Shown here: piece after piece, positions 1 to 48,534 of the stretch
How positions within the stretch are numbered: position 1 is the stretch's first letter
Layout: the number at the start of each line of letters is the position of its first letter
Origin: Craspedostauros australis
Lineage: Eukaryota
Direction of reading: 5' to 3'
Length of the DNA stretch: 48,534 nt
NCBI GenBank assembly: GCA_030167865.1
Contig: JALAGF010003324.1
Location: forward strand, 1-48,534
The notes under the pieces: model-generated
Told to the model about the DNA's origin: nothing
Databases searched by the model: none
The model's input: only the letters and a program-made list of their open reading frames with translations
Made by a program: the position numbers and the translations under genes

Positions 1-1445
1 GGCCCGCTGCCATCGGTACGTCGGAAGTGCACACCATCACGTACCTGCTCGTATTGTGAGTCCTCGTACTCTATGCAAGTACGCTGATCTTCTATTCTGC
101 TCGCTTGCGTTATTCCAACTGTGCTTCGTACCTCGTTGCTCGCGCTGTGGTCAATGGCAGTATAGCAACGGAGACTCCAAGTCTTTTGTGGGTGCGGCCA
201 GGCGATGGTGCTGTGATAATGCAAGCTGATGTTTGTGAAGAGAAGGGACAAGAGGCGGGTCCGAGGTATTGCGTATTGGTACTTGTGGCAGTAGTGCTAA
301 TGGCTTGTTTCATTCCGCGCAACAAGCCTTTGGCAGGCGCAGCGTACTGGTACATATATCAGTGGTGGCCGGAACAAGATTCCGCGCTCTGCAACACGGT
401 GGAGCCAAAAGCGTATTTCTTCAACTCCTTCGTGATCTTCGTCGTCCCTTTTCTCCCGGTGCCACTCTCTCTCTCTATCTTTCTCCTACTCCATGCGTAC
501 CTGACCATCGACAGCCAAAAAGAGTCCCTGTTGTCGACGGCGCCGAGATGCGAGAACTGAAATAACTTTGGGGAGTGGGTGAGTACGTTGTGGTTAGGCA
601 GTTATGGTGGGAACCAGACATTCAGCTCGACCACAGCGCCAACCCTACACACGTTTGCATACGTCACATTTCGACGTCTTGTACTTCTCACTACGCAACT
701 TCTGCCACCCGTGCTGCACTTTGTTAGGAGCGTCGCAGACGACATGCTGATGTCACATCCACCAACCAACGAGAAATCATCCGCCACAACGGAGAACGCG
801 CCAAGCGTCATCGCCAAGGGTGGAACAATTTGGCGGCATCTGTTGTGTTGCTGATGTCTGTTGAGGTCATCCAGCCCAACAGCTTGTTTCTTCTCCGGCT
901 CTCGTCAGGTATGTGCCCTGACCTCGTGTTACGTTAAACAGATTTAAATGTCACACTTGCACCGTCATCCAATCCGCGCTATCCGACATTCCATTCGCAG
1001 TTGCTCTAATGATTATGGTTGTGTGTGCATGTTGCACCGATTGCAGCGAGACACGGTGAGGTGGTGCTCCGAAACATGAATGATTCGTTCGGTAGATCCT
1101 GGTGTGCAAGGGGTTCTTTTGATGTACCATGAACGGAACCATATCGTCCGATATGCAATTGTCCGCAAATGCAGCGTTCGCGATGGTGTTTAGTCCGAGC
1201 AGACGGTGTTCGCGTCATCATCGATCATGGTTGAGCGTTGTTGGTGCGGACGTCCCCCACCACAACGGTTGAGACTTGATCTGCCAATGCTCGTGCAAGG
1301 CAGACTAGATCGTATGGCACTCTATTATTATCATGTGTTTGGGGTTGGGGGTAAAATTGTTGTCTTTCTATGGATTATTGCTTCGTATCGTATCATGTAT
1401 GGTATTGTCGTTCCCGACTCTATGCGCTTGGTAGTTAGCGTGATT

Positions 1446-2663
1446 TCACATCGCCATTGGTGTCAGCAGGCAGGCATGCTTTTCGTTGCTGCTCATGTCG
1501 AGCATGAGGATGTGCAGCGCCTCGCGCTGTTTCGATTCCGTCGCTATACTTGCGTCGATCGCCCAGCTGGGGATCTTGGAACCAAAGTTGGGGGACGAAC
1601 CGAATCTATCTCCAAAGGTTCCGACGCGTTGAATTTGGCAGGATGTTGTAGATTGTTGCGGTTGGTCGTCGTTGCTGTTGTTTGCGGAGCCGGCAGCATC
1701 ATCCAGAAGCTTGAATTGGACGGTGGGACGGATGGAAGGAGCTGTGCCAGTGGGCAAGCTGGACTCGCATTCGTAGATGTGAATAGGACACTGCAGCAGG
1801 TTGGCGAGGACCGTGAGTTCGGGACCGCCCGCGTAGAGGCCGCCAGCCGCACCTGCGGTTTGCAACTGGATGAGGTAGTTGTTGATGGCTTCGAGGTCAT
1901 TGCTGCCGAACTCGGCCAGCGCAGCGGATTGCAGAAGCTTGCGGGTTGTCGCAATTTGCTTCCCAGACACGAAGAGCGTCGATGATGGCGGCGACCGCGC
2001 GAGAACCTTCGCGATGAGATGCCGCCACTCCTGCGGTGTGCGTTGGGCCGAGGGATCGTTTTCGTTTTGCTTTTCGAGTCCCAACCGGATGGTTCGGAAT
2101 ACGCAGTCGCCGTCACCGAGGACGTTGGTCATGGAAAAGAGTTGATTTCGACTGCCGCTGGCAGGTGAGTGGAAGAATTGCGGGTGAACGCATCCTGCGT
2201 TGTGGAGGATGGTCGGGTCGGACATATCGATGGGAGAGCCTTTCTCATTTTGGCTGCGCTGCAGCACGAAAGTGGCCGATCTTACTACTCGCTTCGCCTT
2301 GGTGGTGAGTTCCTGGGCCTCCAATGCCGCAGTTGGCGCCATTTGAAGCTGCGAATTGCTGGTATGCGGAGTCGACGAAGATATCCGCTTCTGCTTCTGT
2401 TTCTGTGCCACTTTGGGCACTGATGATGCCAACGGAGGTGCCGACGGTTGCATGGAGGAGGAGCGCGCTGGATTGTGCCGTTGGATGGCCATGGCCTCCG
2501 CCACATGCAACGAACACAAGGAGCCGTGTGCTGCCATCATCGCCATCGCCGTAATCATCAGCAGGCGTGATGGCATCGCAGCGCTGATGCTTCGTTGCTG
2601 TCTGCTCATCTCTGACGTTGTCGATGATGATGATGATGTTGGTGGTGTCATTGTCTTTGTCAT
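1446..2663 (-). CDS. OTU-family cysteine protease (deubiquitinase-like) with a signal-peptide-like N-terminus; alternative start at 2576 (MPSRLLMITAM)
   Basis: OTU motifs are present: NVLGDGDCVFRTI (catalytic Asp/Cys; Cys codon 2103-2105), YAGGPELTVLANLLQCPIHIYE, and LHIL...EKHACLL (His codon 1476-1478). A hydrophobic stretch LLMITAMAMMAAHGSLCSLHVAEA lies near the N-terminus. Confidence 0.8.
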   Translation of the reverse strand: MTKTMTPPTSSSSSTTSEMSRQQRSISAAMPSRLLMITAMAMMAAHGSLCSLHVAEAMAIQRHNPARSSSMQPSAPPLASSVPKVAQKQKQKRISSSTPHTSNSQLQMAPTAALEAQELTTKAKRVVRSATFVLQRSQNEKGSPIDMSDPTILHNAGCVHPQFFHSPASGSRNQLFSMTNVLGDGDCVFRTIRLGLEKQNENDPSAQRTPQEWRHLIAKVLARSPPSSTLFVSGKQIATTRKLLQSAALAEFGSNDLEAINNYLIQLQTAGAAGGLYAGGPELTVLANLLQCPIHIYECESSLPTGTAPSIRPTVQFKLLDDAAGSANNSNDDQPQQSTTSCQIQRVGTFGDRFGSSPNFGSKIPSWAIDASIATESKQREALHILMLDMSSNEKHACLLTPMAM

Positions 2664-3026
2664 TGTTTGGGCGAGTGCGAGTGCGCGTGTTGTGATTAGG
2701 TCGTTGCTGGACGATTTGTTGATTGGGGGATTGGCTGGCTCAATTTATGACCTCCGTGGAACAACATGAGGAAGGCATTGATGCGAGAGCCAATGCCGTC
2801 AACACAGCCAAGACGATGCAATCAGATGTCATCAATGAGATCGATGCCAAGCAGAACAAAAGATGGAAGAAAGAAGGAAAACGAACTGGGGGATGGTGAC
2901 ATGTGTTTGGCATGGTTTGGTTGTGTGTTCCGCACGATCGGAACAGCGATTTCCACGTGCGCGGCGCGTGCCCGCATTTCGTCGTGAGTATTCATATTAC
3001 CGCAACTTCCAACTAACAATCTACTC

Positions 3027-5732
3027 TTATTTCTTAGCCTGGCGTTCCAATCTGATCAATTTCGAACGTTCCATCGCCAACGATTTCTTCACCGCGTACC
3101 GTTTGGCCTGGGACAAGGAGAAGGACTCCAGTTGCTCCTCCAAGGCAACAACAGAGGCCTTCAGCTTGGTTCTTTCTTCGTTCATGAGATCGCCGGCTGC
3201 TGTGGTTGCGATTTCGGTTTCCGTTTCCGTTTCGGTTGGTGCTGGTGCTGACGTCGTAGTTGTGGTTTCGGCTGGTGCCGGTGCTGCGACTGCTGCCATT
3301 TCTTTCGCCACCACTGGCTCGGTTGCTGGTTCTGCAAGGGTCGCCTTTGCTTCGGTTGGTGGGAGCTTCTTCTCGTCTTTCTCCTTTGCGATGGGCGCTG
3401 GCTCAGCTGCGATTGCGGGTGCGTCGTCGCTAGCCGAATTCGCTGCAGTTGCCTGGCCCGCAAGAGCCTCTTTCATGGCTTCGATCTGCCGTCCGTAGGC
3501 CGCCGCCTGCGCATGGCTCAGCTTGGTCTGCAGGTAGGCCAGATTGTCCACCTTCTCCTGCCGGACCATGCGTTGCGGATTTTGCTGCAGATGGACGGCG
3601 ACGGATTTGCTGCAGTGCGTTGTTAGCATACCCAGGACGAACGGGATCTGCCGAATGTCGTTGGCCTGGAATTGGAGGGTGCGCAGCTGAGGAGAGGAGG
3701 CGCACAGTCGCAGGATCCATGTCTCGGAGATGGATTTGACGTAATTATGAGAGATGTCGAAGTACTCAAAGCTCTGCGTGAAGCGGGCTGCGTCATCGAG
3801 AGACGCGATTTGGTTGTGGGACACGTTCAGGTGTCTCAAACTGACGCAGCGATTGTGAAGTTTCGGGAAATGCCGCAATCGGTTGCCGGATAGATTGATG
3901 GATTGGAGTTTGGGCATGCCGCCATCTCCTTGTGCTGGCAGTTCGAAGGATGTCAACCGGTTGTTGGAAAGATCCAAATGTGTGAGATGCGGGAAGGATA
4001 AGGCCAACGACGGAAACTGTTGAAGTTGGATGTGATTGATCTCGATCTTGGAGACGGTATTGGCTGCGAACAAAGAGTCGGGCAAGGTACCGAGGCCGAC
4101 GATGTTTCCCTTGGCCTTTCCATCGAGGATGATCGCCTCGACTAGCACACAATCGCTATCTGCATGATCCTCTTGGCGTTGGGCGACTTCGTCACCGATC
4201 GCTTCCAAATCTTGCGGCGAGAGTGGTGCATGGGTCGACCATCGTCCAAAATTCATGATGCCGCGATCATCCAATACGGATGCCAACAGCGATGCCGACT
4301 TTGGCGCTGACCCTTTGGTGGCAGGTGCGTTTGTCGCCGCGGATGTGGGTGCCGATGATGATGGATTTGCGCTCCCTTGGCCTTCTGCCTTCATGCGTTT
4401 TCGAAAGAGTTCCATCAAGGCACGCAGAGAGAGATTTTGGCTGTTGGGAATACGCCACAACGGATTGTTGTGGATGTTGCAATGCTGCAGGTTGGTGCAC
4501 AAGCCAATTTGGTTGGGCAGCGTGGTCTTGAATTGATTGGAGGCGAGATTGAGGCGCTGCAGCGAAGTTTGGAGCCGGATGAAGATGGCGCCATCGAGCT
4601 GCGTGAGGTAGTTGTCGTGGAGATAGAGCTCTTGGCACTTTAAGGCGGTGCTCGTGGCGGCACTTGGCTGTGACAAGATACCACTAAGATCTGTGAGCTT
4701 GTTGTTGCTGACGTCGTATCGCACGATGGATGGCAACAAGGGTGGCACGGCGGTGGTCAATCGATTGTAGGACAGGTTCAGAACCTCGAGCACTTTTGTT
4801 TGGAGCTGGGAAGCGTCTGCAATCTGATTGTGCGATGCATTGAACGACTTTAACGAATGGTCGCATTGCAGATGGGTGATGCTGGGAAGGGAAGTGAATT
4901 GGTTGTGCGCGACGTCGAGGTGTTGCAGATTGGGACAGTGCATTGCCTCCAACGATGTGATTTGGTTGTTGGAGGCATCGAGCACACGAAGGTTTGGGAA
5001 CGCGGTCGGTGCCTCGTTGGTTGACTCATTGTTCGTGGCGGTGATAGCTTGCAGCTTGTTGTTGGAGAGGTTGAGCTCTTGCAATGTCTGCGCGCAGCTC
5101 CCCAGGTTGATGGTCGTGAGCTGATTCTGAGACAGGTCGAGGATGGCGAGGTGTTCGAAGGTTGTGGGGAATGAGATTGGGATGCGAGCGGTGCCATTGG
5201 CATTGGTGGACGTCGCAATCTCTTTCAGATTGCATCGGCGCAGACGAAGGATTTGAAGCAATGGGAACTGATCGAGTTCGAAGGCAGGTGTCTCCGCCTT
5301 TGCGTCTGCATCAGCAGCGACGTCAAGGTCATTGTCGGAAAGATCCAGCAAGGAAACGTTTTCCTCGGCAAAGGACTGGTGGTGGCTGGAACTGAGGGTG
5401 TTGGATGTCATGCTGTACTCCACCTTGGCCCTGAGATCGACGGCAGGCAGCGGCGCGGACAGCCCCATGTTGGCGAGGTTGAGCTTGCCCGTCTGTCTCG
5501 CTCTTTGCAGCGCCTGATCAAACCGCTTTTGCGAGAACGTGGAATGGATCACCGCAGGCGGGTCGTCGGTTGGTCGGGTCGCCATGTGGTTGTTGCCCTT
5601 GCCATCGCCAGTATCGGGAGTGTTGTCAGTCGAAGCACGCGCGGCGTCGTTGGTGGTGGCCGCTGCCGCAGGAGCCGCGATGCCATGAGCAGCCGCGAAG
5701 GCCGGGTTGAGCTGGAAGTGGCGCTTCGGCAT
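3027..5732 (-). CDS. Leucine-rich repeat protein, LRRC40-like (about 901 aa; likely start ATG 5732, MPKRHFQL)
   Basis: Many LxxLxLSxNxL repeats occur in two blocks. The N-terminal ARQTGKLNLANMGL resembles the LRRC40 N-cap, and the C-terminus is a predicted coiled coil (LEEQLESFSLSQAKRYAVKKSLAMER). The ORF-track start at 6008 is not an ATG, and the extension upstream of 5732 looks non-coding. Confidence 0.85.
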   Translation of the reverse strand: MPKRHFQLNPAFAAAHGIAAPAAAATTNDAARASTDNTPDTGDGKGNNHMATRPTDDPPAVIHSTFSQKRFDQALQRARQTGKLNLANMGLSAPLPAVDLRAKVEYSMTSNTLSSSHHQSFAEENVSLLDLSDNDLDVAADADAKAETPAFELDQFPLLQILRLRRCNLKEIATSTNANGTARIPISFPTTFEHLAILDLSQNQLTTINLGSCAQTLQELNLSNNKLQAITATNNESTNEAPTAFPNLRVLDASNNQITSLEAMHCPNLQHLDVAHNQFTSLPSITHLQCDHSLKSFNASHNQIADASQLQTKVLEVLNLSYNRLTTAVPPLLPSIVRYDVSNNKLTDLSGILSQPSAATSTALKCQELYLHDNYLTQLDGAIFIRLQTSLQRLNLASNQFKTTLPNQIGLCTNLQHCNIHNNPLWRIPNSQNLSLRALMELFRKRMKAEGQGSANPSSSAPTSAATNAPATKGSAPKSASLLASVLDDRGIMNFGRWSTHAPLSPQDLEAIGDEVAQRQEDHADSDCVLVEAIILDGKAKGNIVGLGTLPDSLFAANTVSKIEINHIQLQQFPSLALSFPHLTHLDLSNNRLTSFELPAQGDGGMPKLQSINLSGNRLRHFPKLHNRCVSLRHLNVSHNQIASLDDAARFTQSFEYFDISHNYVKSISETWILRLCASSPQLRTLQFQANDIRQIPFVLGMLTTHCSKSVAVHLQQNPQRMVRQEKVDNLAYLQTKLSHAQAAAYGRQIEAMKEALAGQATAANSASDDAPAIAAEPAPIAKEKDEKKLPPTEAKATLAEPATEPVVAKEMAAVAAPAPAETTTTTSAPAPTETETETEIATTAAGDLMNEERTKLKASVVALEEQLESFSLSQAKRYAVKKSLAMERSKLIRLERQAKK

Positions 5733-6840
5733 GCTTCGCGAGGTTGGCGTCGGTGGTACGCAATCAGAGATGTAAGCCAGGGGATTTGGATGTGATTGGA
5801 GATGCTGGATGTATTGAAGACTATGATCATAGATCAGCGGAGAGAGAAAGTATGGGACAAGGATGGGAGCGAGCGCATCAGAGATGGGGCTCCGGTCCAT
5901 GTTGCTGCCGACGACGCAAAGCGCCAACGATCCTTCGGTGCGCACGACAACTGCGACGTGTGCGGAACAAGATCCGAACGGTACGTTCGTGACTGAACGG
6001 TTTGACAATACAGATAGTGACTGGATTACGGTCTACCATATCCCCAGCCTTGAATGTGCAGAATCTGACGCTAGGGAGCAGCGGCTACCTCCACCAAAAC
6101 AAGAAAGTAAACGAGAAAGAAAAAAGTCACAACCTCCCTCCACACAGAAGCACACACAGAGACGAAGAGAGAAACCCGCCCAAATCGTATTGGACGAAAT
6201 GAAATGGGACGCTGCGCGACACGTCTCGTGGCCATGTTCCGAGACGTTGTTTCTCTCTTTGCTCCCATGAAAGTTCTCCAGTGGGCTTGCTTTCTTGGAT
6301 CACATTGCCGACCCGTTTCTGCTCGACGAGTCTGCTCAGCTGGTAAACTGGGCGACTCCAACGTTGCTAGCATACGATACTATCCCTTTACGACCCACTC
6401 GTCTGGTGCAGCCGTGTATTATCCTCGTAGCGCACAACTACAACTATCTCCATAGGTGCTTGTGGCAACAATCCATACTCTCCAGACAGCTCAACCAGAG
6501 AGTCCACGAGAGCACTGTGAAACGCGCATTGATTCATCAGTCTGTCAGGTTCCGCAAGATCGCGGACATTTGGAGACCAATTCCGAGCTGGAGAGGCAAA
6601 ACCGGCCGAAAGATAGATACGGAGGTTGGCGCGAAGCCTTGTTGTGGAGGAAGACACCAAACGCATCATAGCGCAACATAACGCAACATAACGCAACGCA
6701 ACGCATCACGGAATCCCGAGACGGAGGGGAGCGCATAGTCCTCGTTCCAGTAACCTTGCGTTCCCAGAGGTGGTCACACAGCCAGCAATCACAAGAGCAG
6801 AAGCAGAAGCAGCTGGAGCAGCAGCTGCGGCACCGCCACG

Positions 6841-9800
6841 ATGCCCAGCAATCAGCAAGCGCCGCTGTCACGGGAGGAGCGCACGAGGGAACGGCGCGCA
6901 CGTCGCGAGGCGATAGACTCCGCAGCTTCCGCAGTGTCCGCCTCCACTCCTTCGCGTGCCCACACAACGCCCGTGCGTCTCACTGCGGAAGAACGCGCCA
7001 TGCTCACGGTCTCCTCCACCTCGACTTCGGCAGGCACCAGACGCGGCGGCGGAGACCGCGATCGCGACAGAGAGCGGGAGCGCGAGAGACGGCGAGAGGA
7101 ACGCAGGCAGCGCAGGAACAGCGGCGACACGCTCTACAGCGGCTCGACCGCGGATGCATCCATATCCAATGCGACCAACGCTTCCGGTCGGACCTCCGCC
7201 ACCGATTACGACAACGGCGGCGCCCCCATCTCCACCAGCGAAGACCGCGCCCAGCGGTACCTGCAGAGGCGCAGAGATCGGGAGGCCGCTGCGGCAGCAG
7301 CATCAGGTGCCTCGTCGCCGCCATCATCCGCCGCAGATCGACGCTCCGGTTATCCGCGCTCCAGAAGGGCCAGCGGGGGTGGCAGCATCCCCCACTCGGA
7401 TGCGCATTCGCATTCTGACGATCATCATCGCTACTCTTCTCGCAGATCGCATGACGACGACACCCACGCCTCCGCAAGCTCGGGGTACTCGGCACGTAGA
7501 TCTGGCCGTGATAGAGATCACCACCATCGCGATCGCGATCATCACCGGGATAGAGATCGCGAACGTGGTGATGGCGAATCGGCCTACTCCGGTGCCAGCT
7601 CTGCGGCGGGATCGTCGCGACGAAGGGGCGGTGCGGGCGAGCCGCGTCCCAGCAGAAGGCACGCCTCCGATTCGGGAACCTCGGATGCCGGCCATTCCGA
7701 ACGTCCCAGGCGTCGTCACACATCCGGCGACGGTGGCCTCACAGGAACCGCGACAGCGGGCCAGCCGAATGCCGCTTCATTATCGCACGAAGATGAAATC
7801 GAACGCATCCGAGAATTGAGGGAACGGCGTTTGCGAGGGGAACGTGGTTCCACGGAAGCACCGAGGCGTGCGCACACCGATGTACACGACCATCAGCGCT
7901 ACTCCTCGCGCAGCCGTACCAGAAGCCGCGATCGTTTGGACCCATCCCGCGCGAGAAGTCGCGACCGTCTCTCCTCCTCCAATCACAGGGAGGAACGTGG
8001 CAGCAGCAGAGATCGTCTCGCACCATCCAGAGACGACCGAGGCAAGAGCCGAGAGCGAATCTTGAGCGACCGGGAACGTGCGCGCATGCATCGCAGGGAA
8101 CGTCTGGAGGGTGGCGCACCGCGCGAACGCTCGACGCGTGGCAATCGCACGGCCGGAATTTCGTCCGCCTCATCCGTGACATCCTCGGGACCGACCAGCA
8201 AGATGCATCGCAGTTCCAGCGTCGATGGATTGCAAGAGCACGGCAAGGACATGCGACGGCCGTCATCTTCTAGAGAATTGCGCACGGATCAACGCAGGTC
8301 GCGCCGGCACCATGCCATGGACGACGATGATCGGCGCGGTAGCGACCATCGACAGCCATCCTCATCAACGTCTCTCACATCCACTGGTTCCAACGTGTCG
8401 AACCAACAGCACCAGGGTGGCGGTGGCGCCACTTACGATGATTACACAATGGAACTGTCATCGTCGAGACATGAGGAGACCAAGAGATCCTCATACCTGG
8501 AGGAACGAGAAGCACGGCGCCAGAAACGACGCCAGTCCTTATCCTCTCTCAATGACACGGCCTCGACCACCACGGCGACCACATCCGCATCATCCACTCT
8601 CAATAACAGCAACCACGAACCAGACGAACCCTCATCCGGCAACAGCAGCGAATTGGCCAGAATACGACAACGGCGCGAGGCGCAACGAGCAGCCTTGCGC
8701 AAGCAACGAGGAAGTAACAAGCAGAACTCGACTCCGGATCGACGGGCGCGTGCAGAGGCGCAGAAGGCCAGGACGGTACGGCGACAAAAGTCTGTTACTG
8801 CGGCAACCCCCTTGCGTGGTGCGATGCCGGATCCTTCCAAAGGCCTGTTGCCACAATCAGTATCATCACCAACAACGGAGGTGCCACCAACGCATGTGAC
8901 AAAGACAGAAGCCGCAACGTCGCGGACGGCATTGGCGTCTGCAAATGCACCAACAACCGCGCTTGGAGATACCAAGGACAAAACCATTCCTGAAATTACA
9001 ACCGCCGATAGCAGTTTCGATATCCCCGATCTCGAATTCAGCGATGCCGAAGAAGACCCTGACGCCATCGATCTGGATCAATCGGGTTGGAGCGTCCGCG
9101 TCTTCGTCGTTTCGGCTGTCGACCTGCCAATCCACGTTGTGCCGAACACGCCCCTCTGCCCTGTCCTCAAATTCGGCCTCGTCAAGATGCCGAGCGGCAA
9201 CGCAGAAGAGCTGCACGATAGGTTGGGCGATTCCAGCGTCGCTGCGTTGAGAACGGCGCGCGTACGTTCCACGACCAGCAAGATCCTCAGCAAGCGAGAT
9301 AATGGTTCCGTCGATTTTCATCAGGAGCTGCGTTGGGATCGCATCCGCCACCCAATGAACACCTCGCTTTGCGTCGAAATCTCCGCCCAAGCTGTGAGAT
9401 CTCCCGCCAACCACAAGGAATCGCCGCAGGCCATCCTCTCAACTCCACTCACCATGGAGCCTTCCAAGGAATCCACCAACGATCTTGGCGGTGGCATGAA
9501 GCGAAGCGCCAGCAGCGGCGCCATGAAACGATCCAAAAGTGTCGATGGATTCACCTCTGGTGACAGCGGCAGGCGCGGCGTATCCCGCAATGCCTCCGGT
9601 TCCGATGACGACATGAACAACAACAACGCCCCTGGTGGCTTGCGCGCGCTGTGGAGAAAGGCCACCAACCGCAAGGCTGCAGAATTGGAGGCCGCCAATG
9701 CTGCCGCGGCGGTTGCGCGCATGCTTGTGGAGCAAGACGCGCCTCCGGGTGCGGCGACCGGCACAGAGCCGTCCTCCGCAGCAGCCACGGCCCGCGCCAT

Positions 9801-12800
9801 CGCCACTCCAGCACAACCGCAGACCGATTACGACGTGACGTTGAAAACAGATGAATCCACGAAGGACACAGCAAAAATGACTCAGGATTTGCGGTTGGGT
9901 TCCGTCGTAATCCCTCTCACGAGCCTCCCACTTGGCATGGCCATGGATGGCAATCAGACCGCGCGCGTGGAACAATGGTACCCAGTCGATCATCTGGAGT
10001 CCTCCGAGTTTGGTGGCAAGAAGCCCAGGGTGTTGTTGGAAATCTCCTTTGCGTCTCCAGACAACCTCGATGACAGCGAGGATGAGATGGATCCAGATGA
10101 TCTGCTGCATGAAAGCAACTCCAGCCTGTCCTTCAATGCCTCCAAAACAATGGCCATGATGCAAGCCTCCTTCTCGAGACGCGCCTCCCTTGATGCCCTC
10201 AACTCGCGGCAAGAGGAAGCTGGCGAATCCAAACACCACCAACAGCAGCAGCAACAGCAAGACACGAAGAAGAAAAAGAAGATAAGCGATCCCGTGCTGC
10301 AACCAGGTGTCGTTGATTTCATATCTGTCATCGGTCCAAAGGATTTGGGCAATCTGGTGACCGAAGCATCGAACACGGGCGACGGATGGATCGAGAACTG
10401 CCATCCCAAATCCGTCATCCTGGAGCAGTTCCCACCCAGCGACGAATACTACCAATCCATCAAACGTTCCGCGACGTTGCAGAATATGACGGAATGGTTC
10501 TCCTTTCCCGAAGGCATGCGATTGTGGCGTGGGCCGAATCCACCGACGCATTCCGATTTGAACCTCAAGCGATTCTCAGCGTCGTCGCCGCCCAACATCA
10601 CGAGTTCTACGACGGCGGCCTTCGATGCGTGTTTGAATTGCACGTCGGCCTTCACCTGGTTCCTCATTGCTTCCAATTCTGATGAATACGGCTCGTCGTT
10701 GGTCAAGACGTACGGTGGCGTGATTCGGTTCTACGTCCCAGCCCCCGTCGATCCCAAAGAGTACACTCTCGCCAAGGATGGCATGTCGAATGGCAGCCGG
10801 TTGTGGGTACCCATGGCAATCTGCCTCACAACCAACCTGCCGATTGTTGGTGTCTTGGAGTCCATATTGCTCCGCCTATGTGAAGAGCTGACCAAAGACA
10901 ACGGCAACATCGGCGGCGCCGATGGTAATAACAACAGCAACAGCGTGATGGAGAACATCCACAAGCAGCTCGGCAAGCTGATCTTGAATTTCCAAAAACC
11001 CATTCCTGGCGCCGTCAACTGCTCAGTTCCCTTTTTGAAGGGCGAACGATTCCTGCTGTCGTTGCCACCGACAAATGGACTGCCAGCACTGCCTCACGGA
11101 CATGCTGTCATTTCGGTCTGCCGATTGCTGGGTGCGGAGGGATTGAACTTCATGCTAGCTGCCATACTCACAGAATCCAAGGTCTTGATCCATGCACATG
11201 ATCTATCCGACGTGGTAATGGCGGCCGAGGTGGTCATGGCACTTTGCTACCCATTCACATGGTCCTTCCCGTACATTCCTATCCTGCCCATTGACATGCT
11301 GGAGTTCGTGGAGGCGCCGCTGTCATACATCCTGGGTGTTCCTACCTCCAGCATCAAGCATGTGGATCCGAACTCGTTGGAAGATGTGGTGGTGATCGAT
11401 CTGGACAACGGATTCTCGACAACGAGCCAGCTGGACATGAAGAAACGCGGGGTCGTGCCCAACCCGAAAAACCCAACACCACTGCCGGCGTCGGTGGCTG
11501 CGAGCTTATCCAAATCGCTGCACAAACTCCTGCGAGCCGAAGAACTGGTGGAGGAAGAATACGCAGACGACTTTCAGCACACAAATCCGCGGTTGGAGAC
11601 GGAGAGCTTGGCCGAACGGGAATTCCGGATCGCGGTGGCTGTGCAAATCAGCAGTCTGCTGCGCGGCTATCAGGAATGCACGGGGCCAGTCTTCAACCGA
11701 GATAAATTTTTGAAGATCACACCGTCCGCGTACGAAGAGCGCAGCAAAGATGGCATGCCACCGTCCTCGTCGTCATCCTCGTCACGCGGTGGGTCGTCGT
11801 CAGCTTCGTTGCAACCATCACCACGTGCCAAACGATTTCTGTCGACGCTGGTCAGCGGACAGAACTTCCAGCAGCTGTTGGATTTCAACGAGAATCTGGG
11901 ATTCTTTCACGAGATCATGGAGGCGTTGGATGATACCGACAAGCAACCGCTGCGATCCTCGTCGGGGATGGACACCAGTGTTTCCAAGTTGGAACGCACG
12001 CTAAATCAACTGAACAAGGCATTGCAAAAGATTGAAGACAAGATCCCAACGTACCGCGTGGATACCAACTTGGAAATGGATTCGGATGATGAAGACGGAT
12101 TCTTGCTGCTCCACGAAGACCCATTTGATGATTTTACCGATTTCGATGTATTCAGCGCACCCTTCCAAGCCTCCGAAAGCAGCAAACATGCAAACAACGG
12201 CGATGGCACGTCCTCCTTCACCGAGCGCATCCTGAAACGGAGCATGAAGCTGCCAGAGCTGCCAGCTGATACGCACGATCCTGTGGGGATGATGGAATAC
12301 GAACGAATTTCCAAGGATACCCTGAAGGAACATCCGTGGGAATATCAACGATTGTTCGACATTCCGTTCAACACCAGCGCCAGCAATGGCGATGCCAACG
12401 ATGCTGACAACTCGCACACCAACGACACTGGCAAAGAGCCCTTCATTGCCATCACCGAGAAGGTTCGACTCAAGGATGCCATCGGCGAACGTCGGTATCG
12501 CGCCTGGAAACTTGCGCAAGATCGCAAACTGGAAGGCATGAACGAGTTCGACAAGGTCATAGCTGACGACTTGACGTCCGGCAAGCAAGGCACGTCGTTG
12601 GACTTGGCGAGTTTGGTGACCTCGGCCACTTCGGACATGTCGGATTCCATGTCGACCATGGGATCCACCCAGCCGGATCTGGCGTCAGGTCTCGATCCAC
12701 AGAAGCAGCGCGTGATCGATGCGAAGAATCGAGACATCCTGCGACGGTGCCTGGACAAGGCGCAGCGCAGCCATGAGATGTTCGGGGGCGGCGGCACGGG

Positions 12801-15438
12801 CATGCGTATGAGCACCGATGAAGATGGTGTGGAGATGGTTGCACTCAACGGATCAGAGATAAATGGTGAGCAGGAAAAGCCCAATCCGTTCATGGAGAAT
12901 GGGCGCGATCTGATGGCAGAGGCAGAAAAGGCACTCATCCACCCGTCGGCACAGCGGTTCCTCCTGTCTATTCTGAAGCAACGTTCGCGACTGCAAAATG
13001 AGCGCGGACGGCAGAATCGACGTGAATCGAATCTTTCGGGCCAATCGTACTCCCGTTTGGAGCAGGTGGCGTTCGACTGCCTGATTCGACTGAGCTGTTC
13101 CATGCTGGATTCCTGCATGGAGCACAATGATTACGAACCCGCATACCGGCTGCTGACCTACACTGCAGGGTTCATTATGATTATTGAAGAAGTGGTGCCC
13201 ATGTCTGATGTCCGTGGCGGCGTCGATGATGACGACAGCGAAGAAGTCGATGACTCGGAGCACGAAACCATCACAAGGCACGTTGTCACGATGACGTCGC
13301 GGATCGGCCTGCATCCCATCTTTGCCGATCTTGCGTTGTGGACGAAGGTGATGGAGGTCCATTTGAAGGATCGCCTGAGCGAACGCAAGTCCGACTCAGG
13401 AGATGAAACCGATGACGAAGAGGCAGACGCCATCGAACACGATTCCGCCGTCGCCACGCTGTACGAAATGCTCGGGTACGGCATTCCCGGAGAGGAGCTG
13501 TCCAAGTTCGCCATGCGCATCAGCGAGAAGCATGGTTGGTTCTGCGATGACCGTGGCAAACAGCTGCTGATGCTTGCGAGGCGTATCAGCGTCCGAAGAG
13601 AGCAGAGCAACGCCAACCACGGCACGGGTGGTGGAGGCGAAGAGCTCGCGATGATTCGGAAGGGCCAGGAAGGCGGTCACCTTCGCAGCAGCTCGCACGA
13701 GAAGATCGATCTTTCCAGCATCTTCCACGCCTGGTCTGACATCGGCTGGTGTCACCCAGCCGCACCGTCGAAGCTGCATGCCAACCAAGCGACTTGCATT
13801 GATTCTGCCGAATCCGAATACATGAAACGATCCCCAGTCACCGCCCTGGCTTCATTCGGCTCTTCAGTCGTCGTGACGGGAGGTTTGGATGGGAGCGTGT
13901 TCCTCGCCCACAGCATTTCAGATAGCAACGCAAAGGACGGCACGACCCCGTCTGTCCGAGGCATCCACTTGGATTGGGGCAGCGCGAGTCGAGCGACATC
14001 TGGTTTGTCGTCGGACGGTGTCTACGGTGTCGGCGCGGTGAGTTGCCTGGCAGCTTGCATGGGACAAGCCAACATGTCTGCGGCAAAACCATCCATGAAG
14101 GATACGCTGGACAGCGCGCAGCCGGCGACACCGCAGGATGACATGCTCGCCATGATGGAAGGGAGCCGTGTGGTTGCCGGAACGACGGCGGGCGATCTTC
14201 GAGTTTGGTCCGTGAAAGATGTCTACGCGGCCATCGCTCTGGCGAAGCTGGAAGAAGAAGGCAGTATGTCTGCATCAGTCGATGCCGTTGGCATGGCGGG
14301 AGGCATGGTAGGACTGGCAGGAGGGGCCGGCAGCACAAGCAGCGCCCTGAACCGTCTGAAGGTCTCCCTGCGCGGGAGAGCGTTGTCCGGCCATCGCGGT
14401 GGCGTAACTTGCGTCGACGTCCCACCTCGGTTCTACCGACCAGATTCGCTCATCACGGGCGGCGCGGATGGATTGATCAAGCTCTGGTCCTTGCGTTCCC
14501 CCACAGGCGGACGCCGTGTTTCGAGCGATGCGGAGGCTGCGGGCATGAATAGCAGCACCGGGACAGCCAGTTCCTCCACCACTCCGGCACGCGGACGTGG
14601 TGGAGATGCGCTAAATTCATTCAGCGGTCACAAAGGACGCGTGCTATGCGTGCAGACAGCGTGGCATGGCGATCGGCTCCTCAGCGGTGGAGCAGACCGG
14701 ACGTTGCGTGTTTGGGATGTGGCGAATCAAAACGGCAAACCGATCCACACTCTCGCAGGCCACTTTGGCTGGGTGACCCACGTCAAGTACTGGGGACCCA
14801 ACACCATCGTGTCAGCCTCCACCGACCGATCCGTCGCGTTGTGGGACGCGCGCGTTCAGAACTCTCCGCTGTTCGTTCTGCGTTACCATCAATCGCCCGT
14901 GTCAGACCTTCTGGTCGGCACACGCACGGATCCTCTGATGACAAGCGCAGGCGCGGATGGCAGCATTGCGACGTGGGATTTCCGGTCCTTGTCCGGTGCC
15001 GCGTCCATGGCCAACAGCAGCAGCAGCGGCAATGCTGGTGGTGGCAACAGCAACAAGGCGGGCGCCAAGCAGTGCCAAATGGTCCGCGCACCCGCCGCCA
15101 CCATGCTGCACCACGGCAAGAAGGGACGCGACGGCAAGGCCGCCAACTCGGTGCTACTTGCGCGGGGTGTGGTATCCCGTGCCAATACTCTGCTGAGCAT
15201 CGGTTCGGATGCCATCATCCGTGAATGGGAGCATGGTACCGGGCAGTTGGTGGAGGAATCGCCCACGGGCCACTGCGACGTCATCTCGTCCTTCCGTTCG
15301 TTTGGAATGGATGGTGATGACGGCGACCATTCGTCCACCATCGGTACTGCCGCTGCAGAGCAGGAGACGATGGAGGGAACCATCACGGCATCTTGGGATG
15401 GTACTATCCGAATGAGGCGGCTGCTCCGTGATGGATGA
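6841..15438 (+). CDS. Large intronless C2 + uDENN/DENN/dDENN + helical + WD40 protein (putative Rab GEF, SCD1-like architecture), 2865 aa
   Basis: C2-like segments WSVRVFVVSAVDLP...LRLGSVVIPLTSL...EQWYPV. DENN motifs FSFPEG, WVPMAICLTT, ILTESKVLIH, LCYPFTWSFPYIPILP...FVEAPLSYILGV and SLLRGYQ...FNRDKFL. C-terminal WD40 repeats (GHRGGVTCV...ITGGADGLIKLWS; GHKGRVLCV...LSGGADRTLRVWD; GHFGWVTHV...SASTDRSVALWD). Confidence 0.92.
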   Translation: MPSNQQAPLSREERTRERRARREAIDSAASAVSASTPSRAHTTPVRLTAEERAMLTVSSTSTSAGTRRGGGDRDRDRERERERRREERRQRRNSGDTLYSGSTADASISNATNASGRTSATDYDNGGAPISTSEDRAQRYLQRRRDREAAAAAASGASSPPSSAADRRSGYPRSRRASGGGSIPHSDAHSHSDDHHRYSSRRSHDDDTHASASSGYSARRSGRDRDHHHRDRDHHRDRDRERGDGESAYSGASSAAGSSRRRGGAGEPRPSRRHASDSGTSDAGHSERPRRRHTSGDGGLTGTATAGQPNAASLSHEDEIERIRELRERRLRGERGSTEAPRRAHTDVHDHQRYSSRSRTRSRDRLDPSRARSRDRLSSSNHREERGSSRDRLAPSRDDRGKSRERILSDRERARMHRRERLEGGAPRERSTRGNRTAGISSASSVTSSGPTSKMHRSSSVDGLQEHGKDMRRPSSSRELRTDQRRSRRHHAMDDDDRRGSDHRQPSSSTSLTSTGSNVSNQQHQGGGGATYDDYTMELSSSRHEETKRSSYLEEREARRQKRRQSLSSLNDTASTTTATTSASSTLNNSNHEPDEPSSGNSSELARIRQRREAQRAALRKQRGSNKQNSTPDRRARAEAQKARTVRRQKSVTAATPLRGAMPDPSKGLLPQSVSSPTTEVPPTHVTKTEAATSRTALASANAPTTALGDTKDKTIPEITTADSSFDIPDLEFSDAEEDPDAIDLDQSGWSVRVFVVSAVDLPIHVVPNTPLCPVLKFGLVKMPSGNAEELHDRLGDSSVAALRTARVRSTTSKILSKRDNGSVDFHQELRWDRIRHPMNTSLCVEISAQAVRSPANHKESPQAILSTPLTMEPSKESTNDLGGGMKRSASSGAMKRSKSVDGFTSGDSGRRGVSRNASGSDDDMNNNNAPGGLRALWRKATNRKAAELEAANAAAAVARMLVEQDAPPGAATGTEPSSAAATARAIATPAQPQTDYDVTLKTDESTKDTAKMTQDLRLGSVVIPLTSLPLGMAMDGNQTARVEQWYPVDHLESSEFGGKKPRVLLEISFASPDNLDDSEDEMDPDDLLHESNSSLSFNASKTMAMMQASFSRRASLDALNSRQEEAGESKHHQQQQQQQDTKKKKKISDPVLQPGVVDFISVIGPKDLGNLVTEASNTGDGWIENCHPKSVILEQFPPSDEYYQSIKRSATLQNMTEWFSFPEGMRLWRGPNPPTHSDLNLKRFSASSPPNITSSTTAAFDACLNCTSAFTWFLIASNSDEYGSSLVKTYGGVIRFYVPAPVDPKEYTLAKDGMSNGSRLWVPMAICLTTNLPIVGVLESILLRLCEELTKDNGNIGGADGNNNSNSVMENIHKQLGKLILNFQKPIPGAVNCSVPFLKGERFLLSLPPTNGLPALPHGHAVISVCRLLGAEGLNFMLAAILTESKVLIHAHDLSDVVMAAEVVMALCYPFTWSFPYIPILPIDMLEFVEAPLSYILGVPTSSIKHVDPNSLEDVVVIDLDNGFSTTSQLDMKKRGVVPNPKNPTPLPASVAASLSKSLHKLLRAEELVEEEYADDFQHTNPRLETESLAEREFRIAVAVQISSLLRGYQECTGPVFNRDKFLKITPSAYEERSKDGMPPSSSSSSSRGGSSSASLQPSPRAKRFLSTLVSGQNFQQLLDFNENLGFFHEIMEALDDTDKQPLRSSSGMDTSVSKLERTLNQLNKALQKIEDKIPTYRVDTNLEMDSDDEDGFLLLHEDPFDDFTDFDVFSAPFQASESSKHANNGDGTSSFTERILKRSMKLPELPADTHDPVGMMEYERISKDTLKEHPWEYQRLFDIPFNTSASNGDANDADNSHTNDTGKEPFIAITEKVRLKDAIGERRYRAWKLAQDRKLEGMNEFDKVIADDLTSGKQGTSLDLASLVTSATSDMSDSMSTMGSTQPDLASGLDPQKQRVIDAKNRDILRRCLDKAQRSHEMFGGGGTGMRMSTDEDGVEMVALNGSEINGEQEKPNPFMENGRDLMAEAEKALIHPSAQRFLLSILKQRSRLQNERGRQNRRESNLSGQSYSRLEQVAFDCLIRLSCSMLDSCMEHNDYEPAYRLLTYTAGFIMIIEEVVPMSDVRGGVDDDDSEEVDDSEHETITRHVVTMTSRIGLHPIFADLALWTKVMEVHLKDRLSERKSDSGDETDDEEADAIEHDSAVATLYEMLGYGIPGEELSKFAMRISEKHGWFCDDRGKQLLMLARRISVRREQSNANHGTGGGGEELAMIRKGQEGGHLRSSSHEKIDLSSIFHAWSDIGWCHPAAPSKLHANQATCIDSAESEYMKRSPVTALASFGSSVVVTGGLDGSVFLAHSISDSNAKDGTTPSVRGIHLDWGSASRATSGLSSDGVYGVGAVSCLAACMGQANMSAAKPSMKDTLDSAQPATPQDDMLAMMEGSRVVAGTTAGDLRVWSVKDVYAAIALAKLEEEGSMSASVDAVGMAGGMVGLAGGAGSTSSALNRLKVSLRGRALSGHRGGVTCVDVPPRFYRPDSLITGGADGLIKLWSLRSPTGGRRVSSDAEAAGMNSSTGTASSSTTPARGRGGDALNSFSGHKGRVLCVQTAWHGDRLLSGGADRTLRVWDVANQNGKPIHTLAGHFGWVTHVKYWGPNTIVSASTDRSVALWDARVQNSPLFVLRYHQSPVSDLLVGTRTDPLMTSAGADGSIATWDFRSLSGAASMANSSSSGNAGGGNSNKAGAKQCQMVRAPAATMLHHGKKGRDGKAANSVLLARGVVSRANTLLSIGSDAIIREWEHGTGQLVEESPTGHCDVISSFRSFGMDGDDGDHSSTIGTAAAEQETMEGTITASWDGTIRMRRLLRDG

Positions 15439-15987
15439 GCAGATTTTGCGTATTGGTACGAGCTGCGAGCTACTCGCAACGAAAGGCGCCGAAACAACAC
15501 ATAGCTTGAGTATTTGTGGAATAACTGTATCGTTAGATGTGAGACAGTAATAGAATACTCTCTATCGCGCCCGTTGCATCCGAGATGTAATGAACAAGTG
15601 TACCCACAAGACGTCGTGAGGAAGAAGGACCCCAAGAAGGCTTGTGGGAGGATGGCATACGTAGAATAGCACCAGATCATAATATTCTAGCATAGTACCA
15701 GCAAGCCATTCTTCGGATATGCGTTATTAGAGAAAGAGCAAACGCAGAGGTCGGTGCAGTTGCGATTCTATCGCAGTGTTATTGAAGTGGTTTGCCGTTG
15801 CCGATGCCGTTGCATGGTTGTGTTACCGTTGCATGGTTGTGTTGCCGTTGCATGGTTGCATTGTCGGAGATAAGTGTCTCACGAGCGTTCCCAGTTGAGT
15901 ACCCAACTCGATTCGACACTCCATTCCTTTCCGTAGCTGAGCCGGAACGAATCACTCTCTTGAGTACACGTACTCCATCACAATCCT

Positions 15988-17051
15988 CTAAAACCGCCCG
16001 CCGCCTGTTGATTTGTACAGATCATTCAACGCCTGCGCCTTTTGTGAATTGGGGTTCTTTTGCTGCTGCTGCTCCATCTCCGCCTGCTTGACGTGGATGG
16101 CCATTTGCTGAGCATACTCCTGAAAGCTGACGAAGCCGTCCTTGTCGTGGTCGAAGTCCTCGAAGACGGGGTAATCCTTCTCGGTGAGACCGGGGTAATT
16201 GGCCAAATAATTCTGCACGTACATGTTAAACTCGGCACGGCTGATGCGATCGTCTCCGTCGAGGTCGGGTTGCTTGAACTCGTCGTAATCGCGCTGCAGT
16301 TTCTCGTACTCTGCCTGATCCTTGGTCGATCGCAGTGCCTCCTGGAGCTTTTCGGCCTCGAGGACGAGCTGCTGGTTCTGTTCGGAGAGTTTGTAGACGT
16401 CGTTGTAGTATTGGGTGTAGAGCTGTTTCTGCTCCTTCTGGTGGCGGACCTTCATGCGCTTCGCGATACGTCCGGAATGGATCTTGGCACCGCAGAAGTA
16501 GGAGATGGCACCGACGGCAGCCATCTGGCCCCAGCCGAATCCTCCAGCGGCGGGGGCGCTGTCGTGCGTTGTTGTGCGAAGTTGATAGGTGGGAGATCGA
16601 TGGATCGGTTGGATCGGCGTGTGGAAGAGTGAGTAGGTGAGTGGGTGGGTCGGTAGGTTTGCATGGGGGAATCGAGAAGGGAAACAAAACACAGCAGTTT
16701 ATCACACACAACGATGGCGACTGACCGCAATTGATTGCGACGGATGACAATTGATGGCGATAACCAGGCATGGATGGAATCACAAGTAGTGGAAAGTGCA
16801 ACACAGCACAGTACAGCACATCGCAAAGATATGTGAGCATGAGAATGAGAAACGTACGCCTTGGCCTCCTGCCGATCGGCATAATCCTGATAGAGATTGT
16901 CCTGACCGTAGTCGTTGCCGTAGTCCTGGTAATCATTGGCATTGCCACTACCGTAGTCACCATAGTCGCCATAGTCCTGATCGTACTGCGCGGCGACTGA
17001 TATCGCTGCGGTCAGCACCGTCAACAGCTTGGCGGGGGTTGTGAACTTCAT
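15988..17051 (-). CDS. Spliced secretory/membrane protein with an Asp-Tyr-rich N-terminal region, coiled coil and two EF-hands (254 aa); exons 17051-16858 and 16558-15988
   Basis: Signal peptide MKFTTPAKLLTVLTAAISVAA. The phase-2 intron 16857-16559 (GC|GTACGT ... CACGACAG|C) joins two ORF-track ORFs in frame. Canonical EF loops are DLDGDDRISRAE and DHDKDGFVSFQE. Confidence 0.85.
16559..16857 (-). other. GT-AG intron (299 nt) of the EF-hand gene
   Basis: Donor GTACGT at 16857 and acceptor CAG at 16561-16559 on the minus strand; removing the intron restores the reading frame. Confidence 0.8.
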
Positions 17052-17138
17052 GTCTGTCTGTTCCTTTGTTCCTTTGTTCCTTTGTGCGAATGGTGGATGA
17101 ATGGATGGATTGATTCCTTGATGCGGTCGCTTGATGCG

Positions 17139-17174
17139 GTCGCTTGATGCGGTCGCTTGATGCGGCTGCTTGAG
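17139..17174. repeat. Short tandem repeat (TGATGCGGTCGCT, about 3 copies) upstream of the EF-hand gene start
   Basis: Directly visible 13-mer repeats; a TGTTCCTT x3 run lies nearby at about 17058-17084. Confidence 0.8.
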
Positions 17175-17760
17175 GTGTACTCAAGAGGATCAACGGATTG
17201 GTGGATGGATCGACAGATCAGAGAGCTGTCTTCACACAAAATGATGCAGATCGAGACGGTGCCAAGTTGAATGGGTGATTTCAATGTGAAGATTCCTCTT
17301 TGGGTGAACGACACTTTGCGATCAAGAGATGGAGATGGAGATGAAGATGATGGTGGAGATGTTGCTGTGATGACAGCAGTTTGGAAGATCGGCACGTCGT
17401 TTGCACGCACAAATACACCGTCAACACATTCCCAATTTTACACGAACACGTACACGTACGCGTTGTTGATGTGTTGATGCCTTTGTGGCTTCTTTGGTCA
17501 GTCGTTTTGATGGGTTGAGTCGCGTTCCGCGTGGAAGTTTTCCTCGTCCAAAGCAAAAGGAAGCTATTTTTGTACTTTGTTATTTGCCGTGACTGGGTGT
17601 TCGTCAACGTGTCGCCATTTGCGGATCGTTTGTCGTTTGTTTTGCACGCGCCGCACCTCATGCGGCTTTGCTCACAAAATCCATCACATGTCCACACAAT
17701 GGTGAATGGTTCCCGACTGTCGGTCAGTATGAATGTGAGCTTCGGTGGGCGAGGGCGATG

Positions 17761-17805
17761 CAGTAACAGTAGCAGTAGCAGTAGCAGTAGCAGTAGCAGT
17801 AGCAG
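17761..17805. repeat. (AGTAGC)n microsatellite
   Basis: Directly visible hexamer repeat. Confidence 0.9.
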
Positions 17806-18124
17806 TGGATGTGAATGCAATGGCGATTCCACAACAGCATCCTTGTCTGTTCTAGATTGGCGATCGGTCACGGGATCATCGCTTTTTTGTTGTTGAAATC
17901 ACCCGCAGCAACAGCCACAGCCACAATCGCATCCGCATTCATGTCAACATCAACAACAACAGCAACAACAAAACTACCTTGCACTATAATCTCGCCATGC
18001 CTCCTGCCTTCCCCCGCTGGTGAATAGCAGTGCCACACCAACTTTCCCATACTTTCCCACATCCATCTTTGCAACTGCAAACATACCGATAGGCAACACC
18101 AAGACCACACATGCACCTTCCGTC

Positions 18125-19156
18125 ATGCCGCCATCGCCCCTTCTCATCGATCTGAATCGACCGTGCCATGGCATTGGGATCGGACAAAGGTTCACACGCG
18201 AGGATGCATCGACTTCTGACTTCTCCGCTGTTGACGCTACTTACGAGCACACCACAGGTGATGTCCACCAACGTCATCAGCATCCGCACCGTCAGCTACT
18301 GCAACAACCGCTCCAACTGTTTCCATCCGCGGAGCATCAACAACGGTTTTCAACTCGAAAGCAACTCAGCTGTCAACGTCGGGTGCATTTCAACGACAAG
18401 CGCACCGTCACATACTTCATCCCATCCCGGCACTCCCTCACCGCGCATGAGAAGGCGGCAGGTTGGTACACCCCGGCGGAGTTGCGCAAGCTGCGCCACT
18501 GCTCCAGGATTGGCAAGATCATCCGCCGCCAGCAGGAGGAGGAATTCAAAGAACGGCGCCGGCAGTACCACGAGTATCATGCCAAGGCAGCGACATCCTC
18601 CGATAGGGTCAAAGCGGCCATGCCGTCGCAACGCAACCTCAATGTACATCCGTCCGCTACGGCTGGCTCCAATCGCGGTTCGAACAACCACAAGGTGAAG
18701 ACCAGCAAGGGCAACCACAAAGACCAACGCCGTCACCCGTGGCGCAAGGACCTGTCTTCGACAGTATCCCACACCATCAACACAGATGATGATGATGCCG
18801 GCATTTGCTATCGCGGCCTTGAATGCACCGTCGACGTCACGGAACGCCGTCGACGTGCCATGACACGCCTGGCCGCCGAGAGCGCCGTCTTCGTCGAGCA
18901 GCAGCGGCAGCAACGATCCAACACGCAATGGATTCCCGAGCTCATTGCGGATGTGTACTCTGTTGCCACCAACCAAGCCAAGATGGACGCCTTCCAACGT
19001 GGCCTTCAAGACGCCGCGAGTGTTCCGAACGACGACAGTGACGAGAAGGGAGATGACAATGTCGCGCGCCATTCCAGGATTCACATAGTGCCACCGCGAT
19101 GGATGAGACAGCGCCCCCTCTTCTTGGATCCCACAGAGCACGGCTTTGCGTGTTGA
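18125..19156 (+). CDS. Hypothetical protein of a diatom-type family with an RVxF motif followed by WY / RGLE / EQxRQ motifs (start uncertain; the ORF opens at 18020)
   Basis: Motif order RRVHF...IPSRHSLT..EK...WYT..E...CYRGLE...AVFVEQQRQ...PELIADVY...A...AFQRGLQDA matches my recollection of a widespread multi-copy diatom family of unknown function. The first in-frame ATG is at 18125. Confidence 0.75.
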   Translation: MPPSPLLIDLNRPCHGIGIGQRFTREDASTSDFSAVDATYEHTTGDVHQRHQHPHRQLLQQPLQLFPSAEHQQRFSTRKQLSCQRRVHFNDKRTVTYFIPSRHSLTAHEKAAGWYTPAELRKLRHCSRIGKIIRRQQEEEFKERRRQYHEYHAKAATSSDRVKAAMPSQRNLNVHPSATAGSNRGSNNHKVKTSKGNHKDQRRHPWRKDLSSTVSHTINTDDDDAGICYRGLECTVDVTERRRRAMTRLAAESAVFVEQQRQQRSNTQWIPELIADVYSVATNQAKMDAFQRGLQDAASVPNDDSDEKGDDNVARHSRIHIVPPRWMRQRPLFLDPTEHGFAC

Positions 19157-19320
19157 AGCATTTGAGCCAACTGCGGACGTCCACACATGCACACACGAAA
19201 CACCTCAATCGATGGAAGGGTTCGTGTGCGAACGAGGAGAGACATGTATCGATGCAACATGATTTCTCAACTCCTTCGCAATGATACACTACAAACGATA
19301 CGTTGGCGACAGCGTGAACA

Positions 19321-19330
19321 AGAGAGAGCA

Positions 19331-19363
<33 letters not shown>
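19321..19363. repeat. (GA)n microsatellite
   Basis: Directly visible dinucleotide run. Confidence 0.9.
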
Positions 19364-19367
<4 letters not shown>

Positions 19368-20618
19368 TGGATTGGGTCCCGCTAAAACATCTTGGCAGAC
19401 ATGGCGCATCCTCTGCCACGACGACGGCTTTCGTTCGCCATCATTCCAATAGACATCGTATCGTACTTGCACGAGTAGTGGCGACGGAAAAGTCACCTAT
19501 GCTTCGGGGAGGTTTAAATCCTGTTGGTTTGTGTTGGTTACGTAAACACACACACACGTACTCTTCTGTGTACATAATGTACACGCAACATAGCTAATCC
19601 ACAATGCGCATACTTGATCATGATCCTTCATGCTTTGTGTCGAACTACTATACTCTGACTCTAGTATGTACGTATGATGTCAAGAGGCACACATGACACC
19701 ACTAATCTTTCAGCACAACTGCTTCTCGCAACGAAAGACCACGTGATGCCATACAACTCCATCAACCCAACGGACCAATCGGCATCCTCCTTACTCTTTC
19801 GATCGTCATGGCTACTCGACGCCCATCATCGTAATGTTGACGTTGAACCAGGCCAACCAACCAGTCAACCACACTCGCTCTTCGGGTGTGCCTCAGTTGC
19901 AGAGGATCAAGCAGAGAGATGATGGAGCTGCTGCTCACAACAGGAGCATAGTGTTGTGCAAAATGTGCTCTGCTTCAAATTTGTGAGCGATCACGTTTTG
20001 AATTGCTCGAGACTTTTCGAGTTGTATTGGTAACGGTGACTTACTGGTGCCTCTGATTGTGTCACTGTCGTTTTGATGTCTCATGTCATACTAAAATATT
20101 TCTAACGCCACGAAATCGTCTTGGGACTGTCCAGCAGACGTGACCCGGCGGTGGACGAAAGAACAGTAAAATCGACGACCATGTCACCAAATTCGATCAT
20201 TCTTCGGTCAATCTCCGTCATGCAAAATTTCGCTGTTCCTTTTGTTGTGTTGTCTCGCGCTTCGTTGACTAACGGGCCGAATTTCTCTTCCCTGCCTTCG
20301 CCAGATTTGTTGCTGATGCTGCTTGATCTAACGATGTTGCCATCTTCAATTCGATCGTGCTTTGTGATCATGGCATCGAGTGTATTTTTGTTGGAGGCAA
20401 AGGCTTCCTTTCCACCTTGATCTCAGCAACAAGACGAACAGTGGTTGTCTTGACGATGTGAGCAATTTTACGGCTCAAGTTGCACATTCACACATTCACA
20501 CATTCACACGCTCGTGTGTTCGTTCTTGCATTATTCATTCTCATCACCACTTTCACCATCACTGATCAGTTGCAACAGCAGCAGCACAGTACTCCATTAT
20601 CGATTGAACGACAACGCC

Positions 20619-21909
20619 ATGAGGATTACTGCCACTACACTCGTCGTCACCCTTTGGGCTGCAGCCTGTTTCGCTCACCCAACGTCTGCATACGATTATT
20701 CAGACTATCACGACGACCCGTCTGATGAAGACGATGAACACATCGACATGGACTTCGTGGTGTATCGTCGCCGCGCGAAGAAGAGTTCAAGTTCGTCATC
20801 GTCGTCTTCATCTGCCTCGGAACCAACGTCGATGCCAACATCAATGCCGACTTCAGCGCCCACAGCACTACCGTCAGCATCGCCATCGTCGAATCCAACG
20901 GCAAGCATTAGTCCATCGATCCCTCCATCTGCGGCGCCATCTTCTGTGCCAACAAGAAGCAGTGCACCATCCGCGGCACCGTCCGGCTCACCGTCGAATA
21001 CTCCATCGGTGACGCCTTCAGGCACGCCATCGACGCCACCTTCGGTGTCACCGTCAGGTCAACCGTCGGTATCACCGTCGACTTCTCCATCCCAGGTGCC
21101 AACGAGGAGTATGCAGCCGTCCATGAACCCTTCTGTGGCGCCTTCTTCCGTGCCGACAACGAGTATAATGCCATCGACAGTGCCTTCCAGTACTCCTTCG
21201 GGAGTTCCATCGTTGGCTCCATCATCCACGCCATCTGCAGTGCCGACAAAGTCATCGAAGAGTGTGAAGGCAATCAAAGCACCGAAGTCGCCGCGAGCGA
21301 CACGACCTCCAAGGGCCACGAAATCGCCAAAGAGCGAACAGAGCACGAAGGCCCCGAGTGCAACGTCGACTTCGTCTGCAAGTACGAAGGCTCCCAGTGT
21401 CAAATCGTCTTCGTCTGCAAGCACGAAGGCCCCCAGTGTCAAATCGTCTTCCTCTGCGAGTACGAAGGCACCGAGCGCATCGTCCAGCTCCGACAAGGCC
21501 CCCAAGTCCGCAAAGGTACGTGCCCATGGCTCGTCTCTGTTGTACTCGTACTGTGTTGTACCTTGTCTTGTTTGCTTGTTCACATCATGGTCTTGTATGC
21601 TGTATGCTATTTGCTATTTGCTGTTGTTGCGACTCGTGATCAGCGACACTAACATGCTTCTTGCTGCTGCTGCTGCTGCTGCACTGTCATTCCATCTTGC
21701 TTCATATGTGTGCATAGCTGCCAAGCCTCAAGAGCGCGAAGAGACATCTTAATGCTGGAGATTCCACTTCAGAGGAGGGGGAGGAGGAAGAAGAGGATCA
21801 GAGCGACAACATCAAAGGAGAGGAAAATATGGAGGACGAAGAGGAAGATGCAAACGACGATGAAGAAGAGGAAGAAGAAGACTCAGAAGAAGAGACGAGC
21901 GAAAAATGA
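20619..21909 (+). CDS. Secreted silaffin-like / mucin-like precursor (362 aa); exons 20619-21515 and 21718-21909
   Basis: Signal peptide MRITATTLVVTLWAAACFAHPTSA, then an acidic segment, RRR, PSxxPS repeats, KxxK motifs and four copies of a 39-nt/13-aa STKAPS repeat. The phase-0 intron is AAG|GTACGT (21516) ... CACTAAC branch (21647-21653) ... CATAG|CTG (21717). Exon 2 reads LPSLKSAKRHLNAGDSTSEEGEEEEEDQSD...EEETSEK-stop. Confidence 0.82.
21342..21497 (+). repeat. Coding tandem repeat, 39-nt unit (STKAPSVKSSSSA-type), 4 copies
   Basis: Units start at 21342, 21381, 21420 and 21459 (AGYACGAAGGC...). Confidence 0.9.
21516..21717 (+). other. GT-AG intron (202 nt) of the silaffin-like gene
   Basis: GTACGT donor, T-rich body, CACTAAC branch point and TAG acceptor; the read-through translation abruptly changes composition at this point. 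Confidence 0.8.
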
Positions 21910-22352
21910 GCATGGTAACAACAGTCAGGGGAAGCGTCATAGCGGATGCAGGATGTGAAACGGGAGTGCTGCAAACCGCCCAACGACGAAGAATATGTTA
22001 CTATTGTATTATGATGTAAACGTACGTACACGTTCTCAAAGAGACAGAGAGACAGAAACAATGCAGTGCTTGTTGCTATGTATAATATACTCTCGAGAGA
22101 GTATGCAGCTACAAGGGTATACCTCCACGCAACGTACCCATCGTATATATGTATTGATGATAGCAGATGAGAGAATGAAATCACTGATCCCAATCACAGC
22201 TGACGATTGCGTTCGGCAGAACCTGAGAAAACACGCCGACATGGCTATCACTGCGCACACGCAAGAAAAGAAAGAAGTCGGTTGCTTCCATTTTCTCTAT
22301 CGTATCGTTCGTTTGTTCCTTTGTCAAAATTCAATTTCGGATCTATTGTATT

Positions 22353-25300
22353 CTATTGCCGTACCTTGTTCTGCCGTTCAAACTGCCACGTCGCTGCCTT
22401 TTGTGCCATGGTCCCGGCCGTTTGGACCGTCTCCTTCGACCACCAGGCAGTGTCATCGTCGCCATCGTGCGGCGTTGCGGCATCAGGTCTTGACGATGAC
22501 GGTGACGAGAGCATCCATTCCGACGTATGACGGAATCGAATCACGATCCCTCGAGCCAACTCCACGCGCTCGTTGTGGATAGTGGAGTTGGATTGTCGCA
22601 CCAGCATGATCTGACGGATCAGTCGCCAGTACGTGCGCGCCAGCGGGTACAGGATATCCCAATTGGCCCATGCCTGACCAGTCGTGATGTTGTGATGACG
22701 GAAGAGTTCATCCTGAGTGGGGAATGACCCCCATTCCAACAACCGTGTGCTGTTGTGCAGGAGATCCATCACATGGGTGGAATCGGTGAAGATATCGATG
22801 TGTACCGTCGTATTGGACAAGGATGACGCCGTGGGTTGCGACGCCTGGGTAGGATTCTTCGTCAAAGTGGCGGTATCTTGCGAACGTTGGAACAGCAGAA
22901 TTTCCATCACGATGCGCAGCACCTCTCGACAGACATACAAACTGCACCGGTTCCGTGATGGGCGTCGATAAGGATATCGTGAGAGCAGAACTCCGCTGGA
23001 GAAATCAGTGCCAATTGTTGGCCCGGCGGTGTTGTTTGCCTTCCACATGGGGATGTCGTACAGCATTTCGTTCATCTTCCAAATGCTCTTGGCCGCGGTC
23101 TGCAACAACCTACCACGTATCTGTGGTACGTAGACGCAGAGTCCGCCCGTTGGTGGGGCATCCAAGGATGGATTCTGAAAGCTACGTCCGGTGCACAGGA
23201 TGGCCAGATACGCGCTGTCCTTGTTGTCGCTTTGGCGCCGTCGCTGTCCGGATAGCGAATGCCGGCGCAGCGTATCGAAGAGGTCCAACAAGTTGGTCTC
23301 GTTGGGGACGTAATTCTTACGGATGTCGTCCAGGAATGCTTGTCGTATAGATTCGGTTTTCTGTTCTCGGAGCCGATCCGACGAGATCTCGATCTTGGCT
23401 TCTGATTGGGCTAGTCGCTTCTTTGATGCCGCCGGCGCCGTCTTTTTTGCTGCGGTGGCTGCCATGTACTCGTACCGCACCTTGCCCTTGTAGACCAGCT
23501 GATTACGGATAACTCGGTACATGTAAGCAACGGAAGTGCCCGCACTTTTAGCGGCCTCATCTACGTTGGGAAAGACTTCCAACTGTGTCTTATCCTCGAC
23601 GTTGGTGGCCACAACTCGGCGTTTCACTCGATACCGCTGGGCTCTGATACCGCTAGTGGTGGATAACTCGATGATGGTGGCGTTACGACTTTCGTAACTG
23701 TCGATCCTATCCTGGAGGGACCGCTTGCTGACCATGAGGAGGGATGGGTTGGACACGATCCATTTGCGCAGCGTCTTGCGACACGGCGCGTGATCTTCCA
23801 GCAGGTCAAGTTTGGGCTGTAGAGATCCCTGGAGACTGTGCGTCAGCACCAACGGCGCCTTGAGCGTCATGTGGGCCAGTTGCGCCGTGGACAAGCCGAC
23901 GCGGTCACGCAAGTACAGCGTTTTAGGCCGTAGGTTGGATCGGTGGTTGAATCGCAACAACCCACCGCGACGGATCAGTTCTCCCACCTGCGGCAGAGAC
24001 AAGCCCAGCGTTTGATGGAAGAAGTGCGACATGGGCTTGATTTTGCGTTCCAAAGACGCTCCCAGGATGGATGGATTGGCTTTGAGCATGTCCACAAGGT
24101 CTTGGCGCTCTATTTTCAAGTCGTCTCGCAGATATCGTAGCTTGGGTCTGAGATTGAGTTCGACGCTGTAATGCAGGGTGGCTGGATACTCGAGGACCGA
24201 TCGCTGAATATTCGGTAGGGTCATGCCGACTTCGTCGCGCAAAAATGAGACGCGCTCGTGCAATTTTCCGACCGCCACGCCCAGCACTTGCGGATCTTGC
24301 ACGACGAGAGCGTGCATGTCTGGACTGGACAGCCGCAGGATGGATTGTACAGCATCCAAATGCCGTTGCAGGTGCCGCAACGTGTAGGTGCTGACGCGAT
24401 TGTGGATCTTGAGGATGGAATGCAGCTCGTGGTTGGTGAGCTGCAGCCTCATACGAAGGTAGGTGATGGCCTGCTCGTTGAGGACCCTGCGCATGGGACC
24501 GTTTCCCACAAAGTCCAAGCCGGGCTCAAGATCGAAGGACAGCAAGGATAGGGAGAAGGCGTCCAGCAGGATGCGTATCTGATGCCACGACAAGTGGAGC
24601 GTGCGCAGATAGGCGACAGCGTAGACGTCTTTTGGATCTGATCCAATGAGGTGGCCGTTGACTTCCCGCTCGACTTCCGCGAGTAGGTTCATGGTGATGG
24701 AGTTGACGGAGGCGAAGAAGGACAAGGATGGCTTCTGCGATCTGGTGGCGGTTGGATCCAGCGATAGGAAGTAGGGCAAATCCGACAGAATCCGAACCAC
24801 CTGCGGTGGGGTCAGCCCCACACCCCAACCTTCGGAAAGCTGCTTGGGCCAATCCACTCCTGTCACGGACTCTTCGTCGAGATGTGGTGATTGCGGCGAG
24901 ACGAGGAAGAGGATCCTTTCCTGCATCCAGCCCCGGTCCTTCTTCGGGAGCCGCGAGAGGTACTCCGCATTGCTGGTAACATCACTGGCACCATCGGCGT
25001 TGGTGAAGTGCTCATTCAGAGCGGTCATGACGATGCCGTACATCCGCACCGTGAGTGGTTGAAGAGTTCCTCTCCCGGAGAACCAGACCTTGTTGGTCGT
25101 GTTATACCAACCAACATCCTTGAGTCCAATGCCGGCAACGAAGTGTGGGACGTCCCCGACAGTGGCATCTGTGGAGGTTCGCTCATCTCCGTTCGTTGAT
25201 TCTGGTACCGTGATCGGGAGACCGACAGCGTGAGGATAGTGATGACGTGCCTGATCAAGCCAGCGGAAGCTTCGCAGCACCGTGGTTTGATTGGTCTGCG

Positions 25301-25724
25301 AGATATCGGCCTCGACCACCACGTGCCGATGGAAGTTCTTGGAATAGTAACAGTACTGCCATCTCGTGTCTGCCGTCGTCGCCATTGGCGGTGCCTCCAC
25401 GTGTGCGTCCTTTGTTGCAACCTGTGTTCTCAATTGCGTTTGTGCTGGTGCTGGTGCGGAGGCAGAAGGATCTTCACGCGTCTGCGGCTGCGCAGATGCC
25501 GGCGTGAATGTCTGCGTCTGGTTGCTCTGCTGCTGAATGTGGAACAGCGCCGGTTTCGCCATCTCCGCTGATCGTGCTCGCTGCAGGACATCCGTCGAAG
25601 CTGAGGATGCTGCGAAAGTTGCCGATGGTGATGTGAGGAGAACCGTTGGCGCAACATCGCGTTTCATCACGAAACCGTCAACGTTCCAAAGCAGCAGCGC
25701 CGAGAATACTTGGAGAACCCACAT
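22353..25724 (-). CDS. mTERF-family protein, probably plastid-targeted, with C-terminal NUMOD1-like and degenerate RNase H-like regions (1123 aa from ATG 25724)
   Basis: Bipartite-type presequence MWVLQVFSALLLWNVDG|FVMK. mTERF repeats include YPATLHYSVELNLRPKLRYLRDDL, NPSILGASLERKIKPMSHFF and APLVLTHSLQGSLQPKLDLL. Further motifs are LEVFPNVDEAAKSAG and HIDIFTDSTHV...ANWDIL. Confidence 0.85.
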   Translation of the reverse strand: MWVLQVFSALLLWNVDGFVMKRDVAPTVLLTSPSATFAASSASTDVLQRARSAEMAKPALFHIQQQSNQTQTFTPASAQPQTREDPSASAPAPAQTQLRTQVATKDAHVEAPPMATTADTRWQYCYYSKNFHRHVVVEADISQTNQTTVLRSFRWLDQARHHYPHAVGLPITVPESTNGDERTSTDATVGDVPHFVAGIGLKDVGWYNTTNKVWFSGRGTLQPLTVRMYGIVMTALNEHFTNADGASDVTSNAEYLSRLPKKDRGWMQERILFLVSPQSPHLDEESVTGVDWPKQLSEGWGVGLTPPQVVRILSDLPYFLSLDPTATRSQKPSLSFFASVNSITMNLLAEVEREVNGHLIGSDPKDVYAVAYLRTLHLSWHQIRILLDAFSLSLLSFDLEPGLDFVGNGPMRRVLNEQAITYLRMRLQLTNHELHSILKIHNRVSTYTLRHLQRHLDAVQSILRLSSPDMHALVVQDPQVLGVAVGKLHERVSFLRDEVGMTLPNIQRSVLEYPATLHYSVELNLRPKLRYLRDDLKIERQDLVDMLKANPSILGASLERKIKPMSHFFHQTLGLSLPQVGELIRRGGLLRFNHRSNLRPKTLYLRDRVGLSTAQLAHMTLKAPLVLTHSLQGSLQPKLDLLEDHAPCRKTLRKWIVSNPSLLMVSKRSLQDRIDSYESRNATIIELSTTSGIRAQRYRVKRRVVATNVEDKTQLEVFPNVDEAAKSAGTSVAYMYRVIRNQLVYKGKVRYEYMAATAAKKTAPAASKKRLAQSEAKIEISSDRLREQKTESIRQAFLDDIRKNYVPNETNLLDLFDTLRRHSLSGQRRRQSDNKDSAYLAILCTGRSFQNPSLDAPPTGGLCVYVPQIRGRLLQTAAKSIWKMNEMLYDIPMWKANNTAGPTIGTDFSSGVLLSRYPYRRPSRNRCSLYVCREVLRIVMEILLFQRSQDTATLTKNPTQASQPTASSLSNTTVHIDIFTDSTHVMDLLHNSTRLLEWGSFPTQDELFRHHNITTGQAWANWDILYPLARTYWRLIRQIMLVRQSNSTIHNERVELARGIVIRFRHTSEWMLSSPSSSRPDAATPHDGDDDTAWWSKETVQTAGTMAQKAATWQFERQNKVRQ

Positions 25725-26668
25725 GACCGACAAGCTCCTTCGTTTCAGGAGGGCAGCAGCTGCTCTGCAGATTGTATGCACTCTACTACCGTGGAATCCA
25801 GCCCGGTCTGCTTCTCTCACTACGCTACAATACGGCGATCTGCTTGTGCTTTCTGCAACCCTCTTCTTCGCCCAATGCAGCTCAGTTCACGGCTCGATGA
25901 CACTCACGGCCAACAGTCAACAGTCAACAGTCACCCCAATGCCACTTCTCTGCTTCCTCCTTGTTGCATTGTCGTTGTGTCTCTCTCTATCCCTCTATCG
26001 CTCTATCGCTTGTATTATTATATGTATTCTGTGTGTGCGTGCGAAAGGGTTGCGATCTCTACCCGTGAGGCTTCAGGATCACCTGCTCTCTCTGATTCAC
26101 CTCGATCCTTCTTCTGTTCCTGTGTCAGAATGTTGTGACCGGCAGAACCGCGAACTCTTTTCAGAACAACTGGAGGCTTCGTTCCCTCTGAGATTGCGCG
26201 AGCACTTGGCGTGGAGAACGAGTGTCCTTGGACATTTGTGCGTGCATCGATCGTGTCTGTTGATGTTGCTTGCGTGTGTGACACGCGAACTCTTCGTTTT
26301 GGATTTGCGTTCGATTGTCTGTCATGACGTCACCCTTCAACTGCCAGCAACGCAGATAAACGCTAACTCTGCGCATCGTATTCGTATGAGTCAAACACGA
26401 CAAAATCGTTCTTCGTGATCCAAAACGAACCACACAGGAAACTGTTGAATCTCACAACCCTCAACCAAGAGATCGTCACCAAACAGAAGCACGCACTAAC
26501 GTGGACAGGGCGCGTTGACGATGACCATGACGGCGACGGAGTCAAGCTGTTGCCGTTGCCCATCGACATTGACAACAACATCGACATCAATCAACCGGAT
26601 GTCGCACATCAACAACCAAATCTGCAGCCAGATCGATTCGAGGAGGATAGAATCGGCGACTCAGCAAC

Positions 26669-28147
26669 ATGAGACGAGATGACTCGAACAAAATGAACTT
26701 CGTTTCCGTTGGCTTCTTCACGGTCTTTGCTATCGCGGTCCTGCGACTGGTGTTTTGGTACCATGATCACCGCTCAGCAAAACGGAGGATACGTCGCACC
26801 AACCCAACCAGATTCGCCTTCTTCCATCCATACTGCAGTGGTGGAGGTGGCGGAGAGCGGGTGCTCTGGAAGATGATCCAGATCTTGCAACGGCACAACA
26901 AGGAATGTACCATCTACACCATCGATCCGCCAGGGGAGATCGATGAACATCAATTACGTGCGGATGCCATGCGACGATTCGACGTCAAGGTTCCCCAACC
27001 GGTCAAGCTCGTCTCCTTGCATCGGCATAGCCATTTTCTCGAACCCAAGCCCTTCCTGTCCCTCGTCCGCGAATCCATCGGTACCATGCAGTTGGCCCAT
27101 CATGCCTTGCAAGAGAATGATGACTTCGACGTGTTCTTGGACACCACCGGGTGCGCTTTCACCTTTTGGGTCGTGCGGTTCTGGTTCCATCGCAAAAAAC
27201 GCTCAGACAAACACACAGTCCAACCCTGGATCGTCCCGTACGTCCATTATCCCACCATCTCGACTGACATGATGCAATGGGAGGAAACGGCACATCCGGA
27301 TCGTGCCTGGTGGAAGACGATGCTCAAGCTGCGGTACTATCGACTCTTTGCCTGGCTTTACGGATGGGTGGGAGAGTCGGCCGATCTGGTCCTCGTCAAC
27401 TCCACGTGGACGTTCAATCACATTGATGCCCTGTGGAATGTGTCATCGTCTCACGGCGCCGCCTCAGGCCAATCAATCGACATTGTGTATCCACCCTGCC
27501 GCGTACCACCTGTCGATCCCGCATTGAGCTCATCCAAGCGTGACTGCGCCATCGTCAGCATCGGTCAGTTCCGACCGGAAAAGAATCACAAGCTGCAAGT
27601 TCTCTCCCTGCGAAGGCTGGTGGATATGCTCAGGAGCAGCAAATCACCGGAGGCCCGATCCATCATTCCCGATCTCAAGCTCATTCTCATTGGCAGCTGC
27701 CGCAACGACGACGACCGCGGACGCGTCACCGAGCTCAAATCCATCGTCGCTGATCACGACCTCAGAGATCATGTCGAGTTCCGCATCAATCCACCCTACG
27801 CCGAGCTCAAGCAATGCATCGACAGCTCCAGCATCGGCATCCACACCATGAGACAGGAGCACTTCGGCATCGGCATCGTGGAATTGATGGCATCCGGTCT
27901 CCTGGTCGTCGCGCACGATTCCGGAGGACCCAAAACGGATATCGTCAAGCCACACGAAACAGGATTCCTGGCAACGACGGTGGATCAGTACGCGGAAGCA
28001 ATGCGCGAAGCGCTGACAATGAGCCCAAACCAACAACGCCACATGCGCCAAAGTGCCCAAGAATCGGCGCAAAGGTTCTCGGATGCCATGTTTGATGAAC
28101 GGTTGGAACGAAGTCTGGCCAACCTGTTGGTGCAAGATGACACCTGA
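26669..28147 (+). CDS. ALG11: GDP-Man:Man3GlcNAc2-PP-dolichol alpha-1,2-mannosyltransferase (GT4), 492 aa
   Basis: N-terminal TM followed by the ALG11 signatures AFFHPYCSGGGGGERVLW, DTTGCAFT, YVHYPTISTDM, VNSTWT, SIGQFRPEKNH and EHFGIGIVELMASG...HDSGGP. Confidence 0.96.
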   Translation: MRRDDSNKMNFVSVGFFTVFAIAVLRLVFWYHDHRSAKRRIRRTNPTRFAFFHPYCSGGGGGERVLWKMIQILQRHNKECTIYTIDPPGEIDEHQLRADAMRRFDVKVPQPVKLVSLHRHSHFLEPKPFLSLVRESIGTMQLAHHALQENDDFDVFLDTTGCAFTFWVVRFWFHRKKRSDKHTVQPWIVPYVHYPTISTDMMQWEETAHPDRAWWKTMLKLRYYRLFAWLYGWVGESADLVLVNSTWTFNHIDALWNVSSSHGAASGQSIDIVYPPCRVPPVDPALSSSKRDCAIVSIGQFRPEKNHKLQVLSLRRLVDMLRSSKSPEARSIIPDLKLILIGSCRNDDDRGRVTELKSIVADHDLRDHVEFRINPPYAELKQCIDSSSIGIHTMRQEHFGIGIVELMASGLLVVAHDSGGPKTDIVKPHETGFLATTVDQYAEAMREALTMSPNQQRHMRQSAQESAQRFSDAMFDERLERSLANLLVQDDT

Positions 28148-28997
28148 TGACTTGTATTGGAAGATGGCATATGAAGTGGCATTTTCTCTGGAAAATCGCA
28201 ACATTGTGTAACTCTATGGAGTGTTAAAAGATATCAATCTACCCCTTGTCGTCATGCTACCAATCATGAATACCCGTAGAGTGCGAGTACTCTCAAATGT
28301 CTTGTGGTTTGCGTATGTCCAAGGTGATGGAGTCTGCGATTCGATTCCATACGTGTAGTCTACGGAATTGGAGATAGAACTGGCCGTGTCATCCAACGAC
28401 TTGATAGACCAATCCAAAAATCGACTAAATCGATCATTTCGATCAACTGCGCTGACTTGTGTTGGTGGCTTGCAACGTACGCGAAAACTTGGGATGAGCA
28501 GAGAGACGTGGAACGCAATCCATCTCATTTGCGTTATCGTCGCCACTCTTCGCCCGAGCACCGGACAGATCGGATTGAGTAGTTATACTCCCAAGTGCTT
28601 CCTTTTCGTACCATACTCGTACTTGTTTGGCACGTTCCGCCGGTTCCTCTCCGGTGCTGCTGTTTGCCCTATTCATTTGATTTTGGCAGAGCATGTATAC
28701 CGTGTTTGTGAGTGTGCCCTGGGCACAACTCGCCCGCCCACCCTTCTGATTTTTAGACCTTTCTGCTTGTAGTAGTATTGGTGATAATGTTAGAACACGC
28801 AGTGGCTTGGTTGCGAACTAAAAGTCTTCCAGCGATTCGCTGGACACTGTCTCAATGCTTCTAACATGGGTGTAGATTGGCTCGTTGGGGGTGTTCCCTG
28901 GTCATCTCATTCGTTCTCTTGGCCTTGGCATTCTTGGAAATGACGACGATGATGCCATCCAAGGATTGCAACGGTACCGCCTTTGATGTGGGTGGCG

Positions 28998-30906
28998 TTA
29001 CATGGCTTCAGCCGCCGATTTGGTTGCTGAGTGCGTTGCCGCATGGGTCATGGTGCCCTGGGTCGCCGCAACCTCGGAACGATCAGTTCCGGTTTCGTCC
29101 CTGTACTGCCGTTGAATCCATTCGAGGTGATGTTCACGAATGATGTTGCCATCGTCAGTCATTGGGAAGGATGCCGAGTCTATGTGGTGGTCCTTGAGGC
29201 GAGACTTGTACTCTGGCGATGTGGCTACTCAAGCAAAATGGTGTTTGGAAACGCAACGGATACATACGCGTACGTACATGCGAATCCAGATGCCATTGAG
29301 AACCAAGTTCAGCATACCAGTATGGCATGATACGTACGATAATGCCATGTGGTAGAGCGCGGTGAGCAAAGGACGGACCCAATAGTGTCAGTTCCAAGAG
29401 TCATGGGGTGCAGCGTATGGTGACTTGCAACCACAAGGGCCAGGCCAGACCGATCACAATCACATGGTGGCATCGTCTTCGCACCTGCAATGCTCATGGG
29501 CGTGTATGCATAATTGCGCAATCCTGCAAGACTCATTAGAGTCCTCGTATTATGCAGTACTTTCGCAGTACTTTCGCAATACTTACCAAGATGGACTTTG
29601 AAGGTGACCTTTTGCTGCGGTGACAGCGCGGTTTCGTACAGGTAGGCGACCGAATCCAACAAAACAAGATCATCGTGAACGAGATGCATGGCCTTGACAT
29701 GGATGGGGGCTGCGAATCTGAGAAATCGCTGGAGCTTCATGAAAAGTCGGACGTCGAACTCGTCATTGGTGAGGCTTTTACTTTCATAGTGGACCCACAC
29801 GACGCCTCTCCGCGGTGCCCCATCCGCTCTTGATACGCAGTCGATGAAGTACACGAGTGCTCGGAGCTGAAGAAAGGAGAAAGAGTGTGAGAAAACAAGA
29901 ACAAGAGCAAGAGCAAGAGCAAGAAGGGCGAGGATGAGGTACAAGCAGTATCTGTGGGCATCCACATCATGCGCCGCGCGTCTCTGCTGCATTCAAGAAT
30001 GATCACGAGGTCGGCTGGTCAACAGCGATTCGCGAATGGTGTTGGGTTTATGTCAGGCATCTTTTGATGATGCCTGATCTTGTATACCCGTGCACAGTTG
30101 CTGGCTTGCGACCATGCAGGATCGATATCGCGGAATACGGCGTGCCAACAAAGTGGGCAGGGTGCTGTCTTCTCGCCTCCATCTCAATATACTCGTGCAG
30201 TGATGTATGATATAATATATCAACACGAGCATTGATCATGCAGGATTGCGATTGACACACTCACCATGTGGTTGGTTGCAAATTGGTGTGTCGTCGGACC
30301 ATGGACAAAGATGATGAATGGTGTAGCATCATCCGTCTGCACTGCATCATCCTGCGTGCTTACTGCGGCACGCATCGGAAGCAACTGTATGCCTCCTGAG
30401 AATAGCGCGGCGCGTTCACCGCGAGACAGATCCGACATGGAGATTTGCTTGCCACCAACGCTATCGCCGAAGAACTCTCTCGTCATGTCAAAATATTGGA
30501 TGAAGCGATGCGCGGCCAGGCCCACATGAAATCGTTCTACTCGCAGGAACTTCAGGCGTAGCCGGGGATCCGTCCTGATGATGCTATTCCGATCACATGC
30601 GATCCTGTACGCCGCCGTCTCGGTGTCATCCATCATCATGATGACCTCATCCAGTCTTCGAAGGTGGTCTTGAGCAAGCAAGGAGTCGGAGTCTTCTGAG
30701 GGGGCGCCTCGATTGTTGTCATGAGCAGTAGAATGTGAAAGTTGTTGCTCTTCCGGTTCCTTTCGTGGGCTTCCACGAGTTTTGCTGTTGCCTCTGCTGC
30801 CTCTGTTGGCGTCTGTATCTCTCGCCAGGAATGCTGCATGCGCTCTGTCGGAGATATCGCCTGCGTGCTGCGGCGATTGTGGCGACTGAGCATCATGTTC
30901 CGACAT
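28998..30906 (-). CDS. Spliced CRAL-TRIO-like protein of the diatom DUF6824-associated family, lacking the DUF6824 domain (about 382 aa); exons 30906-30265, 29866-29587, 29224-28998
   Basis: Exon 1 has AYRIA...DPRLRLKFLRVERFHVGLAAHRFIQYF, homologous to the 35867 gene. Introns are ATG|GTGAGT...TTCAG|CTC (phase 0) and CTTG|GTAAGT...GAGTAG|CC (phase 1). Exon 3 is not in the ORF track and reads (A)TSPEYKSRLKDHHIDSASFPMTDDGNIIREHHLEWIQR...AAEAM-stop, aligning with GTHMECQYELMAFGISQNIFPIDNAG of the paralogue. Confidence 0.72.
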
Positions 30907-33900
30907 GTTGTTGAGCTCGTGGCGAATGTTGCGTTGGTGATGGAATGTGTACTGTATCCAACAAGCCGATGCGCAGCCGATACTCGGATGACAGGCCTGA
31001 CACGTTCCTGTACCTGTGGCACTGGGTTATACTGTGTCAGTTCTGACGTGCTGACGATGAATGGTGATGTTGCGGATCGATTAATGGCGACAATGATAGA
31101 GGTCGCAAAAGTGTTGGGGCAGCAGGAGCAGAAGCACGGAAGGAGCAACTCGAAGAAACAGTAAACGAGGGGAAGATTGAGTGGAGCCAGGAGAGCGCGA
31201 GTGAGAGTGAGGGCTAAAGCCTACCGATCAGATCGGGAGATGACTTGCTGTGATCTTGGTGGTGATTGCGCTAGTGATCGTACCGGTGGTCGTGCTGGAG
31301 GCACTTGTTGCCGTCGCCGATGGCGGTGATTTCTGAGGCGATGACGTTGGTTCTGTGCTTTTCGATTGGCAGGTCTTGCCTCTTTGCGATGATACGGACG
31401 GTTGGCATCAAGAGATCGGCCAGGATACTGTATTCAGTAATCGTGATGGGAAGGAGGAGCGAAGGGGGAGTACAACGCGATCAGCAAAACACGAAAAGTG
31501 TACCGCATCGTGCTTCGCGAAAGGGAGCATTCCGGCCGGGAAAGTCGCAAATTGCGATTCCTCCAATCGTCGCTCGCAGAGAGGTACACGGGCGAAGCCC
31601 GTGCACTCTCGTTTTGTCTCCAACGCAAATCGCCAACCGTGACAAAAATGTGCATTCTTCGCTGGCATCCGAGTCACGCATTCAGAGAGCAGTTCCAAGC
31701 TACCAAACATGTTCGTACTCGTACTCGTGGCGTACGAGCCATCCATTCCCGCGCCAGTACAGAGTCTGCCTTCAACCCATGAACATCTCTGGAGGCACAG
31801 TCACATTTCGCGACCCCGAGGAAGCATCGTGTTTGAATTGCGAGAGAGTCGGAGAGACAAACAGACAGAGAGATCTAGACGAAAGTTGGTTCGCGTTTTG
31901 GCTGCTGCACGACCCACGCGAGAGAATCAAGCCAAAATATCGTCAGAGAATCAACGATGCTGACGAGAGGATGGTGCAGTCTGGGATGCCAGTACTCCAT
32001 AAGTACTCTGTACCATTATGGGACGCGGCTCTCTCTCCCCAGAGGATGCAAAGCTCGATGTCTGACGCCGCCGTCGTGTTCTCTTGCTTCTGAGCGACAG
32101 ATTTCCTCCTCCAAAGGTATCCCAGTCGCGAGATTTTCGTGTTGGCGCCATGCGTTGTGTCGTATAATACATCTTAGCACACGAGCGCAAAATTGCCACG
32201 ACAATGCGAGAAGGGCCGGTTGTGAAGGCGTCATCGTTGGATGTGACAACATTTTTGCCAACGAGAGGAGCACGGCAAGACCTCTGCAGAGTGCAGTAGT
32301 CAAATGCTCTCGCAGGCCACAAATCAGCTTCTGTGTTCTGAAACTCGTGACGGAGGATTTGTCTGCCGTTTCTGTGATTGGGGCGACGCCGAACTCAAAC
32401 TCGCCCATGCTTTGGTAGACAGAACATCTTGTCCGGACAAGAATACTCCTGCGTTCTTCTCAACTCTTGTCTCTGGCCTTCTTGGTGGTCACTTTTTCCA
32501 CCCGAAAAAAGAGAAGGGTCCAGCATCGCACTGCGAACAAGGCAAGGACAACGGAAAGATGACAAGAGACAACAAATGATTTCCTTCCTCGTACTTCAAG
32601 GCCGCCATTCTCGATGTTCTCCATCAATCACTCCGTCTGCTCTATCACAGTAACAGCTGATGCTTGGATGTATGGCTCAGGAGGTACAAGAAACTGTTGG
32701 CTTCAACTCACAAATGGAGACGGACAATTGGCCTTCTTTGCAGTGGGGAAAGGAGGCCTGTTGCGGCGCGACCTGCCACACAATCGTTGTCACTTGCCCT
32801 TCAGGAAAGCAAACTCCCCCATCGAACAAGACAAGCGAGAAAGAAAGTTTCGGCTTGGTTCGAGTAAGCACATAACAGATCAACTCTTCTTCAATACCAT
32901 GTACTGGTCTTGAAGACCCAAGGTGTGGTGCAATAGAATCGTGCCACAAATCGGCGAAAGATCGAACAGCGCATGAGATGAAGTGCACGCTGGAGAGAAC
33001 GATGTGCTGAAGAAAGTCAGCTTCCGGACGATCTCATCAAAGAATGTGAAGCCATGAACAGCGCTGGAGCTGGAAGTCAGCGCAAGGTGGTCGCTCTTGA
33101 TAGCGGCAGAGTGAAGGCATTGGCCCAGCATGTTGGTGGAACCGGTCGCATCGTACTTGATCGCAACCCCCGTCTACGCTAAAGAGAAAGAGAGGCAGAG
33201 GCAAAGGCAGCAAAGATGAGGAGGAACTCGAGAGGTTGCTCTGCTGATGTATCGGCATTCTACGTGCACTCTGCCCGATCTTGGGTGCCATGCTTTGCCG
33301 CGCTGGTCTATGGCCGTGGAGAGTTGCAATTCATTGAGATGTCGCCACGCCGTACATGTACACAGGTCGGCATCTTTCCATACTCAGATGGTATAACACG
33401 ATACATGCACGGATGCACACATGCATGCGTGTGCCTACCTACTCATACGTACCTGTTGGGCTGCCTAACGAAACGATCTCGAGGAAGTCACCAACGTATT
33501 GCATCCATTGCTTAAGCAGCAGCACGTTTCTACTCAGAAACTACAAGGGGACAGATACGCGTGCCAACACATTCGTAGGCAACCAACCATGATGCCAAAG
33601 ATGGAACCGACCATTCTAATAGCATGGCGTTCAATCAATCACGAAGATTCAAGCATGCTTCGGTCGCATGCCATGACAAACAATCGATGACAGCCTCAGG
33701 CCAACCCTCGAGGCAGAATCACAAGCCCGCATTGACGACACCGTGGATTCCAGCCTGACTCGTCGAAGCTGGACAATCCATTCATTCATTCATGGAGATA
33801 TGATATGCGACGGAATGAGAAAATGACAACATCAGCCAAACCGAAGTGCGTATTACACATTCAATGATCATCACACATCATCGAAAGCACGTGATGCGGG

Positions 33901-35722
33901 CAACCCAAATAGAGTGCTCTCTCGAGAGTATGGCAGCAATGGAGTGGCGCCAACAATGTCACACATTCCGTGGCGACTGATCGAGCACGAACATGGCATG
34001 CAGTATCGCTCTGGCGTGCCGCTGGACGTCGCACATGTACTCTGGAATATCTGGGTTTTGGTTGAGAGGCACTGCAACAGCTTTGACAAGTGCTGATGCA
34101 TACTCCTATTCGTCGGTCATCGATGGTTGGACGCACGCTGAGTTGCTCGAATGGAATGGATCGAATGATGACACCGAGCAATTCTTTTGGCCACGAGCCT
34201 CTCCACATACTCTCGACGGTAAGAGGGTTGTCCTTCACTGAACTGCCTTTGCGACGTGCATGCCTCGTCAAGAAATGGAGAAGGTTGTGTGGCTTCGTGT
34301 AACAGGACGATCTTCACCTCCACACATACTGTGCGTCAGACAAACCGGATGGAAAGCAATCCCATGCAATCAGAGGAATGGCCACACACTCACACCTTAC
34401 GCCCGTGCGGTGTATCCATCGCTTCCGGATACAGGTAGTCGAGTACATTGCAAGTCGGCTGTATGAGCCAATGTTGTTGTCAATTCTCCTCATTGATTTG
34501 CATCCATCCTCTCTCTCTCTCTCTCTTCTTGTTCTTCTTGATCGGATATCTCTCCCATGAGCTTCGTTTCGATTGTGCTGCAGGCAGAACAGGGATGGTC
34601 CACTACGATTTTACTTTGCGTAGATTGAAGATGGGATTGACTGGTGTGAATAGATCGCGCGAATGCGAACACGACAACAATGAGACTACGATTGTAGTAT
34701 TTCAATTGGAACACGGTATCCGTGATTGAATGGCCCAAAATACAGCCGTATCTGAAAGGTCGTGTCCAAGTTCCGTTCAATCACAGGCTCCGAACGGGAG
34801 TTTTTGCGACTACAACAGATGTTGTTCCGGTAAACCTTCGACAACGGGGGAACTTCGAAAGAACAGGACACAAGCCAGATTCCTGACCAATCACATCGCA
34901 CGATCCGGGTGCCTGTCACCAAGTCGCACGGTTTCTGGGTTCGTGTCGCGCGCTTTCGCGATATTCCCTGGCAGGAAGAACAAAGACGCTGATTCTATCT
35001 CAAGAACCCACTTGCGCTCCAACACCGCGGACGCAACCAAGACACAAAGCGATGCTTCGCAAGGATCCGACAGGAGATCGCAGTACCAAGAAAGCCAACA
35101 ACCGCGTGGAAACACGCATCCGCTTCCAGTGCAAGTGCAACAGGAATGACGAATGAGGCGCTGTACGTGTCCTCACGCGCTCTTGCGCATCTGTGCTCGC
35201 ACACACACACAAGTCCATGAGGATGGCAAGGAGGAAGCCTGAGAGGGAAAAAGAGCACAAGAGGTTCGTCCGAGACAGAGAGAGCCAAGCAACACACTGA
35301 GAGTGACACCATAGCGCGAACATACCTCCGAATGCACAGAGCACCAATTGTACAAGCCACTACCAATAGTAGGACGCAGAGTACCACACAAAGGAAGAGA
35401 GGTGAACACAAACAACCAAAGACTCCAAGTGGACGAGCCCTTTCGCCAAACTGGTGATTGTCAGAACGACACCGGCCGTGTATGAGTGGAGCACGAGTTC
35501 CAGTGGTTTGTACAATACGGTCGATACATCGATACGATCTATACGATCCATACGATCCACTCTCCTCTATTTTTCACGAGAGCGCTCCCCTCGGGTGATG
35601 GCAACGATAGAGTCGCAGGACAGAGACAATCCCTACCGTCATCAGCACCAGCAAGATCGCGCAGAGGCCGCCGCCATTTGTGGGAAGGAGCAGTGTCGCA
35701 TGCAGCATCAGGAACGGGTGTG

Positions 35723-35772
35723 AGCAGAGTGGAGCATAGCAGAGTGGAGCATAGCAGAGTGGAGCATAGCAG
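35723..35772. repeat. 15-bp tandem repeat (AGCAGAGTGGAGCAT x3) upstream of the DUF6824 gene
   Basis: Directly visible; contiguous copies with no spacers. Confidence 0.9.
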
Positions 35773-35866
35773 AGAAGGAAAGACGAGAGCGCAGCAGAAT
35801 ACTACCACAAGCACAGGGAACTTCCTCAGCAACTTCCTCAGCAGTGGTGCTTGGAACAACATCACC

Positions 35867-37741
35867 ATGAAGCGGTGCCATGGCCGCAGAGAACGGCGGG
35901 TGAAGCCGGAGCATGTGTCAAGCCTCTCCGCACCCTCGGTCTTCTCGCTGAGCTCGGACAGCGCCAGCACATCGTGCGATTCCGCCTGCAACCAAATCCC
36001 CTGCAGCGCCTCCTCCGCCCGCTCGAAGCGCAACCGCGTGACGCCCACCGAAGGAGAGGCCGCCGTCACGGACGCCTTGAACGACCTCTCGTTTCGCGAG
36101 CGCGTGACAGTCTTCGAGGAGATCCACGGCGTCAAGTCCACCAACAACGTCGAAGAGACGCCCGAGCTGCGCCAGACCAAGCTCCGGGAGCTGTACACCC
36201 GGATCTCGCAGATCAAGAAGCAGCATCGAACGTCCTACGATCTGGCCTTGCTCATGTCACCCAAATACGTGCAGGACCCGCAGTTCCTGCTCATGTTCTT
36301 GCGCGCCGACACCTTCGATGCCACGAAAGCGGCGCAGCGGTTGATCAAGCACTTTGAGTTCAAGGAGAAGCTCTTCGGACAGGACAACCTCGCCAAGGAC
36401 ATTGGCTGGGACGACCTCGATGAGACCGATCACCTGCTGGCCAACACCAACACGCTCATGCAGTATGACGATCTCAAGGATAATTCCGGGCGCACTGTTT
36501 GGGTGGCGGCGATGAATGATATCGTGGATCAGCGTGAGGATGGGACGGTGAGTCCTCTGTTCTTCTCGTCAGCTGCATTTTGTATTGAGCGTTGTGTGTT
36601 GTGTTGCCTATGGTATTCACTTTGGCTGTTGCGTTTGTTGCAATTGCTGCAGGTCCAGAAACCATGATCCGAATGGGTGGCCACGTTCCCTGCCCATCAG
36701 CGCGCCTCTCCCCTTGCTTTTTCTCTCACACCACATCTTCGCGCCTTCCATCTCCGCTCAATCCCCAATCCATCCACTACGCCAACACACCCACGCGCAG
36801 CCCATCGCACACGACCATTTGCTCCGCTTCGCATGGTGCGAAATCATGGCCCTTGTACAGGGCAACCTCGATGCGCAACAACGCGGCATTGTCGGCGTGG
36901 GCTACATGGTGGGCTTGCAGAAGGAGAAATTCAGAGACGGTTCCACCGCCGACAACCTCAAACTCATCATGGGCATGCCCTTCCGATATGCCGCATTGCA
37001 TATCTGCTACGACAGTCCCAAGATGAAGCCAGTCATCAGTGTCCTGCAAGTCGTTGCCAACCTCCAGACCAAGGTCCGCTTCCGTGCTCATTTCGGTAAG
37101 TTATGGCGACGCAGCGATACATTCGCATTGGGGAGAGCATTTGTGTTTGTGCATGGTGCATGCGTGGGTGCAACCATTCGCATGATGCCTTGCCCTGCCT
37201 TACCTTGCCTTGACTTGACTGCAACTCACCGTCTCTTTCAATCCCTCTCATCCTGATGTCCACGCAAACACAAACACACACAGGAACACACATGGAATGT
37301 CAGTATGAACTGATGGCATTCGGCATCAGCCAGAACATCTTCCCTATCGACAACGCAGGCAGCCTTCAAACCGAACGATACCAGCAACACATGGAACAAC
37401 GCAAAGCCAACGAACGCCGGCAGCAAAAGATCATTGCCCAGTCCGGTGCCATCCCCTACCCCTGCTCCGCCGACGTCCTATTCGGCAAAGGCAAGGCCTA
37501 CAACGACTTTCCCGGCAACCACCTTCTTTATCAGTACATTGATCGATACAAGGAACAGTACCGCGATTCCAAGCTCAAGGATGAAAAGACGATCATTGCC
37601 GAGACCGTCCTCATGATGGTCAAGGAAAGTGGGGGACGGTTCCTCAAGCGCGCTGACGATGACATGAAGGGATGGGTCAAGGTTCCGGACATTGCGGCTC
37701 GCAAGAAGATCAGCCATACGTTCCGCACGAGGATACGATAA
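35867..37741 (+). CDS. Spliced CRAL-TRIO-like + C-terminal DUF6824 protein (about 477 aa; start uncertain); exons 35867-36547, 36801-37095, 37284-37741
   Basis: LSFRERVTVFEEIHGV...YVQDPQFLLMFLRADTFDATKAAQRLIKHF is CRAL-TRIO N-like. Introns are ACG|GTGAGT...GCAG|CCC (phase 0) and TTCG|GTAAGT...ACAG|GA (phase 1). The DUF6824 pattern is DVLFGKG...FPGN...Y...EKTII...GGRFLK...W..V...AR.KISHTFR. Confidence 0.88.
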
Positions 37742-38095
37742 GTGTCAGAAGGGGGCACACACGGTTAGAATTTATAATATAATATAATAACATTCTACTG
37801 TGAGCATTTTGTCCGCTGCTGCAATGCATGATACGAGTAATCACTCGTGGGGTACGTGGTTGCTGCGTGATCTCTGCTAGCCGTACCATCGTTGGCGTTG
37901 TTCTCATTCGGAATTTGCTGCCCAAACACAGGCAACGATGCCAAGGTGCATCACTGCGGAGCACTATGTAATTCTCTTGAGAGACTACTTCTATCATGCA
38001 CGATACTTGAGTACTATATTTTCTTCTTCATTGCCCCTCGTGGGTTAGTACTCTTCTCTTCTAGTACGATACATTGTCGCATCCACATCCCCTTT

Positions 38096-41000
38096 CTAAG
38101 AACGTGGCGGTCCTGGCTTCCCCCCTGAAGTGCTGCCCTCCTTGCCAGCGACTGGCGGTGGATTGCAATCAACACCGTCCTTACAACACGTTGTGCAGCA
38201 AGGGCAGTCCACTTCTTCGCAATCGGCAGTCAGCACTTCCAATTTCGTCAGGGTGCTGTTCTCCGCATCGCACAAAGGCATCGTCCCATTCAGGCCGTTG
38301 ACCGCAAACGCAGCCTTCGTGAAAAAGGGCAAATCCAAGAGCTCGACAGGAATGCCTCCAGTGAAGGCGTTCTTGTATAGCGATAGTTCGTTGAGCGCGG
38401 TGATGTTCGCTAGTTCCACTGGAATCGCCCCGCGCATGTTGGTGTTCTGGATTTTTATGTTTCGCAGGCTGGTCATGAGACCTAGCTCGGTGGGCAGGGT
38501 GCCCGAGAAGGTGCTGTCTGTGATACGGAGGCGATTTACGCCCGTGAGGAACCCCAGTTCAGATGGGAGTGGACTGGAAAGGTTGCTGAGTGCTTGCAGG
38601 GATAGCATGCGGAGGTTGGTGAGCTCACCGAATTCGGTGGGGAAGGTGCCTGGGAATGGATTGCTGTGAAGGACCAACGATGTGAGAAAGGTGAGCTGCC
38701 CCAGCTGGGATGGAATCTGATTTTTGAACTGGTTGGAGTGGATGAAGATCGATCGCAGATCTATGGCCAGGCCGATTTCAGAGGGGAGGTGGGTGAACTG
38801 GTTGGAGCCTGCCTTGAAGACCCGCAGCTTGGATCCTTCGTAGAACAGCTCCGGAGGGATGTCGCCCGTGAATCCGTTGACCATGGCTTCGATCTCTTCC
38901 AGCTTGGTGAGATTCCCGAGCGATGCTGGCATGGTGCCATTCATCTGGTTACGAGTGATGAAGAGCTTCTCCAGCTGCGCTAGCTGACCAATTTCATCGG
39001 GCAGTCCCCCCGTGAACTGATTGTTTCCAAGAATGAGTTCGCGCAGCGCCTTGGCATCCCCGATCTGGGTCGGGATGGGTCCAAACATCTGGTTGACTTC
39101 CATGTTCCATTCCGTCAGAGTATCGAAGGTGCCGATGAGCGATGAGATCGTTCCCGTGATTGCATTGTCAGCCATGGACCACATCCGGAGTTTGGTCAAG
39201 GACTGCCACCACGTGTCCGGGATGGAGCCGTCCAATTGCAGATGGCTCAAATCCAGATGCGTCAGCTGTCTCAAGTTGTCATAGTCGGAGGGTAGCTGTC
39301 CAGTGATGCTGGTGTCGGACATGTCCATGTGGGTGAGACTCAAGGCATTGCCCAGGGCGACTGGCAGCGTGCCGTTGATGCGGCCATTGCCTGCGATGTT
39401 GAAGGTCAGGAGGGCATCCCAAACTGATCCGTAGTTGTCAGGTATTCCCATCTCGATGTCATTGCCCGAAACATCGAACGACGTCATGGCCTTGCAATCT
39501 CCCAGCTGAGGAGGGAGGGCGCCGACCAACTGGTTGTTGGGAAACTCCATCGTCCTGATGGATTCCAGCAGGCCAAGTTCGAGTGGCAGTGTGCCTTGCA
39601 GGTTGTTGGCGGACAGCTGCAGGTACCAGACGAAGCCCTGCAGGTCGCAGACTGCCCCCTCATCCGAGATCCACCAATCGCACACGCTTTCGGAGGAGAG
39701 CCAGTTGGTGTTGACTTTCCAATTCTCGCCGTCAGTGGCGTAGAATAACGTGGCCATGGCGTATCGCTCTAGCATGGTGGAGCGATCGACGGGGCCGTCC
39801 GAGATCAACCAAAGGAAGGCCTTGCGCTGTGGCGAATCGAGATCGTTTCGGACAGCCGCCCCACCATCGAAGGAGTTCGACGCGAGGATATCCAACACCT
39901 CGTTGGCCTCTCCGGACAATGTGGGTTGCATCGTCGGCATGGCGGACGGCCCCATGGATGGCTGAAAGGACGGGGTCCCTGTCGTTGGACTCATGGTTGG
40001 ACTGTTGGACAGCGCTTCGCTGTCATCCGACGGACGCGTTGCCAGCACAGCTCCAACGATGGCACCCACGACTGCCATGATGAAGATGATGAAGAGGATG
40101 CTCTTGGTGGGCGTCCAGAAGGACTCCTGCACTTCGGCCTCGACCGCTTGCGAGAGGATCTTTTCGCGCACCTGCTTTTCGATGTCGTTGGACGGCGCGG
40201 CTCCGCCCATGCCGTCGACTTCAACATGAGCATTGTCGATGGTGCTGTCCTTCCTGGCGGTGGTGCTGGGCGCATCGTCCTCGACGATGGTAGCCTCTGC
40301 GATGTGGTGCTGGAAGTACGGCGACTCCTCCATGGCGTTGGCAGCACTGAGCATGGTTATAGCAGCGTCATCGGCAGAGGCGTTGTTGTTGATGTCGTTA
40401 GTGTTGGGCGAGTGGAGGGCACTGCCTTGTCCCATCATGCCGCCCATGCGAATGGCGCCGGGGATCATGTTGAGGTCCTCTCCTGTCGCCGCGAGATGGT
40501 TGTGCGTACGGGCTCGATGTTCCAATGTGGTTGGTGGGGTGGAGTCGAAGAGATTGACGGTGCTGACGGTACCGTCCATGCTGACCATGGTGGCACCTTG
40601 TCGCAACTGCGTTGGTTGCGCAGCGCCGGCACAGTTTCTGTCCTCGTCCATGCACAGCAGCCCATCGCTGTTGTCGGAGGAGTCCGCGTGTCGCTCAGCT
40701 GGCTCAGCATCGCGCGTCGTCTTCTTCGTGCCGTCGTGGGAGGCGAAGCCAGGCGCAGGCGCCGGCACGTACTGCGTTCCAGGAACCGACGCCGCCTTGC
40801 TGTTGCGAAGGTTGGCCTTGACATCGAGCTCGCTGCGGATGCTGCTGTCGCCTTGGCTGGTGCGGCTGTGGACGCCGATGGCGATTTCCTTCTCGGTGAC
40901 GATGTCGGAGCTGCGCCCGTACAGCGATGAGGAGGAAGACGGCGGCACGAGGAGTTCCGACGATGCGAAGGAGGAGGTGGACGTGCGCAGGGAGATTGCC

Positions 41001-41572
41001 TGTTTGGCGTCCTTGCCCTGCCGTCTCGTGATCCTGCGCTGGGCTTGCCGTGCGGCGGAACTGACGGTGGATGCATCTTCGGATGCCGCAGATTCGATGG
41101 ACGGACGTGCTGCTGCTCGCGTCGTGCGCGCGTCTGGTTTGGAAGACGGCCTGGCGGCATCGCCGACCAAGTCGTGCTCTGTGTCGCCCGATTGCGCGCG
41201 AGAGAGATTCAAGACGGCGGCTGCTGTCAGGCCCACCGAGGTTTCGGTTGGAGAGGTGGCGATGGCGTCCATTTGATTGTCCTGTGGTTGCTGTCGTTGT
41301 GGAGACATGGAAGCTGCTGCGATGGAAGGGGTTGCATCTGATGACAACGTTGGCAGCGTTGCAACGGTGGCAGATGCAGCGCTCTCGTTGTCATCCATCC
41401 TGGCTTCCGCCATGGCATGCGCTCGGCTGCTGGGCGAAGCTGAAGAGGATTGGAGTTGGCTCGGCATGCTGGCTGTCGATGGATCTCGTCCTTGGTCGAT
41501 TTGTGAGCTTTCTCCGTCTCCATTGACACCAGATGGCTCCTCGTGCGGTATGTCTGTTCTCTCCATGGTCAT
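38096..41572 (-). CDS. Type II single-pass membrane LRR receptor-like protein (diatom-expanded family), 1158 aa
   Basis: A long disordered N-terminus is followed by TM SILFIIFIMAVVGAIVGAVLA, a PTxxP stalk and the cap SPQRKAFLWL...ERYAMATLFYATDGENW...WLSSESVCDW. It then has plant-type LxLxxNxLxGxIPxE repeats and a C-terminal ADC...CPCCTTCC. There is no kinase domain. Confidence 0.9.
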   Translation of the reverse strand: MTMERTDIPHEEPSGVNGDGESSQIDQGRDPSTASMPSQLQSSSASPSSRAHAMAEARMDDNESAASATVATLPTLSSDATPSIAAASMSPQRQQPQDNQMDAIATSPTETSVGLTAAAVLNLSRAQSGDTEHDLVGDAARPSSKPDARTTRAAARPSIESAASEDASTVSSAARQAQRRITRRQGKDAKQAISLRTSTSSFASSELLVPPSSSSSLYGRSSDIVTEKEIAIGVHSRTSQGDSSIRSELDVKANLRNSKAASVPGTQYVPAPAPGFASHDGTKKTTRDAEPAERHADSSDNSDGLLCMDEDRNCAGAAQPTQLRQGATMVSMDGTVSTVNLFDSTPPTTLEHRARTHNHLAATGEDLNMIPGAIRMGGMMGQGSALHSPNTNDINNNASADDAAITMLSAANAMEESPYFQHHIAEATIVEDDAPSTTARKDSTIDNAHVEVDGMGGAAPSNDIEKQVREKILSQAVEAEVQESFWTPTKSILFIIFIMAVVGAIVGAVLATRPSDDSEALSNSPTMSPTTGTPSFQPSMGPSAMPTMQPTLSGEANEVLDILASNSFDGGAAVRNDLDSPQRKAFLWLISDGPVDRSTMLERYAMATLFYATDGENWKVNTNWLSSESVCDWWISDEGAVCDLQGFVWYLQLSANNLQGTLPLELGLLESIRTMEFPNNQLVGALPPQLGDCKAMTSFDVSGNDIEMGIPDNYGSVWDALLTFNIAGNGRINGTLPVALGNALSLTHMDMSDTSITGQLPSDYDNLRQLTHLDLSHLQLDGSIPDTWWQSLTKLRMWSMADNAITGTISSLIGTFDTLTEWNMEVNQMFGPIPTQIGDAKALRELILGNNQFTGGLPDEIGQLAQLEKLFITRNQMNGTMPASLGNLTKLEEIEAMVNGFTGDIPPELFYEGSKLRVFKAGSNQFTHLPSEIGLAIDLRSIFIHSNQFKNQIPSQLGQLTFLTSLVLHSNPFPGTFPTEFGELTNLRMLSLQALSNLSSPLPSELGFLTGVNRLRITDSTFSGTLPTELGLMTSLRNIKIQNTNMRGAIPVELANITALNELSLYKNAFTGGIPVELLDLPFFTKAAFAVNGLNGTMPLCDAENSTLTKLEVLTADCEEVDCPCCTTCCKDGVDCNPPPVAGKEGSTSGGKPGPPRS

Positions 41573-42467
41573 CGGAGATGTTGTTGCTGTCCTCTCCGTG
41601 ACGATTGCCTCTGTCGTTGCTCTTGATGATTACTATTCCACGAGAATGTGTCATACCTTTTGTACCGATGGCATGATGATGACCCTTTCTGCTTCACATG
41701 TCGGTTGGATGGATTTCGTTTCCTGGGGCAGGTACGTGAGCCAAAGGCGAAAGAGATTGTGATCAATCCTGCTTGGTTGCCTTGTGAGGATGGATCGGAA
41801 CGACGCGACGCGCCGCAACGTCCTTTTGCGACTTGCGACCGATTTCGTGCTAACTTGTTTGGGACGAATAGTCATCGGGAGAACTTCTTGGCGTCGCATC
41901 TCTGGAGCGGGCAGTTGTCAATGTCCCCGACTGGAGAACAGAAAAGGCCTCTCTAAGAGAGATAATTCCTGCTGGGAGTAATTTATCTGTGACTGGGGAA
42001 TGAAGAGGGACCACAGTGATAGATCAGAAACCGAGATGGTTCCATTGGCTCCTGGGCGGCCACCACCCAAACGCAACATCTGCAGCGACATCAACCCACG
42101 AACCACAATCACGACCATGATTACGATCACGTTGGGAGGAGTCCAATCCTTCTGGGGAAGGATTGGATGCGAGTAGTCGCGAGATGTAGTCGCATGTGAA
42201 TACTCTTGTTCCTGCGATGTTGCAACTTGTTCACCCTCCTTCTGAATCCATTCCATTTGATCCTCACGTTGACACCGGCACTTGATCTATTATAGCTCGT
42301 GCTATACCCCACAATGACTGTACTCCCACACGTGTTCGAGTGCAATCGCAGGATCCCACCATTACTATACACCCCACCATTCCACAAGAAGTCGAGCATT
42401 ACGTAGTAGTATGTTACCCTAATGTTGCCCGTATGCATCGTATAATACCATGCGAACATCCTCAACT

Positions 42468-44666
42468 CTATTCATCGGCATCCTCCTCGAACTGCGTCTG
42501 CACGAACTTCTGCTGCGTCTTGTCGAATTTCTTGATCTTGGTGTTGGACACCAAGGCCTGCACGCCGAAGAATGCCGCACCCGCGATGGCCCCGTATCCG
42601 ACCGCGGCGCGCGTCGCCAACCCGGCCACGTTCAGGAGCAGGGACGTCAGCAGCACCTTCTCCATGCGATCGTTCGTCAACGACATGCGTTCCAGGGCCT
42701 TTTCATTCTCCAGCGATCGCACGCGGATCTTGAGCGTGCCGTCCGACATGGAACGCAACGTCTCTTCGACGAAGGCGATCTTGCGCGGCGACGTGATGGC
42801 CGTGTTGATGTCCTTGGAGTTCAGGCCAGTGGCCTTTCCGAATTTCACGGCCTTGCGTTCGAAGTCGCTGGAGTAATTATCCTGGGCCTCGACGAAGGTC
42901 TCGATGAAGGGCTGGGCGAGCTTGCCGATGTCGTACTCCGAATCGAGTCCCTTGCCGATGCCCTCAACGCTGGCGAACGCGCGGAAGATGAAGGTGAAGG
43001 TGGACGGGAAGCGGAAGACGTTGTTCTCCGTGAGGGTCTGCAAATCCGTGCCCACGGTCTCCTTGATGTTCTTTCCCTTCTTGCCGAGCTGGTTGTCCTT
43101 GAAGGTGCGCATGAAGTAACGCGCGAGCTTCTCGACGGCGAGACGATCGGCACCGCGCGCCAGAACACCGGCCTGCTCGACGCCGTCGACCAGCTTCTTG
43201 GCATTCTGCGCCAGCTCCGTGTCGCTGATCATGGGACCGCCCGCGAACAGGGCCGTGCAGAAGGTGCGGAAACCTTCGCGCACGTTGGGTTTGAGCTCGT
43301 CCATCATGCCGAAGTCGTAGTACACGAGGTTGCCCTTGTCGTCGACGCAGAGATTGCCGGGGTGGGGGTCGCAGTGGAAGTAGGACGTGTCAACGATCTG
43401 TCGCAGGAAGGCATCGGCCGTCTTCTTGGCGAGCTCCTTGCGGTCCAGCCCGAGCTGCTCGATGCGCTCGATGTCCGTGAGCTTTAAGGATTCGACGAAT
43501 TCCATGGTGAGGACCTTGGCCGTCGTGAATTGGCGGTAGACCTTGGGCACGCGGACGTAGTCAATGTCCTTGAAGTCGGTGGCGAATCGCTGGCAGTTGT
43601 CGGCCTCGTTGACGTAATCGATCTCGAGGTAGAGCAGGCGCTCGGATTCCTCGTAGATGGAGACCCAGTCGCGATCGGCGCCGTCCGTCTTGGGATCGAA
43701 TTTATCCAGCAGGACCGCGAGCTTGCGCAGGTTCTTGAGATCGACGTCGAAGAGCTCCTTGAGACCGGCACGCTGCACCTTGATGGCGATCTTCTGTCCG
43801 TTGTAGTAGGCCGTGTGGACCTGTCCCAAACTGGCCGCCTTGAGCGGTTCCTCCGAGAAGTCGGTGAAGACGTCATCGACGTCTTGGCCCAGCTCCTGCG
43901 AGATGATCTGCTTGGCGCGCTTGCCGCTGAAGGGCGGCACGTTGTCCTGCAGCGTCTTGAGCACGTCCGTGTAGGTCTTTGGCAGGACGTCCGTGCGCGT
44001 GGACACCACCTGCCCCAGCTTGACGAAGGTGGGTCCCAGCGTGAGGAGGCCGTCGCGGATGAAGGTGGCGGCCTCGATCTGCGCCTGCTGCACCTCCTCC
44101 TCCGAGGCTCCCTTCTTGCGCAGCTTGCGCGGTTTGAGCGACCGGAAGACGCACTTCAAGGCGAACTTCCAGATCTCCGCGTTGCGGCGCAGCGAAGTTC
44201 TGCCTCCGCGCTTCGACCATCCCTGCTCCAGCTCGTCGCCCTGGAATACTTGCTTCACGTCCGCGTCCACCTCTTTTTTCGTTGGTTTTGTCACCGCCAC
44301 TGCAGCAGAATCGTTTGGCGGTGTTGTCTGCCGTGTTGGCTTGGGTGCTGGCACCTCCGCACTTGCTTCATCGCTGATGGGTTGTCCGAGCTTGTCGTGC
44401 ATCTGATCCACGGACAGTTCTGCGACTGCCTCCTTGCCCTCCGCCTTTGTTTCAGCTGCTGCTGCTGATTCCAGCACGGACTTCATGAGCTCCTCATCAT
44501 CGACCATGGCCTCCCCGTTGACCGGCTTGGCCGTCGTGGCCATGCGCAAGGCATCAAATGAGGAACGCTGCTGCTTGGAGGCGGAATTGCCGGTGGGAGC
44601 GACGAAGGCATCTGCGGTTCCCTGCACGGTCAGCACGAATGCCAGCGTCACTGCGGATACTCTCAT
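42468..44666 (-). CDS. Plastid-targeted ABC1/UbiB-family atypical kinase, ABC1K7/ABC1K8(OSA1)-like (732 aa from ATG 44666)
   Basis: Presequence MRVSAVTLAFVLTVQGTADA|FVAP. Motifs are LGPTFVKLGQVVSTRTD, AASLGQVH, IAIKVQR, DGADRDWVSIYEE, EIDYVNEA, FHCDPHPGN and YDFGMM. Confidence 0.93.
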   Translation of the reverse strand: MRVSAVTLAFVLTVQGTADAFVAPTGNSASKQQRSSFDALRMATTAKPVNGEAMVDDEELMKSVLESAAAAETKAEGKEAVAELSVDQMHDKLGQPISDEASAEVPAPKPTRQTTPPNDSAAVAVTKPTKKEVDADVKQVFQGDELEQGWSKRGGRTSLRRNAEIWKFALKCVFRSLKPRKLRKKGASEEEVQQAQIEAATFIRDGLLTLGPTFVKLGQVVSTRTDVLPKTYTDVLKTLQDNVPPFSGKRAKQIISQELGQDVDDVFTDFSEEPLKAASLGQVHTAYYNGQKIAIKVQRAGLKELFDVDLKNLRKLAVLLDKFDPKTDGADRDWVSIYEESERLLYLEIDYVNEADNCQRFATDFKDIDYVRVPKVYRQFTTAKVLTMEFVESLKLTDIERIEQLGLDRKELAKKTADAFLRQIVDTSYFHCDPHPGNLCVDDKGNLVYYDFGMMDELKPNVREGFRTFCTALFAGGPMISDTELAQNAKKLVDGVEQAGVLARGADRLAVEKLARYFMRTFKDNQLGKKGKNIKETVGTDLQTLTENNVFRFPSTFTFIFRAFASVEGIGKGLDSEYDIGKLAQPFIETFVEAQDNYSSDFERKAVKFGKATGLNSKDINTAITSPRKIAFVEETLRSMSDGTLKIRVRSLENEKALERMSLTNDRMEKVLLTSLLLNVAGLATRAAVGYGAIAGAAFFGVQALVSNTKIKKFDKTQQKFVQTQFEEDADE

Positions 44667-45295
44667 CTTTCTTGTTCTTGTTGCTACTATTCTGTTCTGT
44701 TCAATTCTGTTCAATTCTGTTCTGATCTAATCTGTCTCGTCGTATCCGTACGAAGATGGTTGGGTTGCAATGCTGTCTCTCGTCCAAGGGGGGGGTCTTC
44801 CTGGTCTTTTGGCAATGTTGTTGCGTCTGTTCCGAATGAAATGACAGGGAATAAATCTCAGCAAGAAGGAACATGTTGTGGTGCGTGGTGTTGTCGCAGG
44901 TTTTGGACAGTTGCCCCATTTTTTCGTCCACGCAATTGACACCAACACGCTCACACAGACACGCGAAGCAACAAAGCAGGAACGCATACGTCAACCCAAG
45001 ATCCCTCGTTCAATCATGACGTGGTTGAAAACAAAATTGCGTCGGTCATTGTGGTGTTTCATTCGTTGACATATGTCGTAGACGACACGTGTAAATCGCG
45101 GTGAAATATATGAAAACAGACTTTATTTTGTGTACCATTCTACTAGTACCGTTGGCGAAGTACCCAAAATAAGGGATTCTCGTGAAGAACTCCTTTGTCC
45201 GTCGACGATGTTCTGCGAACACAAAGATCGCGGCCAAGCACTGCCACAACCACAACACAGTAATAGGTAGTCACCAACGAAGACTCCACAGACGT

Positions 45296-45369
45296 CACAA
45301 ACATCACAGACATCACAGACATCACAAACATCACAAACATCACGAACATCACGAACATCACGAACATCA
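45296..45369. repeat. 9-bp tandem repeat (ACATCACRR, about 8 copies) between the divergent ABC1K and SAT genes
   Basis: Units such as acatcacag, acatcacaa and acatcacga are directly visible. Confidence 0.88.
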
Positions 45370-45507
45370 GAGAGCATCACTCCATCCATCCAACGACACA
45401 CAATCACCCCACAGATCCGAACGCACATCCACAAACACATCCAGCAACAAGTCCGATACGAGGAGCAACAGCAACCAATCTTATCTCACGTCATCATCAT
45501 CATCCCC

Positions 45508-47466
45508 ATGACCAGGACAGAGACTTCACTGAATCGAACGATGGCGCTGCTGTCACCATTCATCCTGTGGATGGCGATGACCTCGCCGCCGCATCCGGCA
45601 GCGGCATGGGTGGCACCGTCATCAGTCGCAAAGCCAACGGCTCCGTCCCATTTCCGCATTCCCTTTACCACCATCGGGCACTCGGAACTGCAACATCCCA
45701 CGCAATCACTCACGAAGCTCCGCATGTGCGACAATGATGATGGCGACAGCGACTCATCATTGTCATCATCGTCGCCGTCGCACACAAATGATGACTCCAA
45801 GAGCACCAACGGGAGCGCAGGCTTCAGCTACAACTTGGGGGTTGGGAAGCATGAACCCACTCAATTCAAGATCACAAAGCCATCGGACAATGTGAAGGCG
45901 AGCCAGGGCGCCAGTGACGGTACCGAACATCCGTCTCAAGCCCAATCCAATCAAGCGCGGGAAGAGGAGACCACCAACAGTGCGAGTGATAGCAACGATG
46001 CAACCGAAGCAACGAAGCCAGAGCTCCATTGGTACGCACCCAAACCTGTTCAGAAACCGGAAGATGAGTACGACGATGATCCAACTAGTGCCAATGACAG
46101 CACCAATGACAGCACCAATGACAGCACCAATGACAGCACCAATGACAGCACCAATGATCACAAGAAAGCAGACAACAACAACAACAACAACAACAACAAC
46201 ACCTTGAAGACCAAAACACGACGCAAGATGGTACTGCGAGACGAGGAATCGCGTTTCTTGAAGAGGGCACTGTGGCATGAAGACCACTTCGATCAATCGC
46301 AGAACAGTCGCCAGGATGATGCTCATGCAAACGCAAGTGCAAAGGCAGATGATCCAAAACAGGCACAAACGCCAACTCCGCCCAAGATTACAACCGTCAC
46401 GACGACGACTTCGGGATCCAGCACCACCAGCAGCAGCACGACGACTCAGGTGTCGCAAACGTCGCCTCCAGCAACACTAACAGCAACAGCATCAACACAG
46501 CCAGTCGCGTCGCAACCATCCGTGTTCTTCAACGAGAATGTGCCGACGAAGCCGTCGATCTTCTACCCGGACATTGATCTCAGCATCCCGTCGACTGTCT
46601 ACGATCCTGAGAACAACATCGACGCCGTGTGGGACCTCTTGCGGTGGGAGGCGTACCAGGAGGCGCAGCGCGAGCCTCTCCTCGTCAGCTTCTTGTATTC
46701 CAGCATCCTCAACCACCCCACGCTGGAATCCTCCCTCTCTTCCTTGCTCGCCAACCGCCTCAAAAGTCCAGCCATGATCTCGACCCAAGTCCAATCCCTC
46801 ATCATGGAGTCCTTCCGGCTCGATGACGAGATCTCGCGACGCGTGCGTGCCGACATCATGGCCGTGCGAGACCGCGATCCCGCCTGCACGTGCCTGCCCG
46901 ACGTCTTCCTGTACTTCAAGGGATTCCAAGCGCTGCAAACCTACCGCGTCGCCCACTCCCTCTGGATGAACGCCAACAAGCAGGTCCTGGCGCACTACCT
47001 CCAATCCCAAATGTCCCAGGTCTTCCAAATCGACATCCACCCCAACGCCACGCTGGGCAGCGGCATCATGCTGGACCACGGCACCGGCATCGTCATTGGC
47101 GAGACGGCACGCGTCGGGAACAACTGCAGCATCCTGCATCACGTCACCCTGGGCGGATCCGGCAAGAAAGGCGTCGACCGACATCCCAAGGTCGGCGACG
47201 GCGTCCTCCTCGGTGCCGGTGCCAGCGTGCTGGGCAACATCGTCCTCGGCGATGGCTGCCAGGTGGGTGCCGGCACGTTGCTCGTGGCCAATCTGCCGGC
47301 CCATTCCGTAGCGGTCGGTGTGCCGGCCAAGATCATCGGCAGATTCGTCGACGTGACGGAGCAGCCGTCCATCGGCATGAATCAGAACGTCATGGAGGCC
47401 CCGGGTATCACGACGGCCGGCGGCAAGAGTCGGAGGGGGTTGTTCGAGCAGTCGGATGGTATATGA
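45508..47466 (+). CDS. cysE: Serine O-acetyltransferase, probably plastid-targeted, with a very long N-terminal extension (652 aa; alternative start 45541)
   Basis: SATase N-domain VWDLLRWEA...EPLLVSFLYSSILNH...RDPAC...YFKGFQALQTYRVAH, hexapeptide beta-helix DIHPNATLGSGIMLDHGTGIVIGETA...VTLGGSGK...DRHPKVG, and C-terminal DGI. The presequence is MALLSPFILWMAMTSPPHPAAA|WVAP. Confidence 0.95.
   Translation: MTRTETSLNRTMALLSPFILWMAMTSPPHPAAAWVAPSSVAKPTAPSHFRIPFTTIGHSELQHPTQSLTKLRMCDNDDGDSDSSLSSSSPSHTNDDSKSTNGSAGFSYNLGVGKHEPTQFKITKPSDNVKASQGASDGTEHPSQAQSNQAREEETTNSASDSNDATEATKPELHWYAPKPVQKPEDEYDDDPTSANDSTNDSTNDSTNDSTNDSTNDHKKADNNNNNNNNNTLKTKTRRKMVLRDEESRFLKRALWHEDHFDQSQNSRQDDAHANASAKADDPKQAQTPTPPKITTVTTTTSGSSTTSSSTTTQVSQTSPPATLTATASTQPVASQPSVFFNENVPTKPSIFYPDIDLSIPSTVYDPENNIDAVWDLLRWEAYQEAQREPLLVSFLYSSILNHPTLESSLSSLLANRLKSPAMISTQVQSLIMESFRLDDEISRRVRADIMAVRDRDPACTCLPDVFLYFKGFQALQTYRVAHSLWMNANKQVLAHYLQSQMSQVFQIDIHPNATLGSGIMLDHGTGIVIGETARVGNNCSILHHVTLGGSGKKGVDRHPKVGDGVLLGAGASVLGNIVLGDGCQVGAGTLLVANLPAHSVAVGVPAKIIGRFVDVTEQPSIGMNQNVMEAPGITTAGGKSRRGLFEQSDGI
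46090..46200 (+). repeat. Coding repeats in the SAT extension: 12-bp unit (STND, about 5 copies) followed by an (AAC)n poly-Asn run
   Basis: CACCAATGACAG tandem copies at about 46090-46157 and an AAC run at about 46174-46200. Confidence 0.9.
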
Positions 47467-48193
47467 TCATCATCACGACACAGCACAACTCGACACAACT
47501 CGACACAATCCATTATAATACATTGCATTGCATGATGATATTGTGCATGTTATGGTGTTGCAGTATGACCGTAGCGATCGTGCCTTGATTGGTAGTCTAC
47601 CTCTAATCAACAATCAACAACATCTATCGAGGTCGTATTTGCCATCCCATGCATGCAACAGGTCTCTGGAGAGCAAGAGAGAGCCTCATGGAATGGAACA
47701 GCGGTGCCTTCGAAGAACGTTGTCGCCACAGGATCCATCCTCTTGCAAACATGCACCAGGGCGAGCGCCGAAGAAATCTTCTGGGTATCCCTTTACGACC
47801 TATCGCCCAATAATTGGGCGATAAACAAATCGAAATCAGTTATTCAAACTTTTGACCCCAACGCCTACGAGTGGGAACCTCTTTTCTTTACATATTATTA
47901 ATCTTCTCGAGCTCCTCTTTCCAACCATGCTATCACATTTATATGTCTGTTACTGTCTTTAGGTTGATATAGTTGCCTAAAGTACTCGTGAATCGATTTT
48001 GAGCTGCGGGACTGTNGCTCATTCCATTGGCGAGACGCGAATCGCCAAATTGGCGAGGTCGCATTTTCGTTTTTCGAATCCGCTTCCTTGCCAACACCCA
48101 CACGTCATGCCTTTGTTGTTACGTATCAGCATGCCTGTTGCTACTAATGTGCTGCTTGCGGGTTGTGGTGCCTGCTTCTCTTACCGTGCAACG

Positions 48194-48534
48194 AGCATCG
48201 CATCATGTGAGCATCACAACATCGCAACATCACAGGATGGCTGCATCACAACATCGCAACATTGTAACATCACAATATTGTAGCATCGCAGGTTCACAAC
48301 ATCGCAGCATCACAGCATCACGGCATCACAGCATCCCAACATCACAGCGTCACAGCATTGCAAGATCGCAGCATCACAGCATCCCAACATCGCAGCATCA
48401 CATCATCGCAGCGTTACAGCATTGCAGTGTCACAGCATCACAGCATCGCGGCATCGCAAGATTACAGCATCACAGCATCCCAACATCGCAGCATCACATC
48501 ATTGCAGCGTCACACCATCACAGCATCGCGGCAT
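48194..48534. repeat. Degenerate 8-bp satellite (CATCRCAG-type) running off the window end
   Basis: About 40 imperfect 8-mer units, e.g. catcacag, catcgcag, catcccaa and cattgcag. Confidence 0.9.

Follow-up and report, generated by a model that had tools for sequence, protein, structure and literature searches.

The window, i.e. the whole 48.5-kb stretch of DNA analysed here, contains what is best explained as a two-exon gene of a raphid pennate diatom encoding a secreted, intrinsically disordered silaffin-like cell-wall glycoprotein without sequence relatives. We advance this explanation tentatively, as one drawn from the DNA sequence. Translation of the predicted exons yields a product of 362 aa, whose parts are listed in Table 1. 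By composition, it is a plausible member of the silaffin-like proteins; that it associates with biosilica is a serious possibility, though one a little short of even odds.

Table 1. Features of the predicted gene and its product.
Feature	Position	Strand	Remarks
ATG	20619	+	First ATG past the in-frame stop upstream of 20454
Exon 1	20619–21515	+	299 codons, giving intron phase 0
Signal-peptide-like N-terminus, aa 1–24	20619–20690	+	MR, 17-residue hydrophobic core, T-S-A at -3/-1 before Tyr25
Asp-rich pro-region, aa 25–49, then RRR	20691–20774	+	Translation
RRR, aa 50–52	20766–20774	+	
AKK, then poly-Ser run, aa 53–68	20775–20822	+	Translation
P[ST]xx tetrapeptide array, aa 69–208 (140 aa)	20823–21242	+	33 units: 29 tetrapeptides and four PTxSxx hexapeptides
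Lys/Ser-rich basic block, exon 1 part, aa 209–299	21243–21515	+	Composition, repeats
Pentalysine-type run KSSKSVKAIKAPK, aa 211–223	21249–21287	+	13 residues
39-nt (13-aa) tandem repeat, 3.2 copies	21345–21469	+	
Predicted phase-0 intron, 202 nt	21516–21717	+	Canonical GT..AG, codon score, repeat periods
Donor AAG/GTACGT	21516	+	Exactly at codon boundary
CACTAAC branch-like site	21647–21653	+	
Acceptor AG	21716–17	+	First AG after 72-nt AG-free zone, 21644–21715
Exon 2	21718–21909	+	63 codons and TGA
Start of exon 2, LPSLKSAK then RHL	21718–21750	+	Translation
RHL, aa 308–310	21742–21750	+	Only RxL in the protein
Acidic tail, aa 311–362 (52 aa), with TGA (21907–21909)	21751–21909	+	Exon 2 translation

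Gene structure and predicted splicing

The open frame of the gene measures 432 codons from stop to stop and is the longest at the locus. That this reading frame is real follows from the copies of the 39-nt repeat, which differ at synonymous third positions: all four differences between copies 2 and 3 (at 21384 and 21423, respectively) are third-position and synonymous, and five of the eight differences between copies 1 and 2 fall at third positions. The synonymy holds only in frame 0, where we consider a real secreted, low-complexity protein to be very probably encoded. On re-translation, all residues and coordinates given in a preliminary description of the locus proved exact. The same description had remarked that the ORF track misses the tail, and indeed the unspliced ORF crosses 21516–21717 and terminates at a stop at 21750–52, leaving out the acidic tail.

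Splicing of 21515 to 21718 as drawn is probable, judging from several features of the sequence. The first AG past the AG-free zone yields an in-frame exon 2, and the acceptor cannot sit further 5′ because an in-frame TAG at 21715–17 shuts the exon 2 frame. Coding potential was scored as codon log-odds, with in-frame windows of the seven Pfam-supported ORFs of the window as the reference (mean 0.344, 5th percentile 0.020). Exon 2 reaches +0.585 bits/codon in its own frame and is negative in the other two, and the predicted intron scores -0.196, -0.428 and -0.546 bits/codon in its three frames. The GC content of the predicted intron is 46.5%, compared with 57% in exon 1. The seven tandem arrays of the proposed exons all repeat in multiples of 3 nt; two of the three in the predicted intron are non-triplet (periods 16 and 7), the third having period 3. 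Composition alone would leave the exon 2 frame open in 13% of shuffles; exon 2 is open in one further frame as well.

A lone intron of about 200 nt is typical of a pennate diatom; in Phaeodactylum tricornutum the mean intron length is 142 bp and 33% of the genes have one intron, according to the figures quoted from PMC5859163. The surrounding region is intron-poor and of pennate-diatom character. Control introns were sought in the window through a Pfam scan of 85 further ORFs and an alignment of a serine acetyltransferase ORF to solved structures, and no split domain was found among them.

Features of the predicted protein

At the N-terminus, aa 3–19 have a mean Kyte-Doolittle hydropathy of 1.83, and we infer a cleavage site before Tyr25; elsewhere, hydropathy windows of the spliced form stay at or below 1.6. 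Nine Asp and two Glu among the 24 residues of aa 25–48 give this part a net charge of -11. A strongly acidic stretch directly after the putative cut presumably speaks against a plastid transit peptide, and plastid targeting via the Tyr at +1 was dropped on this ground. Similarly, the signal-peptide-like start ruled out a histone-H1-like nuclear protein, a candidate raised by KAPK/KSPK motifs and the acidic tail. In most biosilica proteins, as described in PMC5647440 and PMC5525289, what comes after the signal peptide is an ‘RXL domain’, a short pro-region ending in RXL. No such domain is present here: the 28 residues past the putative signal peptide end in RRR-A, not RXL, and the Asp-rich pro-region occupies the equivalent location.

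The array that follows had been described as PSxxPS repeats. A repeat is indeed present, but it is really a strict tetrapeptide array, in which 34 P[ST] starts are spaced by exactly 4 in 29 of 33 intervals. Shuffled versions contain on average 1.48 and at most 8 spacings of 4, the observed number being reached in 0 of 20000. The Pfam PT repeat matches the array only weakly (E=8.6e-4; 19.2 bits, under the cut-off of 26.2). Consecutive P-S/T-x-x tetrapeptides are a TLP-4-like or PTS mucin-like trait, and in the TLP-4 unit glycans are placed on dihydroxyproline and the adjacent Ser or Thr (as described in PMC11725842). PT-type repeats also occur alongside KXXK in 14 silaffin-like proteins of Thalassiosira pseudonana, including TpSil1, in the survey of PMC5501833.

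According to PMC3478156, the silaffin-like screen of Scheffel et al. asks for an ER signal peptide and, per 100 aa, no less than 18% Ser and 10% Lys. At its richest, over aa 208–307, the protein has 32 Ser (32%) and 18 Lys (18%) in 100 residues and so passes the composition rule; no other place in the six frames of the 48.5-kb window does so. Passing the rule does not in itself show silica association, as 89 T. pseudonana genes pass as well (PMC3478156). The KxxK motifs seen earlier in the block were confirmed and number eight, which is above chance (P=0.0017), as is the chain of five Lys at period 3 that links four KxxK in KSSKSVKAIKAPK (P=0.0075; 20000 block shuffles each); clustered KxxK motifs are a trait of silaffins and cingulins. 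Only one of the eight, KSSK, has S or G at the X positions, the remaining motifs carrying V, A, I or P. A pentalysine cluster is defined as five non-consecutive Lys in 12–14 aa (as given in PMC5501833 and PMC9650480), and the five-lysine run fits this definition with five Lys in 13 residues, as had been proposed, but the fit is weak in that at least one such cluster arises in 21% of block shuffles given the block composition (P=0.21). The net charge of aa 206–310 is +20. What the composition screen, the KxxK motifs and the pentalysine definition lend to the earlier label ‘silaffin-like’, the RXL motifs do not: the N-terminal one is absent, and the presence of one or more RxL does not exceed chance (P=0.125 in shuffles).

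The tail comprises 23 Glu (44%), 8 Asp (15%) and 5 Ser (10%) in 52 residues, with a net charge of -29. Its characterisation as dominated by E/D/S is right for Glu and Asp (together 60%) but not for Ser, which is minor. All four of its tandem arrays have periods that are multiples of 3; these are 3- to 12-nt GAR arrays only, and there are no peptide-length repeats.

Homology searches and genomic context

Searching exon 1 against 5.8 billion clusters returned 117 matches, all of them through the P[ST] repeat (all scanned by script). None of these 117 bears the name silaffin among the names given by the source, none shows the full layout and the acidic tail occurs in 0/117, so that the conserved RxL plus acidic tail that the preliminary description proposed to look for in other diatoms is not seen among them. 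The Lys block, compared with 1.84 billion representatives, matched two proteins, both unrelated and with acidic repeats, while the N-terminal 60 residues gave four candidates, none with E≤10. In the Atlas, there was no usable match for exon 1, and the best one for aa 200–299 (0.78, a viral glycoprotein G cluster) lay under the lead threshold. Nothing in these searches resembled a known silaffin. Silaffins are poorly conserved, and the lack of a sequence match therefore weighs little.

Neither the protein nor the product of the neighbouring ALG11 gene has a self-match in the database. ALG11 is nearest to Bacillariaceae diatoms, at 49–58% identity. There is no cell-wall gene cluster, as none of the neighbouring genes is cell-wall related.

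Alternative explanations

Two alternatives concern the gene itself. It is hardly credible that frame 0 holds no gene and that its Ser/Pro/Thr/Ala-rich translation is the shadow of another coding frame or strand. Frame +2 is open over 20912–21652 (246 codons) and has a higher codon score in the PS region than the gene's frame (+0.546 versus -0.259), but this score is an artefact of the NCN codons of the gene's frame: C fills 61% of the second positions in exon 1, and in frame +2 these fall on the third position. Frame +2 has neither a listed ORF of at least 40 aa starting with ATG, GTG or TTG in 20912–21652 nor a Pfam match; the antisense ORFs are short (105–174 aa) and without families, and no Pfam family was found in any of the four alternative-frame or antisense ORFs tested. 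The NCN-codon artefact and the frame-0-only synonymy of the repeat copies together rule out frame +2 as the true frame. An unlikely, if more substantial, alternative to the splice is that 21516–21717 is kept always or sometimes, which would give a membrane-anchored 377-aa read-through product and mean that RHL and the acidic tail are never translated. The exon 1 frame is open across the whole stretch up to 21750–52, but such openness arises by chance in 28% of dinucleotide shuffles. The read-through product has two hydrophobic segments (19-residue Kyte-Doolittle windows above 1.6 at aa 310–334 and 346–350) before a short C-terminal end, KPQEREETS, and thereby recalls the signal peptide plus C-terminal membrane helix of the silicanin/SiMat7-like and SAP families as they have been described; intron retention, moreover, is reported as common and prominent in P. 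tricornutum (PMC5859163). Against this stand the canonical splice signals, the fall in GC content and a codon score of -0.153 bits/codon for the read-through, under the 5th percentile of coding windows. The stretch resembles translated T/G-rich noncoding DNA, with its 7-nt and 16-nt repeats and 6 Cys in 25 residues, and Pfam detected no conserved cytoplasmic domain in the product, which also lacks the SAP/silicanin-type combination of a signal peptide with an RXL domain, a single transmembrane helix and a conserved domain.

Two further alternatives accept the spliced protein and differ on what it does. It is possible, if on balance unlikely, that the protein remains outside the silica, as a mucin-like PTS glycoprotein secreted to the cell surface, into a capsule or into adhesive mucilage. 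Function would then lie with the glycosylated P[ST]xx rod, while the Lys block would bind to surfaces or acidic polysaccharides and solubility would be tuned by the acidic ends. The 33-unit array matches the tetrapeptides of TLP-4 glycofibrils, a pattern that the authors of PMC11725842 tie to diatom EPS and dihydroxyproline, and PTS-rich secreted proteins are presented as typical of diatom adhesive mucilage, PTS repeats making up 23–70% of three Craspedostauros trail proteins (bioRxiv 10.1101/2023.03.06.531300). All 117 database matches run through the array, the named ones coming from the benthic pennates Seminavis and Cylindrotheca, and the source organism groups with raphid pennates. However, the CAA, GDPH, vWA and Cys-rich domains that mark trail proteins in the same preprint are absent: Pfam on exon 1, exon 2 and the read-through gave PT only, a result more telling for CAA (PF20597) than for GDPH. 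The array is short at 140 aa compared with repeats of more than 600 aa in the representative glycofibril candidates of PMC11725842, and the KxxK periodicity is a trait tied to silaffins and cingulins in the sources cited above. The preliminary description had gone in another direction, calling the tail silacidin-like: cleavage at RHL would free its 52 aa as a silacidin-equivalent polyanion, one precursor thus delivering both polycation and polyanion. RHL does coincide exactly with the point where the basic block gives way to the acidic tail, an RXL motif is taken to mark the processing of silaffins, silacidins, cingulins and frustulins, and silacidins are rich in Asp and Glu (PMC4557024); a C-terminal RXL near the end of the frustule protein Tp12162 has likewise been taken as a likely cleavage site (as noted in PMC9650480). 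Yet silacidins, as described in PMC4557024, derive from a highly repetitive precursor and contain many Ser that must be phosphorylated for the peptides to be active. Here, in place of repeats that RXL cuts would turn into several acidic peptides, there are one RxL and one tail, and the high share of Asp and Glu is not joined by numerous Ser (5 in 52 aa); the comparison with silacidins is not supported. A single RxL is expected in 12.5% of shuffles, and the 117 database matches include no conserved counterpart in other diatoms. A role as pro-domain or charge mask is at least as likely, because PMC4557024 gives the function of Sil1p's acidic domain as unknown and mentions no silica role for that domain. 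Cleavage at RHL is a doubtful prospect as far as the predicted protein can tell, and a released tail that acts like a silacidin is improbable.

Proposed mode of action and significance

On the preferred reading of a silaffin-like cell-wall glycoprotein, the reading frame and the compositions are observed, and from them we infer the following course. The N-terminal signal peptide would deliver the protein to the ER. The 33-unit P[ST]xx array may be hydroxylated and O-glycosylated, which would turn it into a stiff, glycan-coated rod of about 40 nm by analogy with TLP-4 (12.4 Å per unit). The Lys/Ser block could become phosphorylated on Ser and modified on the KxxK lysines to act as a silica-binding or targeting module headed by the pentalysine-type run. 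The Asp-rich N-terminal stretch and the Glu-rich tail would mainly mask the basic block in transport, and these acidic flanks are perhaps trimmed at RRR and RHL.

A bolder version, which we rate as a long shot, would see the protein as a block polyampholyte in which a glycan-coated rod is combined with a KxxK block as polycation and a poly-Glu block as polyanion, the tail staying attached or being locally released. If this were true, the protein's own charge blocks would drive self-assembly, replacing the phosphate-dependent assembly of classical silaffins, and a single gene would supply both silica-templating charge partners in a pennate diatom.

Biochemically characterised silaffins come mostly from Cylindrotheca fusiformis and T. 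pseudonana, as reviewed in PMC4557024. Each lineage needs fresh screening because silaffin-like proteins are recognised by composition rather than homology. If silica-associated, the protein would be a pennate example of a single chain that joins a TLP-4-type glycosylated rod to a KxxK block for silica binding, with acidic flanks, and would make it easy to test if encoded acidic segments shield a polycationic block or act as its partner. Should it be a mucilage protein instead, the Lys/Ser composition screen would be found to yield false positives in benthic diatoms. For now, it is an annotation-level candidate and not a discovery.

Comparison with known systems

Resemblance to SAP and silicanin/SiMat7-like proteins, which combine a signal peptide with a luminal part rich in Ser and with hydrophobic segments at the C-terminus (as described in PMC5647440, PMC5525289 and PMC5501833), exists only if the intron is retained, and the hydrophobic stretch then gained scores as noncoding. 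In contrast to those families, the protein has no N-terminal RXL domain and no conserved cytoplasmic or NQ-rich domain, and it does contain KXXK motifs, which the TpSAPs lack in the descriptions of PMC5647440 and PMC5525289. With the silacidins of T. pseudonana, it shares an Asp/Glu-rich peptide downstream of an RXL in a secreted precursor, but their precursor is repetitive with many phospho-Ser (PMC4557024), whereas the tail here is single-copy and non-repetitive.

The P-S/T-x-x periodicity is common to the array and to TLP-4, CaTrailin4 and Ca5609 (as reported in PMC11725842 and bioRxiv 10.1101/2023.03.06.531300). Unlike in these proteins as described there, the array is joined to a KxxK block, and diatom trail proteins are megadalton-sized in the account of the preprint.

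Closer in composition, by which and not by homology their class is set, are the silaffin-like and KXXK proteins of T. pseudonana such as TpSil1 and TpSil3, which have in common with the present protein a signal peptide (putative in the latter), the Ser/Lys rule, clustered KxxK, a pentalysine-type cluster and at least one RXL (PMC5501833, PMC3478156, PMC9650480). The T. pseudonana proteins, as characterised there, differ in having the N-terminal RXL, and the KXXK screen of PMC5501833 demanded X to be S or G, with which only KSSK strictly complies here. A full-text literature search found no description of a Glu-rich C-terminal tail in silaffin-like proteins.

In overall design, a close parallel is Sil1p of C. 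fusiformis, a raphid pennate that broadly groups with the nearest relatives of the window, although database searches revealed no sequence similarity to Sil1p or other named silaffins. Both are secreted precursors with a signal peptide (putative in the present protein), an acidic domain, a basic Lys/Ser-rich domain and RXL-type motifs (as described for Sil1p in PMC4557024). The combination of an acidic and a basic part in one precursor, put forward in the preliminary description, is present in the predicted protein by charge (-29 and +20) but not new, Sil1p being laid out this way already. In Sil1p, the acidic domain is N-terminal (aa 20–107) and the basic part consists of seven repeats ending in RRIL or RRNL (PMC4557024); in the protein predicted here, acidic parts stand at both flanks, a long P[ST]xx array separates them and RxL occurs only once.

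Gene layout and genomic surroundings

The candidate silaffin-like gene starts at 20619, the first ATG past an in-frame stop, and its exon-1 frame runs for 299 codons to 21515, where an AAG is followed by GTACGT. Removal of the predicted intron (21516-21717) joins exon 2 in phase (KSAK/LPSLKSAKRHL) and leads into a 52-residue acidic tail that ends at a TGA (21907-09), giving a spliced product of 362 residues, while the unspliced ORF crosses T-rich sequence and stops at 21750-52. An acceptor further 5′ is impossible, since an in-frame TAG immediately ahead of exon 2 (21715-17) shuts its frame. The coordinates in the preliminary description, including those of RRR, KSSKSVKAIKAPK and RHL, are exact, and at the level of sequence its observation holds; the tail, which it called dominated by Glu, Asp and Ser, is indeed rich in Glu (23) and Asp (8), but contains only 5 Ser.

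Features of the candidate silaffin-like gene and its spliced product
Feature	Nucleotides	Strand	Residues	Basis or remark
Signal-peptide-like start			1-24	
Asp-rich stretch			25-49	net charge -11 over aa 25-48
RRR	20766-74	+	50-52	translation
AKK + poly-Ser			53-68	
P[ST]xx array, 33 units			69-208	
Lys/Ser block			209-307	
KSSKSVKAIKAPK (pentalysine-type run)	21249-87	+		translation
RHL	21742-50	+	308-310	translation
Acidic tail			311-362	net charge -29

The window is eukaryotic sequence of 54.5% GC in which ORFs are long and unbroken. Among the neighbours in the window (LRR proteins, a DENN/WD40 ORF, an mTERF protein, ALG11, an ABC1 kinase and a serine acetyltransferase) there are no cell-wall genes. 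The mTERF-domain ORF (1177 codons, minus strand, 22353-25886) is convergent with the candidate gene, and as the two stop codons lie just 443 nt apart (21909-22353), the 3′ UTRs are necessarily short or overlapping. About 110 nt 5′ of the ATG, within what is presumably promoter or 5′ UTR, lies a perfect (CACATTCA)x3.4 microsatellite (20483-20509). The unbroken 2894-codon DENN/WD40 ORF (6754-15438, +; DENN domain at aa 1351-1552, C-terminal WD40 repeats) is unusually long for one exon. At 15991-17898 (-), ORFs overlap in a chain across different frames, and an EF-hand pair (E=1.2e-8) lies in one of them; together they probably form a multi-exon gene. An ORF at 37214-37738 (+) clearly matches DUF6824 (E=6.3e-22). 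The sole N of the window is at 48016; ORF 48003-48530 scores 21.4 bits (E=2.9e-4; cut-off 30.9) with a phage gp5 trimerisation repeat, a weak match below threshold that is probably a low-complexity effect.

Reading frame and splicing

Low-complexity frames rich in Ser, Pro, Thr and Ala are sometimes shadows of another frame. Frame +2 relative to the candidate gene is open for 246 codons (20912-21652, +), without a start codon, and a codon-usage model built from seven of the window's ORFs with Pfam support ranks it above the true frame. This higher score is an artefact, because C at 61% of exon-1 second codon positions creates C-ending codons in +2; frame +2 was thus rejected as a shadow of NCN-rich Ser/Pro/Thr/Ala codons, one that could mislead gene finders. 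The decisive evidence for the exon-1 frame is the substitution pattern among the copies of a 39-nt tandem repeat (21345-21469): all four differences between copies 2 and 3 are synonymous at third positions of this frame, and five of the eight between copies 1 and 2 fall at third positions. No Pfam family was found in the four alternative-frame or antisense ORFs over the gene.

Several features suggest that 21516-21717 is probably spliced out: canonical donor and acceptor sites, a branch-like CACTAAC at 21647-53 with no AG from 21644 to the acceptor, a fall in GC from 57% in exon 1 to 46.5%, and tandem-repeat periods of 16, 7 and 3, those of exon 1 (12, 12, 39) and exon 2 (3, 3, 9, 12) all being multiples of three. 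Codon scores in its three frames are -0.196, -0.428 and -0.546 bits/codon, against a mean of 0.344 and a 5th percentile of 0.020 for in-frame coding windows; the value for exon 2 is +0.585 in its own frame and negative in the other two. One intron of ~200 nt is described as ordinary for a pennate diatom (PMC5859163). Split domains that could reveal local control introns were absent from 85 further ORFs scanned in the window, and the serine acetyltransferase lies whole within one ORF, hence offering none. The main structural rival, an unspliced, membrane-anchored form, appears unlikely; on its side are the openness of 21516-21717 in the exon-1 frame (also true of 28% of dinucleotide shuffles), an open exon-2 frame of the kind expected in 13% of shuffles, two hydrophobic segments in the read-through product, and the prominence of intron retention noted for P. 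tricornutum (PMC5859163).

Composition and relatives

The array comprises 34 P[ST] starts, spaced by four in 29 of 33 cases, the other four being PTxSxx hexapeptides, and its periodicity was approached by 0 of 20000 shuffles. At its richest, the Lys/Ser block packs 18 Lys and 32 Ser into 100 residues, and residues 206-310 carry a net charge of +20. Given the block's composition, its eight KxxK motifs (P=0.0017) and a five-Lys chain of period 3 (P=0.0075) are beyond chance, and one RxL (P=0.125) is within it.

Sequence searches leave the protein an orphan. All 117 matches of exon 1 aligned via the P[ST] repeat (best: 46% query coverage, 39% identity); apart from it, the 13 inspected are unrelated and carry folded or Cys-rich domains, and a script scan of all 117 found a K/S window in seven and a tail with at least 40% Asp+Glu in none. 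The Lys/Ser block alone retrieved two unrelated repeat proteins from 1.84 billion representatives, the first 60 residues retrieved no relatives, an Atlas search gave no usable lead, and Pfam returned only a sub-threshold PT repeat. ALG11 (26651-28147) is nearest to raphid pennate diatoms, its top match being an MMETSP transcript (58% identity), followed among named matches by a Bacillariaceae MAG (55%), Cylindrotheca closterium (54%), Nitzschia inconspicua (51%) and Pseudo-nitzschia multistriata (49%). Neither ALG11 nor the candidate (20619-21515) has a self match in a collection of 5.8 billion protein clusters, so the source lineage lacks close annotated relatives there.

Comparison with biosilica and mucilage proteins

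The protein reads best as a putative secreted, disordered, glycosylated silaffin-like wall protein, in which the KxxK block may act in silica binding or targeting and the acidic flanks would chiefly mask it in transport, and may be trimmed. With its signal-peptide-like start and its Ser and Lys content, it fits the published composition screen (ER signal peptide, at least 18% Ser and at least 10% Lys per 100 residues; PMC3478156), which justifies the label 'silaffin-like' given in the preliminary description as a compositional class assignment; as 89 T. pseudonana genes are reported to satisfy the same screen (PMC3478156), it is a reasonable candidate of modest interest. The pentalysine cluster also claimed formally fits the definition of five non-consecutive Lys in 12-14 residues, described as aiding silaffin targeting to silica (PMC5501833, PMC9650480), but given block composition any such cluster is within chance (P=0.21).

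That RHL releases the tail as a silacidin-like effector, as had been proposed, seems improbable: silacidins are described as coming from a repetitive precursor and depending on numerous phosphorylated Ser (PMC4557024), whereas this tail is single-copy and Ser-poor. RXL is seen as a general processing motif that in most biosilica proteins closes a short pro-region behind the signal peptide (PMC4557024, PMC5647440, PMC5525289); here the pro-region ends RRR-A, so this N-terminal feature is absent. A mucin-like surface or mucilage protein with no role in silica, the main functional rival, is a possible if doubtful alternative. The array shares its tetrapeptide with the TLP-4 glycofibril, where glycans sit on dihydroxyproline and the Ser or Thr that follows, a pattern tied by its authors to diatom EPS (PMC11725842). 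It also resembles the PTS domains known from adhesive-trail proteins (bioRxiv 10.1101/2023.03.06.531300), whose CAA and GDPH domains were not found in the candidate by Pfam. Fourteen silaffin-like or KXXK proteins, TpSil1 among them, also contain PT repeats (PMC5501833). For the silaffin-like reading, a close precedent is Sil1p of C. fusiformis, described as a single precursor that joins a basic repeat domain to an acidic domain of unknown function (PMC4557024), which makes the two-charge precursor a variation rather than a first.
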